Part shown: positions 1 through 64,000 of the stretch, one piece after another
How positions within the stretch are numbered: the stretch's first letter is position 1
How the letters are laid out: each line of letters starts with the position of its first letter
Assembly: GCA_021789595.1 (NCBI GenBank)
Contig: JAJYJJ010000004.1
Coordinates: forward strand, 66,617-130,616
Length of the DNA stretch: 64,000 nucleotides
Origin: Nitrospirota bacterium
GTDB lineage: Bacteria > Nitrospirota > Thermodesulfovibrionia > UBA6902 > JAJYJJ01
Direction of reading: 5' to 3'
Program-made: the position numbers and the translations under genes
The notes under the pieces: generated by a model
Told to the model about the DNA's origin: nothing
What the model saw: the letters and a program-made list of their open reading frames with translations, nothing else
Databases searched by the model: none

Positions 1-1
1 G

Positions 2-169
2 ATAAAAAGATCGATAATCAAACTGCTTAGGTCATACGAAGAGGTAGATGAAAATATAAGGAAAAAGTTGCAGTCCTATTCGAAAAAAATCGTTGAAGGC
101 AGCCCTGAATGGGATGTCCTCTACCAGAAGTTCTTACATGAAGAGGAGGCGAAAAGGGGCTTTGAGTGA
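2..169 (+). CDS. 3' end of an upstream gene of unknown function (C-terminal fragment ...SPEWDVLYQKFLHEEEAKRGFE*)
   Basis: Open frame runs from the window edge to a TGA at 167-169. There is no recognisable domain. The stop overlaps the GTG start of the next gene. Confidence 0.3.
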   Translation: MKRSIIKLLRSYEEVDENIRKKLQSYSKKIVEGSPEWDVLYQKFLHEEEAKRGFE

Positions 170-2190
170 GCTGGAGTTCTGTATCCCCCTATAATAATCC
201 TTTTGCAAGGTATATCTTCCCACTAATCATCCTATCCCTGTATTCAGGGTTTATCCTTAAGGTTCCTGAACGGTTCCCCTATCCATGGATGGTTATAACA
301 GGTATTACAGCCATCCTCGCGGTAACAGCCTATTTGATAAATAAAGGCAGGTCATTCAGGCCGGAGCTTTACCTTCTTTCCTCCGTCTTCCTATGCCTTG
401 GCACAGTTATAAACATGGTAGGGAAGCCTTGGCTGCCATGGGCATATATCCCTGTTGCAGCTATTATAGCTGTCGTCTTCAACCTGAGGGTTATCCCTCT
501 GTCCTTTGTACTGATTACAATCCTTAACAGGGGAATCCCCTATAGATGGGAAAGGGCAGAGGCTGCTGTGTTTTATGCATCCTTGCTGATATTGCCCTTT
601 GTTATATCCGGGTTTCTCAGCGCAGAACGCAAGAAAAAGGAGGGATTTCAGAGAGACCTTGATCGCATAAAGGCAGAGGCTCATGGGCTTGATATGCATG
701 GAGATAGGGCGCTTGGCTCATTTATTGATGAAAGACATCTTTCACACCTTGTCAGTTCAACGCTTGAGCTTGACAGCGAGCTTACAGAGATTGTTGAACT
801 TGTTGGCATATCCACATCGTCTGATTTTTCAGGTTATTTTTTCTATGAGGGCGATTCCCTCGTTCTCAAGGCATCTTCAGGAAGGTCTTATCCAAAAAAC
901 AGGATCCCGATAGGCGAAAGCTACCTGTCCCTTATTGTGAAGGGAAGGATACCTGTATTGCTTTCAGGATTAAAGGGCAGGCCATTTAATCTCGGTTATG
1001 ACAACACATCTGAGATAAGTTGCTTTCTCGGCGTTCCTGTCCTCGACAGTGGTCTCATTTATGGCGTCCTTGCAATAGACAGTTTAAGGGACAATGCCTT
1101 TGGCGACAGGGAAAAGGATGTCCTTAATCTCTTTGGAAGGCAGATAATCCAGGCACATAAGAGGGCGTCAATACATAGCCAGATAGACAGTTCTGCAATG
1201 GGTTTTAAGGCACTCTACGAGGCGACCTCTGAGCTTAGCTCTGCGGAGTTGAGATTCTCCGATATAACAGAGAAGATTGTTTCCATAGCAGCAGAGATTG
1301 CTCAACCATGCTGTGTTGTGCTGTTTCTTGTTAAAGGCAATGGCCTTGAGGTGGCATCGAAGGTTGGCCTTGATATAAAGGATAAGGAATATACAGCAGA
1401 CGGAACCCTGCTTGAGTGGATAATAAGTAACAGGCAGTCCCTCACTTTTTCTGACATGGCAGAGAAGGATAGGAAAATATTCCCCTTTAAGGTCAAGGAT
1501 ATGAAGTCATTTCTCGGCTTACCATTGACATACGAAGACGAGGTCATTGGAATCCTTACGGTTTTATCGCAGCAGGCAGGGGCATTTCGTTATCAGCAGA
1601 GCCATCTCCTCGGCATCCTCACCAACCATGCTGCAATAGCCCTTGCAAATGCGAGGCTTCACCTCGAGGTAAAGAGGATTGCAATAACAGACGGCCTTAC
1701 AGGGCTTTTCAATCACAGACATTTCCAGGAATGCCTTCAACAGGAATTTGAGCGTCTTGGGAGGTTTTCAGAGCCACTCTCGCTTATGCTTCTTGACATC
1801 GACCATTTTAAAAAGGTAAATGATACATATGGCCATCCTGCTGGAGATGCTGTATTAAAGGGTATTGCACAGATACTCAGAGCAACCTTGAGGGCGGTGG
1901 ATATCCCTGCAAGATATGGCGGCGAGGAATTTGCCGCTATACTTATAGGGACAGACTCTTCAGGCGCAAAGAACATGGCGGAAAGACTCAGAAAGACTGT
2001 TGAGAAGACCGTTTTTCCTGTAGATGGAAGGCCGCTGAAGGTGACGATGAGCATAGGTATATCGAGCTATCCGTCAGATGCCAGGAAAAAGGAAGAACTC
2101 ATTGAAAAGGCAGACCAGGCGATGTATCATGCAAAGAAAAGTGGCAGAAATCATAGCTATCTCTGGAGTGAGATAAGCAGAGAGTCATAG
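166..2190 (+). CDS. membrane-anchored diguanylate cyclase (N-terminal TM helices, GAF-like domains, C-terminal GGDEF)
   Basis: GTG start at 166. Hydrophobic N-terminus. C-terminal GGDEF signature 'RYGGEEFAAIL' with an upstream 'DIDHFKKVNDTYGH' motif typical of diguanylate cyclases. Confidence 0.85.
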   Translation: MSWSSVSPYNNPFARYIFPLIILSLYSGFILKVPERFPYPWMVITGITAILAVTAYLINKGRSFRPELYLLSSVFLCLGTVINMVGKPWLPWAYIPVAAIIAVVFNLRVIPLSFVLITILNRGIPYRWERAEAAVFYASLLILPFVISGFLSAERKKKEGFQRDLDRIKAEAHGLDMHGDRALGSFIDERHLSHLVSSTLELDSELTEIVELVGISTSSDFSGYFFYEGDSLVLKASSGRSYPKNRIPIGESYLSLIVKGRIPVLLSGLKGRPFNLGYDNTSEISCFLGVPVLDSGLIYGVLAIDSLRDNAFGDREKDVLNLFGRQIIQAHKRASIHSQIDSSAMGFKALYEATSELSSAELRFSDITEKIVSIAAEIAQPCCVVLFLVKGNGLEVASKVGLDIKDKEYTADGTLLEWIISNRQSLTFSDMAEKDRKIFPFKVKDMKSFLGLPLTYEDEVIGILTVLSQQAGAFRYQQSHLLGILTNHAAIALANARLHLEVKRIAITDGLTGLFNHRHFQECLQQEFERLGRFSEPLSLMLLDIDHFKKVNDTYGHPAGDAVLKGIAQILRATLRAVDIPARYGGEEFAAILIGTDSSGAKNMAERLRKTVEKTVFPVDGRPLKVTMSIGISSYPSDARKKEELIEKADQAMYHAKKSGRNHSYLWSEISRES

Positions 2191-3248
2191 ACATCATCCA
2201 CTGAGATCTCTTTCAGACATCTAACACCGGTCTTACACCTCGGAGTATAGCCAAATTTTGTGCATGGGCTGCAGGGCAGATGCCTGTTTATTGTTACATG
2301 CCTTTTGTCTCTTGGGGCCCATTTTTCCTCGATGCTAGAGCCAAAAAGGCAAACAGTTGGAGTGCCTACACCATAAGCAATGTGCATTATTCCAGAATCA
2401 GCAGTAATCAGGGCAGATGAATTAGCAATTACAGCCGTTGTCTTTAAGAGGTCTGTCCTGCCGACAAGGTCTAATACACGGCTGTTTATCAAAACGATCC
2501 TTTCTGAATCCCGAAGCTCTGCTTTGCCGCCAATGAGTATCACTTTATATCCATCATTAGAGAGCCTCATGGAAAGCTCGGCAAATCTATCAGTGCCCCA
2601 TCTTTTTTCCATCACAGATGCCCCTGTGAATATTGTGACCACATCCTGCCTCTGTGCCTCTATGGTATTTTTCGCCCATGAGTTTATGTTCTCTGGGACA
2701 CGGATGAACGGCTCATCAGGATTAAAGTCTCCTGCAGGACCCAAGAGAGGGCCGATCAGGTTTAAAAAACTGTATACCTCATAGTCAGAATGACTGTATG
2801 GAATCTTATGTGTAAAAAGCCTCTCACGCTCATTGGTTGCAAAGCCTATCCTTACAGGCGCCTTTGTGAGATAGGCAACAACAGCAGAAAGCCTGTGCCA
2901 CTGCTCTGTATCAATGACTACATTGTATTTGTTTTTGAGGCATCTAAAAATGTCAAACCCTCTGTCATAAAGATAAATTTTGTTTATAGAATTTGAAAGT
3001 CTGAATATGTCTGCATTTCTTTTTTCAGCGAGGATGTCAATAGATGTGCCTGGAAGATTCTCTTTTAGCGTCTGAATTGCAGGCAGAAGAAGCACCGCAT
3101 CGCCGATGCCGCCAGGGCGGATGATGATAATGCGATTTATATTTCCTACAGTATTTTTGGAGGCATAGATAAATCGTATTAAGCTAATCAGTAAGGGTCC
3201 AAAGATTGCATCTAATATCTTTAATGCCTTATTATTCTTGAAAGTCAT
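2157..3248 (-). CDS. glycosyltransferase family 9 (ADP-heptose:LPS heptosyltransferase-like)
   Basis: 'RIIIIRPGGIGDAVLLLPAIQTLKENLPG' N-terminal motif characteristic of GT9 heptosyltransferases. The ORF track begins at a TTG at 3317. The internal ATG at 3248 avoids overlap with the upstream gene and is preferred. Last gene of the pilin/glycosylation operon; its 3' end is convergent with and overlaps the GGDEF gene by 34 nt. Confidence 0.7.
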   Translation of the reverse strand: MTFKNNKALKILDAIFGPLLISLIRFIYASKNTVGNINRIIIIRPGGIGDAVLLLPAIQTLKENLPGTSIDILAEKRNADIFRLSNSINKIYLYDRGFDIFRCLKNKYNVVIDTEQWHRLSAVVAYLTKAPVRIGFATNERERLFTHKIPYSHSDYEVYSFLNLIGPLLGPAGDFNPDEPFIRVPENINSWAKNTIEAQRQDVVTIFTGASVMEKRWGTDRFAELSMRLSNDGYKVILIGGKAELRDSERIVLINSRVLDLVGRTDLLKTTAVIANSSALITADSGIMHIAYGVGTPTVCLFGSSIEEKWAPRDKRHVTINRHLPCSPCTKFGYTPRCKTGVRCLKEISVDDVYDSLLISLQR

Positions 3249-3276
3249 TTTGTAATAAGATAATAAATGTGTATAA

Positions 3277-4323
3277 TTAGTGATAAAATTTTTTGACTTC
3301 GAGCAAGGCAGCCTCAAATTTTTCTTTACTTTTCCTTATGTCGAATTGTTTTGCAGTTTCATAGGCATTATGCAAAATCCTTGAATCAATAATCCTTGAA
3401 TTTATTGTTTCCGAGATTTTTTTAACTAATCCCTTATCATCGCCGATAGGAACAACAATTGCATTATACCCATCAGTAACATATGGGACTGCAGGAGTTG
3501 TTATAACTAAGCAGCCGCAGGCCATAGCCTCAAGAGGGAACAAACCAAATCCCTCGTAGCGCGAGGGGTAAAGGAAGATGTCAGCACTGCTTAATATTCT
3601 TCGCATAACATTATCTTCTGGAGAACCGAGATATCTTGTTGTGCATGGTAAGATATTGTTATATAGTTCATCGCCGCATACCCATACCTCTAATCTATCC
3701 TTAAAATCTACACATAGCTTCTTAAGGACATTGATTGTAATATCAAAACCTTTTCTGTAATGATCACCTCTTGAGAGGATGAATATCGATTTCCTTTCTC
3801 CTTTCTGCTGTACCAAATCAGGGTCGGGGTCACAATAAAACTTATCCATATCTATGCCAGTAGTAGCCGTTATAACTTTTGTTGCGCCATAGTTATCCTG
3901 GAGGGTCTTACTTAATACCTCAGAGTCAGAGATAACACACCCTTTCTTTAACCGTAAGAAAATGAAATATAGCATTTTAATAAGTAATCTAACAAACCTG
4001 TTTTTATAGTACTCAGTATCGTGGGCCTGGGCAAGATAAATGACATTATTTCTCACCCCAACAAACAGGGAAAGATGTATGATGTCTACGATAACAATAT
4101 CCGAATCGAAATCTTTGATTAATCCATATAGCAATGTCCCTATCCTTGTTGGCAATGGTATATGGTTTAGTTCGACTGAGGGATTTATATCAAAGATTGT
4201 ATCAAATTTATCGATATAGAATTTAACCTCATGCCCCCTGTCAACAAGATAATTAGCATATTCAATTACTACCCTATCCCCTCCACGATTCAATAGAGAA
4301 TACCTTATGAATGATATTTTCAA
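3277..4323 (-). CDS. glycosyltransferase family 4 (GT-B, retaining)
   Basis: C-terminal 'EGFGLFPLEAMACGCLVITT' motif typical of GT4/GT1 glycosyltransferases. 348 aa. Confidence 0.8.
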   Translation of the reverse strand: MKISFIRYSLLNRGGDRVVIEYANYLVDRGHEVKFYIDKFDTIFDINPSVELNHIPLPTRIGTLLYGLIKDFDSDIVIVDIIHLSLFVGVRNNVIYLAQAHDTEYYKNRFVRLLIKMLYFIFLRLKKGCVISDSEVLSKTLQDNYGATKVITATTGIDMDKFYCDPDPDLVQQKGERKSIFILSRGDHYRKGFDITINVLKKLCVDFKDRLEVWVCGDELYNNILPCTTRYLGSPEDNVMRRILSSADIFLYPSRYEGFGLFPLEAMACGCLVITTPAVPYVTDGYNAIVVPIGDDKGLVKKISETINSRIIDSRILHNAYETAKQFDIRKSKEKFEAALLEVKKFYH

Positions 4324-4357
4324 TATCTTATCCTCCTATATTTTTCCCATTTCCACG

Positions 4358-5212
4358 TTATTTAGAGTAGATAATTATAGCTAATATTATAATCCACAAT
4401 GATATTGTTGTGGCCAATTGCCTATCTCGGTATATCGCCTCTGTAGGGTCGCCTAACCCTGTTTTTGAGAGCAATATGTATCTAAAAAGCCCAAAGGTTA
4501 TGATGGGGATTGTATAGAATAGACCTTTTGGTTGTTCTATTGAATATAGGCCATATGCGATGAGAGAGGCTGCTCCTGAGATCCACAGGATACCGTCAAG
4601 AAAGCCTGCAGGGTATGATTTAATGCCCATTCTGTGGGCCTCAGGATTTGCATTTATGCTACGGGTCTCACCAATCCTTTTCCCTGCTGCCAGCAATAGA
4701 GAAAGCAGAAAGATACTCAAGAAAAGCCATTTTGATATCTCGATATTAAAGGCTGCTCCTCCTGCCATAACACGGATCACAAAGCCAGAGGCAATGGCAA
4801 ATATATCTAAAAGCACTATGTCTTTAAGGTAAAAGGAATAACAGAGCTGTAGGACAAGATATCCGAACAGATATAGGGCAAATATTTTAGAGACATTGAG
4901 TCCGATAATCACCGATGACACAAAAAGCATGCCTGCGAGGATATGGGCATCTCCTAAAGAAACCTTGCCTGAGGCTATTGCCCTGTTCTTTTTTTTCGGA
5001 TGATTTCTATCAAAGGGCATATCCTTAATATCATTGATTATGTAAGATGCACTTGCCATAAATGAAAAGGAGGAAAATACCGGTATGAATCGCAGGATTA
5101 TTTCGGTGTCGAGTATCTTACCGGCGAAGAAAGGTGCTGAGAATACAAGGAGATTTTTTATCCAGTGTTTCGGCCTGAGGAGAGACAGATAATCACTAAT
5201 TCTTTGTTTCAT
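4358..5212 (-). CDS. UbiA-family prenyltransferase, decaprenyl-phosphate phosphoribosyltransferase-like (polyprenyl-phosphate pentose synthase)
   Basis: Multi-TM protein with an NDxxDxxxD motif ('INDIKDMPFDRNHPKKKNRAIASG') typical of Rv3806c/UbiA-like 5-phosphoribosyl-1-pyrophosphate:polyprenyl-phosphate transferases. Confidence 0.7.
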   Translation of the reverse strand: MKQRISDYLSLLRPKHWIKNLLVFSAPFFAGKILDTEIILRFIPVFSSFSFMASASYIINDIKDMPFDRNHPKKKNRAIASGKVSLGDAHILAGMLFVSSVIIGLNVSKIFALYLFGYLVLQLCYSFYLKDIVLLDIFAIASGFVIRVMAGGAAFNIEISKWLFLSIFLLSLLLAAGKRIGETRSINANPEAHRMGIKSYPAGFLDGILWISGAASLIAYGLYSIEQPKGLFYTIPIITFGLFRYILLSKTGLGDPTEAIYRDRQLATTISLWIIILAIIIYSK

Positions 5213-6932
5213 TCAGTCTCTTTATCAGTTTTCTTGCGGGGTTTGAGAAATATTCATTCGGGGACAATTCAATTGCCTTTTTAAAGTATTCAATTGCCCT
5301 TTTTTTCTCTCCGAGGGCTAAATAGAATTGGCCTGTTCGATATAGATAAAGACCATTCCTGTCAATATCATAGAGCTGCTTTAGGTAGGAGATAATCTCC
5401 GTGTAGAATCGCTTCTGTTTATCCAGGTTCTTTTCTTCCATGAGTTGATTCTCAGTGATCTTTATAACCTTCTGGAGTATCTCTACGGATAGCTGAGGGG
5501 TTGGTTTTTTCTCTAAGAGCCGTAGATACTCCTCTTTTGCCTCTTCAGGCTTCCTTTGCATTGATAAAGTTATGATGTTCATGGACGGCACTTCTTTATA
5601 CTTCACATTTCCTGCAAGCCTTTTAGCTATCCTAAACTGTTCTGATGCCTCTTTGACCTTCCCATTCCTCAATAAGGTAAGACCATAATCGTTTCTTGCT
5701 GCGGCAAAATTTGGAGACTTTTTGACTGTATCTGAGAACAGTGTAAGGTTGCTCTGCCAGACAATATTGCGGTTTACTGTTATTGCAGCAGATGCTATCA
5801 ACAGGATTGCTAATGCCCCGTATATTAGTTCTTTTTTCCACGGTATGCGGTTAATCAGCAATACTATGAGAACAGATACCCCGAAGCTTGATATATAGAG
5901 GTATCTCTCTGCCAACGGAGTCCATGCCATCTTTGACAGGGCAACAGGGATTGCTACTATAAAAAATGGTATAGAAGAGAGGAAGAGGAATGATGATAAT
6001 GTCCTTCGTCTGAGGAATAGATATAGGGCAACCACCGAGGCAATTATTCCAAACCAGAAATAAAGTGTTCTGTTTATCTCTATAATGCCGAAATTAAGGG
6101 GAAGTGGTATGAAGAGCTTCTTGATGTAAAAGCCAAATGCCTTTATGGCACCGCTGATGCTTATTAGGAGACTGCCATTATCTACAGCCCTTGCTGCTGT
6201 TTCAACCCCTGTATCAGCGATATAACCGGAGGCAATGGTTCGCATCAGAAAATATACAGCAGTCATGAACAGAAAAGGAAGAAAAAGCCTGAACCGCCTC
6301 TCAATAACAATGTCTTCGATATGTCGTTCCTTTAAGATAAGGAATAATCCAATTACAGGCAAAAGCCCTATGGCAACCTCCTTTGAGAGAAGTCCCATAA
6401 GATATAATAGAGCAGATATCCAGCACCAGAGGTCATTTTCTATCCCTTTTTTAAGGAAGACCAGAAAAGACATAAATACAAACATCCCTGCAAGCACATC
6501 TGTCCTTCCTGAAATCCAGTTCACAGGCTCTGTATTTACAGGATTGATGATAAAAAATATAGAGGCGAGCATCGGGATATATGGATCAGCAGCAATCCTG
6601 AATATCCTTAACAACTCTTTAACTATGAAAAAGATTAGAACACCATTTGCTGTATGAATAAGCATATTATTAAGGTGCATAAAGGATGCACTGCAGTCAA
6701 ACACGAACCTGTCGAAGAGAAAGGTCAGCGCCAGTAGCGGGCGGTAATAATAGATGGGGTTTCCTGGGAAGAAGATACCCTTCCAATCTACATGATAGGT
6801 ATTCAGTAGGTTTGTTATCATCATGTGGTCATCGACAGTATTGACCTGCCCAAATATAGACGGGTAATACACACCGAGAGAGATGAAGATGATGAACAGG
6901 ATCTTGTATCTGTCAGAAAGCTCAGTCCTCAT
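5196..6932 (-). CDS. GT-C fold membrane glycosyltransferase with C-terminal TPR repeats (TMTC/PMT_2-like; TfpW-like candidate protein O-glycosyltransferase)
   Basis: N-terminal multi-TM domain (about 400 aa) with a first-loop 'VDDHMM' acidic motif and 'YYYRPLLALTF...HLNNMLIHTANGVLIFF' (DUF1736/TMTC-like pattern), followed by TPR-like repeats ('ALGEKKRAIEYFKKAIELSP'). Overlaps neighbouring genes by 11-17 nt, so it is operonic. Confidence 0.6.
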   Translation of the reverse strand: MRTELSDRYKILFIIFISLGVYYPSIFGQVNTVDDHMMITNLLNTYHVDWKGIFFPGNPIYYYRPLLALTFLFDRFVFDCSASFMHLNNMLIHTANGVLIFFIVKELLRIFRIAADPYIPMLASIFFIINPVNTEPVNWISGRTDVLAGMFVFMSFLVFLKKGIENDLWCWISALLYLMGLLSKEVAIGLLPVIGLFLILKERHIEDIVIERRFRLFLPFLFMTAVYFLMRTIASGYIADTGVETAARAVDNGSLLISISGAIKAFGFYIKKLFIPLPLNFGIIEINRTLYFWFGIIASVVALYLFLRRRTLSSFLFLSSIPFFIVAIPVALSKMAWTPLAERYLYISSFGVSVLIVLLINRIPWKKELIYGALAILLIASAAITVNRNIVWQSNLTLFSDTVKKSPNFAAARNDYGLTLLRNGKVKEASEQFRIAKRLAGNVKYKEVPSMNIITLSMQRKPEEAKEEYLRLLEKKPTPQLSVEILQKVIKITENQLMEEKNLDKQKRFYTEIISYLKQLYDIDRNGLYLYRTGQFYLALGEKKRAIEYFKKAIELSPNEYFSNPARKLIKRLNETKN

Positions 6933-7905
6933 TTGCGATCTCGGTAAATAGTTCCTCGAGCCCTTTCCTTACAGGCTCAATCATCTGTATGGATGTCTCT
7001 TTATCCTTTATGACTTCAGACAAGACAGATTCCAGATCCTCCTGTTTTATAATACATGTTGAAAATAATCCCCCCTTGCCTCCCTTTACTAAAAGAGGGG
7101 AGGGGGAATTATCAGGTGAAAAATCTTTAGTTAGCTCTATATCTTCACTTATAGTTTTAAAGAAATTTGCCATATGTCCGGATATAGTGTTGAATGTCAG
7201 AAGGTAGCCTTTGATCCCCTTTGCCATTATGTCCCTTATGGATTCTACAAGCCTGAGCTCTCCTTTTACAATAATCCCAACCCTGTCGCATATTGTCTCT
7301 ATGTCATTCAATATATGGGTGGACATAAATACGCATTTGCCTTTAGACTTTAGATCAAGGATTATGTCCCTGACAAGGATTCTTCCTATAGGGTCAAGGC
7401 CGCTCATCGGTTCGTCCAGTATAAGAATATCTGGGTCATGGATAAGACATTGGGCAAGCCCCAATCTCTGCACCATGCCTTTTGAATAGCCCTTTATCGG
7501 CCTTTTCCTTGCATCATAGAGGTCAAGCAGTTTCAAAAGCCTATCTGAACCTTCAAGAATCGCATCAGCGCTCATCTTAAATGTCCTGCCGACAAAGGAA
7601 AGAAGTTCCTCGCCTGTTAGATAATCATAGAAGCTCGGATTTTCTGAAAGATAACCAGCCATCTTTTTATAACTTAATGATGTCCCTGCAATTCCATTGA
7701 TATAGAATTCTCCTGATGTTGGATAGATAAGGCCCATAAGGAGCTTGATGGTTGTAGTTTTCCCTGCACCGTTTGGCCCAAGAAAGCCAAATACTTCTCC
7801 CTTCTGAACATCGAGGTTCAGGTCTTTGAGTGCATCCACATGTTTGCCTTTTTTACCCTTATATGTTTTACTCAGGCCTTCTGTCTTTATTGCTGTGTTC
7901 AACAT
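6922..7905 (-). CDS. ABC transporter ATP-binding protein (ABC-2 exporter ATPase) with a C-terminal extension
   Basis: Walker A 'GPNGAGKTTT', signature 'YSKGMVQRLGLAQ', Walker B 'ILILDEPMSGLD'. Likely start at internal Met 'MLNTAIKTEGLSKTY' (7905) rather than the ORF-track start at 7953. Confidence 0.85.
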   Translation of the reverse strand: MLNTAIKTEGLSKTYKGKKGKHVDALKDLNLDVQKGEVFGFLGPNGAGKTTTIKLLMGLIYPTSGEFYINGIAGTSLSYKKMAGYLSENPSFYDYLTGEELLSFVGRTFKMSADAILEGSDRLLKLLDLYDARKRPIKGYSKGMVQRLGLAQCLIHDPDILILDEPMSGLDPIGRILVRDIILDLKSKGKCVFMSTHILNDIETICDRVGIIVKGELRLVESIRDIMAKGIKGYLLTFNTISGHMANFFKTISEDIELTKDFSPDNSPSPLLVKGGKGGLFSTCIIKQEDLESVLSEVIKDKETSIQMIEPVRKGLEELFTEIANED

Positions 7906-8746
7906 TCCCTCCAAATGCAAATTTGCTCGTTGTCCGTATTTCCCCCTTTTCACTTATGTAAAATCTTCCTCCATAAGGGTCTTCAGGTATCTTTTTTATT
8001 ATACCTTTATCAGTCAGTTCTTCGATGTTCGATGGTTTACGGTGATAAAGCTCTTCAAACTTCTTTTCTCCTTTTTCTAAAAAGGCGACAGCCTCAAGTG
8101 CCTTCAGCCTAATTTCGAGTGTCTGCTTGACCTTTTGATTCCATGTCTTATCTATCATGAACTTCAGAAAGGAGATGGCAATCCCTGTCTCATCGGATTC
8201 GTATAAAAACCTTGCAGCAAGATTGGTATAGAGCGAGTCGCCTGTGATCCTTGCTGCCTGTTCCATATATTGAGCCGCCTTCTTATAGTCCTTTAAAAAA
8301 TAAAAGTTATTAAACCCTAAAAAAAATGGCAGATAGAAATCCCATGTCCTGTATTTAAGTCCCCTTTCAAGCAGATAATCCACTTCTTTTATCCTCCCAA
8401 GTCCCCATGTAAAGACTGCCTCTGAGAAATAGTAGGAGTCTATGTTATATGGGTCTATGTATGTTGATGCATCGAGGAATCTATACATATTGAAGTATTC
8501 TATATCCTTTTTAGCAAAGGGTTTTTCTGTGTCAAACTTGCCGCCGTAGTATGTAATTACCTTAAAGAACAGCCACTCGCTTATAAGTGGCTTATACTCC
8601 ATGGCAGCAATCCGCAGAATCTGCTTTTGCGGCAGGTAGCCGAGCTTTTCCTCAGCGGGTTTTCCTGAGATATAGGATATTAGCCTACCGTAGATAGGGA
8701 TAATCAGTATTAAAGAGGCAAGCATTACAGCAATAATTCTTTTCAT
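7868..8746 (-). CDS. hypothetical membrane-anchored or secreted protein
   Basis: N-terminal hydrophobic segment 'MKRIIAVMLASLILIIPIY'. No recognisable catalytic motif. Sits between the pilin and the ABC ATPase in the same operon. Confidence 0.45.
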   Translation of the reverse strand: MKRIIAVMLASLILIIPIYGRLISYISGKPAEEKLGYLPQKQILRIAAMEYKPLISEWLFFKVITYYGGKFDTEKPFAKKDIEYFNMYRFLDASTYIDPYNIDSYYFSEAVFTWGLGRIKEVDYLLERGLKYRTWDFYLPFFLGFNNFYFLKDYKKAAQYMEQAARITGDSLYTNLAARFLYESDETGIAISFLKFMIDKTWNQKVKQTLEIRLKALEAVAFLEKGEKKFEELYHRKPSNIEELTDKGIIKKIPEDPYGGRFYISEKGEIRTTSKFAFGGNVEHSNKDRRPE

Positions 8747-8773
8747 AAGGTTTTATGGGTATAATAATAGATA

Positions 8774-8992
8774 TTATGGATATTCCAGATAGTCAGCATA
8801 ATACCATTCCATCATTGCCTTTAAGTTCCTCAAGTCGCTTTGAGCTGCTGCATTATATGCCTTCATTTTATAAGACGAAAACATAGGTAATGCAATTGCT
8901 GCAAGGATAGCTATGATTGCTATGACAACGAGCAGCTCTATGAGAGTAAAGCCCTTATTCCTAAAATTTTTACTATTAGGAGATGTAGACAT
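8774..8992 (-). CDS. pilA: truncated type IV pilin, Geobacter PilA-N (e-pilin)-like, paralog 1
   Basis: Prepilin leader and cleavage/methylation site 'NKG|FTLIELLVVIAIIAILAAIALP'. The mature part is about 58 aa, with about 15% aromatic residues. Strong similarity to the Geobacter PilA core ('FTLIELLIVVAIIGILAAIAIPQF..YRVKAYNSAASSDLRNLK'). Confidence 0.85.
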   Translation of the reverse strand: MSTSPNSKNFRNKGFTLIELLVVIAIIAILAAIALPMFSSYKMKAYNAAAQSDLRNLKAMMEWYYADYLEYP

Positions 8993-9010
8993 GATTTCCC
9001 CCTTCTGATT

Positions 9011-9772
9011 TCACAGCAACTCCCTTCTTCTAAATATAAGGACTGAGATCCCAAGGACTATTATAATATAAAGTATTGCGTATGAAAGGACAGTGAGCAT
9101 ATAAGCAGGAGAGGTTGGAAGGCTGTATATGGCATTGAACTTAAAGTCGAGGGCGGTTAGATTTGGAAAGATATAATAAGCGGTCTTCGATAGATAGATG
9201 CTTGGTGAAGGCAGTTTTGTTCCATGAGGGCTGTTTATGTAATCCATTACAGCCTGTGTCACATTGCCAATGATATAGACCCCCACGGTTGCAAATAGGG
9301 GGAGAAACAGGTTTGTGGAGAAGGATGAGAAAAGGATAGATGCGGATGCTACGATGATTAATGCAATAAATTCAAAAAAGACTGCTGCTATAAAGTTCTC
9401 ATAGGACATCGGGATAGATGATTGATAAAGTCTTGATGCTATTGTTATGCCAATAAGAGAAAAGGCAGAGAGGATGGCAACACCAGAGCCTATAATACCA
9501 GAAAGCCCTAAGAATTTCCCGAGGATAAATGCCTCCCTCGATACAGGCATGGATATAACAGGGTGAGCAAACCTCCTTTCCATATCCCTGTAAACAAGGT
9601 TTACACCGAGGAATATCGTCAGGATAAGGGATACGAATGAGATTATGGAGAGCGATAGGCCGACAGACACCTCTCGAGGTTGTCTCATAGATAAGGAGCT
9701 TATTGCAGGGACAAGGATGATAAAACATAGTATAGAGACCGCTAACAGGGTAATAAATACCTTATCCCTCAT
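9011..9772 (-). CDS. ABC-2 family transporter permease
   Basis: About 6 predicted TM helices, size and hydropathy of ABC-2 permeases. Start placed at internal ATG (9772, 'MRDKVFITLL') because the ORF-track start at 9844 would overlap the upstream terminator hairpin. Confidence 0.7.
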   Translation of the reverse strand: MRDKVFITLLAVSILCFIILVPAISSLSMRQPREVSVGLSLSIISFVSLILTIFLGVNLVYRDMERRFAHPVISMPVSREAFILGKFLGLSGIIGSGVAILSAFSLIGITIASRLYQSSIPMSYENFIAAVFFEFIALIIVASASILFSSFSTNLFLPLFATVGVYIIGNVTQAVMDYINSPHGTKLPSPSIYLSKTAYYIFPNLTALDFKFNAIYSLPTSPAYMLTVLSYAILYIIIVLGISVLIFRRRELL

Positions 9773-9819
9773 GCCGCCTTTAAATGTTATCTTTGCTATC
9801 TCTAAAATAATAACCACCT

Positions 9820-9848
9820 GAAAAAGAAAAGGGGTCGTTGCCAACCCC
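9820..9848 (-). terminator. rho-independent terminator downstream of the pilA-N/pilA-C-like pair
   Basis: Minus-strand hairpin GGGGTTG-GCAA-CGACCCC (7 bp stem, GNRA loop) followed by TTTTCTTTTTC, 26 nt after the stop of the PilA-C-like gene. Confidence 0.55.
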
Positions 9849-9873
9849 TTTTCTAAAGCTTATACTGGATTGA

Positions 9874-10215
9874 CTATAGTGAGTTCCAACCACTAAATGC
9901 CGCTGAAGTACTCACGCTCGGCGAGGCTGATATATTTGTCCCTGTAGTCGCAGCTGTCCAATAGATAGTAGTGGAGTCTGCAGATACGCCAAACTCCCTG
10001 TCTCCATTAAGATGTTTTGAGACCGCTGCATAATGCGTGGTATCATCTATGACGTAAACCTTCACATTGCGTGATGCCTGAAATGTCTGGGAACTACCAG
10101 GGAATGTTATGGTTGTCACATCTGTGCTACTATTCCAGGTACCACCAGCGGCAAATGCTATTGCCGCGCCTAAGGCAAAACTCAATGCAATTACGAGTAT
10201 AATTATCTTCTTCAT
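9874..10215 (-). CDS. small secreted Ser/Thr-rich protein, candidate PilA-C-like partner of the short pilin
   Basis: ATG at 10215 preceded by GGAGG. Signal peptide 'MKKIIILVIALSFALGAAIAFAAG'. The mature part is about 90 aa and Ser/Thr-rich. Starts 13 nt after the pilin stop, mirroring the Geobacter pilA-N/pilA-C arrangement. Confidence 0.5.
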   Translation of the reverse strand: MKKIIILVIALSFALGAAIAFAAGGTWNSSTDVTTITFPGSSQTFQASRNVKVYVIDDTTHYAAVSKHLNGDREFGVSADSTTIYWTAATTGTNISASPSVSTSAAFSGWNSL

Positions 10216-10228
10216 ATCAACCTCCTTT

Positions 10229-10447
10229 TTATGGATAATACTGGAAGTCAGCATAATATGCTTCCATTGCTGTCTTGAAGTTCCTCAGGTCGCTCTCTGC
10301 GGCTGAGTTATATGCCTTTGTCCTGTATGCTGCAAACTGTGGTATTGCAATTGCAGCAAGGATGGCTATAATCGCCACGACCACGAGGAGCTCGATAAGG
10401 GTAAAACCCTTTTCATTGCCCTTCATACGATTGATTGTCTTTAACAT
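10229..10447 (-). CDS. pilA: truncated type IV pilin, Geobacter PilA-N (e-pilin)-like, paralog 2
   Basis: 'NEKG|FTLIELLVVVAIIAILAAIAIPQFAAYRTKAYNSAAESDLRNFKTAMEAYYADFQYYP' is near-identical in its core to Geobacter sulfurreducens PilA. 10 of 58 mature residues are aromatic. Strong GGAGGAGG ribosome-binding site. Confidence 0.85.
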   Translation of the reverse strand: MLKTINRMKGNEKGFTLIELLVVVAIIAILAAIAIPQFAAYRTKAYNSAAESDLRNFKTAMEAYYADFQYYP

Positions 10448-10597
10448 GTCCTCCTCCTTTTTAATAACCGTTTGAACCCTTTACTCCACAAAACTTACCA
10501 CTAAATACTAAATACTGCCTTTTTACACCACCTCCTCTCAATCTGAGTTTGATTCCCATTCGGGGGTTTATGCCTTGATTTCCATATGCAACAATAT

Positions 10598-10613
10598 AGC
10601 AGATTCCATGCCA
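10598..10613 (-). promoter_or_regulatory. candidate sigma54 (-24/-12) promoter upstream of pilA paralog 2
   Basis: Minus-strand TGGCAT-GGAAT-CTGCT. GG and GC elements are at canonical spacing (consensus TGGCAC-N5-TTGCW), about 150 nt upstream of the pilin start. Geobacter pilA is RpoN/PilR dependent. Confidence 0.3.
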
Positions 10614-10828
10614 CGATGCAAGGGGAAAATTAAACAGGATTGAGTGATAGGGGATAATATATAAGGGCTAAGAAATAAAGGGAAAAACGACCTGGGGATT
10701 TTAACAGGCTGCTAATAACAGACAACAATTTATATATTTCCATATACATTTAGCGGCAATTATGACAAATTTTGTCAGTTCCGGGCATATTTTCATTTTC
10801 TTTTTTGCAGATGTTATAATCTATTGCG

Positions 10829-11503
10829 ATGATACCTTACAAGGATGACAATCCCACATCCCATTTCCCGTTTGTAACAATAGCCATTATCCTTATAAAC
10901 AGCATTGTCTTTTTCCTTGTCCCATCCTCAGGGGAGGCAGGAAAAGAGGCGGTGTATGCCTATGGCGCAATACCAATCTATATAATGAGCTTTCAAGGGG
11001 CACAGCCCATTCATCCCTTCCTTACGGTCTTTACATCCATGTTCATGCACGGCAGCATCCTTCATCTCCTCGGCAATATGCTTTATCTCTGGATATTCGG
11101 GGACAACATAGAGGACAGGCTCGGCCATGTGAGATTTATAATCTTTTATCTCATCTGCGGGATTGTCGCTGCTTACAGCTATGCAATAACAGACCCGGCA
11201 TCAAAGATCCCGATGATAGGTGCAAGCGGCGCCATATCAGGTGTTTTGGGCGCATATCTTCTCCTGTTTCCGAAGGCAAAGGTTCACGCCTTGATATTCC
11301 TCGGATTTTTTGTTACGGTCATCAAGATACCTGCGATTCTTGTAATTGGATTCTGGGCTGTGATACAATTCTTAAGCGGCCTTCTGAGCACAGGGCTTCA
11401 TGCCCAGGGTGGCATTGCCTGGTTTGCCCATGTTGGTGGATTTTTGTGGGGTCTTATTACCATAAGGCTGTTTATGATGAGGAAAAGGAGGTATAACTGG
11501 TAA
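10829..11503 (+). CDS. rhomboid family intramembrane serine protease
   Basis: Catalytic 'GASGAISGV' (GxSG) and 'AHVGGF' histidine motif in a 6-TM protein. Confidence 0.85.
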   Translation: MIPYKDDNPTSHFPFVTIAIILINSIVFFLVPSSGEAGKEAVYAYGAIPIYIMSFQGAQPIHPFLTVFTSMFMHGSILHLLGNMLYLWIFGDNIEDRLGHVRFIIFYLICGIVAAYSYAITDPASKIPMIGASGAISGVLGAYLLLFPKAKVHALIFLGFFVTVIKIPAILVIGFWAVIQFLSGLLSTGLHAQGGIAWFAHVGGFLWGLITIRLFMMRKRRYNW

Positions 11504-11506
11504 ACT

Positions 11507-12388
11507 ATGATTGTCCTCTGTCCAAAATGCAAAACGAAGTTGAAGGTTGCTGAAGAAAAGATATCCGATGCAGGCAGCCGTTTTAAATGCCCTAAATGCA
11601 GTACAGTCCTGCTGATTAAAAAGCCGAAAAGGCCTGCTGTTGAGGCAAAGCCCATTGATACTAACACAGTGCTTGTTGCCCATGGAAATCGTGAGATGCT
11701 CATAAAAATAGAGAATGTTGTCAAAAGGGCAGGGTATGCTGTGGAGAGGAGCATGGACGGCATTGACGCCATGGTAAAGATAGACAGGATAAAACCCTTT
11801 CTTACAATAATAGATGTCGCCCTTCCAAAGATATACGGTTTTGAGATATGTAAAAGGATTAAGAGCAGGCATGAGACAAAGGGTATAAAGGTCATCCTTG
11901 TGGCATCTATCTATGATAAAGAGAGGTATAAGCGGGAACCGCAGTCTCTTTATGACGCTGATGACTATATCGAGGGCCATCAGATTGAGAAGCTGTTGAT
12001 TGACAAGATAGGCAGGCTTTCAGGCAAGGTGCAGGCAGGTGAACTGCCAAAGGAACAACCAATGCCGCCTCAGCCGCCAGCAGAAGAAAAGCCTTATCTA
12101 CAGAAGGCAGAGGTATCAGCACCTCCTGAAATCGGTATAGAGAAGATAGAAAAGGCAAAACGCCTTGCAAGGACTATTGTCTCTGATATTACGCTTTATA
12201 ACCCGAAGAAGGTTGAAGAGGCAATAAGGAGGGGTGTGTTCTTCTCTGACTTCTCAGATGAGATAAAGGAAGGCCAGAAACTCTATGACAGCCGTATCCC
12301 TGAGGATGTGAGGGCTGTGGGGGATTTCTACAAAGAGGCCATAGGGAACTTTATAATAAAGAAAAAAAAGGCGATGGGTCTTGCCTGA
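11507..12388 (+). CDS. zinc-ribbon (MJ0042-type CxxC...CxxC) protein with a receiver-like domain lacking the N-terminal acidic pair
   Basis: N-terminal 'CPKCKTKLKV...FKCPKCSTVL' zinc ribbon. Central CheY-like fold ('TIIDVALPKIYGFEICKRIK'). Acidic/Pro-rich linker. Confidence 0.5.
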   Translation: MIVLCPKCKTKLKVAEEKISDAGSRFKCPKCSTVLLIKKPKRPAVEAKPIDTNTVLVAHGNREMLIKIENVVKRAGYAVERSMDGIDAMVKIDRIKPFLTIIDVALPKIYGFEICKRIKSRHETKGIKVILVASIYDKERYKREPQSLYDADDYIEGHQIEKLLIDKIGRLSGKVQAGELPKEQPMPPQPPAEEKPYLQKAEVSAPPEIGIEKIEKAKRLARTIVSDITLYNPKKVEEAIRRGVFFSDFSDEIKEGQKLYDSRIPEDVRAVGDFYKEAIGNFIIKKKKAMGLA

Positions 12389-12407
12389 ACCTGGATGATA
12401 AGAGATT

Positions 12408-12848
12408 ATGAATGGCAGGGTTGTATCGGTTAACATCAGTGAGAAAAAGGGACAGAGGAAAAAGAGGATAGAAAAGGCCCTTGTCGTAGAAGATTTTGGT
12501 ATCAAAGGTGATGCACATGCATCCAGTGAATGGCACAGGCAGGTCAGCCTGCTTGCCATGGAGAGCATAATGAAGATGCAGTCCATGGGATTGGATGTCA
12601 AGCCAGGGGATTTTGCAGAGAACATCACGACTGAGGGTATAGACCTCGTAAATCTTCCTGTGGGCACAAGGCTCTTGATTGGCAATGCCATTGAGGTTGA
12701 GGTAAGCCAGATAGGCAAGGTCTGTCATAGCAGGTGCGCAATATATTATCAGGCAGGTGATTGTGTGATGCCCAAAGAGGGGATATTTGTAAAGGTTATC
12801 AGGGGCGGGATGGTAAAGGAGGGAGACAGGATAACAGTCGTCAGTTGA
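12408..12848 (+). CDS. MOSC domain-containing protein
   Basis: 'VSVNISEKKG...KALVVEDFGIKGDAHAS..WHRQVSLL' MOSC beta-barrel pattern. Adjacent to a molybdopterin gene. Confidence 0.7.
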   Translation: MNGRVVSVNISEKKGQRKKRIEKALVVEDFGIKGDAHASSEWHRQVSLLAMESIMKMQSMGLDVKPGDFAENITTEGIDLVNLPVGTRLLIGNAIEVEVSQIGKVCHSRCAIYYQAGDCVMPKEGIFVKVIRGGMVKEGDRITVVS

Positions 12849-12874
12849 CAGTCATATGAGGACGATTCAGTTAA

Positions 12875-13363
12875 ATGATAAAGGTGGCAGTCTTGACATT
12901 AAGCGATAAGGGTTCAAGGGGTGAGAGGGAGGATTTAAGCGGCCCTGTTATAGCCGAGATGGTTAAAAGGATAGACGGGGAGGTTATCTCATACGAAATA
13001 ATCCCTGATGAAAAGGATTTGATCAAACAGAGGCTTATAAGTCTTTCAGAAAAGGCCGATATAGTTTTTACAACAGGAGGCACAGGCCTGTCTCTGCGTG
13101 ATGTGACCCCTGAGGCAACCATCGCAGTCATAGAGAGGGAGGTGCGTGGCATTGCTGAGGTCATGAGGGCAGAGGGCATGAAGAAGACCCAGAGGGCAAT
13201 GCTTTCAAGGGCGGTTGCAGGGATAAGAAACAAAAGCCTGATTATAAACCTCCCGGGAAGCCCAAAGGCCGTTAGGGAAAACTTAGAGGTCATATTAGAT
13301 GCGCTTCCACATGCAGTAGAAAAGATAAAGGGCGATGAAAAGGAGTGTGCCAGATATGACTAA
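12875..13363 (+). CDS. moaB: molybdenum cofactor biosynthesis protein MogA/MoaB
   Basis: 'KVAVLTLSDKGS...DIVFTTGGTGLSLRDVTPEAT' MoaB/MogA signature (GGTG). Confidence 0.8.
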   Translation: MIKVAVLTLSDKGSRGEREDLSGPVIAEMVKRIDGEVISYEIIPDEKDLIKQRLISLSEKADIVFTTGGTGLSLRDVTPEATIAVIEREVRGIAEVMRAEGMKKTQRAMLSRAVAGIRNKSLIINLPGSPKAVRENLEVILDALPHAVEKIKGDEKECARYD

Positions 13364-14069
13364 TGTATCCTTTCCCCTTGCATTCTTGGGCGGCCTTGTA
13401 TCCTTCCTGTCTCCGTGTGTCCTGCCATTGATACCATCCTATGTCTCGTATATCACAGGCATATCCTTTGATGACCTTAGGCAGGGTAGTGATAAGGCAA
13501 GGATAAGGAGGCTCACAATCACCAATTCCATAGCCTTCATCCTCGGATTCTCTGCGGTCTTTATCCTGCTCGGCGCCTCTTCCTCTTATATTGGCAAGCT
13601 CCTCTTTGAATATCAGAAGGTAATCAGCAGAGTGGGCGGAGCAATCATAATAATCTTTGGCCTTTATGTCTCTGGCATCCTGAAGCTTGGTTTTCTTTCA
13701 AGGGAAAAGAAGTTTCACATCCAGGGAAGACCTGCGGGCTACTTCGGCTCCTTTGTCATCGGGGTAACCTTTGCTGCGGGGTGGACGCCATGCATAGGCC
13801 CTATCCTCGGCTCGATCCTCCTTTATGCAAGCACAAAGGGTTCAACCACATACGGCCTTGAACTCCTCTCTGTGTATTCCCTTGGCCTGGCCATACCTTT
13901 CTTCATATCCTCACTTGCAATAAATACACTGCTCAGCCTCTTTGGAAGCATCGGGAAGGCAGTAAAGGTCATTACCTTAATCAGCGGCATACTCCTCATG
14001 GTCTTTGGCCTGCTGTTGGTTACAGACAACCTTAATATTGTTTTATCCATCATCCCTGACTTGGGATAA
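13335..14069 (+). CDS. ccdA: cytochrome c-type biogenesis protein CcdA (DsbD transmembrane domain), paralog 1
   Basis: 'FLSPCVLPLIPSYVSYITG' and the second conserved Cys in 'WTPCIGPILG'. 6 TM helices. Confidence 0.8.
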   Translation: MKRSVPDMTNVSFPLAFLGGLVSFLSPCVLPLIPSYVSYITGISFDDLRQGSDKARIRRLTITNSIAFILGFSAVFILLGASSSYIGKLLFEYQKVISRVGGAIIIIFGLYVSGILKLGFLSREKKFHIQGRPAGYFGSFVIGVTFAAGWTPCIGPILGSILLYASTKGSTTYGLELLSVYSLGLAIPFFISSLAINTLLSLFGSIGKAVKVITLISGILLMVFGLLLVTDNLNIVLSIIPDLG

Positions 14070-14104
14070 GATTTTAGGGTTGTGTTTGACTTAATGCCTG
14101 TCTA

Positions 14105-15454
14105 TTGTTTAATATCTTTTTCATGAAGATCCCTGTTAAAAGATTTATTGCTGTCATTCTGCTGCTGTTTCTTCCTGTAACAGTAAAGGCAGAGGTCAAG
14201 GAATATGCCCTTCCAAATGGGTTAAAGGTTCTCCTTGTAGAAAACCATAATGCCCCTATCGCAACCTTTCAGATATGGTACAGGGTTGGCTCTATGTATG
14301 AGCAGATAGGCAAGACAGGCATGAGCCATCTCCTTGAACACATGATGTTCAAGGGCACAAAGATGCATGGGCCAAAGACATTCTCAAGGATTATACAGAG
14401 AAATGGCGGTGTTGACAATGCCTTTACAACAAAGGACTATACGATGTATTACCAGAAACTCGCATCTGACAGGATCAATATCTCCCTTGACCTTGAATCA
14501 GACAGGATGGCAAACCTGCTCATAGACCCAAAGGATTTTTCCTCTGAGAAAAAGGTTGTGATGGAAGAGCGCAGGATGCGGTATGAGGACGACCCGCAGA
14601 ACCTTGTCTATGAGGCGGTCCTTGCAGCGGCCTTTGAAAACCACCCATACAGATGGCCTGTAATTGGCTGGATGTCTGATATAGCATCCATCAAGAGGGA
14701 TGAACTCTATAATTACTACAGGACATATTATGCGCCTGATAATGCTGTAATCGTGATTGCAGGCGATATAAAAACGGACAGGATTATGAAGGACATCGAG
14801 GATACCTTTGGCAAGATAAAGAGAGGGGCCGATGTAAAAACACCTGTGATTGAAGAGCCAGGGCAGTTAGGAAAGAGGGAGGTGTTTGTAAAGAAGGAGG
14901 CTGAACTCCCATACTTCCTATCCGCATATCATGTGCCCGATCTCCCTTCTAAGGATGGCTATGCCCTGGATGTCCTTGCTACAATCCTTGCTGGAGGTAA
15001 GAGTTCGAGGTTCTATAAGAGCCTTGTCTATGAAAAGCAGATAGCCCTTGGAGCAGACGCAGGATATGACGGCCTGCATAAAAACCCGTTCTTATTCTTT
15101 CTTTCAGCAACAGCAGCCCCTGACAAATCCATAGAAGAGGTGAGGAAGGCCCTCTATGAGGAGGTTGACAGGATAAAAAAAGAGCCTCCCACTGGAAGGG
15201 AGCTTCAGAGGGCCAAAAACCAGATAGAGACATCGTTTATAATGGGAGAGGACTCGATCTTCTTTCAGGCCGAAATTCTCGGTATGTATGAGATGATAGG
15301 CGACTGGCATTATAAGGATGAATACTTGAAGGGGATAAGGGCAGTTACATCGGATGATGTCATGGGAGTGGCAAGGAGATACCTTGTAGATGACAACATG
15401 ACCATGGGTATACTTATACCACAGAGGATCAAGGCCATAGGTGATCAAGGATAG
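14105..15454 (+). CDS. M16 family zinc peptidase (catalytic subunit)
   Basis: Signal peptide. HxxEH zinc motif 'HLLEHMMFKGT'. Confidence 0.85.
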   Translation: MFNIFFMKIPVKRFIAVILLLFLPVTVKAEVKEYALPNGLKVLLVENHNAPIATFQIWYRVGSMYEQIGKTGMSHLLEHMMFKGTKMHGPKTFSRIIQRNGGVDNAFTTKDYTMYYQKLASDRINISLDLESDRMANLLIDPKDFSSEKKVVMEERRMRYEDDPQNLVYEAVLAAAFENHPYRWPVIGWMSDIASIKRDELYNYYRTYYAPDNAVIVIAGDIKTDRIMKDIEDTFGKIKRGADVKTPVIEEPGQLGKREVFVKKEAELPYFLSAYHVPDLPSKDGYALDVLATILAGGKSSRFYKSLVYEKQIALGADAGYDGLHKNPFLFFLSATAAPDKSIEEVRKALYEEVDRIKKEPPTGRELQRAKNQIETSFIMGEDSIFFQAEILGMYEMIGDWHYKDEYLKGIRAVTSDDVMGVARRYLVDDNMTMGILIPQRIKAIGDQG

Positions 15455-15461
15455 GTAAGAA

Positions 15462-16778
15462 ATGAAACGATTATGTCTTCTCCTTATTTTCATTATGTTT
15501 CCATCTACCGTATTCGCCTCAGAGATTGCCACACGGGAGGTCTTACCGAATGGCCTTGTGCTGCTTCAGTCTGAGCAGCACAACCTGCCGATTGTAATGG
15601 TCACGCTTGCAATAAAGGCAGGCAGCCTTGTCGAACCTGCTGAAAAGGCAGGCCTTGCAAATCTTACCGCATCTCTTCTGACAGAGGGGACAAAGACCCG
15701 CACAGCCTCTGAGATAAGCGATGAGATAGAATTTGTTGGCGGAGATTTAAGCAGCTCAGGGGGCAGCGATTATATAACAGTTACCCTTTCTATATTGAAG
15801 AAGGATGTTGATAAGGGCTTTGAACTTCTATCCGATATAGTATTAAATCCAGCGTTCTCAGGGGATGAGATAAAGAGGAAAAAGGCGCTTATAAAGGGCA
15901 CACTCAAGGCTGAGGAGGAAGAGCCCTCTATCGTTGCATCAAGGGCATTTAAAAAGGCCATCTTTGGCGACGGCCCTTATGGCAGGCCTGTTAAGGGATT
16001 CCCGGAGACTATAGACAGGATTACAAGGGATGACATACTGGATTTCTATTCCCGTTTCTATGCTTCAAATAATGCTATAATGGCTGTTGTTGGCGACCTT
16101 AACCGCAGCGAATTGAAGGCGCTCATGGATAAATACTTCAGGGGATGGAAGCAGAAGGACATAAAGCCAGTGCTTTATTTACAACCTTCAGAGCCGACCT
16201 CTCCAAAGCTCATAAAGATAGACAGGGATGTTACCCAGGCAAACATAGTCCTCGGGCATATAGGCATAAAAAGGGATAACCCTGATTTTTATGCTGTCTC
16301 TGTTATGAACTATATCCTCGGCGGAGGCGGGTTTGCATCAAGGCTTATGACTGATATAAGGGAAGAAAAGGGTCTTGCCTATGATGTCGAGAGCTTCTTC
16401 TTGCCGCAAAAGGAGACAGGGGGTTTTGAGGTCGTGCTTCAGACAAGGAATGAGTCTGCGAACACCGCCGTAGAAGAGGTGCTGAAGGAAGTGAAAGGGA
16501 TGATGGCAGACCCTGTTTCTGAAAAAGAGCTTGGAGATGCCAAGTCGTTTCTCACAGGGAGCTTCCCATTGAGGATTGATACAAGCAGGAAGATAGCGGA
16601 TTTTCTCGCTGCTGTAGAATACTATGGTCTTGGGCTTGATTATGTGCAGAGGTACCCCGAATATATAAGGGAGGTGACAAGGGAGGATGTATTGAGGGTT
16701 GCGAGGAAATATCTACATCCTGATAGATATATCCTTGTTGTAGTTGCAAACCAGAGAAAGGCAGGTGTGAAATACTGA
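15462..16778 (+). CDS. M16 family peptidase, non-catalytic partner subunit
   Basis: M16 fold without HxxEH. Signal peptide. Translationally coupled to the upstream M16 gene. Confidence 0.8.
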   Translation: MKRLCLLLIFIMFPSTVFASEIATREVLPNGLVLLQSEQHNLPIVMVTLAIKAGSLVEPAEKAGLANLTASLLTEGTKTRTASEISDEIEFVGGDLSSSGGSDYITVTLSILKKDVDKGFELLSDIVLNPAFSGDEIKRKKALIKGTLKAEEEEPSIVASRAFKKAIFGDGPYGRPVKGFPETIDRITRDDILDFYSRFYASNNAIMAVVGDLNRSELKALMDKYFRGWKQKDIKPVLYLQPSEPTSPKLIKIDRDVTQANIVLGHIGIKRDNPDFYAVSVMNYILGGGGFASRLMTDIREEKGLAYDVESFFLPQKETGGFEVVLQTRNESANTAVEEVLKEVKGMMADPVSEKELGDAKSFLTGSFPLRIDTSRKIADFLAAVEYYGLGLDYVQRYPEYIREVTREDVLRVARKYLHPDRYILVVVANQRKAGVKY

Positions 16779-17188
16779 TGAAAAATAGGGATATTATTAG
16801 GCTTTTAAATCAGGACATTGTTGGCGAGATAGAGGCGATACTTATCTATATGAGGGACAGTTTTGTAACCGAGCAATGTCCATCGAGCCGTAAACTCGAG
16901 GAGACGGCAAAGGATGAGATGCGACATGTAGAGTGGCTTGCAGAGCTTATAGTTGACCTTGGCGGGATCCCGAGCATGGAGCACAGGGTCCTCAATTTTG
17001 GCAGGTCAGGTGTTAACGGCTATCTCAAGCGCGCCATCGAGCTTGAAAAGGAGGCAATAGGGATGTATAGGGAGCACATAGGGCTTATTGGCGATGGAGA
17101 GATAGCAGAGAAGCTAAGACATATACTTGAGGAAGAAGAGGGACATCTTAAGGAATTTCAGAAACTGTTAAAGGGTGAGAAATCTTGA
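16778..17188 (+). CDS. bacterioferritin-like ferritin-fold protein
   Basis: 'LNQDIVGEIEAILIYM', 'EMRHVEWL' and 'EEEGHL' diiron ligand pattern similar to Bfr. The start overlaps the upstream stop (TGATG). Confidence 0.6.
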   Translation: MKNRDIIRLLNQDIVGEIEAILIYMRDSFVTEQCPSSRKLEETAKDEMRHVEWLAELIVDLGGIPSMEHRVLNFGRSGVNGYLKRAIELEKEAIGMYREHIGLIGDGEIAEKLRHILEEEEGHLKEFQKLLKGEKS

Positions 17189-17721
17189 TATGCCCGTCCT
17201 GTCTGTCTTTTATCCTCTATAATCCGATAAGGAAGCTTTTTACAGACAGGGATAATGTGCTTGAGCAGGCAGGTATAAAGAATGATACCGTAGTGCTTGA
17301 GATAGGGGCAGGCAATGGTTTTTTTACAGAGGCCATTGCAGGCAGGGCAAAGAAGGTCTATGCGGTAGAGATTCAGGAAGGGATGGTTAGGAAGCTCCTG
17401 AAGAGGATTAATACACTTGATGACAGGGATAAGATAGAGGTAATTCATAAGGATATAGCCCATGCAGAACTTCCTGACGGCCTCGCAGATATAGCGTTTC
17501 TCTATTACAGCTTCCATGAAATCACCGATAAAGAAAAGGCAGCCCAGACAATTGCAAGGGCTGTAAGGAGAGGCGGAAAGGTCTGCATCTTTGAACCAAC
17601 CATCGAGGTCAGCAAAAGGAAGATGGAATATACATTAAAGATATTTGAATCTATAGGCCTTAAGAAAGAGGCTGAGGCCCTGACCATATTTACGAGATTT
17701 GCAAGACTGGGTAAGCCCTGA
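17185..17721 (+). CDS. class I SAM-dependent methyltransferase
   Basis: Motif I 'VLEIGAGNGFFTEAIA'. Confidence 0.7.
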   Translation: MICPSCLSFILYNPIRKLFTDRDNVLEQAGIKNDTVVLEIGAGNGFFTEAIAGRAKKVYAVEIQEGMVRKLLKRINTLDDRDKIEVIHKDIAHAELPDGLADIAFLYYSFHEITDKEKAAQTIARAVRRGGKVCIFEPTIEVSKRKMEYTLKIFESIGLKKEAEALTIFTRFARLGKP

Positions 17722-17728
17722 ATTTAGT

Positions 17729-19012
17729 TCAGGCCCGACCTCTTCTTATCCTTATACTGTTGCCGTGTGCCTCAAGGCCCTCGACATCTGAAAGCTTGAT
17801 AACCGCATCTGAAAGGGCATCAAAGTCAGCCCTATCAAACTGTAGCACGCTTGAGCGTTTTATGAAATCATACACGCCCAGAGGAGAGGAAAACCTTGCA
17901 GTTCCTCCTGTTGGAAGCGTGTGGTTTGGCCCTGCAACATAATCTCCAAGGGGCTCTGGTGTCCATGGCCCAAGGAATATTGCGCCTGCATTTTTTATCT
18001 TTCTAAGTAAGGCCATTGGTTTTTTAGTCATGACCTCAAGGTGTTCAGGCGCAATGCGGTTGGCAATATCAACTGCCTCATCTAAATCCCTTGTCAATAT
18101 AATGGCTCCATTATCTCTTATAGCCTTTTGTGCAATATCCCTTCTCTTTAAGGTCTTTAATTGTCTTCTGAGTTCCTTCAATACCTCCTCTGATAATCTA
18201 CTGGATGAGGTAATGAGGATGGAGGCTGCCATCTCGTCATGCTCTGCCTGGCTTAGAAGGTCTGATGCTATAAAGGAGGCATCTGCGCTGTCATCAGCTA
18301 TTATAAGTATCTCGCTTGGCCCTGCTATCATGTCTATGTCCACAGCTCCAAAGACCATCCTCTTGGCAGTGGCAACATAGATATTGCCAGGCCCCACGAT
18401 CTTATCCACCTTTTTTATGGTCTCTGTGCCATAGGCCATAGCGCCAATGGCCTGTGCCCCACCAACCCTGTATATCTCCTTGAGTCCGAGGATGTCAGCG
18501 GCAGCAAGGACATAGGGATTTATTTCACCACCTGGTGCAGGAACACACATGGCTATCTCTTCTACCCCTGCTACCTGTGCAGGAATGGCATTCATCAACA
18601 CTGTGGATGGGTATGATGCCTTTCCGCCCGGGACATAGATGCCGGCCCTTTGAATTGGTCTTATCATCTGCCCGAGGATGCTCTTGTTATCCTTGAAGAA
18701 CCATGATCTCTCCTTCTGTCTCTTGTGGAAGTCCCTTATCCTCTTTGCTGAAAGCCTGATGGTATCTACAATCCCTTTATCTGTATGCCGGCAGGCTTTT
18801 TTTATCTCTACTTCCCTTATCCTGATATTTGATAAGGTTAGTCTGACTCCATCAAATCTCTCTGTATACGATATAAGAGCCCTGTCTCCTTTTGAACGCA
18901 CATCGCTCAGCATCCTTTTAACAGCGGATTCAATCTTCTCTGATGTGCCTCTACCCCTTTTAAGATGGCCTTTGAGGAATGCCTCTATGGCTGCCGAATC
19001 TATTGTCCTCAA
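17729..19012 (-). CDS. hisD: histidinol dehydrogenase
   Basis: Full-length HisD signature regions ('GGAQAIGAMAYGTETI', 'SQAEHD'). Confidence 0.9.
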   Translation of the reverse strand: MRTIDSAAIEAFLKGHLKRGRGTSEKIESAVKRMLSDVRSKGDRALISYTERFDGVRLTLSNIRIREVEIKKACRHTDKGIVDTIRLSAKRIRDFHKRQKERSWFFKDNKSILGQMIRPIQRAGIYVPGGKASYPSTVLMNAIPAQVAGVEEIAMCVPAPGGEINPYVLAAADILGLKEIYRVGGAQAIGAMAYGTETIKKVDKIVGPGNIYVATAKRMVFGAVDIDMIAGPSEILIIADDSADASFIASDLLSQAEHDEMAASILITSSSRLSEEVLKELRRQLKTLKRRDIAQKAIRDNGAIILTRDLDEAVDIANRIAPEHLEVMTKKPMALLRKIKNAGAIFLGPWTPEPLGDYVAGPNHTLPTGGTARFSSPLGVYDFIKRSSVLQFDRADFDALSDAVIKLSDVEGLEAHGNSIRIRRGRA

Positions 19013-20269
19013 TCACTGCCTCAACTGTCCATTGCCAAACACAATGAACTTTGTTGTTGTCAGTTCTTCAAGACCCATCGGCCCCCTTGCATGTATCTTT
19101 GTTGTGCTTATGCCAATCTCTGCGCCAAGACCAAACTGATAACCGTCATTTAACCTTGTAGAGGCATTGACAAAGACTGCTGATGAATCCACTTCCCTGA
19201 GAAACCTCATTGCCCTTGAATAATCCCTTGTAACAATACTATCAGAATGCTGTGAGCCATATGTGCTTATGTGCCTTATGGCCTCCTCTATGCCATCAAC
19301 AACCCTGACATTTAGTATCAGGTCAAGATATTCATTGTAGTAATCCTCATTTGATGCACTCTCTACCGAGGGGTATATCCCCTTGGTGACAGCACAGCCT
19401 TTGATAGTAACCCCTGCATCCTTAAATCTCTTGAGCATCGGGGGAAGAAATCTATCAGCTATTTCTCTATCCACAAGCATGGTCTCCATTGCATTACAGG
19501 TGCCTGGCCTCTGGACCTTTGCATTGAAACATATCTCCTGTGCCATATCTAAATCTGCATCCCTGTCAACAAATACATGGCAGACCCCTTTATAGTGTTT
19601 TATTACTGGGATCCTTGAGTTCTCAACTACTGCCCTTATAAGTCCTTCTCCACCTCTTGGGATTATCAGGTCTATATAATCCTCAAGCTTCAGCATCTCA
19701 AGCACTGCCTCCCTCTCTGGTATGTCTACAAAGGTGATTGCGCCTTCAGGAATACCTGCCTCTTTTGCAGTTTCCCTTAGTATTCTTACAATAGCCTTGT
19801 TTGAATTTATGGCCTCAGAGCCGCCTCTAAGGACAACTGCATTACCTGCCTTGAGACAGAGGCCTGTTGCATCTGCTGTGACATTCGGCCTTGATTCATA
19901 GATTATTCCGATAACACCTATTGGTGCGCGCATCCTGCCAACAGTCATGCCGTTTGGCCTCTGCCACATCCTTGTCACCTCTCCTACAGGGTCTGGCAGG
20001 GATGCGACTTCCATGAGACCGGTGGACATCTCCCTGATCCTTTTCTCATTCAGTGTAAGGCGATCTATCATTGCCTTTGACAGCCCTTTTTTAGTTGCCT
20101 CTTCTACATCCTTTGAATTTTCCCTTATTAATTCATCTGCCCTTTTCAACAGGGCATCTGCCATCTTTATAAGAGCGTCGTTTTTCAATGAGGATGGGAC
20201 ATTGGCAATGACCCGTGAGCCTTCTTTTGCCTCTCTTGCAAGCTCTGTAACATAACTCTTAATATCCAT
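19013..20269 (-). CDS. proA: gamma-glutamyl phosphate reductase (glutamate-5-semialdehyde dehydrogenase)
   Basis: '[12 protein letters not shown]' ProA motif. The ORF-track start (20413) gives a 48-aa non-conserved extension. The ATG at 20269 with an upstream GGAGG gives canonical ProA length (418 aa). Confidence 0.85.
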
Positions 20270-20309
20270 CACACCTCCGGTTATTAATGCAATAAACAGG
20301 TAGTTGGAT

Positions 20310-20849
20310 TTACCAATATGGCCGATATGGATAGTACTGCCATCTCCAGTCTGGATACGGATACGGATAAGGGTAGGGCGACCCCCAATAATAGTCTGGA
20401 TAGGCAGGGACAACTACCTCAGGAGTCCATAGATACAACTGTTTTATACTTAAAACAGGGTATTTATACTGCAGCTTATCCAGCGGCATCTCTCTGCTTC
20501 CTATGACCTCTCCAGCCATGGTTATATGCAGCCCCTTTTTATATATGGATGGATCGAGGTATCCCTGATATTCTGCCAGGAACCTGCCTTCTGACCGATA
20601 TGTATTGGTAATCCTTCCATAAGAATCTATGGGCAACTGGACAACCTCTATTACTGTTTTATCTTTTGTGTTATTGACCCCGACTATGCTGCCTCCGAGG
20701 ATGAATATCCTTCCCTTGTATGCATCCGGGTCCTGCCACAAAGAATGAAGCTGGACATTCGTCACTGCCTCACTTCGCAGCTCTTTAGAGATGACATGGG
20801 CGCATCCTGACAGCAAAAGAACAATCATTATGGATAGTAGCCTTTTCAT
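20310..20849 (-). CDS. Slp-family outer membrane lipoprotein with a C-terminal Tyr-Pro repeat tail
   Basis: Lipobox 'LLSGC'. Slp-like core ('[13 protein letters not shown]...[25 protein letters not shown]'). C-terminal '[23 protein letters not shown]'. Confidence 0.6.
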
Positions 20850-20861
20850 ACATCCCTCCTC

Positions 20862-21824
20862 TTACTTAAGCTTGACCTCGATATATGCCTTCTTCCTCAG
20901 GTCATTCATCCACTGATCGTACTTCTCCTTGAATTTTTTCTCAAGGAGCATCTTTTTTATCTCTTCCTTTACGGAGGCAAGCGGCCCTCCCTCGACCCGC
21001 TGTTCAAGCTTTATGATATGAAGGCCTGCCTTGCTCCAGAATGGCTTGCTTATTTCACCGACCTTAAGTTTAGATGCCACATCCTCAATCTCCTTCATAA
21101 GGCTTCCTGCCTTGAGCATGCCGAGGTCACCGCCAAACCGAGCACTCTTATCCTCTGAATACTTTTCAGCCAGGGTTGCAAAGTCCTCCCCTGCCTTAAG
21201 CCTTTCATATATATCTTTTGCCTTTGCCTCGATAGACGCCCTCTGCTCAGGGCTCTGGGGCGCCTTGAAGAATATCTGCCTTAATCTGACCCCTGATACA
21301 TCCTGATATTTTTCCTTGCTGGCTTCATAATAATCCGAGACCTCCCTGTCCGAGACAACAATCTTTGACCTTATCTCCTGTGTCACGAGCCTGCTCACAA
21401 GTATCTGCTCTGAGAGGCTCTTTTTATACTCATCCAGCGTAAGGCCTTCAGCCTTAAGCGATTTTATAAATGTATCGCTGTCAAGAGAATATTTCTTTTT
21501 TATGCTCTCAATGGCATCTGTTACCTCCTCTGGCCTTACCTCAATGCCCAGTCTTTCTGCATCCTGGATCTGTAGCTTAAAATTTATATACTCATCGAGG
21601 AATGGTTTTTCCATAGCCTCAAGCCTTTTCTCCCGTTCATCAGGTGTAAGGTCTTTTAATTGGTCTGCGAGCTGGACATTCATGGCGTTTCTGAGTTCTG
21701 ACCATGTAATGACATCCTTGTTCACAATCGCTACGATCCTGTCGAGTAATACCGGCCCGTATGCTGATGCATCTACTGATAATACAATTAAGATTAATGC
21801 AAAAAAGGATGCAAGCCTTTTCAT
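20862..21824 (-). CDS. SurA-like periplasmic chaperone / PpiC-type peptidyl-prolyl cis-trans isomerase
   Basis: Signal peptide. SurA N-domain followed by a parvulin domain ('FGGDLGMLKAGSLMKEIEDVASKLKVGEISKPFWSKAGLHIIKLE'). Confidence 0.75.
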   Translation of the reverse strand: MKRLASFFALILIVLSVDASAYGPVLLDRIVAIVNKDVITWSELRNAMNVQLADQLKDLTPDEREKRLEAMEKPFLDEYINFKLQIQDAERLGIEVRPEEVTDAIESIKKKYSLDSDTFIKSLKAEGLTLDEYKKSLSEQILVSRLVTQEIRSKIVVSDREVSDYYEASKEKYQDVSGVRLRQIFFKAPQSPEQRASIEAKAKDIYERLKAGEDFATLAEKYSEDKSARFGGDLGMLKAGSLMKEIEDVASKLKVGEISKPFWSKAGLHIIKLEQRVEGGPLASVKEEIKKMLLEKKFKEKYDQWMNDLRKKAYIEVKLK

Positions 21825-21939
21825 TACAATTTTACCGCCTCTCTTACAATTCTACCATTGCAATAATCTAAGTCCTCGTGGCTTATTAAATTATAACAGA
21901 AAATATATCCTTTATTCCGCATCGTTGTAATTAAGACCA

Positions 21940-22932
21940 TCAATAGAACTCCGACTTCAATGAGCGATCCATAAGGTCTTTCACTGCGATGGCAGGGGCC
22001 TTATCCCTGTATATGACCCTATACACCTGTTCTGTAATGGGCATCTCGATCATGTGCCTCTTTGACAGTTCAAAGGCAGACTCTGCTGTTGCCACACCTT
22101 CTGCCACAGACCTTGTGGCTGAAAGGATGTCCCTTAGTTTAATGCCCTGTCCGAGTTTATAACCGACTGTATAGTTCCTTGACATGGCGCCTGTGCATGT
22201 GAGAACGAGGTCTCCAAGGCCGCTCAGGCCTGAGAATGTCTGTTCCCTTGCACCCATGGCAGCTCCGAGTCTTGTTATCTCTGCAAGCCCCCTTGTTATG
22301 AGGGCAGCCCTTGCATTGTATCCAAGGCCAAGTCCGTCAGATATCCCTGATGCAATGGCTATTACATTCTTTAATGCGCCGCCGATCTCTACCCCGACAA
22401 TGTCGTCATGCGTATAGACCCTGAAATAGTTTGTATTGAAGACCTCCTGAAGCATCAGGGCGATGTCTGCATCCTCTGTTGCAATGGTAACTGCTGTGGG
22501 CAGTTTATTTACTACCTCCTTTGCAAAGCTCGGTCCGGAGATAACTGCAACCTTTCTGCCTGACAGTTCCTTGAGTATTGAGGAACAGGTAAGCAGTGAG
22601 CCCCTTTCAATGCCCTTGGATGCACTTATGATTACTGAGTCCTTATTGATATAATTGATCACCTCTTTAAAGACATCCCTTGTATACTGGGTTGGTACAA
22701 CATTAAGGATATACCGCGCCTTCTTTACAACCTCATCAATCCTGTGCGAAACCGTGAGATTCTCTGGAAGCGTGACGCCTGGAAGGTATATGCTGTTCAT
22801 CCTCGTCTTTTCTATTTCCTGTGCAAGGTTGTCTTCAAAAACCCAGAGGGATGTATCATATCCCTTATCGGCAAGGATCGCTGATAGGGTTGTGCCCCAA
22901 CTGCCTGCACCAATGACTGCGATATAGCTCAT
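21940..22932 (-). CDS. gpsA: NAD(P)H-dependent glycerol-3-phosphate dehydrogenase
   Basis: N-terminal 'IAVIGAGSWGTTLS' Rossmann motif and full-length GpsA homology. Confidence 0.9.
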   Translation of the reverse strand: MSYIAVIGAGSWGTTLSAILADKGYDTSLWVFEDNLAQEIEKTRMNSIYLPGVTLPENLTVSHRIDEVVKKARYILNVVPTQYTRDVFKEVINYINKDSVIISASKGIERGSLLTCSSILKELSGRKVAVISGPSFAKEVVNKLPTAVTIATEDADIALMLQEVFNTNYFRVYTHDDIVGVEIGGALKNVIAIASGISDGLGLGYNARAALITRGLAEITRLGAAMGAREQTFSGLSGLGDLVLTCTGAMSRNYTVGYKLGQGIKLRDILSATRSVAEGVATAESAFELSKRHMIEMPITEQVYRVIYRDKAPAIAVKDLMDRSLKSEFY

Positions 22933-24356
22933 ATGATTGGCGATTTTATCAGGGCAATTGCCCTTTCAAGCCTGCGCAGTGTCTTGTCTTTCCCTACGAT
23001 CTCGATTACCTCAAATATCCCGGGGCTGACACTGTTACCTGTAACTGCCACCCTGACAGGCTGGGCAATCTGACCGAGCTTAATGCCTTGTTTTTCTATG
23101 ATCCCCATAAACACCTTTTCTATCTCAGCGGCTTCAAATCTATCCAGTGCCCTGAGTCTATCCAGTATCGTCCTGAAATACGGCAGCGACTTTTCATTCA
23201 GGAACTTCTCCTTTGCCTTCGGGTCAAACTCTATATCCTCTGCAATGTAATATCTGAGGGAATGGGCAAGCTCTAAGAGGCTCCTTGAACGCTCCTTAAG
23301 CGTATCAATTGCCTTTGAAAGCCATCCCATGTCAATGCTCTGGCCCTCCTGTATAATACCCCCTTTCAGGAGAAAAGGCATCACATAGCCTGCAAGCTCC
23401 TCTGAGGTGCCCTTGTTTATATACTGGCTGTTGAGCCAGAGGAGTTTTTCAGGGTTAAATACAGCCGCTGATCTGCCCGCATTATCTAATGAGAACTTCT
23501 CTATGAGTTCTTCCCTGCTGAATACCTCCTGGTCTCCGTATGACCATCCAAGCCTCACAAGATAATTTACAAGTGCATCAGGAAGATAACCCATCTCTCT
23601 GTATGCCATGACAGAGGTTGCGCCGTGCCTCTTTGAAAGCCTTGTCTTATCAGCGCCCAATATCATCGGCAGATGGGCGAACAACGGGACATCACAGCCA
23701 AGTGCCCTGTATATGTGCATCTGCTTTGGGGTGTTATTGAGGTGGTCGTCTCCTCTGATTACATGCGTTATTGCCATGTCCGCATCGTCTACAACCACTG
23801 TAAAATTGTATGTTGGGGTTCCATCAGAGCGCATGATTATCAGGTCATCAAGCTGGGCATTTTCAAACACGACCCTTCCCCTTATCAGGTCATCTACGAT
23901 TGTCTCGCCCTCCTCTGGCATCCTGAATCTTACCGCTGGGGTGCGCCCTGGCACAGGTCCTTTAAGGTCCCTGCACCTGCCGTCATATCTCGGCGGTCTT
24001 CCATGACTAAGAGCCTCTTTTCTCCTCTGCTCAAGCTCCTCTGCAGAGCAATAGCAATAATATGCCTTGCCTTCATCTATAAGCCTGTCAACATATCTTT
24101 TATAGATGTCAAATCTTTCTGTCTGGCGGTATGGGCCTTCATCCCAGTCAAGCCTGAGCCACTTCATCCCCTCGATAATTGCCTCTATATACTGCTCTGT
24201 AGAGCGGCTTGTATCCGTATCCTCTATCCTCAGGACAAAGACGCCACCATGGTGCCTTGCAAAAAGCCAATTGAAAAGCGCTGTCCTTGCACCGCCGATG
24301 TGCAGATGGCCTGTCGGGCTTGGCGCAAACCTCGTCCTGACATTATTCTTATTCAA
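22929..24356 (-). CDS. gltX: glutamyl-tRNA synthetase
   Basis: HIGH motif 'PSPTGHLHIGGARTA', KMSKS-like 'RLSKRHG'. The start is most likely the TTG at 24356, preceded at 8 nt by GGAGG. The ORF-track start at 24605 adds 83 non-conserved residues and would overlap the upstream dgkA-PAP2 gene. Confidence 0.85.
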   Translation of the reverse strand: MNKNNVRTRFAPSPTGHLHIGGARTALFNWLFARHHGGVFVLRIEDTDTSRSTEQYIEAIIEGMKWLRLDWDEGPYRQTERFDIYKRYVDRLIDEGKAYYCYCSAEELEQRRKEALSHGRPPRYDGRCRDLKGPVPGRTPAVRFRMPEEGETIVDDLIRGRVVFENAQLDDLIIMRSDGTPTYNFTVVVDDADMAITHVIRGDDHLNNTPKQMHIYRALGCDVPLFAHLPMILGADKTRLSKRHGATSVMAYREMGYLPDALVNYLVRLGWSYGDQEVFSREELIEKFSLDNAGRSAAVFNPEKLLWLNSQYINKGTSEELAGYVMPFLLKGGIIQEGQSIDMGWLSKAIDTLKERSRSLLELAHSLRYYIAEDIEFDPKAKEKFLNEKSLPYFRTILDRLRALDRFEAAEIEKVFMGIIEKQGIKLGQIAQPVRVAVTGNSVSPGIFEVIEIVGKDKTLRRLERAIALIKSPII

Positions 24357-24427
24357 TATATCTGCCTCCAAAGACTTTTGCGTGAAATATAACAGATATG
24401 GGGCATTGTTATCAAGAAACGATAAGG

Positions 24428-25126
24428 TTAAGAGAATAACCTGAAGAGCAGAAATGTTATGGTGATGCCGAGTAGGGCGCCAAGAAAGACCTCCCATGGA
24501 CTGTGTGCTCCTATGGCAACCCTGCTCTGTGCAATGAGGATTGCAAGGATAAATACGAGGAACGATGGGAAGAATGCCTCTGTTATGTATGTAACTGCTA
24601 TCCATACAGAGAAGGCTACTGCGGCATGGCCGCTCGGCATTCCGCCCCTAAGCGGGAGGCCCCTGCCAAGGAATGCCTTTGTTATGATAACAGCGATTAT
24701 CACGATTATCAATGCTATTATGGATATATCCTCGTTTGAGTGTTTTGCCATTGTAATGCCTTCGTAGAAGAATCGCCTCAGGTAAGGAATAAAGATTATA
24801 TAGCCAACAATTACCGCGCCAAATGCAGATACAAGCACTGCGCCTGCTGCTATATCCTTGGCAGCCTTTGCCTTGATGTGATACTCGCTTGAAAGCAGGT
24901 CAACAGTGGCCTCTACAGCAGTGTTTAGCATCTCGGCCATGAGGACAAGTGTCACTGTAATTGTTACGGCTATGAATTCTTCTCTGTTTACACCGATGAT
25001 ATAGCTGAGTATCAAGACGGCAACCGCGGCATAGAAATGATACCTGAGGTGGCGTTGTGTCTTTGCTGCCTGAAGAATGCCCTCTATTGCATGGTTAGTG
25101 CTTTCGATAAGTCTTCTTAAGGGCAT
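24428..25126 (-). CDS. dgkA: fusion of diacylglycerol/undecaprenol kinase (DgkA) with a PAP2 phosphatase domain
   Basis: N-terminal DgkA fold ('NHAIEG...RHLRYHF...EMLNTAVEATVDL'). C-terminal PAP2 motifs ('PSGHAAVAFS', 'AQSRVAIGAHSPWEV'). Confidence 0.7.
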   Translation of the reverse strand: MPLRRLIESTNHAIEGILQAAKTQRHLRYHFYAAVAVLILSYIIGVNREEFIAVTITVTLVLMAEMLNTAVEATVDLLSSEYHIKAKAAKDIAAGAVLVSAFGAVIVGYIIFIPYLRRFFYEGITMAKHSNEDISIIALIIVIIAVIITKAFLGRGLPLRGGMPSGHAAVAFSVWIAVTYITEAFFPSFLVFILAILIAQSRVAIGAHSPWEVFLGALLGITITFLLFRLFS

Positions 25127-25544
25127 CTATCAGCTCCTGCTGTTTTTTAAACATCTTCCTTGCCTTATAGGCTGATGCCTCATGGTCATGGCCTAAAAGA
25201 TGAAGGATTCCATGCGCCATGAGCCGGTAAAACTCGTCGTAAAAGGTGCTGCCGTATTGTCTTGCCTGCCTCTTTGCAGCATGTATGTTTATAACAACAT
25301 CGCCCAGGGGTATGTGAGATGCCTGAACAGCCCCCCCTTCGTTCAACGGAAATGAAAGGACATCCGTGGTTTTTCTCTTTCCACGGTAAAGGAGATTTAG
25401 TTTGAGCATCCTGCTGTCGCCAACTAAAAGTATGCTCAACTCAGCCGAGGGCTGCCCTGATAGAGTAAGGGTCTTCTGTGCTGCCCTTTTTATCCTTCTC
25501 AGGTCTGTCCTTATCCGTCTTTGCTGGTTCTTTATGTATACCAT
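25095..25544 (-). CDS. ybeY: endoribonuclease YbeY (rRNA maturation)
   Basis: 'HGILHLLGHDHE' H3xH5xH zinc motif and 'VLSFPL' N-domain motif. Confidence 0.85.
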   Translation of the reverse strand: MVYIKNQQRRIRTDLRRIKRAAQKTLTLSGQPSAELSILLVGDSRMLKLNLLYRGKRKTTDVLSFPLNEGGAVQASHIPLGDVVINIHAAKRQARQYGSTFYDEFYRLMAHGILHLLGHDHEASAYKARKMFKKQQELIDALKKTYRKH

Positions 25545-26994
25545 TGTCTTGTGTTATCTCAAAACCAGGATAATCTATCCTGCGGTGGAACATACCAGTC
25601 AATATGTAATTAAAGCATTTTTTTATCTCCTGGAGGTCTTTGAGTGTTATCTCGCATTCATCAAGCTGTCCATCAAGAAAGATGTGGTTTATTATCCTAT
25701 CCACAAGAGCGGATATCCTTGATGGGGTTGGCTCTGTAAGTGCCCTCGATGCGGCCTCAACAGCATCGGCCATCATCAGAAGTGCAGATACCCTTGTCTG
25801 GGGTTTTGGCCCTGGATACCTGAACTCTGCCTCAGACAGTGTATGGGATTCTGGAGGGTGCTGGTCTTTTGCCTTTTGATAGAAATAGGTTATGAGATTT
25901 GTGCCGTGGTGCTGCTGGATTATATCGATGATGACCTCCGGCAGCTTATTCTGCCTTGCGAGTTCAACGCCTTCTTTAACATGGGAGATTATTATGAGGC
26001 TGCTCATGTTCGGTGTCAGCTTGTCGTGTCTGCTGATCGGGCCCTCCTGATTCTCCACAAAGTATTCAGGCATCTTTATCTTGCCGATATCGTGGTAATA
26101 GGCACTGACCCTTGCAAGCAAAGGGTTTACACCTATGACCTCTGCAGCGGCCTCTACAAGATTGCCGACAATAATACTGTGATGGTATGTCCCGGGGGCC
26201 TCTACAAGGAGGTTTCTCATCAGCGGCTGATTGAGGTCCATTAGTTCGAGAAGGCTTATATCGGTGGTCAGGTTGAACAGGTATTCAAGCAGCGGCAGCA
26301 GGACAGATGCAACAGATATGACCATAAAGCCGTTTAAAAAGGCAAAACCAATAATTACCAGGGTTGAAGGCGCTATAAGGTTTCTCTGTAGAAGGGTTAT
26401 GGACAGGGCTGTGAAGGCGTTTGCCACACCAACAAAGAGCCCTGCTTTAAGAATGTCAGAACGCTTCCTGCATCTTATTACTCCAAGGGTAGCGGTTATG
26501 CTGCCGCTGAATACATAGATCGGGTAGATTGCATCATTTAACCAGATGCCTGCTATCAGGCTTGTCATAAAGGAAAAGATTATGGCTGTATGTATATCAA
26601 AAAGTAGCGCCACGAGCATTGCGCCTAAGGGAAGGGGGATGGCGTATATGGCAAGCCTCATATCAACGAATCCAAGCTCATGCACGAAGCCTTGAAACAT
26701 GTATTGGAATAACCTCCCTATCAAAGGGTTAAATACCAATATTATGCCGAGGAGGGAAAGGAGTCTCAGGTTTGTTGCAAGGGACGGTCTGTATCTTTTT
26801 ATGTCCCTGTAAAATATAAAGAGCAGGATAGAGGTCAGAAAGAATCCGCCAATAAACTTGAGCACGGTCAGTCTTTCCCAGAAAAAGATCACAGGCAGTG
26901 TTATGGCTATCAGGATAAGCAGGATTGAGCGCAACAGCCTATATTTACTATCGTTATCAGGGGTTGCTGGTTTACCGTTTCTCATATCGCTCAT
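25441..26994 (-). CDS. pgpH: 7TM-receptor HD-domain phosphohydrolase (PgpH/YqfF family, c-di-AMP phosphodiesterase)
   Basis: Multi-TM 7TMR-HDED region plus HD domain ('YYHDIGK', 'IISHVKEGVELAR', 'QQHHGTN'). The 3' end overlaps ybeY by 104 nt. Confidence 0.8.
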   Translation of the reverse strand: MSDMRNGKPATPDNDSKYRLLRSILLILIAITLPVIFFWERLTVLKFIGGFFLTSILLFIFYRDIKRYRPSLATNLRLLSLLGIILVFNPLIGRLFQYMFQGFVHELGFVDMRLAIYAIPLPLGAMLVALLFDIHTAIIFSFMTSLIAGIWLNDAIYPIYVFSGSITATLGVIRCRKRSDILKAGLFVGVANAFTALSITLLQRNLIAPSTLVIIGFAFLNGFMVISVASVLLPLLEYLFNLTTDISLLELMDLNQPLMRNLLVEAPGTYHHSIIVGNLVEAAAEVIGVNPLLARVSAYYHDIGKIKMPEYFVENQEGPISRHDKLTPNMSSLIIISHVKEGVELARQNKLPEVIIDIIQQHHGTNLITYFYQKAKDQHPPESHTLSEAEFRYPGPKPQTRVSALLMMADAVEAASRALTEPTPSRISALVDRIINHIFLDGQLDECEITLKDLQEIKKCFNYILTGMFHRRIDYPGFEITQDNGIHKEPAKTDKDRPEKDKKGSTEDPYSIRAALG

Positions 26995-27940
26995 ATGCCT
27001 TTATTATCTCCTGGACGAGTCTATGCCTTACCACATCCTTTTCTGTGAAGTATATAAATTCAATGCCCTCTATGCCCTTTAATATATCCCGAACCTCTAC
27101 AAGACCTGATGCCTTCCCTGTCGGAAGGTCAACCTGTGTTATATCACCTGTTATCACAGTCTTCGAGTTGAAACCAAGCCTTGTAAGAAACATCTTCATC
27201 TGCTCCCCTGTTGTGTTCTGCGCCTCATCGAGTATGATAAAGGAATCATTCAGGGTTCTACCCCTCATAAATGCAAGGGGGGCGATCTCTATTACCCCTC
27301 TTTCAATGAGTTTATTTGCCTTCTCTGCCTCCATCATATCAAAGAGTGCATCGTAAAGAGGCCTCAGATAGGGATTGACCTTTTCATACATGTCGCCTGG
27401 CAGGAATCCGAGTTTTTCTCCTGCCTCTACAGCAGGCCTTGCAAGGAGGATTCTGCCAACCTCTTTTTTTATAAGAGAATTTATAGCCATGGCCATGGCA
27501 AGGTATGTCTTTCCTGTTCCAGCAGGGCCGATGCCAATTACCATGTCATATCTTCTGATGGCCTCGATGTATCTTTTCTGTGTCTCGCTCTTTGGGACTA
27601 TGAATCTTTTTTTGGATGATACGGGGATGGTGTTCAGGAAGAGTTCCTTGATTGATGTGTCTTGTCCTTCTGAGGATGCCTTCAGGGCAAACCTTATGTC
27701 CTCAGGTTTTATAGTATAACCCCTTGAGCTTATCTCGCGGATCTCCTTTACAAGCCTCTCGGCCCTGGCAACAGATTCCTCAGGCCCTTTTATAAAGACC
27801 TTATTACCTCTAATACTGGCCTCTATACCAAGGGTCTCTTCAAGGAGTTTGAGACTCTGCTCTATTCCGCCATAGATGAGGTGAAGCTCCTTATCTTCGC
27901 TGAGATCTAATTCTACTGTTAACGTTTTACTGCCTCCATA
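26972..27940 (-). CDS. phoH: PhoH-like ATPase (possible frameshift or non-canonical start)
   Basis: Walker A 'GIGPAGTGKTYLA' and PhoH C-domain. The N-terminal PhoH-like domain (about 135 codons, 27536-27944) is open in frame but has no ATG/GTG/TTG. An ATG with an upstream GGAGG lies at 27940 in the +1 frame just before an A4 run. Confidence 0.6.
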   Translation of the reverse strand, partial: YGGSKTLTVELDLSEDKELHLIYGGIEQSLKLLEETLGIEASIRGNKVFIKGPEESVARAERLVKEIREISSRGYTIKPEDIRFALKASSEGQDTSIKELFLNTIPVSSKKRFIVPKSETQKRYIEAIRRYDMVIGIGPAGTGKTYLAMAMAINSLIKKEVGRILLARPAVEAGEKLGFLPGDMYEKVNPYLRPLYDALFDMMEAEKANKLIERGVIEIAPLAFMRGRTLNDSFIILDEAQNTTGEQMKMFLTRLGFNSKTVITGDITQVDLPTGKASGLVEVRDILKGIEGIEFIYFTEKDVVRHRLVQEIIKAYERYEKR

Positions 27941-27965
27941 TACCTATTTTATCACAGAATCCCTT

Positions 27966-28994
27966 TTATATAATAAGCATAGCATCGCCATAGGAAAAAA
28001 AACGATAACCCATTTTTACTGCCTCCATATATGTCCTTTTTATAGTATTGATGTCTGACAGGGCAGAGACGAGCATAAGCGGCGTTGACCTTGGAAGATG
28101 GAAGTTTGTTATAAGGGCATCAATGAACCTGAACCTGTATCCAGGGTAGATGAAGATTCCTGAGCTGCCAGATAATCTGCCTTCCGAGCCCTCAATTGCC
28201 CTTGTGCTTGTTGTGCCTACAGCTATAACCCTTCTTCCTTCTTTCTTTGCCTTGTTGATCTCAAGCATGGTATCCTCTGGTATATCAAATAATTCTGCAT
28301 CCATCCTGTGATGCTCGATGCATTGCACCCTTATTGGTCTGAATGTGCCGAGACCCACATAGAGGGTAAGGTATTTCACGATTACACCCTTTGCCTCAAG
28401 CTCTTTTATAATGGCCTCTGTGAAGTGCAGGCCTGCTGTTGGAGCTGCAATCGCCCCTTCTTTTTCAGCATAGACGGTCTGATACCTCTGTCTGTCTGAG
28501 ACATCAGGCTGCCTTTTTATATAGGGCGGAAGGGGCATGAGGCCGTATCTCCTTATGAGTTGCATTGTATCGCCGTTTGAATGGAATCTCAACATCGATA
28601 TCTCGCCCTTTGTGATTATCTCTCCTTCAAGTCCATTGCCAAAGGTGATGGCGCCCTTTGGATTACCTTTTACAAGGGTTTGCCATAGGCCATTGTCTAC
28701 CTCTCTTAAAAGGAGTAGCTCTATCCTGCCTTCCTGCATCCCGGGGTTTTCGGGTAACACCCTTTGAGCTGCGGTCTTTTTTCTGCCTATAAGCCTTGCA
28801 GGCAGCACCTTTGCGTTGTTTAAGATGAGGACATCACCGGTGTTAAGGTAATCGGCAATATCCCTGAATATGCGGTGTTCTATGGTACTGGTCTTTCTGT
28901 GAAGCACAAGCAGCCTTGAAGAGTCCCTTTCGGATAGCGGATACTGTGCTATGGATGCCTCGGGCAGATGGTAATCAAAGTCAGAAAGCTTCAA
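27966..28994 (-). CDS. queA: S-adenosylmethionine:tRNA ribosyltransferase-isomerase
   Basis: Canonical N-terminus 'MKLSDFDYHLPE..IAQYP' and full-length QueA homology. Confidence 0.9.
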   Translation of the reverse strand: MKLSDFDYHLPEASIAQYPLSERDSSRLLVLHRKTSTIEHRIFRDIADYLNTGDVLILNNAKVLPARLIGRKKTAAQRVLPENPGMQEGRIELLLLREVDNGLWQTLVKGNPKGAITFGNGLEGEIITKGEISMLRFHSNGDTMQLIRRYGLMPLPPYIKRQPDVSDRQRYQTVYAEKEGAIAAPTAGLHFTEAIIKELEAKGVIVKYLTLYVGLGTFRPIRVQCIEHHRMDAELFDIPEDTMLEINKAKKEGRRVIAVGTTSTRAIEGSEGRLSGSSGIFIYPGYRFRFIDALITNFHLPRSTPLMLVSALSDINTIKRTYMEAVKMGYRFFSYGDAMLII

Positions 28995-28999
28995 TGGCC

Positions 29000-30628
29000 T
29001 TATATGCTCAGGGTTTTTACTTCTTTCCTGCTGTTTATGAAGTCAAAAACAGTCTTTGTCCCGATAAGGGCTGTAAACAGGTTTATCATAACACCAAGGC
29101 TCAGGGTAACGGCAAAGCCCTTTATCGGTCCAGTCCCGAATTGAAAAAGCACGGCAGCAGTTATAAGGGTTGTGATATGGGAATCCACAATGGTAAGAAG
29201 TGCCTTGTCATAGCCTGCATCGACGGCAGCCCTCGGGGTCTTGCCTGACCTGAGTTCATCCCTCATCCTTTCAAACATAAGCACATTACTGTCCACAGCC
29301 ATACCTATAGCAAGGATAATCCCTGCTATGCCGGGCAGCGTAAGGGTTGCCCTCAGACCTGCCAATGCACCGAGCAGGAGGATGATATTCAGCCCAAGCG
29401 CTAAATCCGCTATAACCCCTGCGAATTTATAGTATACAGCCATAAACAGGATAACGAGGATGGAGCCTATAATCCCTGCCTTTATGCCTGCATCTATGGA
29501 ATCCTTTCCAAGCGATGGACCAACCGTTACATTCTGCACCATCTTCAGAGGTGCAGGCAGGGCGCCTTCGCCTATTACCACTGCGAGGGTCTTTGCCTCC
29601 TCCATGGAGAAGTTTCCTGTAATCTGGGCATTGCCGCCGCTGATCCTCTCCTGTATTACTGGAGCGGAATATACGGTGTTGTCGAGGATTATTGCAAGCC
29701 GCTTTTTTACATTCGCCGCTGTTATATCCTCAAAGAGTTTTGCCCCTGCAGCGTTAAAGGTAAGGGAGACATATGGTTCATTGTATCTCGTATCTATATT
29801 TACCTTTGCCTTCTCTACAACATTGCCTGTCATGAGCGCCTTTTTCTTGAGAAGGATAGGCCTCTTGCTTACAACCTTTCCTGTATCTCTGTCTATGACC
29901 TTTTCAAATAGTATCTCATCGTCCTGTGGAATCTTCGATTGAAATTCCTGTAAGATCCTGTCCTCATCACCAGGCGGTATGGATGCTGGCAGTTGAGATG
30001 CCACAGGGCTTTCATCATCAACGAGTTTAAACTCAAGCAGTGCGGTGCGGCCGATATTCTCCACCGCACTCCTGTAATCCTTTATCCCAGGCAGTTGTAC
30101 AACTATGTCGTTGGTTCCCTGCCGCTGTATTGTCGGCTCTGCAACGCCAAATTTATCAATCCTGTTCCTTATCTTTTCTATAGCCTGGTCAACGGCAGAG
30201 TGCTTTATCCGGTTTGTCTCCTTATCGGTCAGTTTGAAAACATAGTTGGTCCCGGATGTCTCTGCATAGATAAGGCTGGGTGAGTTTTCCTCGACCGCTT
30301 TTCTTATATCAGGGGTTGCAGGGGATGCCAGAAGCATTGAGCCGTTGGTACTTATATTAGCCTTTATATTCTTCTGCGCCAAGGTATCTTTTAAGGCTGA
30401 CGCTATTTTCTCTACCGTCAGCTCAACAGCCTTATCGCCCTCGACTTCAAAGACAAGATGCAGTCCTCCCTGGAGGTCAAGACCGAGGTTTATGCCCTTA
30501 TTCGGCATAGAATTTTTCCACCAATCAGGCATGTAATCGAAAAGTGTCGTATTAGGCAGAAACATCACAAATGCAAGAAGCAGTGTAGCGACTATTAGTA
30601 TAGACCTCCATAAAATCTTCTTCTTCAT
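29000..30628 (-). CDS. secD: protein translocase subunit SecD
   Basis: N-terminal TM, large periplasmic domain, and C-terminal 6-TM SecD/SecF-type domain. 542 aa, so not a SecDF fusion. Confidence 0.85.
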
Positions 30629-30760
30629 AAAATCAAAACCTCCTCATTAACGTATCATAGACAAGGACATCAGCCTGTTTTGTATATGGACAGATTATAA
30701 TCTGCCCCCATTTTTTATCCTGGAATTGCCTTTAAGAGCATCCAGGCTAAAATGGAGATA

Positions 30761-31099
30761 TTATTCGTCATCTGTCCTTATACCTGCAATTGCATTCCTG
30801 CTGACCTTGATTCTCACATTCTCTGCAATCTTCAGCACCAACTTGGTTGGATAAACCTCCTCTATGACCCCGTAGATGCCGCCTGTTGTTATTACCTTGT
30901 CCCCTTTTTTAAGGTTTCCAAGCATCTGTTTTAAGTCCTTTGCCCTTTTCTGCTGAGGTCTTATAAGCAGAAAATAGAAGATTGCAAAGATTATTATGAG
31001 GGGAAGTATGGACTGGAACATGGCAGCCGCTCCGTCAGTCTGTGCACCACCAGCACCCTGCGGCCTTGCCCCCATTGCATAAGCTATGTCATTAAACAT
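30761..31099 (-). CDS. yajC: preprotein translocase subunit YajC
   Basis: 'IIIFAIFYFLLIRPQQKR..KGDKVITTGGIYG' YajC signature. ATG at 31099 with GGAGG 7 nt upstream. The ORF-track start at 31153 is an extension. Confidence 0.8.
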   Translation of the reverse strand: MFNDIAYAMGARPQGAGGAQTDGAAAMFQSILPLIIIFAIFYFLLIRPQQKRAKDLKQMLGNLKKGDKVITTGGIYGVIEEVYPTKLVLKIAENVRIKVSRNAIAGIRTDDE

Positions 31100-31231
31100 G
31101 TGACACCTCCAGATAGTTTTAGATAATATACTTATTGTTATAGATTTAATCAAGTGGGTGGTAATCTGAGTGGTAATCTGATCTGAATCTGGGATTTGAC
31201 ATGGATACCATTTTAGAGTTATAAAATAAAG

Positions 31232-33985
31232 ATGTTAAAGAGGTTCATGCGGCTGGTGATCCCACTTATTGCTGCAACTGCCATTGCAATCGTTACAGGT
31301 ATGTTTAACCCTCAGGAAAGGCGGACTATCTTAATGCGTATTTTTCTAATAGCAATTGCGCTGCTTACACTGTTTGCATCTGCAGCGCGGACTGAAACCG
31401 GCGCCCCTGTTGTCCGTACAACTTTGAAAAACGGCCTGCGGGTAGTCATAATTAAGAACACCCTTGCGCCTGTGGTAACAACAGAGGTTAATTATCTTGT
31501 CGGCTCCAATGAAGCCCCATCAGGGTTTCCCGGCATGGCTCATGCCCAGGAGCATATGATGTTTCGCGGCAGTCCTGGCCTGTCAGCAGACCAGCTCTCC
31601 AGCATCATCGCTGCTATGGGCGGTAAATTCAATGCCGACACCCAGCAGACTGTAACGCAATATTTTCTCACAGTCCCGTCTGACGACCTTGATGTCGCTC
31701 TGCACATCGAGGCGACCCGGATGCGGGGCGTCCTTGATACGCAAAAACTCTGGCAGCAGGAACGGGGGGCTATTGAGCAGGAGGTAGCGCAGGACCTCTC
31801 TGATCCCCAGTATGTCTTCTACACTAAACTGCTTGCAGAGATGTTTGCAGGCACTCCTTATGCCCATGATGCGCTCGGCACACGCGCCTCCTTCGATAAA
31901 ACTACAGGCGCAATGCTCAAGAAGTTCTATAGCGCATGGTATAAACCGAGCAACGCAATTTTGATAATAGTGGGAAATCTTGATCCGGATCAAACGCTTG
32001 CAAAGGTGAAGCAGTTATTTGAAGGGATTCCATCGCATCCGGTATCACCCAGGCCAGAGATTCAACTACAACCGCTGAAGGCCGCAACCATTCAACTTGA
32101 AACCGATCTGCCTTACGGGTTGGCTGTTGTTGCCTATCGGCTGCCAGGATATGACAGTCCAGATTATGCAGCCGGGCAAGTCTTGGCGGATGTACTGGAC
32201 AGCCAGCGGGCAAACCTGTATGCGCTGGTGACCGAAGGGAAGGTGCTGTCCGCAGATTTCAGCATAGATGCGATTCCAAAAGCCGCGATCGGTTTTGCAA
32301 CAGCCGCATTTCCGCAAGGTGGGGAGGGCTTTGCCCTGCTCTCCACGCTAAAGGATGTCATAGCCAACTACCTGAAGAATGGCGTCCCTGCTGACCTGGT
32401 GGAGGCTGCAAAGCGCCATGAGATTGCAGATGCTGAATTCCAGAAGAATTCGGTTGAGGGGCTTGCTGCTTTATGGTCGCAGGCGCTTGCAGTTGAAGGG
32501 CGTAATTCTCCAGAGGACGATATCAACGCTATCAGGAAGGTAACTGTTGCGGATGTGAATCGCGTCGCAATGCAATACCTCATCAACGATACAGCGACAG
32601 TTGCCGTGTTAACGCCGCGACCCTCTGGTAAGGCAGTTTCCTCGAAAGGCTTCCATGGCAAGGAATCGTTCGCTCCGAAGAGGACAAGGCATGTCAAGCT
32701 GCCCGGGTGGGCGAAAAAGGCTATATCCTTACCCCGTATCCCGGACTCGACAGTGAATCCCACTGTCACAATGCTGCCTAACGGCCTGCGCCTCATTGTC
32801 CAGCCCGAGACGATCAGCCATACAATAAGCGTTTACGGAGGTGTAAAGAACAACCCTGACCTCGAAACGCCGAAGGGAAAGAAAGGAGCCGCTGAGATCC
32901 TCAACAGCCTCTTCTCCTACGGCACGACCCGTCTGAATCGGCTGGACTTCCAGAAGGCTCTTGATGACATTGCCGCCAACGAGTCAGCAGGGACAAGTTT
33001 TTCGCTCCAGGTCCTTGCTGGGCATTTCGACAGGGGAGTGCAACTCCTCGCTGACAACCTTCTGCACCCTGCCCTGCCAGAAGACGCATTTAAAGTTGTT
33101 CAGAAGGAGACAATCGCCGCAGTGGACGGGCAACTGCAAAGCCCAGCATATCGCTCCATGCGTGCGCTCCGCAAGGCGCTCTATCCCGAAGGCGACCCGG
33201 CGCTGCGCCAGTCCACGCCGTCTACTGTGTCATCCCTTACGCTCGATGACATCAAGGCCTATTACAACAAGGTATTCAGACCAGACATGACTACTATCGT
33301 TGTCATCGGGCAGGTGACGCCAGAGGAGGCGAGGTCAGTCATCGAAAGATATTTCGGGGAATGGAAGGCCGCTGGAGCCAAACCTGAAACTGAACTTCCG
33401 CCCGTGCCGCACAACAAACCGTCCTTGTCCGTTGTGCCTGATAAAAGCCGGGTGCAGGTTGAGGTGACACTCGCAGAAACGCTCGGGCTTACGCGCTGCA
33501 ACCCTGACTACTACACCCTGCAGATCGGCACCCATGTGCTGTCAGGCGCCTTTTATGCAACCCGTCTTTACCGAGACCTGCGTGAGGAGACAGGCCTTGT
33601 CTACGCTGTTGAAGCCTTTCTCAATGTCGGCAAGACCCGTTCGACCTATGGGGTATTCTATGCCTGCGACCCGCAGAATGTGTCAAAGGCGCGCGCCATC
33701 GTGGAGCGTGACATCCGCGAGATGCAGACAAAGTCAGTCACCCCTGTTGAACTGCAACGGGCTAAGGCGCTGATGATCAGGCAGATCCCACTTTCCGAAT
33801 CGAGCGTTGACAGCATTGGAGGGATGTTAATGCATCTTTCGCTTGAAGGCCTGCCGCTTGATGAGCCGCTCCGCGCGGCAAGACATTACCTTAAGATCAC
33901 AGCCCCACAGGTACGTGCGGCATTTGCCAGGTGGATACGGCCAGAGGGCTTTGTCCAGGTTACACTCGGCCCAAACCCGGAGTAG
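31232..33985 (+). CDS. fused tandem M16 family zinc peptidase (two M16 units, 917 aa)
   Basis: Signal peptide. HxxEH 'HAQEHMMFRGS' in the first unit; a second M16-like unit in the C-half. GC-rich with CGN arginine codons, unlike neighbouring genes. Confidence 0.8.
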   Translation: MLKRFMRLVIPLIAATAIAIVTGMFNPQERRTILMRIFLIAIALLTLFASAARTETGAPVVRTTLKNGLRVVIIKNTLAPVVTTEVNYLVGSNEAPSGFPGMAHAQEHMMFRGSPGLSADQLSSIIAAMGGKFNADTQQTVTQYFLTVPSDDLDVALHIEATRMRGVLDTQKLWQQERGAIEQEVAQDLSDPQYVFYTKLLAEMFAGTPYAHDALGTRASFDKTTGAMLKKFYSAWYKPSNAILIIVGNLDPDQTLAKVKQLFEGIPSHPVSPRPEIQLQPLKAATIQLETDLPYGLAVVAYRLPGYDSPDYAAGQVLADVLDSQRANLYALVTEGKVLSADFSIDAIPKAAIGFATAAFPQGGEGFALLSTLKDVIANYLKNGVPADLVEAAKRHEIADAEFQKNSVEGLAALWSQALAVEGRNSPEDDINAIRKVTVADVNRVAMQYLINDTATVAVLTPRPSGKAVSSKGFHGKESFAPKRTRHVKLPGWAKKAISLPRIPDSTVNPTVTMLPNGLRLIVQPETISHTISVYGGVKNNPDLETPKGKKGAAEILNSLFSYGTTRLNRLDFQKALDDIAANESAGTSFSLQVLAGHFDRGVQLLADNLLHPALPEDAFKVVQKETIAAVDGQLQSPAYRSMRALRKALYPEGDPALRQSTPSTVSSLTLDDIKAYYNKVFRPDMTTIVVIGQVTPEEARSVIERYFGEWKAAGAKPETELPPVPHNKPSLSVVPDKSRVQVEVTLAETLGLTRCNPDYYTLQIGTHVLSGAFYATRLYRDLREETGLVYAVEAFLNVGKTRSTYGVFYACDPQNVSKARAIVERDIREMQTKSVTPVELQRAKALMIRQIPLSESSVDSIGGMLMHLSLEGLPLDEPLRAARHYLKITAPQVRAAFARWIRPEGFVQVTLGPNPE

Positions 33986-34098
33986 CTGCGGAGAATTATG
34001 CCTGACGGGAAACTGGGCACAGAAAGTCGAGGACCTTTCAGGTGACATCTGAACGAAAAGCCAATTTGCAGGAAACCCCGCAACACCTTGATTTTTAA

Positions 34099-34174
<76 letters not shown>

Positions 34175-34426
34175 ACAGCCTTCAAGGATTTAGGGATTAG
34201 TATTAATGACTGTTTAAGATACAAAATTTCGCCATAATCGTCAAGTCGTTTTGTGCGTTTACCCCGCACCCAGAAAGCCCCGCCTTTTAGGCGGGGTAAA
34301 AAATATATAGCCAATTCCCCTTAAACATTATTTTATAATAACATTAATGGAGCGTTTTTAATATTGAAATCTTAAAAAATTTAAGGTCATTGCAGGGATA
34401 AAAAATAAGGTTTGATTATAGTTAAT

Positions 34427-34454
34427 TTGATGTGGTAGAAACTGATGGTATAAT
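34427..34454 (+). promoter_or_regulatory. candidate sigma70 promoter for the P-type ATPase gene
   Basis: TTGATG, 16 nt spacer, TATAAT, about 20 nt upstream of the GTG start at 34475. Confidence 0.35.
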
Positions 34455-34474
34455 GCTACGGATAGGCAATAAAA

Positions 34475-37039
34475 GTGAAAAGAGAATTTAGAGGATCTGA
34501 AATCAATAATATCCCTGGGCTTTCTGAGGCTGAAGCAGCTCAAAGGCTAAGAAAGGAAGGCTATAATGAACTCCCATCGAGTAAACAGCGTAGTGTTTTT
34601 GCTATTGCGTTTGAAGTCGTCCGTGAACCGATATTCTTGCTTTTAATTGCAGGCGGAACAATTTATCTGCTGCTGGGTGATATCCAGGAGGCAGTTATGC
34701 TGCTTGGCTTTGTCTTTGTTGTCATGGGCATTACACTTTATCAGGAACGCAAAACAGAACGTGCCTTAGAGGCCTTACGGGATTTATCAAGCCCTCGGGC
34801 ATTGGTAATAAGAGACGGCAGGCAAAAGAGGATCTCAGGTCGTGAGGTAGTAAGGGGCGATACTATAGTTCTGTCCGAGGGTGATCGCGTCCCGGCAGAC
34901 TCAATGCTCATTTCATGTGTAAATCTCTCTGTCGATGAATCTTTGTTGACAGGAGAGTCGGTTCCTGTGCGCAAGGTATCTTGTAGCGAGACATTGGAAA
35001 TGGTCCGTCCTGGAGGCGATAATCTGCCCTTTGTTTACTCTGGAACCTTAGTTGTGCAGGGCTTTGGTATTGCTCAAGTTCAAGCAACTGGCATCAATAC
35101 AGAAATTGGGAAAATAGGCAAGACACTGCAGAGGATTGAGCCCGAAAAGACCATTTTACAAAAAGAGACCAGTCGACTTGTGCGCAATCTTGCAATTGCA
35201 GGATTATCGCTCTGCGCCTTAGTCGTTATCATATATGGACTTACAAGAGACAATTGGCTGAACGGGCTTCTGGCAGGCATAACGCTCGCAATGGCTGTGC
35301 TGCCGGAGGAATTCGCGGTTGTGCTTACTGTGTTTCTTGCATTAGGAGCCTGGCGGATTTCCCAAAAAGGAGTTCTAACCCGTCGGGCACCAGCAGTAGA
35401 GACTCTCGGCGCAGCCACTGTTTTATGCGTGGATAAAACCGGGACCCTTACCCTGAACCAGATGTCAGTATGCAAGGTATTTTTTGGAGATAGAATCTAT
35501 GATTTGACTCAGTCCGGCAAATATCTTCCTGAAGACTTACATGGGATTGTGGAATTCAGCATACTGGCAAGCCAGATAGATCCCTTTGATCCAATGGAAA
35601 AGGCCTTGAGAGAACTTGGCGCGCATACCCTGTCTAATACCGAACACCTTCATGACAACTGGACATTGGTACAAGAATACCCCCTGTCGCAAAATCTGCT
35701 TACAATGTCTCGCGTCTGGAAATCACCTGATAGTAAGGACTATGTCATTGCTGCCAAGGGTGCGCCTGAGGCTATTGCTGATATATGTCATCTGGATAAA
35801 AAACAGATACACTGTTTATCAGAACAGATCAACTCCATGGCTGAGGAGGGGCTAAGAATAATCGGGGTGGCTAAGGCCAGCTTCAGACACACGGACCTCC
35901 CCGTCGAGCAGCACGACTTTAAGTTTGAGTTCTTAGGGCTTATTGGATTGGCAGATCCTGTACGCACTGGTGTTGCAGGGGCAATCAGGGAATGTTATAA
36001 CGCAGGTATAAGAGTCGTGATGATTACAGGTGACTATCCTGTTACAGCCCAAAACATAGCGGCTCAAATAGGCCTGAGGCAGTTGAATGGGCCCATTACA
36101 GGTTCAGAACTTGACAGGATGGATGATCCAGAACTCCAGCGGCGGATCAGAACAGTCAATATCTTTGCACGTGTTGTCCCAGAACAGAAGCTGCGTATAG
36201 TAAATGCCCTTAAGGCTAATGGCGAGATTGTAGCCATGACAGGTGATGGCGTTAATGATGCAGCAGCCTTGAAATCGGCTCACATCGGAATAGCCATGGG
36301 AGGGCGGGGTACAGATGTAGCCCGCGAGGCCTCGGATATAGTGTTGCTTGACGATGACTTTTCTTCTATAGTGCAGGCCATTAGAATGGGTCGAAGGATT
36401 TTTGACAATCTAAAGAAGGCAATGGCCTATATCCTTGCAATCCACATACCCATTGCAGGCATGTCATTGCTTCCTGTGCTTTTTAATTGGCCGCTTGTGC
36501 TTTTGCCTGTTCACATAGTATTTCTTGAATTAATCATCGACCCTGCCTGTTCAGTTGTATTTGAAGCTGAGTCTGAAGAAGCCCGTGTAATGGAACGGCC
36601 TCCACGCAATCTGCAGGAGCCGCTGTTTGATAAGAGGACTGTAGCCTTTAGCTTATCGCAGGGCATCAGTGTATTACTCGTTGTTCTGGCTGTATTCATT
36701 ATAGCGATTGACCGCGGTCAGGGAGAACTGGATGCCAGGGCGATCAGTTTCACCACACTTATTATCGCAAACCTCGGCTTGATATTAACAAACCGTTCAT
36801 GGTCCCGCACCATCTTGTCCACTCTGCGCTTGCCAAACGCCGCCCTCTGGTGGATTATAGGAGGAGCGATCTTCTTTCTGGGCATGGTGCTTTATGTTCC
36901 GTTTTTAAGAGGGCTGTTTCATTTCAGTAGATTACACCTTCTTGACCTGACTATCAGTTTGGCCGCGGGGGTTGTCAGCATCCTTTGGGTTGAGGCATTT
37001 AAAATGCTTAACAGACGGAGCAAGAGGTTATTGTCTTGA
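34475..37039 (+). CDS. cation-transporting P-type ATPase (P2-type, Ca2+/Mg2+ ATPase-like)
   Basis: Phosphorylation motif 'CVDKTGTLTLN', 'TGDYPVTAQ', hinge 'MTGDGVNDAAALK'. About 10 TM helices. 854 aa. Confidence 0.85.
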   Translation: MKREFRGSEINNIPGLSEAEAAQRLRKEGYNELPSSKQRSVFAIAFEVVREPIFLLLIAGGTIYLLLGDIQEAVMLLGFVFVVMGITLYQERKTERALEALRDLSSPRALVIRDGRQKRISGREVVRGDTIVLSEGDRVPADSMLISCVNLSVDESLLTGESVPVRKVSCSETLEMVRPGGDNLPFVYSGTLVVQGFGIAQVQATGINTEIGKIGKTLQRIEPEKTILQKETSRLVRNLAIAGLSLCALVVIIYGLTRDNWLNGLLAGITLAMAVLPEEFAVVLTVFLALGAWRISQKGVLTRRAPAVETLGAATVLCVDKTGTLTLNQMSVCKVFFGDRIYDLTQSGKYLPEDLHGIVEFSILASQIDPFDPMEKALRELGAHTLSNTEHLHDNWTLVQEYPLSQNLLTMSRVWKSPDSKDYVIAAKGAPEAIADICHLDKKQIHCLSEQINSMAEEGLRIIGVAKASFRHTDLPVEQHDFKFEFLGLIGLADPVRTGVAGAIRECYNAGIRVVMITGDYPVTAQNIAAQIGLRQLNGPITGSELDRMDDPELQRRIRTVNIFARVVPEQKLRIVNALKANGEIVAMTGDGVNDAAALKSAHIGIAMGGRGTDVAREASDIVLLDDDFSSIVQAIRMGRRIFDNLKKAMAYILAIHIPIAGMSLLPVLFNWPLVLLPVHIVFLELIIDPACSVVFEAESEEARVMERPPRNLQEPLFDKRTVAFSLSQGISVLLVVLAVFIIAIDRGQGELDARAISFTTLIIANLGLILTNRSWSRTILSTLRLPNAALWWIIGGAIFFLGMVLYVPFLRGLFHFSRLHLLDLTISLAAGVVSILWVEAFKMLNRRSKRLLS

Positions 37040-37138
37040 GGGGTTTGTGTAATAAGCGGTAGCGCAAGGGGGAAACGCCCATATCGGTATGTATCAAGCC
37101 TTACATAAACCTGCTATAATATTGTAAAGGGAAATCCA

Positions 37139-38149
37139 ATGAAAGAGGCAATGTTTTATGAAAGGCTTGATGCCAGGAAGGTAAGATGTTTCCTCTGCGG
37201 CCATAGATGCATTATTTCAGATGGACGCAGGGGCATATGCGGTGTAAGGGAAAACAGGGATGGGACACTCTACAGCCTTGTCTTTGGAAAGGTGATATCC
37301 ATGAATGTTGACCCTATAGAGAAGAAGCCGCTATTCCACTTTATGCCTGGCTCACGCTCATTTTCCATTGCAACCGTGGGGTGTAATTTCAGGTGCCTGC
37401 ACTGCCAGAACTTTGAGATATCACAGTATCCCAAAGAGCATGAAGGTGAGATCATTGGTGAGGATGTTTCCCCTGCCGAGATAGTGGATGCTGCCATAAG
37501 AACAGGCTGCCAGAGCATTTCATATACATATACAGAGCCGACCATATTCTTTGAGCTTGCCTATGAGACTGCAAGGCTTGCACACGAGAAGGGATTGAAG
37601 AATATCTTTGTCTCAAATGGCTATACCTCCCCAGAGGCAACGAAGGTAATCGCACCTTTTTTGGACGGCAATAATATAGACCTCAAGGGAGATGATGAGT
37701 TCTATAAAAAGGTGTGCGGTGCAAGACTTCAGCCCGTGCTTGATACCATAAGGCTTATGAAGGAGCTTGGGGTATGGGTTGAGGTTACAACATTGATCAT
37801 ACCCGAGCATAATGATTCAGAGGATGGCCTAAGGAGAATTGCGGAGTTCATAAAATCCATTGATGCAGATATGCCGTGGCATGTTACACAGTTTTACCCT
37901 ACCTATAAGCTCCTATCCGAACCGAGGACACCTGTAAGGATATTGAGAAGGGCGAGGGAGATCGGCCTGGATGCCGGGCTTAGATATGTGTATGAGGGGA
38001 ATGTCCCTGGCGAGGGCGGCGAGAATACCTATTGTCCGTCATGCGGCGAACTGCTTATCCACCGCTATGGGTTTTCTATTATTGAAAACAGGATCAAGGA
38101 TGGAAGATGTTTCAAGTGCGGCACTGCAATCGCCGGGATTGGCATGTAG
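37139..38149 (+). CDS. AmmeMemoRadiSam-system radical SAM enzyme
   Basis: N-terminal 'CFLCGHRCIISDGRRGICGVREN' plus radical SAM 'CNFRCLHCQN' cluster and C-terminal 'CPSCGELL...CFKCG' cysteines. Confidence 0.75.
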   Translation: MKEAMFYERLDARKVRCFLCGHRCIISDGRRGICGVRENRDGTLYSLVFGKVISMNVDPIEKKPLFHFMPGSRSFSIATVGCNFRCLHCQNFEISQYPKEHEGEIIGEDVSPAEIVDAAIRTGCQSISYTYTEPTIFFELAYETARLAHEKGLKNIFVSNGYTSPEATKVIAPFLDGNNIDLKGDDEFYKKVCGARLQPVLDTIRLMKELGVWVEVTTLIIPEHNDSEDGLRRIAEFIKSIDADMPWHVTQFYPTYKLLSEPRTPVRILRRAREIGLDAGLRYVYEGNVPGEGGENTYCPSCGELLIHRYGFSIIENRIKDGRCFKCGTAIAGIGM

Positions 38150-38176
38150 TGGAGCTTGTCTAAAAACCCTCGGAAT

Positions 38177-38203
38177 GTTACCCTGAACTCGTTTCAGGGT
38201 AAC
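38177..38203 (+). terminator. hairpin terminator after the radical SAM gene
   Basis: Perfect 11-bp stem GTTACCCTGAA-CTCG-TTCAGGGTAAC followed by a partly T-rich tract (ATAAGGCATTGATTTTATT). Confidence 0.45.
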
Positions 38204-38312
38204 ATAAGGCATTGATTTTATTAGATGCTGAAATAAATTCAGCATGACAAAGTACGTTGTTTAGTGGGTTTTTAGACAGGCTCAGTGTGGGGATTATGAC
38301 AGCAAAATCCTG

Positions 38313-38341
38313 TTGACAGGGCACAGATATTAGTTTAAAAT
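38313..38341 (+). promoter_or_regulatory. sigma70-type promoter for the flavodiiron protein and rubredoxin genes
   Basis: TTGACA, 17 nt spacer, TAAAAT, 40 nt upstream of the AGGAGG ribosome-binding site and ATG at 38381. Confidence 0.5.
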
Positions 38342-38380
38342 AATTCTAAATTAGTAATAAATCTAAACAGAGGAGGCTAT

Positions 38381-39598
38381 ATGAATGCTATAGAGGTTAA
38401 ACCTGACATCTACTGGGTAGGTGCGATAGACTGGCCTGTCAGGGACTTTCACGGATATGTTACACCAAATGGGACCACATACAATAACTTCCTGATCCTG
38501 GACGATAAGATCACCCTTATTGATTCTGTAAAGGAGGACTTTGCCATTGAGATGTTCGGCAGGATAAGGAGCGTGATTGACCCCAGAAGGATAGAGGTAT
38601 TTGTCATAAATCATATAGAGCAGGACCACGGAGGCAGTGCAGAGAAGGTTGTTAAGATGCTTCCCGATGTCCAGATATATACCACAGAAAGGGGCAAAAA
38701 GGGGCTTGAGAGACACTATGATATAACAGGCTGGAATATAAAAACGGTAAAGACAGGTGAGGAGGTTAGGATCGGGAAGAAGACATTGATGTTCATCGAG
38801 ACGCCCATGCTTCACTGGCCTGACTCCATGATGACCTATGTTAAGGAGGACAGACTCCTTATCAGTCAGGATGCCTTTGGCCAGCACAATGCCACCTCTG
38901 CGCGGTTTGATGACGAATTTGTTGCATGTGCATCCATCTCAGAGCTTGAAGATTCTGTTATCGACTATTATGCAAATATATTGATGCCATTTAGTGCACT
39001 GATAAAGGCAAAGATTGCAGAGATACAGAAGCTCGGGCTTGAGATAGACATGATCGCCCCTGACCACGGCATTATCTGGAGAAAGGAGCCTAAGAAGGTT
39101 GTTAATATGTACCTCAATATGGCAAATGGTAAAACCAGCCAGAGGGTGCTGATCGTCTATGACACCATGTGGCACAGCACAGAGCTTCTCATCGGCCCCA
39201 TAATGGACGGTATAATGGCCGAAGGGGTTGATGTGGAGGTGATTAAACTCAGGGCAACTCCGATGAGTGTTGCAATAAAGGAGTTCTGGAAGTCAAGGGC
39301 TATGCTTGTTGGAACACCTACGCTTAATAATATAATGTTTCCCACTGTAGCGGAGTTCCTTACACATCTGAGAGGGCTGAGGCCTAAGAACAGGATGGTT
39401 GGTGCCTTTGGAAGTTTTGGCTGGGGCGGTGGCGCTGTAAAGGAGGCATATGAGGAGTTCAAGAGGATGGGGCTTGAGATAGTTGAGCCAGGGGTAGAGG
39501 TCAATTACAGACCAAAGTCAGAGGATAATAAACGCTGTTATGAATTTGGAAGGGAATTTGCAAAAAGGGTTATAGAGTATCATAAAAAATTTGACTGA
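38381..39598 (+). CDS. flavodiiron protein (rubredoxin:oxygen/NO oxidoreductase, FprA/ROO type)
   Basis: Metallo-beta-lactamase-like diiron domain ('HIEQDHGGS') followed by a flavodoxin-like domain. 405 aa. Confidence 0.85.
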
Positions 39599-39644
39599 AG
39601 CTCCGAGCAAAGCTCAGGGCTTCCATGTAAGGAGGTTGCTAACT

Positions 39645-39782
39645 ATGTCAGTATGGAAGTGCACTGTATGCGGTTATGAATATGATGAGGCAGTTGAAGG
39701 TACTCCCTTTCAACAACTTCCTGATGACTGGAAGTGTCCTGTATGTAACGCGCCGAAGGATGCCTTTGAGAAGATACGATAG
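39645..39782 (+). CDS. rubredoxin
   Basis: '[12 protein letters not shown]' and '[13 protein letters not shown]' CxxC pairs. ATG at 39645 preceded by AAGGAGG. The ORF-track start at 39591 is an extension. Confidence 0.85.
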
Positions 39783-39793
39783 GTCGGAGATGT

Positions 39794-40402
39794 TTATATG
39801 CCCTTTGCCCTTTCAATAAAGAGCTTCATCTTTTGGCGATCTTTCTTGCCCTTTTCAGCCTCGATACCGCTACTGACATCAACGCCATAGGGTCTGACCA
39901 ACCTTATGGCGTTTTCTATATTATCAGGGTTTAGTCCGCCAGCCAATATTACCCTGCCAAACCTCTTTGCCTCAACTGCTATATCCCAGTTAAATATCTG
40001 TCCTGTGCCTCCCAATGCATCGGGCGTATATGTATCAAGGAGGAATGCAGAGACATTATATCTCTCTAGCAGCTCAAGGTCTGTAAGCTCCTTTACCCTT
40101 ATTGCCTTTATTACACGGCACCCGATATTGCATGTATCAGGTGATTCATTGCCGTGCATCTGTATGACATCAAGACCTGCGTGCTCTGCGATCCTTTCTA
40201 TCTCAGCAGTCTCTTCATCTACAAATACACCAACTGTTGTTACAATCGGCGGGAGTTTTGAGATGATTGCCTTTGCATCTGCCGGCTCTATGTATCTTGG
40301 GCTTCCTCTAAAAAAGACAAAGCCCAGGGCATCAGCACCAAAGGCAACTGCCATAAGTGCATCCTCGATATTTGTTATACCGCAGATTTTGACTTTAACC
40401 AT
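39794..40402 (-). CDS. trpF: phosphoribosylanthranilate isomerase
   Basis: '[30 protein letters not shown]' canonical TrpF N-terminus. Confidence 0.85.
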   Translation of the reverse strand: MVKVKICGITNIEDALMAVAFGADALGFVFFRGSPRYIEPADAKAIISKLPPIVTTVGVFVDEETAEIERIAEHAGLDVIQMHGNESPDTCNIGCRVIKAIRVKELTDLELLERYNVSAFLLDTYTPDALGGTGQIFNWDIAVEAKRFGRVILAGGLNPDNIENAIRLVRPYGVDVSSGIEAEKGKKDRQKMKLFIERAKGI

Positions 40403-41754
40403 TAGATGCTCGGCAGCTTTGACAGTGCCTCCTTTATCTTCTCCTCAGGATATTCGTAATCCTCAAGCTTACCTGAGAGATAATCTGCATATGCTGCAAG
40501 GTCAAGATAACCGTGGCCGCTCAGATTAAAGAATATGGTCTTTTCTTTTCCCTCCTCTTTGCACCTTAATGCTTCATCTATGACTGCCTTTATTGCATGG
40601 GCGCTCTCAGGTGCAGGTATAATAGCCTCACTCTTTGCAAACCTTATTGCAGCGTCAAAGACTGCAGTCTGTCCATATGCCTGGGCCTCAATCAGTCCGT
40701 CGTGATAGAGCTGACAGATGAGAGGTGAATCACCGTGGTATCTTAGTCCACCGGCATGGATGCCTGGCGGGACAAAGTCATGTCCAAGGGTATACATCAT
40801 CACAAGCGGGGTAAGCCCTGCAGTGTCTCCAAAGTCATACCTGAATTCTCCCTTTGTAAGGGTCGGGCAGGATGTAGGCTCCACTGCAATGACGCGAAGC
40901 TCTTTGCCGTTTATCTTATCCCGCAGGAATGGAAAGCTCACGCCTGCGAGGTTGCTTCCTCCGCCGCAGCATCCAACTATCACATCAGGATAATCCCTGG
41001 CAATCTCAAACTGTCTCTTTGCCTCAAGCCCGATAACTGTCTGGTGTAAAAGCACATGGTTAAGCACAGAGCCGAGTGCATAGTTTGTATCAGAATGTGT
41101 TGCCGCATCCTCAACAGCCTCTGATATGGCAATGCCGAGGCTTCCCGGGTTATCAGGGTCTGACTCAAGGATATTTCTTCCTGAGTTAGTTACACTGCTT
41201 GGGCTTGCATGAACAGTAGCACCCCATGTCTCCATTGCTATTCTCCTGTAAGGCTTCTGGTTATAACTTACCTTTACCATATAGACTGTAACATCAAGTC
41301 CAAAGAGGCTTCCAGCCAGTGCCATTGCAGAACCCCACTGTCCTGCACCGGTCTCTGTTGCAATCCTTTTTATCCCTGCCTTTTTGTTGTAGTATGCCTG
41401 CGGTATGGATGTGTTGGGTTTATGGCTTCCTGCAGGGCTTACACCTTCGTATTTATAGTAGATCCTTGCAGGCGTGCCCAATGTCGTCTCAAGTCTGTGT
41501 GCCCGGTATAAAGGAGACGGCCTCCACAGGCTGTAGATATCCATAACCTCCTCAGGTATCTCAATCCATCTTTGTGTTGATACCTCCTGCTCAATCAGGG
41601 CCATAGGGAATATGGCACTAAGATCCTGGGGGCCAACAGGCTGTTTTGTTCCAGGATGAAGCGGCGGCTTGGGCAGATTCGGCATGTCCGCCATGATGTT
41701 GTACCACTGCCTTGGGATTTCCCTGTCAGGTAAAACTATCTTTGTTTCTTGCAT
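40402..41754 (-). CDS. trpB: tryptophan synthase beta chain, TrpB2 (long) type
   Basis: 450 aa with the TrpB2-type N-terminal extension and '[17 protein letters not shown]' PLP-lysine region. '[11 protein letters not shown]' glycine loop. Confidence 0.85.
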
Positions 41755-41785
41755 CTTCTCCTCCTATGTAAAAGGAATATTAAGC

Positions 41786-42577
41786 TTAATTCTTTCGGCC
41801 TAATAGCTCATCCAGTCTTGCTCCTATGTCCTCGGCCTGCATGAGAGATGTACCTACAAGCATCGCATCTGCTCTTGATTTCTCGAGTCTTTCAACATCG
41901 GCCCTCGTCTTTATCCCGCTTTCAGATACAACTATAAGATTATGAGGTATATCCTTCAGAAGCTCAAAGGTTGTATTAAGATCTACGGTCATAGTGTTCA
42001 GGTCTCTGTTGTTTATCCCGATAATCCTTGCTCCTGCATATAGTGCAGTGTCAAGTTCCTTCCAATGATGTACCTCGACAAGACAGTCAAGTGAAAGCCC
42101 TCCTGCAATACCCAGGAAATCCGTGATCTGGTTTTTTGTGAGGATGGCTGTAATGAGGAGGATTGCATCAGCACCAAAGGCCCGTGACTCATAAATCTGG
42201 TAATCATCGAAGATAAAATCTTTTCTAAGGACAGGAACCGCTGCAACTGTCTTTACCTGGTTGATGTAATCGAGTCTTCCATGAAAATATCTCTCTTCTG
42301 TTAAAACAGATATTGCAGCAGCACCTTTTTCAGCATAGACCCTTGCAATCTCTTCAGGATTAAAGTCCTCCCGTATTACGCCATTAGAAGGCGATGCCTT
42401 TTTTATCTCTGCTATAAATTTAATCGGGCCTGAGGCCTGTCTTTTTATCGATGAAGCAAATGCCCTGGCCCCTGGTATATCCTTTATCCTTGCCTTTATA
42501 TCTGAGATAGGCAGCCTCAGCTTTGATTCCTTTACTACATCTTTTTTTGTCTGAACAATGCTATTTAGTATATTCAT
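41786..42577 (-). CDS. trpC: indole-3-glycerol phosphate synthase
   Basis: '[39 protein letters not shown]' TrpC signature. Confidence 0.9.
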   Translation of the reverse strand: [263 protein letters not shown]

Positions 42578-42977
42578 GTCAATAGAATAGTAAAGAAAAG
42601 GATGGCTTTTTTCAAGTCCTTGACAACTCCTCTCCCATGGTATTATATTTGTATATGTTTTTGAGCAGGGCTTTTAAAGCTAATAGGCTATTTGTTAAGG
42701 TTGTCCTTATTACCATTTGCGTCCTTATCCTTTTACCGGCAATGATATCCCCAATGAAGGTTTGTCAGAAAGACGGTTCCTTATTATGTCATAACTATAC
42801 CAATGGCATTCAGGATTATAAGAAGGGCGTTATAGAGGATAAAACCTTTTCAGTTATCAGACTCATTGATGACATTATTCGTCCAAAAGAGATTGCCCTG
42901 TCTATCTTTCGCCCACCTGAACTGACCTCCTGATCTATTTTAAAAATTTTCGAAATATTATATTTTAGGAGGAACAG

Positions 42978-43517
42978 ATGAAATCCATCAATAAAAAGAC
43001 ACTCCTATGGTTAGGTGTGTTTATCCTGGTCGGTTTGTATCTTTACCCTGTTATTAAAGGGAGGATTGCCTTTGCCAATGGCAGGCCAGCAGTAAATGAG
43101 ACAGCACCTGATTTTACCTTGACCGATTTAAACGGCAAAAGGGTAACACTGTCAGATTTTAGGGGTAAGGTGGTGCTCCTTAATTTCTGGGCAAGCTGGT
43201 GTCCTCCATGCCGTATGGAGATACCGGGCTTTCAGAGATTTTATGAGGGCTATAAGAATAAGGGGTTTGTTATTATCGGGCTGTCATTGGATGATACTGG
43301 GCACTCTACAGTTTCATCCTTTGTCAAGAAAATGGGGATTACCTATCCCATTGTCATGGCCGATAGCAAGGTAGTAAGAGATTATGGGAATATCTCTGCC
43401 ATACCAACATCTTTCCTGATAGATAAGAATGGCAGGATTGTGAAAAAGACAATGGGGATGCTTTTAGAGGGGACCCTTAAAGGGGAAGTGGATAGTGCCC
43501 TCAATAACAGGTCTTAG
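42978..43517 (+). CDS. thiol:disulfide oxidoreductase, TlpA/ResA family (thioredoxin fold)
   Basis: N-terminal TM anchor. '[13 protein letters not shown]' CxxC active site. Confidence 0.8.
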
Positions 43518-43529
43518 TGGAGGATTAAA

Positions 43530-44258
43530 ATGGAAAATATATCTGTGTTTGTTGCCTTTACAGCAGGGCTGTTGTCATTTCTATCGCCCTGTGTCTTGCC
43601 TGTTATCCCCTCTTATGTTTCTTATATAACAGGTATATCTTTTGAGGACCTTTCAGGTGCACAGGACAGGGCAAGGATAAGGAGAATAACGCTGAAGAAC
43701 TCCTTTTTCTTCATTGCCGGATTCTCCCTTATATTCGTTATGCTCGGTGCATCTTCAAGTCTTCTGGGCAAGGTCCTTTCTGATTATCAGAATATCATCA
43801 GAAAGGCAGGCGGGATACTGATTGTGCTGTTTGGCCTTTATATAGCAGGGATTCTGAGGCTCAGGTTTCTCTCAGGTGAGAAGAAACTTCATGTCCAGAG
43901 CAAACCTGCTGGGCTTCTCGGTTCTTTCCTTGTAGGTGTGGCCTTTGCTGCAGGATGGACGCCATGCATCGGTCCTGTCTTGGGCTCGATCCTATTATAT
44001 GCAGGCACAACCACCTCTGTTGCATCAGGGATGGGACTTCTTGCATCTTACGCCCTTGGGTTAGGTATTCCCTTTCTCATCACCTCTTTGGCCATCAACA
44101 GCTTCCTCTCGTATTTCAAGCACATCAACCGATACATGAAGCCCATATCTACTGTAAGCGGGCTGTTTCTTATAGTAGTAGGGATTCTGCTGTTCACAGG
44201 CTCTTTCGGGGTCCTGAGCCAGTATCTATCTATGCTGACAGGTGCTTTAGGTGTATAA
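43530..44258 (+). CDS. ccdA: cytochrome c-type biogenesis protein CcdA, paralog 2
   Basis: 'FLSPCVLPVIPSYVSYITG' and 'WTPCIGPVLG'. Paralog of the gene at 13335-14069 (same length, high identity). Confidence 0.8.
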   Translation: MENISVFVAFTAGLLSFLSPCVLPVIPSYVSYITGISFEDLSGAQDRARIRRITLKNSFFFIAGFSLIFVMLGASSSLLGKVLSDYQNIIRKAGGILIVLFGLYIAGILRLRFLSGEKKLHVQSKPAGLLGSFLVGVAFAAGWTPCIGPVLGSILLYAGTTTSVASGMGLLASYALGLGIPFLITSLAINSFLSYFKHINRYMKPISTVSGLFLIVVGILLFTGSFGVLSQYLSMLTGALGV

Positions 44259-44307
44259 TTATGGGGAGAGAATTTCTCTCCCCATTCTGCACTGAGGAGG
44301 TAGAACG

Positions 44308-46188
44308 ATGAAAAAATGTTTACTTCTATTAGGATTAACTTTAATCCTTCTTACACTATTATTGGAGTATGGATTCTCTGAGGAGACCGGCTCCTGCCTT
44401 CAGTGCCACAGTGATGCAAAGAAGATGAAGGAGCTTGGCTATCCAGAGTTTACCATGACACAAGAGGAGGTAGAAAAACAGACAGGTATGCCTGCAACCT
44501 GTGAGATGTGCCATCAGGGAAATCCCAATGACAATACCATCAAGGGAGCGCATAAGGGTATCTTAAGCCTATCTGTAGTCATGAAGAAGGGTGCTATTGC
44601 AGTGCCAAGGAAGGAGCTTAAAGGAGAGGACAGGGAATCTATCAAAAGCTTGAAACCAAAAGGTGATTTTGCAGGCAATACCCTTTTCCCAAGGGTAATT
44701 GGGAAGGATGGTAAGCCTGCGCTTAATCCGAGGGTGTCGGTTATCCAGTGGCATGACAAGGATCTTAACACTATTGCCTTTAATCCAGGTATTGCGGAGA
44801 AGACCTGCGGTATCTGTCATCCTAAAGAGGTCAAGAGCTACATGAAGACCGAAATGGGATTGACATTGACCATGAGCCAGTATGTGACCTGGTTCAGCCC
44901 CACAGGCCCTCAGAGCTGCGGCCTCTGGACAGCAGCCACTACAAAGCCCAGCAATGACAGCTTTACCACCGAAAATATGGAGCAATACAATGCTGTCAGC
45001 ACTGCCCATCTTGGCAAGGAACAGGCATTTTCCAACCAGAGGAATTGTAATACCTGCCATGCAGGTTGTCTGGATTGCCATTATAACCCTTTTAACAAAG
45101 AGGCAAAAGACAGTAAAGGCAGACCAAAAGAGGCAGGCGTTCATACCTTTTCCTTTAAGCCTCCGGTGCTTTCATGTATGGGTGATGGCAGGGCTCAGAT
45201 ATGTCATGCAGGCCCATTGGAAAGGCGAAGGGGAGATGGATTCATGAAAGGAAACTTTGCAGTAAAGGCTGTGGCTGACCCACAGAATGAAAATTCAAAA
45301 ATATATATCGAGACCCCTGATGTCCATTTTGCCAAAGGCATAACCTGTGCGGACTGTCATCGCCATAATCACAAGACCCATAACATGGGTGATCAGATAA
45401 GGAATCCTGAGCCCATACAGTGTGCAGAATGTCATAAGCAGGAGGTATCTGCAAATAAAAAGGGCATCCACAAGAATCTTTCCTGCGAGGCATGCCATAC
45501 CCCATTAGTGGTAGGATATGCCTTTAATTTCTGGGCACCTGGGAAAAGATTTGGCATGGAAACACCATTGGACAGGCATCAGTTTTATAATGTCAATGCA
45601 ATGCAGCCCATCATCCTTAAGAACAAGAAAGGGCAGTGGAATCCCTATCATATAGTTCCTCACATATCAACAAATGTGAAGAAAGAAGAGGTGAAGCTAT
45701 CCAAAGGACTTATATTCAGGAGCAAGCCAGATGTAAACATGAAGAGGGAGTATCCATCCAATGACGCCTTTGCCGTAACAGGAATCTATGAAGGGAGCAC
45801 CGATGAGGGCACGGTCATGGCGTGGCTGAACATCGACAAGGTTGCCCATGCCGTAACAAAGGCAAGGACATGCGATAGCTGTCATGGCTTAAATGGAACA
45901 CAGAAGATTTTAGTGGATTACAGGTGGATGGAAAAACCTGATAGTGCCTATAAGGATATCCTATCAGGCCATTACACGATTGTGTCCGATAGAAAGGGTT
46001 TGAGGATAGAGAATCTTTCAGGTGCTGATGGGAGATCTATACCTGATGGACTTAGACCTCTTGTAGGCAAGTGGGATTTAAAAGGAAACTTTTCCATCCC
46101 TCCAATAAGAGACAAAAAGGCATATGCCAGAGAAAAAGCACGATACGAAAGGATATTAGAAAGTGGTGGCAGATACCATTCGCAGTGA
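44308..46188 (+). CDS. secreted multiheme c-type cytochrome (nine canonical CxxCH sites plus one possible CX8CH)
   Basis: Signal peptide '[19 protein letters not shown]'. Heme-binding motifs CLQCH, CEMCH, CGICH, CNTCH, CLDCH, CADCH, CAECH, CEACH and CDSCH. Also '[11 protein letters not shown]'. Confidence 0.8.
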
Positions 46189-46205
46189 AAAATAAGGATA
46201 ACCAT

Positions 46206-47222
46206 ATGAAGGATATGCCTGAGAGGAAAATAACACCTCAGTTGAGAGAAGAGGACATCGGTTATGAGCTGAGTCTGAGGCCAAGGCTCTTTGATGAATT
46301 CGTTGGCCAGGAAAGGATAAAGGAGAACCTGAAGGTATTTATCCAGGCCGCAATGCAAAGGGCAGAACCCCTCGACCATGTGCTTTTCTGCGGGCCACCT
46401 GGCCTTGGAAAGACGACCCTTGCCCATATAATATCATCCGAGCTTGGTGTTGGGATCAGGGCAACATCAGGGCCTGTGCTTGAAAGACCCGGCGACCTTG
46501 CAGCGATACTTACGAATCTTGCAGAAAGGGATATACTCTTTATTGATGAGATACACAGGCTGCCGAGGATTGTTGAAGAAGTGCTGTATCCTGCAATGGA
46601 GGACTTCCAGCTCGACATAATCATCGGTCAGGGCCCAAGCGCAAGAACCCTGAAGCTCAATCTTCCAAGGTTTACACTGATAGGTGCAACAACAAGGACG
46701 GGGCTTCTCACATCTCCTCTCAGGGATAGATTTGGTGTTATAAACAGGCTTGACTACTACGGCCCCGAGGATCTTAAAACTATTGTCTCCCGTTCCTCTA
46801 AGATATTAAGGATTGAGATAACAGATGATGCCTCAAGGGAGATAGCAATGCGTTCAAGGGGGACGCCGAGGATTGCAAATAGACTTCTAAGAAGGGTAAG
46901 GGACTTTGCCCAGGTAAAGGGCAACGGTATTATTGATATCGACATTGCAAAAAGCACTATGGCAGCTATGGATGTAGATAACAGGGGGTTTGACGATATG
47001 GACAGAAAATTACTCCTGACAATAATCAACAAGTTTAATGGAGGACCTGTGGGTATCGAGACCATTGCAGCCTCTGTAAGTGAGGACAGGGAGACCATTG
47101 AGGATGTCTATGAGCCGTATCTATTGCAGGAGGGTTTTCTTGAAAGGACAAACAGGGGAAGGCTTGCCACAAGGCTTGCCTACGAGCATTTTGGGAAGCA
47201 ACTGCCGAAGGGACTGTTTTAG
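46206..47222 (+). CDS. ruvB: Holliday junction ATP-dependent DNA helicase RuvB
   Basis: Walker A '[14 protein letters not shown]', Walker B 'LFIDEIHRL', full RuvB architecture. ATG at 46206. The ORF-track start at 46071 overlaps the cytochrome gene. Confidence 0.9.
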
Positions 47223-47293
47223 GGGGTGAGAATAGCAAAGGCCATTGACCATAGGGGAATGAGGTCATGGTGGTGAGGGGGAAACAAGGATAT

Positions 47294-48178
47294 CTAAAGC
47301 CCGCTAAATGGCACTGGTGAAAAGGTTATTATAAAGATTACATATCCAAGCCATCCAAGTATCCTCCGCTTCCTGTCCAGTGGATAATCATACACTGTTG
47401 GTGGATGTCCAAGGCCGAGTATAAGCATCAGTAATGCCCAGAAAGACCAGCCAAACCATCCTATTGTGCCCAGTATTAAAAGCACAGGTATCATACCTAT
47501 AGATATCCACCTGTGTCTTTTCCCAAACATGGCATATGATATATGTCCGCCATCTAACTGACCTATTGGAAGCAGATTCAATGATGTGACAAACAGGCCA
47601 ATCCAGCCTGCAAAGGCTATTGGATGTAGAACTACATCGTATCTATTCAGGTCTATGCCTAATGTTATCTTTGTGAGTGCCATGAACAGGAGGGAATTCC
47701 CAAGGCCGAGGCCGCCCGTTTGTTTGCCTGCTAAAACTACCTCAGACATGCTTAACCCTATTAATGATGCCACAACCGAGACAATAAAGCCTGCAAGCGG
47801 TCCAGAAATCCCTATATCAAGAAGCGCCTTTCTGTCCATTATCGGCGGAGACATCTTTATGAATGCACCGAATGTCCCGATAAGGGATGGGGCAGGTATG
47901 AAATAGGGGAGGGTAGCAGGTGTATGGTGTTTCCTTGATGCAAAATAATGGGAAAGCTCATGGGAAAGCAGTATGATGATCAGGGTTATGGAAAATGGCA
48001 GGCCGAGGATTATCCTGCCAGGCTCGGTTATGGGGTCAACGCCTTTTTGCATAGCACCTGCAATGAGTGTTGACAGGAATGTGAGTATAAAAAGGATGAT
48101 ATGTATTGGTGTTAATCTTCCTCTCAAATCATCCCCTTTTCTCTCTGTATCCTGAAGTGGCTTGAAATTTCCTGTCAA
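47294..48178 (-). CDS. M50 family (site-2 protease-like) membrane metalloprotease
   Basis: 'HELSHYFASRKHH' HExxH within a TM helix and a downstream 'LDGG'-type motif ('GQLDGGH'). Confidence 0.7.
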   Translation of the reverse strand: MTGNFKPLQDTERKGDDLRGRLTPIHIILFILTFLSTLIAGAMQKGVDPITEPGRIILGLPFSITLIIILLSHELSHYFASRKHHTPATLPYFIPAPSLIGTFGAFIKMSPPIMDRKALLDIGISGPLAGFIVSVVASLIGLSMSEVVLAGKQTGGLGLGNSLLFMALTKITLGIDLNRYDVVLHPIAFAGWIGLFVTSLNLLPIGQLDGGHISYAMFGKRHRWISIGMIPVLLILGTIGWFGWSFWALLMLILGLGHPPTVYDYPLDRKRRILGWLGYVIFIITFSPVPFSGL

Positions 48179-49463
48179 CTACCTGTTGAGGGACGGCCTC
48201 TGCTATAAGGTCATATTCCTGCGCCTCTGTTATCCTGACCTTTACAATATCTCCAACACTTAATCCATCTGCATTCTTCAAAAAGGTCACACCATCGATC
48301 TCAGGGGCCTGCCCCATGGTCCTTGCCATGGAATAATCTCCGTCAGCCTCATCTATCAGAACCTCCATTGTTTTACCGATGAATGACCTATTCCTTTTTA
48401 AGGAGATGTTTGCCTGCATCTCCATTATCATGTTGCGCCTTTTCTCCTTTATTGCCTGTGATACATGTCCGCTCATATTTTTGGCAGGGGTTCCATCCTC
48501 CTTTGAATAGGTAAAGACGCCGAGACGGTCAAATTCAGCATCCCTGATAAAATCCGTAAGACCCTGGAATTCCTTTTCTCCCTCTGTAGGAAACCCTACC
48601 ATAATAGATGTCCTCAGGATTATATCCGGTATTGCCTTGCGCAGCCTTTGTATCAACCTCATATATTCCTGTCTTCCACCTCTTCTGCCCATCTGCCTTA
48701 AAATAGATTCCTCGCTGTGCTGAATAGGGATATCCATATACTTACAGATATTCTTTCTGGATGCAATTACAGCAATGAGCTCATCTGTGATAGATGTTGG
48801 ATATGTGTAGAGCAGCCTTATCCATTTTATGCCGTCAATATCCGAGATCCTTTCTAAAAGGCTCGGAAGGGCATTTTTTATCTTGAGGTCTGTGCCGTAG
48901 CTTGTTGTATCCTGTGCAACAAGTATAACCTCATTTACACCGCCTTTTACAATGGCCTGGGCCTCCTTTACAATCTCATCTAACATGCGGCTTTTATAGG
49001 GTCCCCTGATGGATGGGATTACACAGTAGGTACAGCCCCTGTTACAGCCCTCTGCAATCTTTAGATATGCATAATGCAGAGGATTTAATAGAACCCTCTT
49101 GCTTCTTCTAATCCTGCTTTTTTTATCCCCTTTTAACAGAGAGACGATCCTGTCCTCATCACCTACGCCGAATATATTGTCTATCTCAGGCACCTCCTTT
49201 AAGAGTTTATCGCCATATCTTTGGGCAAGGCACCCAAAGACTATGAGCCTTCTGCCGCCTTTAATGCTTGATGCCTCAAGGATGCCGTTGATAGATTCCC
49301 TTTTTGCATCATCTATGAACCCACAGGTGTTTATGAGGATTGCATCTGCCTTATCAGGGGCATCTGTATACTCAATGCCTTCGCTTTTAAGCAGACCAAG
49401 GAGTTTCTCAGAGTCTACCTGGTTTTTTGGACAGCCAAAGCTTATAAGGTTAACCCTGCTCAT
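48129..49463 (-). CDS. rimO: ribosomal protein S12 methylthiotransferase RimO (MiaB/RimO radical SAM MTTase family)
   Basis: N-terminal 'VNLISFGCPKNQVDSE' MTTase domain, radical SAM 'CNRGCTYC', C-terminal TRAM-like region. Confidence 0.75.
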   Translation of the reverse strand: MSRVNLISFGCPKNQVDSEKLLGLLKSEGIEYTDAPDKADAILINTCGFIDDAKRESINGILEASSIKGGRRLIVFGCLAQRYGDKLLKEVPEIDNIFGVGDEDRIVSLLKGDKKSRIRRSKRVLLNPLHYAYLKIAEGCNRGCTYCVIPSIRGPYKSRMLDEIVKEAQAIVKGGVNEVILVAQDTTSYGTDLKIKNALPSLLERISDIDGIKWIRLLYTYPTSITDELIAVIASRKNICKYMDIPIQHSEESILRQMGRRGGRQEYMRLIQRLRKAIPDIILRTSIMVGFPTEGEKEFQGLTDFIRDAEFDRLGVFTYSKEDGTPAKNMSGHVSQAIKEKRRNMIMEMQANISLKRNRSFIGKTMEVLIDEADGDYSMARTMGQAPEIDGVTFLKNADGLSVGDIVKVRITEAQEYDLIAEAVPQQVVDRKFQATSGYREKRG

Positions 49464-49905
49464 GTTTCCTGATGCTGCGGTATTTTACAACAGCCCTGTA
49501 GATGAGGGGATAGCTCGCTATAGAGACCAGAATCCCAAGGATTATGGAGCCTACGAATGTTGGAAGAAATAGGGTTTTGAAATGTTCAAACAATGTAGTG
49601 AGATCTATGCTGTACCAATTTATTTTCGGAAGCCTCTTTGTTATTCCCAATAGCTTCTTTCCAATCCAGTAATCCAGTGTAAGGATTGGCACCATTGTCC
49701 ATGGGTTAGAGATATAGGCACCTATTATGGATGCAAGCTTATTGAGCCTGAACACCCATGCAATAAGAAGTGCTACTATCGTATGCGCTCCTATAAATGG
49801 GCTCATCCCTATAAATGCACCAATGGCAAATGCAAGGGCAATCTTATGAGGCGGGTCTGTTAATGCAAGCATGGCCCTTAATCGTTCTCTGAGGTTTATC
49901 CTCAT
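49450..49905 (-). CDS. DUF2062-family membrane protein
   Basis: 'PPHKIALAFAIGAFIGMSPFIGAHTIVALLIAWVFRLNKLASIIGAYISNPWT' matches the DUF2062 pattern. Confidence 0.5.
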   Translation of the reverse strand: MRINLRERLRAMLALTDPPHKIALAFAIGAFIGMSPFIGAHTIVALLIAWVFRLNKLASIIGAYISNPWTMVPILTLDYWIGKKLLGITKRLPKINWYSIDLTTLFEHFKTLFLPTFVGSIILGILVSIASYPLIYRAVVKYRSIRKHEQG

Positions 49906-50934
49906 CTATCTCCTATCCCTGTTTCTATACCCTGCTGTCCTTTGTTTTCGGGTATGCGGTTTGAAGTGTTCGTAGCCTTCTGCCTCAAAGAACCTTTCCA
50001 TGCCATATTTATCAATGGCAACCCTTCCGCCCTGTGTTATCTCACCAATAATGGTTGCATCTACCTTTGAATCCATTGGAGCTGTAAAGAGCAGCTCATA
50101 GTCCTCTCCTCCGCTTAAGGCAAGTTCTACAGCATCACGGCCTGATATCCCCTCCCACTCCATGACCTCATCTGATAGAGGTATCTTATCAAGGTACAAC
50201 CTATATCCCACATGGCTCTCATCGCATATGTGCGAAAGGTCTATGAGCAGGCCGTCACTGATATCTATCATAGATGTTGCAACTGCTATGTAGGCCGATG
50301 GATCCCTTGGCTCGGGCATGAGGTGCCGCTTTATGGATGAGAAAAACCTCTTCCCTGAGATTACAGCACCTTTTCCATGCTCAACCCTCACATGCCTGCC
50401 GAGCTTCTCCAATATCCTCAGGCCGAGGGCTGAATCTCCGAGGGTTCCGGTCACAAAGATGCCGTCGCCTATCCTTGCATTGCAGCGCCTCAATGCCCTT
50501 TGCACCTCTCCAATAAGTGTCCCGCTGATAATAACCCCTTCCTTAGATTCGCATGTATCTCCGCCGATAAGGGATATCCCCTTTTCCCTGGCAAGCATAT
50601 CCATCCCGGCAAGCAGGCTGTCAAGATCCTCCTTCATATAATCACCTGGAAGACCAAGCCCGAGGAGGAAAAACCTTGGAGTCCCTCCCATTGCATAGAT
50701 GTCACTTATGTTTACAGCAAGACTCTTATAGCCAAGCTGAAAAGGGGTGGTGGTATCTATTGAAAAATGTATCCCCTCGATGAGCATGTCAACCGTGACC
50801 AGGAGGTTTTTACCAGAGGTTTTTATTATAGCAGCATCATCCCCTATACCAAGAATGATGTCATTCGTCCTGGTATTAAAAGACTCCTGTATCTGTCTTA
50901 TAACGGAAAATTCTCCTATGCTGGAGAGTCTCAT
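49906..50934 (-). CDS. thiL: thiamine-monophosphate kinase
   Basis: 'GEFSVIRQI...GIGDDAAII' N-terminus and AIR-synthase-related fold. Confidence 0.8.
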   Translation of the reverse strand: MRLSSIGEFSVIRQIQESFNTRTNDIILGIGDDAAIIKTSGKNLLVTVDMLIEGIHFSIDTTTPFQLGYKSLAVNISDIYAMGGTPRFFLLGLGLPGDYMKEDLDSLLAGMDMLAREKGISLIGGDTCESKEGVIISGTLIGEVQRALRRCNARIGDGIFVTGTLGDSALGLRILEKLGRHVRVEHGKGAVISGKRFFSSIKRHLMPEPRDPSAYIAVATSMIDISDGLLIDLSHICDESHVGYRLYLDKIPLSDEVMEWEGISGRDAVELALSGGEDYELLFTAPMDSKVDATIIGEITQGGRVAIDKYGMERFFEAEGYEHFKPHTRKQRTAGYRNRDRR

Positions 50935-50957
50935 TTTATATTAACGGTTCTTGACAT

Positions 50958-53333
50958 CTATGGCCCATCATTTCTTGATGCCTTTTTTGAATTTTTCTTA
51001 AGCGCTGCCTTAAGGACATCATCCATAGTCTCTGCGAGGATGAATTCCATATCCTTTCTTATGTATTTCGGGATATCCTCAAGGTCCTTCTTGTTCCTTT
51101 TTGGGATTATAATCCTTCGTATCCCTGCCCTCTTTGCAGCAAGGCTCTTTTCCTTTAGCCCGCCTATGGGTAAAACCCTTCCCCTTAGAGTAACCTCGCC
51201 GGTCATTGCAATATCCTTGTCAACAGACCTGCCTGTAAGCGCTGATGCAAGGGCAGTTGCTATGGTTATTCCTGCGGATGGGCCGTCCTTTGGTATTGCT
51301 CCAGCAGGTACATGCACATGGATATCACTCCGTGAGAACATATCCACATTTATGCCGAGGTTTTTTGCCCTTGCCCGTACGTAGCTTAATGCTGCCTGTG
51401 CAGATTCCTTCATCACATCGCCAAGGTGCCCGGTAAGGGTCAGATGCCCCTTCCCCTTCATTGTGGTTGCTTCAATGTAGATTATATCTCCGCCTGACTC
51501 TGTCCATGCAAGCCCTGTGGCAACACCAACCTCGTCCTTTTCCCTTTCCTCCTCAGGAAGAAATTTAGGCACCCCAAGATACTTATGAAGGTTTCGGGGC
51601 GTAATGTGGTAGGTTATCTCTTTGCCCTCTGCTATCCTCCTTGCAACCTTTCTGCAGAGGTTTGCTATCTCCCTTTCGAGGTTTCTTACCCCTGCTTCCC
51701 GTGTGTACTGGGATATTATATGTTTGAGTGCCTCATCCGTTATCTTCAGATTCTTATCGCTCAGTCCGTGCTCTTCAAGCTGTTTCGAGATGAGGTAGTT
51801 TTTTGCAATGCCGAGCTTCTCTTCCTCTGTATAACCTGACAGGGTTATTATCTCCATCCTGTCCCTTAGAGGTGATGGTATTGGGTCTATAAGATTGCCT
51901 GTTGTTATGAACATGACATTGCTCAGGTCAAAGGGAACACCCAGGTAGTGGTCAACGAATGCAGAGTTCTGCTCGGGGTCAAGGACCTCAAGCAGGGCCG
52001 ATGCCGGGTCGCCCCTGAAGTCCATTCCTATCTTATCCACCTCATCAAGCATTAAAACAGGGTTGTTTGTGCCTGCGGTCTTTATGCCCTGGATTATCCT
52101 TCCTGGGAGTGCACCGACATATGTCCTTCTATGTCCCCTTATCTCTGCCTCATCCTTCATGCCTCCAAGGGACATCCTTACAAACTCCCTTCCCAATGCC
52201 CTTGCGATTGAGCGGCCAAGGGATGTCTTGCCAACCCCTGGGGGACCTATGAAACAGAGGATCGGACCTTTCATTTTTTCCTTGAGCTTTCTTACCCCAA
52301 GGTATTCGAGGATCCTCTCCTTTACCTTTTCAAGGTCGTAATGGTCATCGTCAAGGACCTTTTTTGCTGTCTTGAGGTCAATGTTATCCTTTGTACTCTT
52401 TGACCACGGCAACTCAACAAGCCAGTCTATATATGTCCTTATGGTGGCAGCCTCTGCAGAATCAGGATGCATCTTTTCAAGGCGCTTCAACTGTTTTTCT
52501 GCCTCCTTCTGCACCTTTTCTGGCATCTTGGCCTCTTCCATCTTGTTCCTCATATCCTGTATATCCTCGGCCCTTTCGTCTATCTCGCCAAGCTCCTTCT
52601 GTATTGCCTTGAGCTGCTCGCGCAGGAAGTATTCTCTCTGGGTTTTGTCTATCTCGCCCCGCGCCTCTGATTGGATCTTCTGCTGTACAAGTAAAAGCTC
52701 TACCTCTCTGTTGAGTATTTCGCTTATCTTTTTGAGCCTTGCCAGGGGGTCGGACATCTCGAGGACCTCCTGTGCCTGTTCTGCCTTCAGTCCAAGGTTT
52801 GATGCAACGAGGTCAGCCATGCGGCCTGGCTCGTCGAGGTTTTCTATGACCACCATTATATCAGGCAGCATGGCCTTGCCGAGGGTCACTGTCTTATCGA
52901 GATTTTCCTTTACATTACGCATTAGCGCCTCTGCCTCCAGAGTAAGCTCTGGAAGCTTAGGGTCGATGATCTTCTCTATGTTTCCCATATAGAAGGGTTC
53001 TCTCTGTGTGTAGTTCAGGATTCTTGCCTTTGCAAGGCCCTGTACCAATATCTTTATCCTGCCATCAGGCAGTTTCAGCATCCTCATTATCAGGCCGACA
53101 GTGCCTACAGCATAGAGATCCTCTGGAGCAGGGTTTTCTATATTCAGGTCTTTCTGTGTTACAAGCATGACCATCCTGTTACCGGAAAGGGCGCTGTCAA
53201 TGGCCTTTATTGACATGTCCCTGCCCACAAAGAGCGGCAGGATCATATAGGGGAAAATGACTATATCCCTTACGGGTAAGATGGGTAGTTGCCCTGGTAT
53301 CTCGGTTTGTTCGTCTTTATCTATATCTGCCAT
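50958..53333 (-). CDS. lon: ATP-dependent protease Lon
   Basis: LON N-domain, AAA+ Walker A '[15 protein letters not shown]', proteolytic Ser-Lys dyad region '[15 protein letters not shown]'. Confidence 0.95.
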
Positions 53334-53353
53334 AAAACCTCCTCGGAACTATT

Positions 53354-53731
53354 TTACTGTTTTTCTATATCGATCTTTATAATCCTGTGGATTGCTTTTG
53401 GAAAATTTATCCTCAGGACGCCATCGATGTAAGAGGCCTTTCCTTCAGACAGGTTTACAGGATGTGGAAACCGTATAATCCTCCGAAAACTCTCGAACGA
53501 CCTCTCCATACATATATAGTTGAGCCTTTTTTCTTCTGCCTTTTCTCTTTTTATTCCTTCAAGCATAAGGAATTCGTTTGCAACCTTTATTGATATATCA
53601 TCAGGCTCTACACCAGGCAGGTCGACCTCTATAACAATCTCATCTGTCGTCTCATAGAGGTCAATCAGCGGTGTACCTGTATCACCCATCATAAATGGAT
53701 AGGACAATATATTCTCAATAATCCATTCCAC
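53354..53731 (-). CDS. Hsp20/alpha-crystallin family small heat-shock protein
   Basis: Alpha-crystallin domain 'EIVIEVDLPGVEPDDISIKV'. Confidence 0.85.
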   Translation of the reverse strand: MEWIIENILSYPFMMGDTGTPLIDLYETTDEIVIEVDLPGVEPDDISIKVANEFLMLEGIKREKAEEKRLNYICMERSFESFRRIIRFPHPVNLSEGKASYIDGVLRINFPKAIHRIIKIDIEKQ

Positions 53732-54606
53732 TATGTCCCCCTGACAATAGAATCAAGGTGTCTTCTGAACGGCACAGAGAGTTTTGGATCCTTGAGGGCA
53801 AGCTCGACAGTGGCCTTCAGGAATCCGAGTTTATCCCCTGCATCATAGCGTTTACCCTTAAATAGATAACCGTATAACGGTATTCTACCCATAATGGCCT
53901 TAAGTCCATCTGTAAGTTGTATCTCGCCATCCTTCCCTGACTGGACAGACTGAAGCGCATCAAATATATCAGGAGTAAGGATGTATCTGCCTATGATTGC
54001 GAGGTTTGACGGTGCATCCTTCTTATGCGGTTTTTCCACAAGGTCTTTGATCCTGAAAAGCCCATCCTCTATCTCCTCTCCTTTTTCTATAATACCGTAT
54101 CTATGGACATCGTCTTCTGGCACGGCCTCAAGTGCAATAACAGGACAGAGAAGCCTATCATATATGGAGATCATCCGGCCAAGAAGGTTATCATCCGGGT
54201 CTATTATATCATCGCTTAACAGCACTGCAAACGGTTCATCCTTCACAAACGGCCTTGCACAGAGGATGGCATGGCCGAGGCCGAGGGGATGCCTCTGTCT
54301 TATGTATGCAAAGTTCAGGTGGTTGAGCCTTTGCACCTCTTCAAGGAGGGCGTCCTTCCCTTTCTTTCTCAGGTTCTCCTCGAGTTCGAATGCAGAGTCG
54401 AAATGGTCCTCGATCGCCCGCTTATATTTGCCTGTAATAAACAGGAATTCCTCTAAGCCGCAGCGATTGGCCTCTTCAACAGCATACTGTATCATAGGCT
54501 TATCTACTACTGGCAGCATCTCTTTCGGAGAGGCCTTGGTCGCTGGCAGAAACCTTGTGCCAAGACCTGCTGCAGGCAGTATCGCTTTTTTAACCCTTTT
54601 CTCCAA
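53731..54606 (-). CDS. galU: UTP--glucose-1-phosphate uridylyltransferase
   Basis: 'KAILPAAGLGTRFLPATKASPKEMLPVVDKPMIQY' GalU N-terminal signature. Confidence 0.85.
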   Translation of the reverse strand: MEKRVKKAILPAAGLGTRFLPATKASPKEMLPVVDKPMIQYAVEEANRCGLEEFLFITGKYKRAIEDHFDSAFELEENLRKKGKDALLEEVQRLNHLNFAYIRQRHPLGLGHAILCARPFVKDEPFAVLLSDDIIDPDDNLLGRMISIYDRLLCPVIALEAVPEDDVHRYGIIEKGEEIEDGLFRIKDLVEKPHKKDAPSNLAIIGRYILTPDIFDALQSVQSGKDGEIQLTDGLKAIMGRIPLYGYLFKGKRYDAGDKLGFLKATVELALKDPKLSVPFRRHLDSIVRGT

Positions 54607-54973
54607 GAAGCTCCTCGAGTGATAAGATTCCTGTCAGGTTTGACCCTAAAAACCATAGATATTATAGCACAAACCAGGGCAGATAAGCCTAAGATAAAAT
54701 ACTATCCCATTAGAGCCCTGTTAGGTAGACGTATGTTAAGCAGATGACAGTACTGCCGTGTCTGAAGGTATAGGGATGGGCACTTTACTAATGCGGTCAT
54801 AAGTAAGAAGACATTACCAGTCCTTTTCTGTCATTGCGGCTTGTCCGCAATCCTTCTGAAAAAGAAAGATTCCCGACAAGCGGGAATGACACTCATGTTA
54901 CCATACTTATGCACTTCTTAGTAACTACTAAATTTGTGTTAAAATGTCTTATGCGAAAGGATGAAGGGTATTC

Positions 54974-56119
54974 GTGTTTGACAGAGAGCTTGATGAATTA
55001 AGGGTTGCGGGCCTTTCGAGGGAGCTAAGGTCAATCTCTGGAGCACAGGGCCCAAGGGTTGTAATAAACAGCAGGCAATACATCAACTTTTCCTCCAATG
55101 ATTATCTCGGCCTTGCAAACCATCCCGGCATAATCAAGGCTGCAAAAAAGGCAATGGAGGATTTTGGTTTTGGCGCATGTGCATCGAGGCTCCTTGCAGG
55201 GGGAAGTATAGTGCATAAGGAGCTTGAAGAGGAGGTTGCAAGGTTCAAACGCACAGAGGCTGCAATTGTCTTTAACTCAGGCTATGCAGCCAACACAGGC
55301 GCAATCCCATCCATTGCAAGGGATGGAGATGCCATATTCAGCGATGAGCTAAACCACGCAAGTATTATAGATGGCTGCAGATTGAGCAGGGCAAAGACCT
55401 ATGTTTACCGACACAGGGATGTAGAAAATCTTGCCGGGCTATTACAGGACACATCAGCGAAACGGAAGGTTGTGATAACCGATACTGTCTTCAGCATGGA
55501 CGGAGATATTGCACCGCTCAAAGACATCTATGGGCTATGCAGAAAACACAGTGCCATACTATACATTGACGATGCACATGGAACCGGTACAATTGGAGAC
55601 GGCATGGGCGCCCTCACACATTTTAATATTAAGCCAGAGCCGTGGATAATCCAGATGGGCACATTTTCAAAGGCACTTGGCTCATACGGTGCATTCATAG
55701 CCGGCAGTAAGGATGTCATAGAGTGGATTGTTAATACCGCAAGGAGTTTTATATTCTCAACTGCCCTACCTTCATGTATAGCATCTGCATCCATTGCAGC
55801 ATTAAAACTTATAGAAAACGATGATAGGCCAGTAAAAAAACTGTGGGCAAACAGGGATAAGCTCATCAGTGGAATTAAGGATAGAGGCTATGACATCATG
55901 GGAAGCGAGACGCCGATCATACCAGTCATGACTGGAGATATAGATAGTACGCTGAGGATTTCAGACTATCTCTTCAGTAATGGCATATATGCCCCTGCCA
56001 TAAGACCGCCTACTGTAACGGCCCCAAGGATAAGGATAACCGTGACGGCAGCTCACAGCGATGAGGATATTGAAGGGCTTTTAGATGCATTACAAGGGAT
56101 TGGCAGTTATCGGGTTTAG
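54974..56119 (+). CDS. bioF: 8-amino-7-oxononanoate synthase / 2-amino-3-ketobutyrate CoA ligase family (class II aminotransferase)
   Basis: PLP-lysine region 'GTFSKALGSYGAFIAGS'. 381 aa, closer to BioF length than Kbl. GTG start. Confidence 0.7.
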   Translation: MFDRELDELRVAGLSRELRSISGAQGPRVVINSRQYINFSSNDYLGLANHPGIIKAAKKAMEDFGFGACASRLLAGGSIVHKELEEEVARFKRTEAAIVFNSGYAANTGAIPSIARDGDAIFSDELNHASIIDGCRLSRAKTYVYRHRDVENLAGLLQDTSAKRKVVITDTVFSMDGDIAPLKDIYGLCRKHSAILYIDDAHGTGTIGDGMGALTHFNIKPEPWIIQMGTFSKALGSYGAFIAGSKDVIEWIVNTARSFIFSTALPSCIASASIAALKLIENDDRPVKKLWANRDKLISGIKDRGYDIMGSETPIIPVMTGDIDSTLRISDYLFSNGIYAPAIRPPTVTAPRIRITVTAAHSDEDIEGLLDALQGIGSYRV

Positions 56120-56157
56120 TGGTAATATTTAGATTATAAAAACAAGGAGGGGATCTT

Positions 56158-56646
56158 ATGAACGAGGCAGTTGAGACAGCCATAAAGATGGAGACAGATG
56201 CAGTAGCCTTTTATAAGGATGCTGCTGAAAAGACAGAACATCCATTCGGCAGGAAGATGTTCAGCAGCTTTATACTGGATGAGACAAGACACCTCAAGAT
56301 GTTAGAGGCCATTTTAAAAGGGCTTGACATCACGATAGGAGATGTTAGCCCAAAGGAGTCTATAAAAACAGTGTTCTCTGAACTCAGAGGCGAGATGCTT
56401 GAAAGAATCCATGCGACCACAAACGAGCTTGATGCAATCAGGCTTGCAATGGACATGGAGGACAGGGGATTCAAATTCTATAAGATGCAGAGTGAGAAGC
56501 TTACAGACCCGAAGGAGAAGGCCCTTTTCATCAGGCTTACAAAAGAGGAGGAGGAACACTTTAACATATTACAGAATACCTATTCCTTTATCAATAATAT
56601 AGGGGATTGGTTTTTGTGGGAGGAAAGGGGAATACTCGAGGGTTGA
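56158..56646 (+). CDS. rubrerythrin-like ferritin-fold diiron protein (no rubredoxin domain)
   Basis: Two ExxH motifs ('DETRH', 'EEEEH') in a four-helix pattern. Confidence 0.55.
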   Translation: MNEAVETAIKMETDAVAFYKDAAEKTEHPFGRKMFSSFILDETRHLKMLEAILKGLDITIGDVSPKESIKTVFSELRGEMLERIHATTNELDAIRLAMDMEDRGFKFYKMQSEKLTDPKEKALFIRLTKEEEEHFNILQNTYSFINNIGDWFLWEERGILEG

Positions 56647-56817
56647 TGGAGGAGCCATCTTAATTTTGAAAGATCGACTAATGAAACACACATGTTTCAT
56701 AGAGACACAAAGGGTAATGAAAATCTCCCCTAACCCCTCTTTTTCAAAGAGGGGGATATTAGAAGGAACTCCAATTATTCCCCCCTTTAACAAAGGGGGG
56801 CGAGGGGGGATTTTCAG

Positions 56818-57399
56818 GTGAAAATACTGGCATTTCAGGGCAGCCCGAGGATAGAAGGCAATACAGACATGCTCCTGAAAGAGACATTAAAGCCGGTATA
56901 CGAATCAGGGCATGAGATCAGGTTATTCAAGCTCAATTACATGAACATAAAGCCCTGTCAGGACTGCAGTGGATGCGACAAAACAGGTGAATGCATAATA
57001 AATGATGACATGGATGGAATATATGACGCAATCAGGGAGGCCGACAGGATAATCCTCGCCTCCCCAATCTTTTTCTTTGGTCTCAGCGCACAGTCAAAGA
57101 TAATGATAGACAGATGTCAGGCATTCTGGTGCGAGAAATATCTGTTAAAAAGACCTATCCCTGAAGGTCGCTATGGAAGAAAGGGGCTTTTACTGCTTGT
57201 TGGGGGGATGAAGAAAGAGATAGGGATTCAATGTGCAGAGACAACTGCAAAGGCATTCTTCAGAACCATAAGCGTGTCTGAACATTCTACGCTGAGTTTT
57301 CTTGGCATAGATGTAAAGGGTGCAATACTTCAGCATCCAACAGCATTAAAGGACGCCTGTTCGGCAGGGAAGCGGCTTATCCATCTTTCCTTTGAGTGA
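56818..57399 (+). CDS. iron-sulfur flavoprotein (Isf) / NADPH-dependent FMN reductase family
   Basis: Flavodoxin-like 'MKILAFQGSPRIEGNT' and the compact Cys motif 'CQDCSGCDKTGEC' typical of Isf proteins. Confidence 0.7.
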   Translation: MKILAFQGSPRIEGNTDMLLKETLKPVYESGHEIRLFKLNYMNIKPCQDCSGCDKTGECIINDDMDGIYDAIREADRIILASPIFFFGLSAQSKIMIDRCQAFWCEKYLLKRPIPEGRYGRKGLLLLVGGMKKEIGIQCAETTAKAFFRTISVSEHSTLSFLGIDVKGAILQHPTALKDACSAGKRLIHLSFE

Positions 57400-57432
57400 T
57401 AGTAGGTATAAAGAAGGGATTAAGAAATAGAT

Positions 57433-57465
57433 CACTGGCGGGAATGCTGTCATTCCCGCCAGTGG
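57433..57465. terminator. GC-rich inverted repeat between convergent genes (possible bidirectional terminator)
   Basis: CACTGGCGGGAATG-CTGTC-CATTCCCGCCAGTG. 14-bp perfect stem. No strong U-tract on either side. Confidence 0.4.
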
Positions 57466-57492
57466 TGAGTGGAATCCGAACGACCGACCGCA

Positions 57493-57813
57493 TCAGCCTC
57501 CGATGTAACCCCCGGAAACTGGCTCCTTTTCGAGCGGCTCTTTCTGCACACCTACGGAAGCTGTCCTTTCGACATCACTGGCGTACCCGGTCCAGTCAAA
57601 TGGGCAGACTTTCGTCAGTATCTCCAGCTTCCAGTCGATAAAGTTGACGATCTCGCGGAAATGTGGGATATGGGATTTCAGTATGTCCTTCTCGGACCCT
57701 GTCATCTGTTCGATTTCTGTCACAAAGCCAAGCAACCTTGACTTCATGCCGGAAAGTTCTTTGTACATTGAATCGCAGTAGTTCCTGAATCCTATGTCTT
57801 TTGCACTCACCAT
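57493..57813 (-). CDS. hypothetical protein (106 aa, no recognisable domain)
   Basis: ATG at 57813 with GGAGG 5 nt upstream. The ORF-track start at 57903 runs through the leader terminator hairpin and is rejected. Confidence 0.5.
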   Translation of the reverse strand: MVSAKDIGFRNYCDSMYKELSGMKSRLLGFVTEIEQMTGSEKDILKSHIPHFREIVNFIDWKLEILTKVCPFDWTGYASDVERTASVGVQKEPLEKEPVSGGYIGG

Positions 57814-57846
57814 AGTTGCCTCCTTTCCCTTGGCCACAAAGGCCTG

Positions 57847-57900
57847 ATAATAAAAAACCGAGCATGCCGAAGATTTCTGTGAATCCTTCGGCAACTCGGC
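57847..57900 (-). terminator. intrinsic terminator / attenuator within the 5' leader of the 57813 gene
   Basis: Minus-strand hairpin CCGAG-TTG-CCGAAGG...CCTTCGG-CATG-CTCGG followed by TTTTTTATT. Ends about 24 nt upstream of the ribosome-binding site. Confidence 0.5.
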
Positions 57901-57989
57901 CATGCTGAAACCTGTTCAGCACCCGCCGCTTTCCGCCCCCCTCTTTCGAGGGTTTAGCTTTTTCGGGAAGAGCACATCTTCTTAAAACT

Positions 57990-58018
57990 ATTTTAACTCT
58001 CTTCTTCGACACTGTCAA
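57990..58018 (-). promoter_or_regulatory. strong sigma70-type promoter (TTGACA, 17 nt spacer, TAAAAT) driving the leader RNA and the 57813 gene
   Basis: Consensus -35 and near-consensus -10 with a 17-nt spacer. An AT-rich tandem 'AACTTATAAAAAT' x2 lies immediately upstream (UP-element-like). Confidence 0.5.
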
Positions 58019-58077
58019 CTATTTTTATAAGTTATTTTTATAAGTTAAAGACATTTACGACATTCCTCTATTTTCGA

Positions 58078-60507
58078 TCAGATAATCAATAGGGAAAGAT
58101 TCCTGAATTCATCCTTTAGGTCTTTTGCCTCTCTTATGGTCATATCCCAGTAAGTCCTGACCTCTATCCTCCCATCTTCTTCCATTATCTGCACCTCGCC
58201 GTCTCTGTCTGTCTCATACAATGCCGCTCTTGTAAGGCTATACCTTTTAATGGTTTCGGGGTTGGGATGATTAAATGGATTGTACTTCCCAACGCTTGCA
58301 ACAGCTATTTTGGGCAACACTAAGGCAAGGAATTCCTCTGTACTTGATGTCCTTCCCCCATGATGAGGAACCTTTATTACATCGCTCTTGAGATGCCTTC
58401 CAAGAGATATAATACTGTCCTCTGCATCCTGTTCAATATCCCCTGGCAGAAGAACGGATATGCCCTTTCCATCAATCTTTAACACGAGGGATTCACTGTT
58501 CTGATTTGAATATAACCCCCTTGTTGATGAGCTATAGAATCCGCTATATGGATGCAGGCAATAGACAGAGTAACCTCTGCCCTGCATCATATCCCCCCTC
58601 TGCATAACCCTGCGGAATATCCTCTTCTCAGCAATGGCCATGTAGAGCTCCATCGCCTCTTTGTTGTCTCTGCCGTTGTCCCAGAACTCACCGACCTTGA
58701 AATTCCTCAGTATATAGAGAAGCCCTTTATAGTGGTCAGGATGGGGGTGGCTCATAACAACAAAATCCACTTTTTTAATGCCCCTATTCCATAGTTCAGG
58801 GGCAATAACCCTCCTTCCAATATCCATATCCTTTATACCGCCTCCATCAATAAGCATATTTCTTCCATCGGGAAGTTCAATGAGCGATGAATCACCCTGA
58901 CCAACATCGAAGAATGTAACCCTCAGGTCACCTCTGCCCTGAACAGGTATAAATATATAGAGTGCCATGGGAATAGCTATGGCAGCCTTCATCCACCATT
59001 TTCTACCTTTAACAAACAGGAATGCAGAGATGTAGTAAAACACAATGATAAATACAGAAGGCGATGGTATACGGAGGTTTGAATACGGGATGCTGGCAAA
59101 GGATCTTACCATCTTGATGGATATTCGTGATAATGTATCTATAATGCCCCCGAATGGAAGGACCTGGCTGTGAAGGACTATTGAAAGGATGCTGCTTAAA
59201 AGCCCCAGCGGCAGGACAAGGAAACAAACAAACGGCGTTATAATAAGGTTTGATATGGGTGAGATTAAGGAGAACTGGTGGAAGTTATATGCCATTATCG
59301 GTGCGGTGCCGAGGGTTGCAGATAGCGTTATGAGTATTGAGTCCTTCAGATAAAGCAGTGCCCTCTTCCACAGGTTTGCCTCACCATCAAATCCTCCCCA
59401 TCTTTCAAGTGTATATCCCATAAAGAACACGGCAAGGAAGGAAAGCTGAAATGAGACATCAAATATCGCCCACGGCTCTATCAAAAGGATTATAAGGGCA
59501 GCTATGCCAAGTGCATTCAACCATTGTCTCTGCCTTCCAATAAGAACTGCAATCATATAGAGGAATATCATTATAAAAGAACGAAGGGCAGGTATGCTCC
59601 CGCCTGAGAGCATCAGATAAAATATCAGGATGGGAAGGCTGAGCAGGAGCGCAAGTTGTGTTGGTGTAATATACATGGTAAGCCTGAGAAGTATCTTATG
59701 GGGAAGGGACTTTATGATGAATCTTATGAATAAGAGGATCAGAAAACTTAAAAGGCCAAAGTGCGTTCCTGAGATGCTGAGCAGGTGTGCAACCCCGGAT
59801 GCACTGAAGGCATCCCTTAACTCATCATCTATATTGCCCTGCCTTCCAATTATCATAGCCTCCATAAATGCTGAATTATCCTTATCAAATGACCTTTCAA
59901 AGACCTTGCTCAGATATTCCCTCTTTTCATATATCCACCTGCCTATAGTCTCTGCATTTTGTCTCTTTATTACCTCTATATTCTTTACAAAGCCCACGGC
60001 ATTAATGCCCTGTCTTTTCAGGTACTGCCCTGGATTATAGGAGCCTGTGTTGAGAAAACCCCTTGGCTCTTTTAACCTTGTCTGGGCAATAATACTGTCG
60101 CCTTTTGATATATCAACCCTGCCTTTAAAAGACAGCCTTATCCTATCAGAGAGGCCGGCAGATACATTAATCTCTCTGGCATCAAGGTCAAAGGAAGACC
60201 TGTCTCCGTGCACATCAGGATAGGATGCCACATCACCCCCTATGAAGAGTTCTGTATTAAGGGGATAAGATACCTGCCCATCTCTCATAGACAGGCTTCT
60301 TATGCCTGGATAGGCAATGCCGAGCATCAACAGGCATGAAAACAATACAATGGGGAATGGATGATTGGATAATCCTTTCTTTATTATCCCTTTATAAGGG
60401 ATCTCATATAGGAGGATGCTGATTATAACAGCCTTAACAGTATAGGGGAAATATGGCAGGAGGTAATAAAGAAAGACACCTGTGAGGAATGGCAGGGCAA
60501 TATTCAT
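58078..60507 (-). CDS. comEC: DNA internalization-related competence protein ComEC/Rec2
   Basis: Polytopic competence domain plus C-terminal metallo-beta-lactamase ('DFVVMSHPHPDHYKGL'). 809 aa. Confidence 0.85.
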   Translation of the reverse strand: MNIALPFLTGVFLYYLLPYFPYTVKAVIISILLYEIPYKGIIKKGLSNHPFPIVLFSCLLMLGIAYPGIRSLSMRDGQVSYPLNTELFIGGDVASYPDVHGDRSSFDLDAREINVSAGLSDRIRLSFKGRVDISKGDSIIAQTRLKEPRGFLNTGSYNPGQYLKRQGINAVGFVKNIEVIKRQNAETIGRWIYEKREYLSKVFERSFDKDNSAFMEAMIIGRQGNIDDELRDAFSASGVAHLLSISGTHFGLLSFLILLFIRFIIKSLPHKILLRLTMYITPTQLALLLSLPILIFYLMLSGGSIPALRSFIMIFLYMIAVLIGRQRQWLNALGIAALIILLIEPWAIFDVSFQLSFLAVFFMGYTLERWGGFDGEANLWKRALLYLKDSILITLSATLGTAPIMAYNFHQFSLISPISNLIITPFVCFLVLPLGLLSSILSIVLHSQVLPFGGIIDTLSRISIKMVRSFASIPYSNLRIPSPSVFIIVFYYISAFLFVKGRKWWMKAAIAIPMALYIFIPVQGRGDLRVTFFDVGQGDSSLIELPDGRNMLIDGGGIKDMDIGRRVIAPELWNRGIKKVDFVVMSHPHPDHYKGLLYILRNFKVGEFWDNGRDNKEAMELYMAIAEKRIFRRVMQRGDMMQGRGYSVYCLHPYSGFYSSSTRGLYSNQNSESLVLKIDGKGISVLLPGDIEQDAEDSIISLGRHLKSDVIKVPHHGGRTSSTEEFLALVLPKIAVASVGKYNPFNHPNPETIKRYSLTRAALYETDRDGEVQIMEEDGRIEVRTYWDMTIREAKDLKDEFRNLSLLII

Positions 60508-60534
60508 GTGAAAGGTATATCAAGGATAATCATT

Positions 60535-61881
60535 TTAGCCCATCTTCTGTCTTATTACCTTTGCAATGCCACTGGCAATATCCTTTATCTTTCTGGCATC
60601 TTTACCCTCGACCATTATCCTTATCGTTGGCTCGGTACCTGATGCCCTGACAAGCACCCTCCCATTGTTAAGGCCCTTCTCTGCATCCCTTATTGCGGTC
60701 TTTATCTCAGGGACACTGGAAATATCCATTTTTTCCTTAACCACTGCATTTATAAGTACCTGTGGATATAACTGTATTTTTGATGCAAGCCATGACAGTG
60801 GTTTATCCTTTGTCTTCATAATCGACAATACCTGAAGGGCTGTTATGATCCCATCTCCTGTAGTATTGTGGTCGAGGAAGATTACATGGCCTGACTGCTC
60901 TCCTCCAAGGTTGTATCCTCCTTTAAGCATCCTCTCAAGGACATATCTGTCACCAACCCTTGTCCTCAAAAGCCCTATCCCGGCCTTTTTGAGGGTCTTT
61001 TCAAAACCCATGTTACTCATAACTGTTGAGACGACTGTATCCTTTTTCAGTCTCCCTTCTTCCTTCATTGAAAGGGCACAGATTCCCATTACTTGATCGC
61101 CATCAACAACATTACCCCTTTCGTCGCACAGGATTGCTCTGTCAGCATCACCGTCATGGGCAATCCCTATATCTGCCTTATGCTCAAGGACTGCTTTTTG
61201 TATTGCCTCCGGGTGGGTAGAGCCGCATCCATCATTTATATTCAGCCCATTTGGCCTGTCGTTTATGGAGATGACATCTGCTCCAAGCTCTCTTAGAACC
61301 CACGGTGTTACCTTATATGCTGCACCATTGGCCGAATCAATAACTATCCTTATCCCATCAAGTGCCATCCCTTTTGGAAAGGTGGACTTTATATACTCTA
61401 TATATCTGCCTGATGCATCATCGACCCTGTATGCCTTCCCTATCTCAATGCCTGTAGGTCGCAATCTCTTGAATTTTTCAGAAAATGCCGCATCCTCTAT
61501 CCTTTTTTCCACATCATCTGGAAGTTTAAATCCGCCGGATGAGAAGAACTTTATGCCATTGTCATCATATGGGTTATGCGAGGCAGATATGACGATCCCT
61601 GCATCAACCCTGAGACTTCTTGTAATGAACGCTATACCAGGCGTTGGAAGCGGACCAACAAGCACTACATTCATCCCCATAGAACATATGCCAGATGTAA
61701 GGGCGCTCTCTATCATATAGCCAGAAAGCCTTGTATCCTTCCCTATAAGTATCATGTTCCTTCCATGCTCTTCCCTGAGTACATATGCTGCTGCCCTTCC
61801 TATCTTTAGGGCAACCTCACTTGTCATGGGATACTGGTTTGCCTTGCCCCTAATACCGTCGGTTCCAAAAATCCTCCTCAC
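60535..61881 (-). CDS. glmM: phosphoglucosamine mutase
   Basis: Active-site '[19 protein letters not shown]' and full-length GlmM homology. Confidence 0.9.
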
Positions 61882-62516
61882 CTTCGCCTCCCAATAATGA
61901 CATTTATCCTGACCCCTTCTCTCCTCAATTTTATATTCCTTCCCCCCGTATCAAGGTTTATATCCTGTCTCAGGTCTTCCCTGAGCCCAGTTATATCAAC
62001 AGGTTCGGTCTTTATAGAATAGATACCCATAACCACACTCCTCGGTCCTTCGATATCAACCTTCCGCGGAGATATCTCTATTGCCTTAACCTCATATCCT
62101 GTCTCTGGTCTGCCTATAACTATAGGCATTACAACAACGGTCTTTTTAATAACTTCTTCAAGCCTTACCTTTACGGTATTTGGTGTTATCTTTGTTATAA
62201 CAACGCTTGATGGAAGATTTATATTCTTTGGCTGGAGTTTGAAATAGGACTCTCCTCTGTTTGCCTTGCTCAGGTCTATATAGGCATTTATATCTCCAGG
62301 CCTAAGAGACCTCAGTATCCTGTCCTGTCCTCTGACCCTGATGTCTATTTTCTTTGGGGTCTCATCAACAAGCTCAAGACTCAGAGGGATATTTTTTAAT
62401 TCTACCGGTATATCCATACCTATCTCTGAACGCCCCCTGAATGTAACAAACAGCCATAGTACAACGGCAAGGAAAAAGGCTGTGAGCTTTAGACCAATAT
62501 CCCGTGTAAGGTTCAT
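61878..62516 (-). CDS. cdaR: YbbR-domain protein (CdaR, regulator of diadenylate cyclase)
   Basis: N-terminal TM anchor plus YbbR-like repeats. Position between cdaA and glmM, with 4-nt overlaps on both sides. Confidence 0.65.
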
Positions 62517-63283
62517 ACCTTCCTCCTCTTTTTTGATGGTGAAAGGATGGATGTCAGGTTGTCGCGCAGTGAAGACATATCAGGACTCTTTTCCAGCTTC
62601 CCGCCTACGGCAATAGAGATATCGCCTGTTTCCTCTGAAACAACAACGGCAACTGCGTCTGTTTCCTCTGTGAGGCCGAGTGCTGCCCTGTGCCTTGTGC
62701 CAAAGCTCTTGCTGACCTCAGTGGTTAAAGTCAACGGTAAGAAACAGCCCGCAGCAACAATCCTGTTGCCTCTTATTATTATTGCCCCGTCATGGATGGG
62801 AGAGGTCGGGTGGAATATGCTCAGCAGAAGCTCCTTGGAGACCCTTGCATCCAGGGGTGTGCCTACCTCTACAAAATCCTTCAGACTTGTCTCCCTTTCA
62901 ATTACTATCAGTGCTCCAAGCCTCCTGTTTGAAAGTGCAACAGAGCCCTTTACTATCTCCTCAAGTGATTTAAACTCCTCAAGTGAGGAGAGGCTTGAAA
63001 AAAAGGATGTCTCGCCCATATGTGCAAGCGCCCTCCTTATCTCAGGCTGGAAAAGCACTATAAGGACAATAACTATCTGAGACCAGAAGCTCTGGATAAG
63101 CCAATCTATGGTATAGAATTCGAAATATCGTGCTACCATAAAGGCTATCAGGAGAAGACCAAGCCCGATCAGCATCCTTGCTGCCTTTGTGCCCTTTATT
63201 ATCAGGAGGATGCGATACAGGATTATGGTAACAAGCAGTATGTCAACAACATCCTGCCACCTTAACTGTTTAAGAAGTTCCAA
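62513..63283 (-). CDS. cdaA: diadenylate cyclase CdaA
   Basis: N-terminal TM helices and DAC domain with 'DGAIIIRG' and 'GTRHRAALG' motifs. Confidence 0.85.
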   Translation of the reverse strand: MELLKQLRWQDVVDILLVTIILYRILLIIKGTKAARMLIGLGLLLIAFMVARYFEFYTIDWLIQSFWSQIVIVLIVLFQPEIRRALAHMGETSFFSSLSSLEEFKSLEEIVKGSVALSNRRLGALIVIERETSLKDFVEVGTPLDARVSKELLLSIFHPTSPIHDGAIIIRGNRIVAAGCFLPLTLTTEVSKSFGTRHRAALGLTEETDAVAVVVSEETGDISIAVGGKLEKSPDMSSLRDNLTSILSPSKKRRKV

Positions 63284-63316
63284 ACATTCCTCCAGGTCTA
63301 AGGCAGATGATCTTTA

Positions 63317-64000
63317 TTATATCAAATGTCCCTTTTTTATAGCATCTGCAACCCCCGCAACCCTTGACATTTCCTTTACATCATGCACCCGTATAATATT
63401 AGCGCCCTTCATGATGCCGATAGCAACGGTTGCTGCTGTTCCCTCGATCCTTTCTGCAGGAGGGAGACCACCAAGTATCCTACCGATAAAGGACTTTCTT
63501 GATGTCCCAAGCAGTAAGGGTTTCTCAAGCTGTGTAAATTCATCAAGATGTCTAATTATCTGGAGGTTGTGCTCAAGGGTCTTTCCAAAACCTATTCCAG
63601 GGTCTATAACAATCATGTCTCCTGCTACCCCGGCATCCTCAGCCCTTATTATCCCCTCTCTCAGATAATCCATGATCTCAGGTATAAGTGCATCATACCT
63701 TGGGTCATCCTGCATATCCTTTGGCGTCCCCTTCATGTGCATAATTACAACGGGGAGTTTATATCTTGCGGCTACCTCTGGCATCCTTCGGTCAAAATGC
63801 AGTCCGCTTATGTCGTTGATCATTGATGCCCCCGCATTGATGGCCTGCTCGGCAACAGAAGACCGATAGGTATCTATAGAGATAGGTATCCTGAGCCTCC
63901 CTGATAATGCAGTGATGACAGGAATAACCCTTTCTATCTCCTCATCCTCTGAGATCTCCTCAGCGCCTGGCCTTGTGGATTGCCCTCCGATGTCTATGAT
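63317..64000 (-). CDS. folP: dihydropteroate synthase (5' end beyond window)
   Basis: The in-frame translation continues upstream of the ORF-track Met to the window edge ('IIDIGGQSTRPGAEEI...INAGASMINDISG'). C-terminal pterin-binding region present. Confidence 0.8.
   Translation of the reverse strand: MIDIGGQSTRPGAEEISEDEEIERVIPVITALSGRLRIPISIDTYRSSVAEQAINAGASMINDISGLHFDRRMPEVAARYKLPVVIMHMKGTPKDMQDDPRYDALIPEIMDYLREGIIRAEDAGVAGDMIVIDPGIGFGKTLEHNLQIIRHLDEFTQLEKPLLLGTSRKSFIGRILGGLPPAERIEGTAATVAIGIMKGANIIRVHDVKEMSRVAGVADAIKKGHLI

Follow-up and report, generated by a model that had tools for sequence, protein, structure and literature searches.

Why should genes for type IV pilins stand in one row with an ABC-2 exporter and a set of glycosyltransferases, and is such a row new? 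The question was raised by ten tightly packed open reading frames on the minus strand (2157-10447; all features given below are on this strand) of a 64-kb stretch of DNA, here called the window, which belongs to a Nitrospirota metagenome-assembled genome of the Thermodesulfovibrionales type. A first-pass annotation had read them as a single operon and as a layout not described for pilus loci. The row itself is real: all ten reading frames were recovered in their places and order, and the families proposed for them (two prepilins, ABC2_membrane_2, ABC_tran, UbiA, GT4 and GT9) are supported by domain-model scores. Overlaps of up to 90 nt, which had also been listed, are a product of choosing the longest reading frame; when start positions are taken from the gene calls of the source contig, where ribosome-binding sites were inspected for pilN1, pilA-C and pilN2 only, the successive gaps are 13, 56, 18, 27, -35, -11, -17, 34 and 28 nt. 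Two independent assemblies (L001 from ENA and L002 from Logan) show the identical arrangement, second pilin included, and it is therefore no assembly artefact. A convergent GGDEF/GAF gene flanks the row on one side and a divergent rhomboid gene on the other. The absence of type IV pilus assembly genes was borne out as well, none being found among the large reading frames of the whole window.

The claim of novelty did not survive comparison with other genomes. Our survey covered 80 loci from several phyla, and in dozens of species of Nitrospirota, Geobacterales, Deferribacterota and other groups seven of the genes are collinear; thus the gene order is indeed conserved in relatives as far as this core is concerned, while GT4, GT9 and the second pilin do not share in the conservation. 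A truncated pilin lies upstream in 39 of 53 loci. In genomes labelled G. sulfurreducens and in G. hydrogenophilus the same order follows pilR, and loci L083, L084 and L011 read pilB-pilT-pilC-pilS-pilR-pilA-N-pilA-C-permease-TPR protein-ATPase-GT-C/TPR-UbiA. This region is known in the literature as pilA-N/pilA-C (GSU1496/1497) followed by xapABCDEFGH, where xapD is GSU1501, and the xap genes are treated there as exopolysaccharide genes. The protein XapD has been described as an exporter driven by ATP, with about half of the exopolysaccharide depending on xapD. In a Geobacter xapD mutant PilA is undetectable and OmcS is mislocalised (bioRxiv 10.1101/114900). Judged by gene order and by identities of 34-81% over the seven genes, together with the division of the pilin into PilA-N and PilA-C, the window cluster is the Nitrospirota counterpart of the Geobacter locus, and its layout is not new. 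The two do differ. The host here is a Nitrospirota genome and not Geobacter; the window locus is preceded by the rhomboid gene and lacks the leading pilB-pilT-pilC-pilS-pilR genes; it has a second pilin between permease and TPR protein; and its 3' end carries GT4 and GT9, where Geobacter has GT2, Wzm/Wzt and GT4.

The first two genes encode a split pilin. The pilA-N homologue (10229..10447; the earlier "pilin2") specifies a 72-aa prepilin that would mature to a truncated pilin of 58 aa. It matches N_methyl at 1.4e-10 and Geopilin domain 1 structures in the PDB (9egp_A 1.7e-27, 7tgg_A 1.9e-26, 2m7g/6vk9 1.2e-23), and shares 81% identity with the pilin of genomes labelled G. sulfurreducens. Aromatic residues make up 17.2% of it, with a longest aromatic-free gap of 22 residues, and Tyr32 is conserved. 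The pilA-C homologue (9874..10215), which starts at 10215 behind the ribosome-binding site aaggagg, encodes a protein of 113 aa, in which a beta domain rich in Ser/Thr (27%) follows a Sec-type signal peptide. Alone, its best PDB match is 9egp_B, aligned over the full length at merely E = 0.11. A profile of 29 sequences, the window reading frame and Geobacterales sequences among them, matches "Geopilin domain 2" far better (9egp_B 4e-20, 7tgg_a 4e-14, 6vk9_D 8.5e-9) and confirms the earlier PilA-C-like call. In tblastn the match to the PilA-C gene of genomes labelled G. sulfurreducens has 36-37% identity (E about 1e-12). Such a reading frame stands directly 3' of the pilin in nearly all loci compared.

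Do these two genes belong to one transcription unit with the rest? A sigma-54 type promoter motif, TGGCATGGAATCTGCT (10598..10613), precedes the start codon of the first pilin by about 150 nt; the window has 2 matches to the motif against 0.42 expected. In 19 of 46 related loci its strict form lies no more than 350 nt before the pilin, against a background of 0.004 per 350 nt; this position accounts for 19 of the 27 occurrences in 2.45 Mb. Many Geobacterales loci share it; G. hydrogenophilus (L011) has none, and the scan was run without L083. At the other end, 20 nt past the pilA-C stop and 4 nt before the GTG start of the permease, there is a strong intrinsic terminator (9821..9853), in which GAAAAGGGGTTGGCAACGACCCCTTTTC precedes a T-run; its hairpin has a dG of -18.9 kcal/mol. 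Its 76-nt context folds at -22.8 kcal/mol (z = -3.98), a value equalled by 0 of 200 shuffles. A comparable hairpin (dG <= -13) with a T tail is found 3' of pilA-C in 28 of 30 loci, against 4 of 90 control windows; the locus of genomes labelled G. sulfurreducens also has a terminator-like hairpin there. The conserved terminator behind pilA-C and the sigma-54 motif before the pilin contradict the idea of a single operon and make the pilin pair a separate unit, which is probably attenuated. The downstream module would then probably be transcribed by read-through of the terminator.

Past the terminator comes a permease-TPR protein-ATPase triad. The ABC-2 type permease (268 aa, 9011..9817) would correspond to the first xap permease gene, and is 34% identical to its counterpart in genomes labelled G. 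sulfurreducens; it matches PF12679 ABC2_membrane_2 (1.4e-8) and not PF01061 of the Wzm family, and in 73 of 74 loci its gene immediately precedes that of the TPR protein. The latter (292 aa, 7868..8746) is TPR-like, is anchored in the membrane and belongs to a family without a name; a DPYGGxFY motif close to its C terminus is invariant, and the positive-inside rule predicts that the protein faces the periplasm. The ATPase (326 aa, 6922..7902; ABC_tran 3e-27), directly downstream of the TPR protein in 64 of 66 loci, resembles the DrrA/GldA/NodI type, falls below every equivalog cut-off and is without Wzt_C. With the first ATPase past pilA-C in genomes labelled G. sulfurreducens it shares 48% identity, and we infer from gene order and locus-tag arithmetic that it is the counterpart of XapD. 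In Desulfurellales, Campylobacterota and some Nitrospirota the triad stands by itself amid housekeeping genes, so its function is not strictly dependent on pilin, GT-C or UbiA.

Into this triad, between permease and TPR protein, a second truncated pilin is inserted (8774..8992; the earlier "pilin1"), with 72 aa (58 mature), its own ribosome-binding site and an N_methyl match of 3.5e-11. Its identity with the first pilin is 66% and with its nearest relatives no more than 71%, and Met replaces the otherwise conserved Gln23. No hairpin was evident by eye in the 27-nt gap 3' of it. A pilin in this position was seen in 0 of 53 other loci, in this genome only; it is the one really unusual feature of the locus.

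What had been called a four-enzyme glycosylation module shrinks to two conserved enzymes. In the larger one (5196..6932) a GT-C fold occupies residues 1 to about 390 and is fused to a TPR domain at the C-terminal end (about 395-578). The Asp-Asp pair of its first loop is invariant, and its closest solved fold is the protein O-mannosyltransferase Pmt4, although the glycan-acting ALG12 scores almost as high. This gene is present in 30 of 49 loci. By raw locus counts, kinship ignored, it occurs together with a pilin in 28 loci, a pilin occurs alone in 4, neither in 7 and GT-C alone in 0; in four loci (L012, L041, L052, L079) it lies between the pilin genes and the permease. The other conserved enzyme (284 aa, 4358..5212; 35 of 49 loci) is a UbiA-family polyprenyl-phosphate phosphoribosyltransferase of the DPPR synthase type. 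It scores 230.7 bits against NCBIfam NF008978 (decaprenyl-phosphate phosphoribosyltransferase, cut-off 207) and 7.5e-25 against the UbiA Pfam model, carries an NDIKDMPFD motif, and is 43-44% identical to its counterpart in genomes labelled G. sulfurreducens. A UbiA enzyme of the phosphoribosyltransferase type can suffice alone for a polyprenyl-phosphate pentose donor, so GT4 and GT9 are dispensable for such a scheme. Both are lineage-variable accessories. GT4 (3277..4323; Glycos_transf_1 7.5e-19, Glyco_transf_4 3.2e-8) is downstream in merely 5 of 46 loci and missing from the closest relatives, L003 and L004. GT9 (2157..3248; heptosyltransferase family, Glyco_transf_9 3.2e-34, below every NCBIfam heptosyltransferase cut-off) is found in 4 of 46, directly after the ATPase in Desulfonauticus (L041) and Hippea (L061), and it shares 34 nt at its 3' end with the convergent GGDEF gene. 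Where the window has GT4/GT9, its closest Nitrospirota relatives have an NAD-dependent epimerase.

A close parallel for the two conserved enzymes is the TfpW system of Pseudomonas aeruginosa. TfpW, a GT-C enzyme whose C-terminal part is a TPR domain, has a DDX motif that is essential; its gene adjoins pilA, and the enzyme needs a DPPR synthase homologue (bioRxiv 10.1101/2020.04.19.049825). The window enzyme has the same architecture, first-loop Asp-Asp and closeness to a major pilin, the four loci with GT-C behind the pilin genes recall the place of tfpW after pilA, and both clusters (PsPA7_6245-6251 for the D-arabinofuranose pathway) encode a homologue of the DPPR synthase Rv3806c. Unlike that system, the window cluster has no DprE1/DprE2 epimerase, phosphatase or GtrA-like gene, and it has instead an ABC-2 system with a TPR partner and a pilin in two polypeptides. 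Among the ten genes we found no phosphatase, no DprE1/DprE2-type epimerase and no GtrA/MATE flippase. The window also follows the logic of three-component pentofuranosylation by a polyprenyl phosphoribose synthase, a flippase and a GT-C enzyme, as in Citrobacter youngae O1/O2 (GT136; PMC11127046). There, however, the synthase is fused to a phosphatase, the transporter is of the MATE type and the locus is an O-antigen one; here the synthase has a single domain, the sole transporter is ABC-2, the GT-C enzyme has a TPR domain, and its presence follows pilin genes. With the Wzm/Wzt transporters of polysaccharide export the triad shares the ABC-2 superfamily and the division into permease and ATPase genes, but not the permease family, the Wzt_C domain or the lack of an obligatory third gene, and in Geobacter loci a bona fide Wzm/Wzt pair is encoded separately, further downstream. 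As to the PMT family and the TPR-bearing TMTC proteins, identity is about 10%, the window enzyme falls short of the Pfam PMT_2 model, and the adjoining donor-synthesis gene points to pentose, not mannose.

We must consider that the acceptor may be a glycan. As happens with Citrobacter O antigens, GT-C and UbiA would then furnish a surface polysaccharide or LPS with pentofuranose side chains, the ABC system would export or support this glycan, and the pilins would be neighbours only through co-regulation of surface structures. The reported role of XapD in exopolysaccharide speaks for this, as do the continuation of Geobacter loci into GT2, Wzm/Wzt (with Wzt_C) and GT4, the Wzm/Wzt genes and sulfotransferase near L003, the added GT4 and GT9, the triads without pilins, and the fact that three-component systems were defined on polysaccharide acceptors. 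Yet GT-C/TPR is present in 28 of 32 loci with a pilin and in 0 of 7 without one, and in four of them directly 3' of the pilin genes; its architecture is that of the pilin-modifying TfpW; among solved folds a protein O-mannosyltransferase comes nearest, ALG12 being almost equal; the permease is not of the Wzm family and the ATPase has no Wzt_C domain; and PilA is lost in the xapD mutant. In our opinion, a polysaccharide acceptor is possible but doubtful.

The same mutant can be read otherwise: the triad may be an ATP-driven machine that stabilises or extracts the very hydrophobic truncated PilA-N or pairs it with PilA-C, with the TPR protein as periplasmic adaptor, the second pilin as dedicated partner, and GT-C and UbiA serving a separate accessory function. 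Triads stand beside truncated pilins in the 39 of 53 loci, in this genome a pilin gene even sits inside one, and ABC2_membrane_2 includes permeases with periplasmic partner proteins, e.g. NosY and GldF. Further, the C-terminal DPYGGxFY segment of the TPR protein weakly matches the pseudopilin GspG domain in 15 of 38 members, but all these T2SSG matches are below threshold (best E = 0.009). The triad is also far from any pilin in several lineages, the loss of PilA may be indirect, and we found no precedent for an ABC system acting as pilin chaperone; hence we consider this explanation unlikely. That unrelated genes were simply packed by chance on one strand would agree with the poor conservation of GT4 and GT9 and with a terminator dividing the pilin pair from the other genes. 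For the seven core genes it is contradicted by the synteny analysis, given their collinearity in dozens of species and the conserved terminator position, and it has hardly any probability left.

The reading that we prefer, with about even confidence, is a unit for a split pilin and, downstream of it, a module for periplasmic glycosylation of pilus protein with pentofuranose. Of the earlier hypothesis, it retains the lipid-linked donor for a periplasmic GT-C enzyme near pilins, an idea that is supported, and drops the part given to GT4 and GT9, which would be lineage-specific additions at a variable 3' end. In a limited literature search we found no glycan on Geobacter PilA-N or PilA-C; the one pilin modification found there is glycerophosphate on Tyr32 (PMC6201914). 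According to the preferred reading, the sigma-54-driven unit would supply PilA-N, the helix, and PilA-C, the Sec-exported globular half, of a split type IV major pilin. On the cytoplasmic face UbiA would convert PRPP to polyprenyl-phosphate-(5-phospho)ribose, and the lipid-linked pentose would move to the periplasmic face. Being the sole transporter in the cluster, the ABC system is the candidate flippase, though no ABC-2 transporter of the PF12679 family is known to flip sugars linked to polyprenyl phosphate. Holding its protein substrate via the TPR domain, the GT-C enzyme may then transfer pentofuranose to Ser/Thr of PilA-C, PilA-N or other exported proteins. Such transfer to pilus protein in a Nitrospirota bacterium would resemble the arabinosylation of Pseudomonas group IV pilins by TfpW.

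The ten consecutive open reading frames on the minus strand, from 10447 to 2157, are indeed present in exactly the order that the first-pass annotation gave, and Pfam and NCBIfam bear out its families: two 72-aa prepilins, an ABC2_membrane_2 permease, an ABC ATPase, UbiA, GT4 and GT9. With gene starts as on the source contig, the intergenic gaps are, in order, 13, 56, 18, 27, -35, -11, -17, 34 and 28 nt. Identical DNA, including the second pilin, is present in two independent assemblies, and the named relatives are Nitrospirota or Thermodesulfovibrionales MAGs. We disagree with the view that this layout is undescribed: the core order is that of the Geobacter pilA/xap locus, and the features peculiar to this genome are just the embedded second pilin and the tail of GT4 and GT9.

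In G. hydrogenophilus and in two genomes labelled G. sulfurreducens (AP017912.1 and CP072789.1, compared here in place of strain PCA), pilB-pilT-pilC-pilS-pilR is followed by pilA-N, pilA-C, permease, TPR protein, ATPase, GT-C/TPR and UbiA, and these loci end with GT2, Wzm, Wzt and GT4. The seven core genes stand in the same order in the window and share 34-81% identity with their window counterparts. In the literature the Geobacter region is named pilA-N/pilA-C, followed by xapABCDEFGH, with xapD being GSU1501, an ABC ATP-binding protein. Because GSU1497 is pilA-C, with the Wzt-type ATPase at least eight genes downstream of it, xapD should be the first ATPase; going by gene order and tag numbering, we infer that the window ATPase is its counterpart. 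In the literature searched we found no mention of GSU1499, GSU1500, GSU1502, GSU1503 or GSU1504. The cluster is orthologous to the Geobacter pilA/xap locus, and the value of the analysis is a testable reinterpretation of xap, not a new type of locus.

Conservation of the gene order in relatives was checked over 80 loci from species-representative genomes, anchored on the 292-aa TPR protein, onto which the ten window proteins were mapped; the counts are restricted to loci with enough flanking sequence. The core is kept, and the triad of permease, TPR protein and ATPase is nearly invariant, with the permease directly upstream of the TPR protein in 73/74 loci and the ATPase directly downstream of it in 64/66. 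A truncated pilin lies on the same strand within 4.2 kb upstream in 39 of 53 loci, the GT-C/TPR gene downstream in 30 of 49 and UbiA downstream in 35 of 49. GT4 and GT9 occur in just 5/46 and 4/46 loci, respectively, so that the proposed four-enzyme glycosylation module does not survive the comparison. The upstream pilin is found in Geobacterales (21/25), Nitrospirota (6/8), unclassified deltaproteobacteria (8/8), Deferribacterota (2/4) and Desulfonauticus (2/2), and in none of five Desulfurellales loci or the one from Campylobacterota. Among the 39 loci with adequate flanks, the GT-C/TPR gene is present in 28 of the 32 that bear a pilin and absent from all 7 without one (Fisher p = 2e-5, uncorrected for phylogeny). 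In four loci (L012, L041 from Desulfonauticus, L052 and L079) the GT-C gene lies between the pilin genes and the permease.

The cluster was also thought to be a single operon. It is true that all genes lie on one strand with no gap longer than 56 nt; however, a strong and conserved intrinsic terminator follows pilA-C. It consists of a 12-bp GC-rich hairpin and a T-run at about 9821-9853 (minus strand), 20 nt after the pilA-C stop codon, and the permease start codon is 4 nt past the T-run. The hairpin has a dG of -18.9 kcal/mol, and its 76-nt context scores z = -3.98 against shuffles. A comparable terminator follows pilA-C in 28 of 30 loci from several phyla, as against 4 of 90 control windows. 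At the other end, a sigma-54 motif, TGGCATGGAATCTGCT, lies at 10598-10613 on the minus strand, about 150 nt ahead of the start codon of the pilin; a strict motif of this kind precedes the pilin in 19/46 loci, with a background of 0.004 per 350 nt. Since the motif precedes the pilin pair and the terminator follows it, the pair is probably a discrete, highly expressed unit, while the other eight genes would be reached either via read-through or from a promoter not visible in the sequence. A generic promoter and terminator scan gave no excess of sigma-70-like sites and missed the pilA-C terminator. Rfam returned no RNA family in positions 1-13000, thus there is no known riboswitch in the pilin leader.

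Despite the sigma-54 motif, there is no sigma-54 activator near the window pilin promoter. Diverging from the promoter region, at 10829-12388 (plus strand), are genes for a rhomboid protease and a zinc-ribbon response regulator, in a position held by pilS and pilR in Geobacter. The window has just one further strict sigma-54 motif, TGGCATCGGCCCTGCT at 27521-27536 (minus strand), located at the start of a 190-aa ORF and upstream of a 7TM-HD receptor gene (25441-26994).

Both pilins have the KGFTLIELL sequence, with a leader ending in Gly before FTLIEL, and mature proteins of 58 aa, i.e. near 60 aa and without a globular domain. The best PDB matches of the first pilin are Geopilin domain 1 chains (1e-23 to 1e-27), and it is 81% identical to the pilin of the genomes labelled G. 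sulfurreducens; on these comparisons it is a close homologue of Geobacter PilA-N. The pilA-C ORF starts at 10215 (minus strand), 13 nt after the first pilin, and encodes a signal peptide and a Ser/Thr-rich beta region, so the first pilin has the arrangement of a split pilin, with a separately encoded PilA-C just downstream. As a single sequence, the window PilA-C gives a weak match to 9egp_B (E = 0.11), and in tblastn it matches the PilA-C gene of the genomes labelled G. sulfurreducens with E of about 1e-12. A profile of 29 PilA-C sequences, which includes the window ORF and Geobacterales sequences, matches Geopilin domain 2 in the PDB (9egp_B, 4e-20; 7tgg_a, 4e-14; 6vk9_D, 8.5e-9), and an ORF resembling pilA-C follows the pilin in nearly all related loci. 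E-pilins are recognised by high aromatic density and the absence of a long aromatic-free gap, and the window pilins conform to this heuristic, with aromatic contents of 17.2% and 15.5% and a largest aromatic-free gap of 22 residues. The published figures for the pilins of G. anodireducens and G. soli are 10.8% and the same 22-residue gap. Published structures show heterodimer pili of PilA-N and PilA-C, the conductive role of which is disputed.

The second pilin shares 66% identity with the first, and at position 23, where Gln is otherwise conserved, it has Met. It sits inside the transporter unit, belongs to the downstream transcription unit and has no PilA-C partner in the cluster. None of 53 other loci has a pilin between the permease and the TPR protein, and a search of the 80 loci revealed no closer relative of the second pilin. 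Because it has the length of the first and the same C-terminal YYAD..YP ending, it seems reasonable to infer an old lineage-specific duplicate.

The 292-aa TPR protein (7868-8746, minus strand) has no family assignment. Its predicted structure (pLDDT 87.6) shows a single TM helix at the N terminus, then a helical, TPR-like domain, and at the C terminus a small hairpin (residues about 231-280) that contains an invariant DPYGGxFY. This sequence resembles the DPWG motif of GspG pseudopilins; the segment gives weak, sub-threshold matches to pseudopilin GspG (T2SSG) in 15 of 38 members, and T2SSG is matched by more members of the family than any other Pfam model, though always below threshold. At E <= 1e-30 the family has 230 clusters in a set of 1.84 billion representatives; it is compact, almost all listed full-length members having about 280-300 aa. 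The permease matches PF12679 and PF12698 only, and the ATPase lacks the Pfam domain Wzt_C. The possibility that the ATPase is GldA was rejected (176.7 bits against a cut-off of 402.6), as was the assignment of GT9 to protein heptosyltransferases of the TibC/Aah type (E = 3e-4, 19.8 bits against a cut-off of 200). A GT9 homologue does stand directly after the ABC ATPase in the Desulfonauticus locus L041 (about 11700-12800, 43% identity) and in the Hippea locus L061 (about 2530-3577, 38%), hence GT9 recurs sporadically with the triad in distant lineages.

For the 578-aa GT-C/TPR enzyme, sequence searches, including a sequence-only search of the PDB, give TPR matches only, and Pfam finds nothing useful in the N-terminal 407 residues; this is why structure prediction is needed. 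The enzyme has a multi-span GT-C fold, and an acidic motif, Asp34-Asp35, lies in the loop after the first TM helix and is invariant in 43 homologues, 10 of which reach the PMT_2 model. A crude hydropathy count of TM segments gave no clear topology for the C terminus; by analogy with PMT and TfpW, it would be periplasmic. The neighbouring UbiA scores 230.7 bits against NF008978 (decaprenyl-phosphate phosphoribosyltransferase; curated cut-off 207), falls below the cut-offs of the sister models NF008977 and NF008976 and has the NDIKDMPFD motif. UbiA enzymes of the DPPR-synthase type convert PRPP into polyprenyl-phosphate-5-phosphoribose in the mycobacterial arabinan pathway. The UbiA and GT-C/TPR genes are adjacent, with an overlap of 17 nt, and occur together in most related loci. 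The fold and the adjacent UbiA-type synthase suggest that the GT-C/TPR enzyme uses a polyprenyl-phosphate-linked sugar donor.

In our opinion, the best explanation of the cluster is that PilA-C, PilA-N or other exported proteins are pentofuranosylated in the periplasm. UbiA would make a lipid-linked pentose donor; the ABC-2 system, the sole transporter candidate in the cluster, would move it; and the GT-C/TPR enzyme would transfer the pentofuranose in the periplasm, the acceptor being PilA-C, PilA-N or another exported protein. The reasons are the co-occurrence of GT-C and pilin, the position of the GT-C gene, and the loss of PilA in the G. sulfurreducens xapD mutant, where the protein is undetectable (bioRxiv 10.1101/114900). 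There are two published precedents for pairing such a synthase with a GT-C enzyme of the periplasm. Group IV pilins of Pseudomonas are arabinosylated by TfpW, a GT-C enzyme with a C-terminal TPR and an essential DDX, encoded beside pilA (bioRxiv 10.1101/2020.04.19.049825); the window enzyme shares the GT-C architecture, the C-terminal TPR and the position in a pilin locus, and the likeness is one of architecture and locus position. O-antigens are pentofuranosylated by a three-component system of synthase, MATE flippase and GT-C enzyme (PMC11127046). Like that system, the window has a polyprenyl phosphoribose synthase and a GT-C enzyme in one locus; however, the MATE (or GtrA/SMR-type) flippase and the phosphoribose phosphatase domain are absent from the ten genes of the cluster. 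Since the ten-gene cluster contains no phosphatase, no epimerase and no known type of flippase, the sugar could be ribose, arabinose or phosphoribose. In the two closest Nitrospirota relatives, an NAD-dependent epimerase/dehydratase gene comes directly after UbiA (L003 14387-15340, L004 14263-15276), where the window has GT4/GT9; its product could convert lipid-linked ribose into another pentose. Our reading of the cluster is a pentofuranose system, TfpW-like or three-component, whose transporter is of the ABC-2/TPR kind. The earlier idea of a GT-C enzyme acting on pilin was reasonable and now has comparative support, so that the first-pass interpretation as a whole stands in part.

Two other readings deserve consideration. 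Geobacter researchers have reportedly taken the xap region as an exopolysaccharide exporter for 15 years. The literature handles it as an exopolysaccharide system, a need for it in EPS production and in the anchoring of cytochromes being reported for G. sulfurreducens only, and the Geobacter region does run on into true Wzm/Wzt genes. A Wzm/Wzt exporter, however, has a PF01061 permease and a Wzt-type ATPase, and the window permease and ATPase do not match these. A pilin-related acceptor is also favoured over a polysaccharide because GT-C tracks the pilin and, in L012, L041, L052 and L079, its gene adjoins the pilin genes. As to glycans, glycosylation is reported for the OmcS and OmcE filaments, and the limited literature searched revealed none on a Geobacter pilin; the one PilA modification found there is a glycerophosphate on Tyr32 (PMC6201914), a residue kept in both window pilins. 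The other reading, in which the ABC machine handles pilin, is kept alive mainly by the second pilin. In Desulfurellales, Campylobacterota and some Nitrospirota, the triad is found by itself, surrounded by housekeeping genes, hence it has a function independent of GT-C, UbiA and a neighbouring pilin. In a more far-reaching reading, the xap region would be a dedicated, cross-phylum maturation system for split PilA-N/PilA-C pili, in which the DPPR-synthase/GT-C-TPR pair pentofuranosylates the pilin, perhaps with other secreted filament proteins, a new ABC-2 and TPR machine flips the lipid-linked pentose or handles the truncated pilin, and the embedded pilin paralogue was acquired here; we regard this full scenario as rather unlikely.

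Several surrounding genes may be mentioned. A GAF-GGDEF diguanylate cyclase gene (166-2190, plus strand) runs towards the cluster and shares 34 nt with the 3' end of GT9 (2157-2190), and in the Desulfurellales locus L060 a GGDEF gene (2218-3375) lies upstream of the triad; such neighbours may represent a c-di-GMP link to the surface module. Just past the left edge of the window, the source contig (L001 20395-20879) has a gene for a 556-aa GT-C protein of the PMT_2 family, at a distance of about 4 kb from the GT9 end of the cluster; in between are the GGDEF gene, a pair of DUF507 genes, rpsR, ssb and rpsF. In the loci labelled G. sulfurreducens (L083 1-1600, L084 1-1601), the gene for a 623-aa protein with TMEM260_N domains is the second one upstream of pilB, with a gene for shikimate dehydrogenase in between. 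We take TMEM260 to be a GT-C family of protein O-mannosyltransferases, which makes this protein a candidate second protein glycosyltransferase at that pilus locus. In organisms with truncated pilins, the other candidates for carrying electrons outside the cell are multihaem cytochromes, and the window encodes a 626-aa protein (44308-46188, plus strand) that has a multihaem domain of the cytochrome c7 type. It also encodes a ComEC-type competence channel (58078-60507, minus strand; Competence, DUF4131 and Lactamase_B domains), and DNA uptake is a possible alternative role of the pilus in the source organism.

In the long-running debate on whether electrons leave the cell along pili or along cytochrome filaments, truncated pilins of the Geobacter type have a central place, and the xapD mutant is cited as evidence by both sides. 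If the neighbours of the pilin genes modify or handle pilin and do not export polysaccharide, the phenotypes of that mutant (loss of PilA, mislocalised OmcS and reduced matrix) would need reinterpretation, and nanowire studies would have to control for pilin glycosylation. The comparative result makes the pilin-modification reading directly testable in a genetically tractable organism. It would further extend pentofuranose glycosylation of the TfpW-like and three-component kinds to anaerobic phyla that cycle metals and sulfur, and it brings to attention a widespread, uncharacterised family of membrane TPR proteins tied to an ABC-2 transporter.

Follow-up and report, generated by a model that had tools for sequence, protein, structure and literature searches.

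The window, a 64,000-nucleotide stretch of a Nitrospirota contig, carries two adjacent open reading frames on its minus strand, one of 284 aa (4358-5212) and one of 578 aa (5196-6932), which overlap by 17 nt. Both are exactly as described in the initial annotation, a UbiA-type protein next to a GT-C/TPR protein, and they are real genes rather than chance reading frames, because their homologues reach E = 8.5e-252. The pair lies inside a ten-gene minus-strand cluster (2157-10447) whose first genes encode a Geobacter-type split pilin. This pilin-headed context was missed by the initial annotation. From upstream to downstream, the features are as follows.

10598..10613, minus strand: sigma-54-type -24/-12 promoter-like element (TGGCATGGAATCTGCT), 151 nt upstream of the pilA-N start
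10229..10447, minus strand: pilA-N, a 72-aa truncated type IV prepilin (geopilin domain 1) with a KG/FTLIEL prepilin-peptidase site, identified by matches to geopilin structures
9874..10216, minus strand: pilA-C-like ORF of 113 aa with a Sec-type signal peptide, a candidate glycan acceptor, assigned from a weak 9EGP_B match, position and length
9819..9854, minus strand: 13-bp hairpin with U-run directly 3' of the pilA-C stop, a likely terminator or attenuator, judged from folding energy against shuffles
9011..9844, minus strand: ABC-2 family permease (PF12679, 1.4e-08)
8774..8992, minus strand: second 72-aa geopilin-like prepilin, recognized from its sequence, with the same insertion in two relatives (loci L003 and L004)
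7868..8746, minus strand: 292-aa conserved partner of the ABC system, defined by its conservation (64/81 loci)
6922..7953, minus strand: ABC transporter ATPase, DrrA/GldA/NodI-like, from family profiles (67/81 loci)
5196..6932, minus strand: predicted GT-C fold glycosyltransferase with C-terminal TPRs, 578 aa, from Pfam, homologue alignment, structure model and fold search
4358..5212, minus strand: UbiA-superfamily polyprenyl-phosphate 5-phosphoribosyltransferase (PPPRS; DPPR/PPPR synthase type), 284 aa, from Pfam, NCBIfam and a PDB match
3277..4323, minus strand: GT4 Leloir glycosyltransferase, a variable accessory gene, from family profiles (about 12 of 81 loci)
2157..3317, minus strand: GT9 (heptosyltransferase-family) glycosyltransferase, a variable accessory gene, from family profiles (about 13 of 81 loci)

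The product of pilA-N matched geopilin structures (9EGP_A, 1.7e-27; 7TGG_A, 1.9e-26; 2M7G/6VK9, 1.2e-23), and its KGFTLIEL prepilin-peptidase site is conserved. The pilA-C-like ORF aligned end to end with 9EGP_B ('Geopilin domain 2') but weakly (E = 0.098); its position and length are matched in 49 loci, and PilA-C sequences are highly divergent (PMC6201914). Ser and Thr make up 33% of its mature part, and the median for PilA-C is 28%, versus 10-15% in the other proteins of the module. The window contains two matches to the sigma-54-type element where chance would give 0.42, and these are matches to the consensus only. The hairpin 3' of pilA-C folds with -22.3 kcal/mol (z = -3.4), and none of 200 shuffled sequences folded equally well. 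Since this terminator separates pilA-C from the genes downstream, their co-transcription is not assured; the permease gene itself probably begins past the hairpin, at the GTG near 9818.

The pilins accompany the GT-C gene well beyond this contig. In 54 of 57 related loci (95%), the 5 kb preceding the GT-C gene encode a short pilin on the same strand; in 27 of the 57 it lies within 1 kb, and three loci have none nearby. Of the 40 loci with full flanks, 22 contain the complete set of six partner genes. Two gene arrangements with constant content were observed, the order being shuffled across Nitrospirota, Desulfuromonadales and Desulfobulbales; in arrangement A, the GT-C gene stands directly 3' of pilA-N/pilA-C.

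By family assignment, the 284-aa protein is a polyprenyl-phosphate 5-phosphoribosyltransferase. It matched PF01040 as predicted (7.5e-25, 88.1 bits against a cutoff of 34.2) and scored 230.7 bits with the NCBIfam model NF008978, 'decaprenyl-phosphate phosphoribosyltransferase' (cutoff 207). Two sister models remained below cutoff (NF008977, 217.6 versus 234; NF008976, 171.3 versus 474), and heme-O synthase and other UbiA-class NCBIfam models gave at most 50 bits. Residues 8-277 aligned to residues 17-295 of Mycobacterium tuberculosis Rv3806c (PDB 8J8J, 1.9e-40). The loop II motif N60-D61-x-x-D64-x-x-x-D68 has N60, D61, D64 and D68 in 51/51 orthologues, and K178, R179 and E182 in loop IV are at least 95% conserved among the same orthologues (n = 51); the NDxxDxxxD motif and K/R/E-type residues were shown to be necessary in ORF15 and Rv3806c (PMC11127046). 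The orthologues span 277-319 aa, with no extra domain and no fused phosphatase. The claim that this is an Rv3806c-type DPPR synthase with the NDxxDxxxD motif is thus borne out by the model score, the structural match and the motif. When its grouping was tested as a possible refutation, the protein fell with the DPPR/PPPR synthases and not with the menaquinone/heme-O prenyltransferases.

The 578-aa protein consists of about 11 transmembrane helices (residues 1-395) followed by a periplasmic C-terminal TPR domain (about 396-578), in which Pfam placed TPR matches at 399-433 and 508-560. Its predicted topology has 11 transmembrane helices with the N-terminus inside. The D34-D35 pair, in the loop after TM1 (the first periplasmic loop), is invariant in 47 homologues and also in a set of 17 sequences. 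Y62, R64, P65, H86, N89 and H93 are invariant among the 47 as well, so that both the DD in the first loop and the 'YRPL...HxxN' pattern pointed out in the initial annotation hold, and the loss of catalytic acidic residues, tested as a possible refutation, was not seen. The fourth periplasmic loop carries GFY-x6-P-x-PLNF, including the invariant G267-F268-Y269-x6-P276-x-P278-L279. All invariant residues are located in periplasmic loops or in transmembrane helices, mostly near the periplasmic end, and none in cytoplasmic loops.

Structure models of this protein were confident (pLDDT 91.9 and 86.8, the latter with a pTM of 0.90). In a Foldseek search of the PDB with the modelled membrane domain, the top 19 matches were all of GT-C fold (probability 0.96-1.00; TM-scores normalised to the query 0.36-0.53) and comprised AglB, STT3, Pmt4, Pmt1/2, AftD, PimE, EmbB, PglB, DPY19 and PIGU, the last being a catalytically inactive GT-C-like subunit of GPI transamidase. 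A sequence profile of the membrane domain gave no match in the PDB at E <= 10, and kinship with the solved GT-C enzymes is therefore visible by fold only. Judged from the models, the 578-aa protein is a GT-C fold glycosyltransferase, and the proposed architecture, a GT-C-like polytopic N-domain with C-terminal TPRs, is upheld by model, fold matches and TPR hits. From the adjacent PPPRS gene only, we infer that it uses a polyprenyl-phosphate-linked donor.

An N-terminal GT-C domain followed by lumenal or periplasmic TPRs is also the architecture of eukaryotic TMTC1-4, and PMT_2 is matched by 5 of 17 members of the GT-C family (best 5.2e-07). The enzyme could accordingly be pictured as a general periplasmic protein O-glycosyltransferase, a TMTC/PMT analogue whose TPRs recruit several secreted proteins such as extracellular cytochromes, with the pilins being one substrate among several or none. 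Besides the shared architecture, this is favoured by the JGI name 'protein O-mannosyl-transferase' on some homologues, by the size of the family (72,679 representatives match the membrane-domain profile at E <= 1e-10, which makes the protein part of one branch of a very large family) and by the extra densities reported on Geobacter sulfurreducens OmcE, which were taken as glycosylation. However, OmcE glycosylation has been ascribed to another cluster, beside omcE, and the near-obligate adjacency to pilins (54/57 loci) favours a dedicated substrate. The TMTC_DUF1736 signature (PF08409), which had been put forward as a check, is absent from the window protein (E <= 0.01) and from all 17 family members (E <= 10), and the genomic partner suggests a pentose donor rather than Dol-P-mannose. 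We consider a general enzyme of this kind improbable.

The UbiA gene lies at most 5 kb downstream of the GT-C gene, on the same strand, in 41 of 50 loci (82%) across phyla; in the other nine the GT-C gene has no UbiA gene nearby. These nine loci fit a reading in which the pair has no functional link, the UbiA protein serving another pathway or prenylating something else and the GT-C enzyme using another donor, e.g. a polyprenyl-P-hexose. The GT2 of some loci could be a polyprenyl-P-hexose synthase, and the UbiA protein passes just one of three NCBIfam DPPRS models. Against this stand the same-strand linkage in 82% of loci across phyla and the 17-nt overlap seen here, and no other lipid-linked-donor enzyme is encoded in the cluster of the window. 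That the two genes are unrelated in function is, in our view, very improbable. With these genes linked in 41/50 loci and the GT-C fold confirmed, the suggestion of a lipid-linked pentose O-glycosylation system is strengthened.

The closest parallel is TfpW of Pseudomonas aeruginosa. The tfpW gene lies directly 3' of pilA, and the PPPRS-dependent protein has DDx in loop 1, Y-x6-P in loop 4 and C-terminal TPRs (10.1101/2020.04.19.049825). Compared on published motifs and architecture, TfpW (with PsPA7_6246-6249 and a group IV pilin) and the window protein are both GT-C enzymes of about 11 transmembrane helices with a loop-1 DD, a loop-4 Y-x6-P and TPRs, and both are encoded with a major pilin gene; TfpW depends on a UbiA-type polyprenyl-phosphate phosphoribosyltransferase, as the window protein would. 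The proline motif is Y-x6-PF-x7-P in TfpW and Y-x6-P-x-P here, so that the Y-x6-P part matches whereas the remaining spacing differs. The TfpW system further includes DprE1, DprE2 and a GtrA-like protein, whereas the window has none of these and an ABC-2 trio is conserved instead; the module described here also differs in its split PilA-N/PilA-C pilin and in its anaerobic Nitrospirota and Desulfuromonadota hosts. The TfpW analogy drawn earlier is stronger than was then known, as Geobacter-type pilins head the cluster in the window and in 54/57 relatives.

Two further systems share parts of this logic. In the three-component system of C. youngae (Kelly et al. 2024), which consists of ORF15 (PPPRS-PRP), ORF14 (MATE flippase) and ORF12 (GT136 GT-C), a DPPRS-like enzyme yields PRPP-derived polyprenyl-P-ribofuranose for transfer by a periplasmic GT-C, roles that the window proteins would share. 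The window differs in having no phosphatase (HAD) fused to its PPPRS, no MATE flippase, TPRs instead of the carbohydrate-binding module of ORF12 and, likely, a protein rather than an O-antigen as acceptor. The window UbiA protein is also a clear homologue, with the same catalytic motif, of Rv3806c in the mycobacterial decaprenyl-phosphoarabinose pathway (Rv3806c, Rv3807c, DprE1/E2, Emb/Aft), whose downstream transferases likewise have a GT-C fold. In contrast to that pathway, neither a PAP2 phosphatase nor epimerases are linked, arabinan is not the acceptor, and the GT-C domain is much smaller and fused to TPRs.

The conserved ABC system comprises the permease (60/81 loci), the ATPase and the 292-aa protein, which has an N-terminal transmembrane anchor, a TPR-like middle and a weakly GspG-like C-terminus, and which matched no family in Pfam or NCBIfam. 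Myxococcus xanthus likewise encodes an ABC transporter, PilGHI, beside its major pilin. No GT-C or UbiA partner is known in Myxococcus. PilGHI is tied to pilus biogenesis (PMC6060248), and as an alternative to a part in glycosylation, the trio described here may be a system of this kind.

The identity of the sugar was approached through the missing partners. DprE1 and DprE2 are absent from the window, as had been observed before: Pfam shows no FAD_binding_4 or SDR domain in any of the 43 non-overlapping ORFs that lie outside the cluster and have 150 aa or more. Nor are DprE1/DprE2, phosphatase (HAD/PAP2), GtrA or MATE genes conserved in the 81 related loci. The MATE family is likewise absent from the window cluster (Pfam, NCBIfam), and Wzx-like genes are confined to 6 + 3 loci, the ABC-2 system being conserved instead. 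An NAD-dependent epimerase beside the UbiA gene in L003 and L004 was rejected as a DprE/ORF13 analogue; it occurs in six loci only and resembles UDP-xylose synthase, a likeness judged from its sequence, Pfam giving only the NAD-dependent epimerase/dehydratase family. A DgkA-PAP2 fusion (24428-25126) was not counted as the phosphatase of the system, lying 19 kb away among housekeeping genes. Because no DprE1/E2 is found in the window or conserved in relatives, the transferred sugar is probably D-ribofuranose rather than D-arabinofuranose; in C. youngae, too, the absence of an epimerase implies Ribf.

Taken together, we judge it somewhat more probable than an even chance that the pair supplies the core enzymes of a periplasmic glycosylation module tied to the pilins, a TfpW-like system for pilin O-pentofuranosylation whose acceptor and sugar are proposed from gene context. 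The UbiA-type enzyme would transfer ribose-5-phosphate from PRPP to polyprenyl phosphate at the cytoplasmic face, the activity expected of its family and paralleled by Rv3806c, PsPA7_6246 and C. youngae ORF15. The lipid-linked pentose would then reach the periplasmic leaflet, most economically via the ABC-2 permease, the ATPase and the 292-aa protein; dephosphorylation, if any, would need an unlinked phosphatase. Finally, the GT-C enzyme, whose conserved surface is entirely periplasmic, would move the pentofuranose onto Ser/Thr of the split pilin, the likeliest acceptor being the Sec-exported, Ser/Thr-rich PilA-C before pilus assembly, while the TPR domain would hold the protein substrate. GT4 and GT9 here, and GT2, Wzm and Wzt elsewhere, appear as additions that vary between lineages and may make the glycan longer or more diverse.

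The homologous Geobacter region, GSU1498-1508, has been described as an exopolysaccharide (xap) cluster (PMC3495685). The G. sulfurreducens locus (GSU1496-GSU1508) has the same pilins, its xapD is annotated as an ABC ATPase (PMC5585712) of which the window ATPase (6922..7953) is the probable counterpart, and the genes further downstream are the same, judged from Geomonas and Geobacteraceae loci. The window module thus corresponds to part of the xap cluster, in which GSU1498 would be the GT-C gene and GSU1502 the UbiA gene, on contiguous gene numbering only. In the literature searched, xap is treated as serving exopolysaccharide synthesis and export, and neither its GT-C/TPR and UbiA genes nor a glycosylation of pilins is discussed.

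A rival reading, modelled on the systems of Kelly et al., takes a polysaccharide as the target: the PPPRS and the GT-C enzyme would attach pentofuranose branches, on the periplasmic side, to the 'Xap' polymer, an exopolysaccharide or LPS-type glycan that neighbouring Leloir glycosyltransferases build and an ABC transporter exports, and the pilins would be adjacent through co-regulation only. The Geobacter counterpart is named an extracellular anchoring polysaccharide cluster, and its xapD mutant lost about half of its exopolysaccharide; the pairing of PPPRS and GT-C is proven logic for O-antigen side chains (PMC11127046), and a terminator follows pilA-C. GT2 (25 loci), Wzm (18 loci), GT4 and GT9 genes are frequent downstream of the UbiA gene in relatives. 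In loci with full flanks, however, GT2 reaches 42% and Wzm 38%, against 95% for the pilin linkage, and the window has no Wzm/Wzt. The C-terminus of the GT-C protein consists of protein-binding TPRs, whereas ORF12, Emb and AftD have carbohydrate-binding modules, and arrangement A places the GT-C gene directly after pilA-N/pilA-C, as for tfpW. We regard a role in polysaccharide decoration as unlikely, though likelier than the other alternatives.

Returning to pilin glycosylation, a fuller proposal is that the split pilins are O-glycosylated with ribofuranose or ribose-5-phosphate, the latter being a possible adduct because no phosphatase is conserved, that the ABC-2 transporter, in place of a GtrA or MATE protein, flips polyprenyl-phosphate-pentose and that the xap core, including xapD, is a pilin-modification machine; in this complete form it is speculative and rather unlikely. 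No glycan on Geobacter-type pilins is documented in the literature searched, and the search found no link of Geobacter pilins to a PPPRS or GT-C enzyme. The sole pilin modification cited is glycerophosphate on PilA Tyr32, which is not a pentose (PMC6201914).

The xap reading of the genes downstream of pilA rests on one ATPase mutant. For two decades there has been dispute over what Geobacter pili (PilA-N/PilA-C) are and what they do. PilA is undetectable in the G. sulfurreducens xapD mutant (10.1101/114900), and if the pair glycosylates pilin, this would offer a testable explanation for PilA loss and mislocalised cytochromes in xap mutants. The use of PRPP-derived pentofuranose in glycosylation, which is known from mycobacteria, from Pseudomonas pilins and from enterobacterial O-antigens, would then reach proteins as targets in Nitrospirota and in anaerobic reducers of metal and sulfur. 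The module would also define a large GT-C/TPR subfamily whose membrane domain has no Pfam model, and would provide a candidate ABC-type flippase for polyprenyl-monophosphate sugars.

The two open reading frames that the initial annotation had named as a candidate lipid-linked pentose O-glycosylation pair were both recovered, encoding a 284-aa UbiA-type protein (4358-5212, minus strand) and a 578-aa GT-C protein (5196-6932, minus strand) with an overlap of 17 nt. The 284-aa protein matches the Pfam UbiA family (E = 7.5e-25) and scores 230.7 bits against the NCBIfam model NF008978 (decaprenyl-phosphate phosphoribosyltransferase; curated cutoff 207), with heme-O synthase, UbiA, chlorophyll synthase and related NCBIfam models reaching at most 50 bits. 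A full-length alignment with the solved Mycobacterium tuberculosis enzyme Rv3806c (8J8J, E = 1.9e-40) was also obtained. The NDxxDxxxD motif, noted earlier by eye, corresponds to N60-D61-x-x-D64-x-x-x-D68 in loop II and is present in 51/51 orthologues of related loci, with K178, R179 and E182 each conserved to 95% or more; the equivalents of these loop II and K178/R179/E182 positions are needed in Citrobacter youngae ORF15 and Rv3806c according to mutagenesis (PMC11127046). Judged by sequence, the protein is thus of the decaprenyl-/polyprenyl-phosphate phosphoribosyltransferase (DPPRS/PPPRS) type. Its orthologues, at 277-319 aa, carry no phosphoribose phosphatase domain such as the one fused in ORF15.

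Sequence searches with the 578-aa protein gave TPR matches alone in Pfam, confined to the C-terminal third, and a profile of its membrane domain matched no PDB sequence. Five of 17 GT-C family members reached Pfam PMT_2 (best 5.2e-07) and none reached TMTC_DUF1736, so that the suggested hit to this Pfam family was not borne out. AlphaFold models of the full-length protein (pLDDT 91.9, pTM 0.89) and of the membrane domain alone (pLDDT 86.8, pTM 0.90) are confident. With the TPR part removed, the best 19 Foldseek matches in the PDB all have the GT-C fold, as had been proposed, and include AglB, STT3, Pmt4, Pmt1/2, AftD, PimE, EmbB, PglB, DPY19 and the non-catalytic GT-C-like PIGU (probability 0.96-1.00, query-normalised TM-scores 0.36-0.53). 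Model helices and hydropathy give 11 transmembrane helices and a cytoplasmic N terminus, which places the TPR domain in the periplasm; K/R residues lie inside each short cytoplasmic loop or at the adjoining helix ends. The 31 invariant residues considered fall in periplasmic loops or transmembrane helices, mostly near periplasmic helix ends, and none in cytoplasmic loops. They include the predicted acidic pair D34 and D35, invariant among GT-C homologues, as well as Y62, R64, P65, H86, N89, H93, E135, R143, D145, K184, G267-F268-Y269, P276, P278, W337, T338, E342, R343 and Y344. The model thus describes a glycosyltransferase of the GT-C type that is predicted to turn both its active face and its protein-binding domain towards the periplasm. 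Taken separately, the UbiA and GT-C assignments are each made with high confidence. The membrane-domain profile retrieved 72,679 representatives at E <= 1e-10, which makes the protein a single branch within a GT-C/TPR family of very large size; such breadth would suit a broader protein O-glycosyltransferase role, which we regard as quite improbable here.

The pair belongs to a minus-strand cluster of ten tightly packed genes, with junctions of -86 to +34 nt:

10229-10447, minus: 72-aa prepilin, first gene (pilA-N), assigned by sequence matches
9874-10216, minus: 113-aa signal-peptide protein (PilA-C-like)
9011-9844, minus: ABC-2 permease; called from a TTG start, the real start probably being a GTG near 9818
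8774-8992, minus: second 72-aa prepilin, geopilin-like, intact KG|FTLIEL site, inserted between the permease and 292-aa protein genes
7868-8746, minus: 292-aa protein, conserved ABC-system partner; no Pfam/NCBIfam family
6922-7953, minus: ABC ATPase
5196-6932, minus: GT-C/TPR protein
4358-5212, minus: UbiA protein
3277-4323, minus: GT4
2157-3317, minus: GT9

The 292-aa protein has one N-terminal transmembrane helix, a TPR-like middle (an orthologue matches TPR_14, 1.3e-05) and, in its last ~50 residues, a weak likeness to the C terminus of the T2SS pseudopilin GspG ('IPxDPyGG'; E 0.1-0.3 against three GspG structures and Pfam T2SSG). A GAF-GGDEF diguanylate cyclase gene (166-2190, plus strand) abuts the end of the cluster, and a c-di-GMP-I riboswitch (57887-57968, minus strand; 47.8 bits, gathering score 35) precedes a 136-aa ORF at 57493-57903.

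Sequence comparison identifies the pilA-N product as a geopilin, with matches to 'Geopilin domain 1' in Geobacter pilus structures (9EGP_A, 1.7e-27; 7TGG_A, 1.9e-26; 2M7G/6VK9, 1.2e-23). The 113-aa product aligns end to end but weakly with 'Geopilin domain 2' (PilA-C, 9EGP_B; E = 0.098); PilA-C sequences are highly divergent (PMC6201914). Ser and Thr make up 33% of the mature part of the 113-aa protein (PilA-C family median 28%), compared with 10-15% in other module proteins. The inserted second prepilin recurs in the closest Thermodesulfovibrionales relatives (loci L003 and L004) and not in Geobacteraceae loci. A candidate sigma-54-type -24/-12 element, TGGCATGGAATCTGCT, is located 151 nt upstream of pilA-N (10598-10613, minus strand); the window has no pilS/pilR or pilB/T/C genes close to the pilin, in contrast to Geomonas and Geobacter. 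Directly 3' of the pilA-C stop, and overlapping the TTG that automatic calling took as the permease start, is a 13-bp GC-rich hairpin with a U-run (9819-9854, minus strand; -22.3 kcal/mol, z = -3.4). The pilA-N/pilA-C pair probably forms the highly expressed unit, the remaining genes being reached by read-through or re-initiation. Elsewhere in the window, Thioredoxin/AhpC-like, DsbD_TM and 626-aa cytochrome-c7-related genes stand in a row (42978-46188, plus strand); together they may serve the maturation and export of multihaem cytochromes in a genome that also encodes the geopilin.

GT-C homologues at 30-66% identity are encoded in Nitrospirota/Thermodesulfovibrionales, Geobacteraceae, Geomonas, Oryzomonas, Desulfuromonas, Geothermobacter, Desulfobulbus and Desulfurivibrio, at no fewer than 502 genome loci. 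The linkage of UbiA, GT-C and pilin genes is conserved: of the 57 fetched loci with enough flank, 54 have a short pilin gene on the same strand no more than 5 kb upstream of the GT-C gene (no more than 1 kb in 27/57), and a UbiA gene follows within 5 kb downstream in 41/50. Unsupervised clustering of all ORFs from 81 non-redundant loci gave a constant core of GT-C (81), ABC ATPase (67), the ~293-aa protein (64), short pilin (61), ABC-2 permease (60), UbiA (53) and PilA-C (49), and a variable periphery of PilR (34), GT2 (30), PilS (24), PilT (23), PilC (22), Wzm (22), GT9 (13) and GT4 (12). Two gene orders recur with the same content, the GT-C gene directly following either pilA-N/pilA-C or the ABC genes. 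The main alternative, that the pair modifies a polysaccharide, draws on the naming of the Geobacter counterpart region GSU1498-1508 as an extracellular anchoring polysaccharide cluster (PMC3495685) and on the GT2/Wzm/Wzt genes that often follow; however, these genes are variable (about 40% of loci, against 95% for pilin linkage) and the GT-C enzyme carries TPRs rather than a carbohydrate-binding module, and we consider this alternative unlikely. The likely acceptor is the pilin whose gene opens the cluster.

Among the related loci, a UDP-xylose-synthase-like NAD-dependent epimerase/dehydratase gene directly follows UbiA in six, and Wzx-like MOP flippase genes do so in 6 + 3 (for example L003, 12762-13718; L013, 15211-16722; L010, 8001-9446), which hints at a glycan differing between lineages. 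Four loci that carry the module, L009 (WAQV01000001.1), L026, L070 and L074, are labelled as Pacearchaeota, Paludibacter, Saccharofermentanales or Rhodospirillaceae MAGs; given their 2.6-34 kb contigs and Deltaproteobacteria-like gene content, these labels are probably binning errors and not true hosts.

With a DPPRS-type UbiA protein, a GT-C fold and a pilin at the cluster head, the proposed lipid-linked pentose O-glycosylation is supported and made more specific. The UbiA enzyme would make polyprenyl-phosphate-ribose-5-phosphate from PRPP. The simplest candidate for flipping this donor is the ABC-2 system conserved alongside, which belongs to a transporter class that includes lipid-linked glycan exporters. 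Ser/Thr residues of the pilin, probably those of PilA-C, would then receive the pentofuranose from the GT-C enzyme, with the protein held by the TPR domain. As first noted, FAD-dependent DprE1 and SDR DprE2 are absent across the 64 kb; by the logic that Kelly et al. set out (PMC11127046), the sugar would remain ribofuranose in the absence of an epimerase. DprE1, DprE2, PAP2/HAD phosphatase, GtrA and MATE families are not conserved in the 81 clustered loci, and the window encodes no HAD phosphatase, GtrA or MATE protein. Any removal of the 5-phosphate would require a phosphatase from beyond the cluster, as none is linked. The sole PAP2-family gene in the window, a DAGK_prokar (diacylglycerol/undecaprenol-kinase)-PAP2 fusion (24428-25126, minus strand), is surrounded by housekeeping genes at a distance of 19 kb from the cluster. 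In Geobacter sulfurreducens, mutation of xapD, the ABC ATPase gene, leaves PilA undetectable (10.1101/114900), which we count as a supporting phenotype. The permease, 292-aa protein and ATPase might instead be an analogue of Myxococcus PilGHI, required for pilus biogenesis (PMC6060248), in which case flipping would have no assigned transporter. We favour the glycosylation mechanism as a whole with moderate confidence.

The one pilin modification found cited for Geobacter, in PMC6201914, is glycerophosphate on Tyr32, which the GT-C/UbiA system does not explain. The literature searched contained no paper linking Geobacter-type pilins to a PPPRS or GT-C enzyme; an account of pilin glycans may exist elsewhere. 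The module would work like the Pseudomonas aeruginosa TfpW system and the three-component pentofuranose systems. The GT-C/TPR enzyme TfpW, whose gene directly follows pilA, requires a PPPRS homologue and has DDx in loop 1 and Y-x6-P in loop 4 (10.1101/2020.04.19.049825); compared with these published motifs, our protein has Y269-x6-P276-x-P278 in its fourth periplasmic loop, which agrees in the Y-x6-P part and differs from the full TfpW proline motif in the remaining spacing. In contrast to the TfpW system the module has neither DprE1/E2 nor GtrA, in contrast to GT136 systems it has no fused phosphatase, MATE flippase or carbohydrate-binding module, and in contrast to TMTC proteins the GT-C enzyme has no DUF1736. 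Lacking these defining features, it is a variant belonging to none of the three families, and would represent familiar enzyme chemistry in a context that is both unexpected and debated.

Follow-up and report, generated by a model that had tools for sequence, protein, structure and literature searches.

The window, by which we mean the whole 64-kb stretch of DNA analysed, contains a run of genes on the minus strand that is headed by two small ones: a truncated prepilin of the PilA-N type (10229..10447, minus strand; 72 aa; Pfam N_methyl, E 1.4e-10) and, directly after it, a PilA-C-like gene of the 'geopilin domain 2' family (9874..10215, minus strand), which encodes a 113-aa precursor with a predicted mature form of 91 aa. 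These are followed on the same strand, in this order, by genes for an ABC-2 permease, a second pilin, a 292-aa protein, an ABC transporter ATPase, a 578-aa membrane protein, a UbiA-family enzyme, and GT4 and GT9 glycosyltransferase-type proteins. Upstream, on the opposite strand, lie a rhomboid protease gene and a zinc-ribbon response-regulator gene, and the genes examined across the 64 kb include no pilus machinery genes (pilB/C/D/M-Q). The first pilin has a 14-aa leader ending in KG and a mature form of 58 aa that starts with FTLIELL, carries Phe1, Glu5, and Pro22, and contains 17% aromatic residues (F/Y/W). The second PilA-N-type truncated prepilin (8774..8992, minus strand), likewise of 72 aa, is 64% identical to the first.

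The PilA-C-like reading frame runs on the minus strand from an ATG at 10215 to a TAG at 9874, as given by the list of open reading frames and by direct reading, and its product reads MKKIIILVIALSFALGAAIAFAAGGTWNSSTDVTTITFPGSSQTF...SAAFSGWNSL. The same 113-aa product appears in independent gene calls on four public contigs that carry the identical protein, which occurs in the metagenome-assembled genome GCA_027414915.1. An alternative, longer in-frame start lies at 10254; the 113-aa start is preferred because it agrees with the public gene calls and with the starts of the homologues, the equivalent Met being the first residue in all but 2 of 40 homologues in a residue-by-residue alignment.

The gene opens 13 nt past the pilin stop and carries its own AAAGGAGG. 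Direct reading of the spacer between the pilin TAA and the ATG (AAAGGAGGTTGAT; 10216..10228, minus strand) places the Shine-Dalgarno sequence GGAGG 5 nt ahead of the start codon and bears out both the gap and the ribosome-binding site described in an earlier note on this DNA, which had left the strand (minus) unstated. The same note called the two genes translationally coupled. The close spacing with a separate Shine-Dalgarno sequence stands, but coupling is an overstatement, since a 13-nt gap with its own strong Shine-Dalgarno sequence demonstrates no coupling by itself; what this arrangement shows is co-transcription and efficient independent initiation.

The N-terminus of the PilA-C-like protein consists of MKK, an 18-residue hydrophobic core (IIILVIALSFALGAAIAF), and an Ala followed by AGG. 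Read from the sequence, this is a Sec-type signal peptide (MKKIIILVIALSFALGAAIAFA; residues 1-22; 10150..10215, minus strand) with a predicted cleavage site between AFA and AGG; with Ala at positions -3 and -1, it has by eye the layout of a type I signal peptide. In the profile alignment, the predicted site coincides with that of G. sulfurreducens PilA-C (AIA before AGK), whose solved mature chain (6vk9_D, 104 aa) begins 20 residues into the 124-aa precursor. The G-F-x-x-x-E prepilin motif is absent from the protein, in agreement with the earlier description of a signal peptide without a pilin motif, and it was found in none of the 154 family members checked (95-130 aa). By composition, there is no Cys, hence neither a lipoprotein nor a disulfide, and a lipoprotein reading was rejected on this ground. 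The mature 91 aa contain 15 Ser and 15 Thr (33%), in agreement with the Ser/Thr-rich mature region noted before, and the peptide stretches quoted for it are correct.

A hairpin resembling an intrinsic terminator (9820..9854, minus strand), with a 13-bp stem, a 4-nt loop, and a following U-run, begins 20 nt beyond the stop codon of PilA-C and ends 3 nt short of the permease GTG. Its RNA fold has an energy of -22.3 kcal/mol (z -3.44), with 1 of 200 shuffles as stable; a simple terminator scan did not list it. Placed there, the hairpin points to a bicistronic pilA-N/pilA-C transcript that is abundant and is partly read through into the genes beyond. Upstream, a candidate sigma-54 (-24/-12) promoter (TGGCATGGAATCTGCT; 10598..10613, minus strand) lies 166 nt ahead of the pilin ATG, and near-identical motifs precede the pilins of two related loci (L093 and L092). 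Since the window as a whole shows no excess of the sigma-54 pattern (35 found vs 33.9 expected), we count this candidate as weak evidence.

Homology to Geobacter PilA-C and the family at large

When the single PilA-C-like sequence was searched against the PDB, the best match was 'Geopilin domain 2 protein' 9egp_B (113 aa), aligned over the full length but with a non-significant E of 0.098, so that the homology rests on profiles. A profile of eight sequences matched 9egp_B at E 2.5e-7 and 7tgg_a at 1.7e-5, and a profile of 150 sequences matched 9egp_B at E 5.8e-19, 7tgg_a at 3e-13, and 6vk9_D at 2e-6, again over the full length. These three PilA-C chains are the only significant PDB matches of the larger profile (next match, E 0.043), and all come from cryo-EM structures of PilA-N/PilA-C pili of G. 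metallireducens and G. sulfurreducens (9egp, 7tgg, and 6vk9). Sequence similarity to full-length pilins was undetectable in this PDB profile search. The upstream partner points in the same direction: the first pilin matches the PilA-N chains of G. metallireducens (9egp_A, E 1.7e-27) and G. sulfurreducens (7tgg_A, E 1.9e-26; 2m7g/6vk9, E 1.2e-23), in alignments that reach its last residue, i.e., it ends at the same position as the Geobacter PilA-N proteins.

An AlphaFold2 model built from eight sequences had a pLDDT of 39 and was discarded. With 40 homologues, the monomer model reached a pLDDT of 76.4, with residues 50-113 at 86-96, and comprises four beta-strands and a short helix, residues 23-50 being predicted with low confidence; the low confidence of this segment would be compatible with a stretch that becomes ordered only on the partner pilin. 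The earlier note had proposed such a structural comparison, and in a Foldseek search of 350,542 PDB chains, the PilA-C chains 7tgg_a, 9egp_B, and 6vk9 took ranks 1-3 (probability 1.00, 1.00, and 0.98), at TM scores of 0.44-0.54 and modest E values (5.6e-3 to 5e-2); an unrelated fold did not emerge. Rank 4 was the Thermus type IV pilin PilA4 (probability 0.85). This ranking is independent of the sequence profiles and agrees with them.

The family is large. A profile search of 1.84 billion representative proteins returned 513 clusters (counted at 50% identity) at E<=1e-3, 101 of them at <=1e-10, so the reading frame is no product of chance. The best 150 of the 513 clusters are all of about 100-130 aa, save for one low-complexity false positive, and among the 154 members of 95-130 aa that were checked, there is no fused full-length version; their mean Ser+Thr content is 28%. 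The motifs S-x-N-V, YAA-x-SKHLNG-x-R-x-[FY]-G, and, at the C-terminus, FSGW are common to eight close homologues; what the wider family retains, in register with PilA-C, is S-x-N-V, Y-A, H-x-x-G-x-[RK]-x-[FY]-G, and F-S-G-W at the C-terminus. Members are annotated from Thermodesulfovibrionales and Desulfuromonadaceae; a scan of genome contigs with one of our alignments found no relatives. Pfam and NCBIfam hold no model for the family, and the sub-threshold hits to Wzz (E 2.9e-4, residues 2-54) and ExtJ (E 5.6e-4, residues 1-36) were rejected as hydrophobic-segment noise at the signal-peptide end. The lack of a model, the small size, and the missing prepilin motif account for the label 'hypothetical protein' that family genes carry in the source annotations examined.

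Profile homology to PDB chains, a small Sec-type precursor, an adjoining truncated pilin, and a beta-sheet fold, the last as a moderate structural match, are all found here. That the protein is a true relative, or orthologue, of Geobacter PilA-C is supported by the PDB profiles, the Foldseek ranking, the PilA-N match of the upstream pilin, and the Geobacter-like neighbourhood described below, and the earlier proposal of a PilA-C-like partner for the short pilin is borne out by the same evidence. The protein adds to a known family, and the type of system itself is not new.

Split pilins have so far been treated as a speciality of the Desulfuromonadales and are tied to the 'nanowire' debate. One metagenome survey concluded that truncated pilins are restricted to the Deltaproteobacteria cluster (bioRxiv 10.1101/668343). 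Here, a complete PilA-N/PilA-C pair is found in a Nitrospirota genome. The Lon protease encoded in the window fits this placement: its best matches, at about 80% identity, are from Nitrospirae/Thermodesulfovibrionia MAGs, against about 63% for deltaproteobacterial Lon. Modestly new, too, are the size and uniformity of a PilA-C-like family for which no model exists, and short pilins standing beside unlabelled PilA-C-like genes risk being misread as stand-alone 'e-pilins'.

Downstream genes and conservation of the neighbourhood

The gene that follows the hairpin encodes an ABC-2 type permease (9011..9817, minus strand; 268 aa, GTG start; Pfam ABC2_membrane_2, E 1.4e-8; a gene call in L001). Beyond the second pilin lies a conserved 292-aa protein of unassigned function (7868..8746, minus strand), which carries a hydrophobic segment at its N-terminus, gives weak TPR-like matches, and shows, in an alignment of six divergent homologues, an invariant C-terminal P-x-DPYGG-x-FY motif resembling the pseudopilin GspG; a Pfam T2SSG match was obtained for 3 of the 6 homologues (best E 3e-4). 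The ABC transporter ATPase (6922..7902, minus strand) has 326 aa as called on public contigs and matches Pfam ABC_tran at E 3e-27.

The next gene (5196..6932, minus strand) encodes a 578-aa protein with about 10-11 hydrophobic segments and C-terminal TPR repeats (matches down to E 1.5e-11). Right after the first hydrophobic segment, it carries DDH at residues 34-36, the DD of which is invariant in 52 homologues. The window protein itself has no match to PMT_2 or another GT-C family in Pfam, and its membrane domain finds nothing in a PDB sequence search. Because these scans are empty, its assignment rests on the homologues, 20 of 52 of which match Pfam PMT_2 (best E 1.2e-7), some homologues being named protein O-mannosyltransferase by JGI; judged by them, the protein appears to belong to the PMT_2-like (GT-C) glycosyltransferase family. 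It is followed by a UbiA-family prenyl-phosphate transferase (4358..5212, minus strand; 284 aa; Pfam UbiA, E 7.5e-25), which scores as a decaprenyl-phosphate phosphoribosyltransferase (NCBIfam NF008978, 230.7 bits vs a cutoff of 207). At the end of the same-strand run (2157..4323) are a GT4 glycosyltransferase (4323..3277, minus strand) and a GT9 heptosyltransferase-like protein (3248..2157, minus strand). Taken together, the downstream genes (ABC-2 exporter, GspG-motif protein, PMT_2-like/TPR protein, UbiA, GT4, and GT9) probably build or export a glycan, which may decorate the PilA-C surface or form a matrix polysaccharide.

We compared seven independent loci, namely the window and those of six divergent family members whose PilA-C-like proteins are roughly 26-50% identical to that of the window. 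A truncated pilin precedes the PilA-C-like gene in 7 of 7, the two genes overlapping by 4 nt at one extreme and lying 47 nt apart at the other; six of the mature pilins measure 58-60 aa, and that of L091, as called, 74 aa. The multi-TM/TPR protein (~580 aa) and the UbiA enzyme (~282 aa) lie downstream in all seven, and six also have the ABC-2 permease, the ~285-aa protein, and the ABC ATPase. The permease follows PilA-C not only in the window but also in L087, L089, L091, L092, and L093, and L087 has a pilin in the position equivalent to that of the window's second pilin. In L085, the TPR protein and UbiA are kept and the pilin pairing is intact, with the ABC-2 permease missing in between. The module from pilA-N to UbiA is held together across Thermodesulfovibrionia-like and Desulfuromonadaceae-annotated loci. 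In L089, pilT-pilC-pilS-pilR stand directly upstream of the split pilin, as they do in Geobacter.

Directly after pilA-C (GSU1497), G. sulfurreducens has the xap cluster, GSU1498-1508, in which GSU1501 encodes the ABC ATPase (PMC3495685, PMC5585712); the cluster has been linked to an anchoring polysaccharide and read as an exopolysaccharide locus (PMC3495685). With the pilin/PilA-C pair and the downstream ABC and glycan genes placed as in Geobacter, the window locus is syntenic with the Geobacter pilA-xap region.

Probable role in the pilus and competing explanations

Most probably, the gene contributes the globular, C-terminal half of a major type IV pilin that this Nitrospirota genome (Thermodesulfovibrionia) encodes as two polypeptides. 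The mechanism we propose is modelled on the solved Geobacter filaments 6VK9, 7TGG, and 9EGP and the papers on them. The pilin and PilA-C-like genes would be co-transcribed, possibly from the sigma-54 promoter, the terminator-like hairpin following the second of them. The prepilin would insert in the inner membrane, where prepilin peptidase would cut it after Gly14, and the 113-aa protein would be exported by Sec and cut after AFA. Docking of the 91-aa beta-sheet domain on the C-terminal part of the 58-aa pilin helix would give a 1:1 heterodimer, and type IV machinery encoded outside the 64-kb window would polymerise the heterodimers, the helices forming the filament core and the Ser/Thr-rich PilA-C domain providing a hydrophilic outer surface. 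In the solved Geobacter filaments, PilA-C is indeed the outer globular domain (PMC10710030, PMC11046646, PMC12954529). Widths of about 6.5-8 nm have been reported for the Geobacter PilA-N/C pilus, and the production and function of heterodimeric pili in the wild type are disputed even for Geobacter (PMC9207759).

Set beside Geobacter PilA-C, the precursor is of comparable length (113 aa here vs 113 and 124 aa), has a Sec signal cut at the same kind of site (A-x-A before AG), adjoins a truncated PilA-N pilin, shares motifs and, according to Foldseek, the fold, and stands ahead of ABC transporter and glycosyltransferase genes. However, identity in the structural alignments is only 22-26%, the host belongs to the Nitrospirota (Thermodesulfovibrionia) rather than the Desulfuromonadales, pilB/T/C/S/R are not adjacent, a second PilA-N paralogue lies further down the operon, and assembly into a filament, seen for the Geobacter protein, is for the window protein a prediction. 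One-piece type IVa pilins such as Thermus thermophilus PilA4 (PDB 6XXD) also cover the alpha1 helix with an antiparallel beta-sheet domain; in the window, this domain would be a separate polypeptide with its own Sec signal and, being devoid of cysteines, has no disulfide-bonded D-region. Tad/Flp pilins (Caulobacter PilA) resemble the first pilin in being very short and helical, but they form helices only, without a second globular chain (PMC10710030), whereas the window pilin has the type IVa hallmarks Phe1, Glu5, and Pro22 and a PilA-C partner.

Three other explanations of the protein have to be weighed against a structural role. It might be a periplasmic or membrane-associated chaperone that stabilises the short pilin before assembly and remains outside the filament, and GSU1497 itself was once read as a 'short pilin chaperone'. 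Homology by itself does not tell such a chaperone from a structural subunit. A passage of PMC5174107, citing Richter 2011, gives a GSU1497 knock-out as abolishing PilA accumulation, and in the view of one group, PilA-N/C filaments are an artefact seen in mutant strains (PMC9207759). Against this stand three independent cryo-EM entries from two species (6VK9, 7TGG, and 9EGP) in which PilA-C is a stoichiometric subunit of the filament (PMC12954529; bioRxiv 10.1101/2025.10.22.684050). Moreover, the two roles are not exclusive, since a half-subunit that co-assembles with its partner also stabilises it, and we regard a purely chaperone function as unlikely.

The protein could also belong functionally to the downstream ABC/glycan cluster, for example as a secreted, glycosylated matrix or anchoring protein to which the pilin is merely adjacent. 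The recurrence of the ABC-2 permease, the ~285-aa protein, the ATPase, the multi-TM/TPR protein, and UbiA together in 6 of 7 loci speaks for such a link, as does the association of the equivalent Geobacter cluster with an anchoring polysaccharide (PMC3495685). The truncated pilin upstream is, however, equally invariable; the hairpin divides PilA-C from the ABC genes and not from the pilin; L085, where no ABC permease separates PilA-C from the TPR protein, retains the pilin pairing; and the homologues of known structure are part of the pilus, all of which leaves this explanation very unlikely. Least of all do we expect an unrelated small Ser/Thr-rich secreted protein or lipoprotein whose likeness to PilA-C is compositional. 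A high Ser/Thr content can inflate alignment scores, and the Pfam matches are only spurious and weak (Wzz at E 2.9e-4, largely over the signal peptide), but position-specific conserved motifs keep their register with PilA-C from end to end, Foldseek agrees independently, and there is no Cys for a lipobox, so that a merely compositional resemblance would be exceedingly improbable.

Possible glycosylation of the outer pilus half

O-glycosylation of the Ser/Thr residues of the PilA-C-like protein would be plausible, because the locus echoes both the Geobacter pilA-xap region and the Pseudomonas pilA-tfpW pair. The Ser/Thr composition by itself is weak evidence for it, since this is a family-wide trait and some of these residues occupy conserved motif positions. 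The neighbourhood lends it indirect support, through the conserved downstream PMT_2-like (GT-C) protein with its TPR repeats and through the homologue of polyprenyl-phosphate phosphoribosyltransferase. The literature covered documents no glycosylation of any PilA-C.

In P. aeruginosa, the gene that directly follows pilA encodes TfpW, a GT-C enzyme that carries a TPR domain, arabinosylates the pilin, and needs an Rv3806c homologue (bioRxiv 10.1101/2020.04.19.049825). Our locus resembles the group IV pilA-tfpW arrangement in having, after the pilin genes, a large multi-TM protein with a DDx motif following the first TM and a C-terminal TPR domain, together with a clustered homologue of decaprenyl-phosphate phosphoribosyltransferase (Rv3806c type) and a Ser/Thr-rich candidate acceptor. 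It differs in that the TfpW motif Yx6PFx7P is absent from the membrane domain of the 578-aa protein; in that the same-strand cluster 2157..10447 contains no DprE1/DprE2 epimerase genes; and in that the pilin genes are separated from the gene of the PMT_2-like protein by ABC transporter genes. The reading of the Geobacter counterpart as an exopolysaccharide locus also speaks against equating the two systems. Our literature search found no paper naming both Geobacter and TfpW.

Tentatively, the module pilA-N/pilA-C/ABC-2/GspG-motif/PMT_2-like-TPR/UbiA could be a dedicated pilin-glycosylation unit, a reading that we consider possible but rather doubtful. In such a unit, the UbiA enzyme would produce a polyprenyl-phosphate-pentofuranose as the glycan donor, from which the enzyme with the TPR repeats would, in the periplasm, O-glycosylate the Ser/Thr-rich face that PilA-C turns outwards, by analogy with TfpW and D-arabinofuranose in Pseudomonas. 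If this is true, the Geobacter 'xap' locus, assigned to an anchoring polysaccharide, would at least in part be a system for decorating the pilus. The conserved linkage also puts in question whether that locus has been interpreted correctly. The conserved association of a PMT_2-like/TPR protein and a phosphoribosyltransferase-like enzyme with the split pilin yields a testable hypothesis, namely a glycosylated outer half of the pilus.

Conserved neighbours of the split pilin genes

In all seven loci examined, the PilA-N/PilA-C genes are adjoined by a pair of genes encoding a multi-TM+TPR protein and a UbiA enzyme. In the window this pair spans 4358..6932 (-): the multi-TM+TPR protein has an invariant DD and is a member of a PMT_2-like (GT-C) family, and its gene is followed by that for the UbiA enzyme, which resembles decaprenyl-phosphate phosphoribosyltransferase. 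The arrangement has a parallel in Pseudomonas, in which pilA is followed by tfpW, encoding a GT-C enzyme with a TPR domain, and is accompanied by a D-arabinofuranose pathway.

Between the ABC permease and ATPase genes lies a gene (7868..8746 (-)) for a conserved protein of about 285 residues (292 aa in the window) that has a hydrophobic segment at its N-terminus. Its C-terminus carries an invariant P-x-DPYGG-x-FY, resembling a motif of the pseudopilin GspG, and three of six homologues match Pfam T2SSG (best E 3e-4). The protein could be a pilin-like domain lacking a prepilin leader.

Pilins of the operon

The operon encodes a second truncated prepilin of the PilA-N type (8774..8992 (-), 72 aa), which is 64% identical to the first and 15.5% aromatic, and whose gene is flanked by those for the ABC-2 permease and the 292-aa protein. 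No PilA-C gene of its own is present in the window operon. The gene order of L087, another locus with a divergent PilA-C-like family member, matches that of the window, with the second pilin in the same position; the layout differs in two further such loci, L089 and L092, where a tandem pair of pilins lies 5' of PilA-C. The first mature pilin (gene 10229..10447 (-)) is unusually aromatic, with F or Y at 10 of 58 residues (17%), a share above the 9.8% cutoff that published work applies in calling 'e-pilins'. Because a PilA-C partner is present, 'e-pilin' calls based on the short gene alone would mislead.

Putative transcription signals and flanking genes

A sigma-54-like -24/-12 element, TGGCATGGAATCTGCT (10598..10613 (-)), precedes the pilin ATG by 166 nt. 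It recurs in near-identical form 5' of pilins in L093 (-308) and L092 (-88); across the window as a whole the pattern is not enriched. A strong terminator-like hairpin (9820..9854 (-)), with a stem of 13 bp and a U-run, has a folding energy of -22.3 kcal/mol (z -3.4). It separates PilA-C from the ABC-2 permease gene and ends just before the GTG start of the latter.

Upstream of the operon, 10829..12388 (+) holds a divergent rhomboid protease gene and then a zinc-ribbon response-regulator gene; the 3' end of the operon faces a convergent GAF-GGDEF diguanylate cyclase gene (166..2190 (+)). The two upstream genes occupy the place of pilS/pilR, which adjoin the pilins in L089, and of pilR, which does so alone in L091.

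Other features of the window

A c-di-GMP-I riboswitch (57887..57968 (-)) scores 47.8 bits against a gathering threshold of 35, and just upstream, in the same orientation, is a ComEC gene (60507..58078). A 136-aa ORF (57903..57493 (-)) without a Pfam match begins within the riboswitch; its real start codon is therefore probably an internal Met. Elsewhere, 44308..46188 (+) encodes a secreted multihaem cytochrome c of 626 aa with nine CXXCH motifs and Cytochrome_C7 matches, which may bear on extracellular electron transfer; a split pilin of the Geobacter type is encoded in the same genome.
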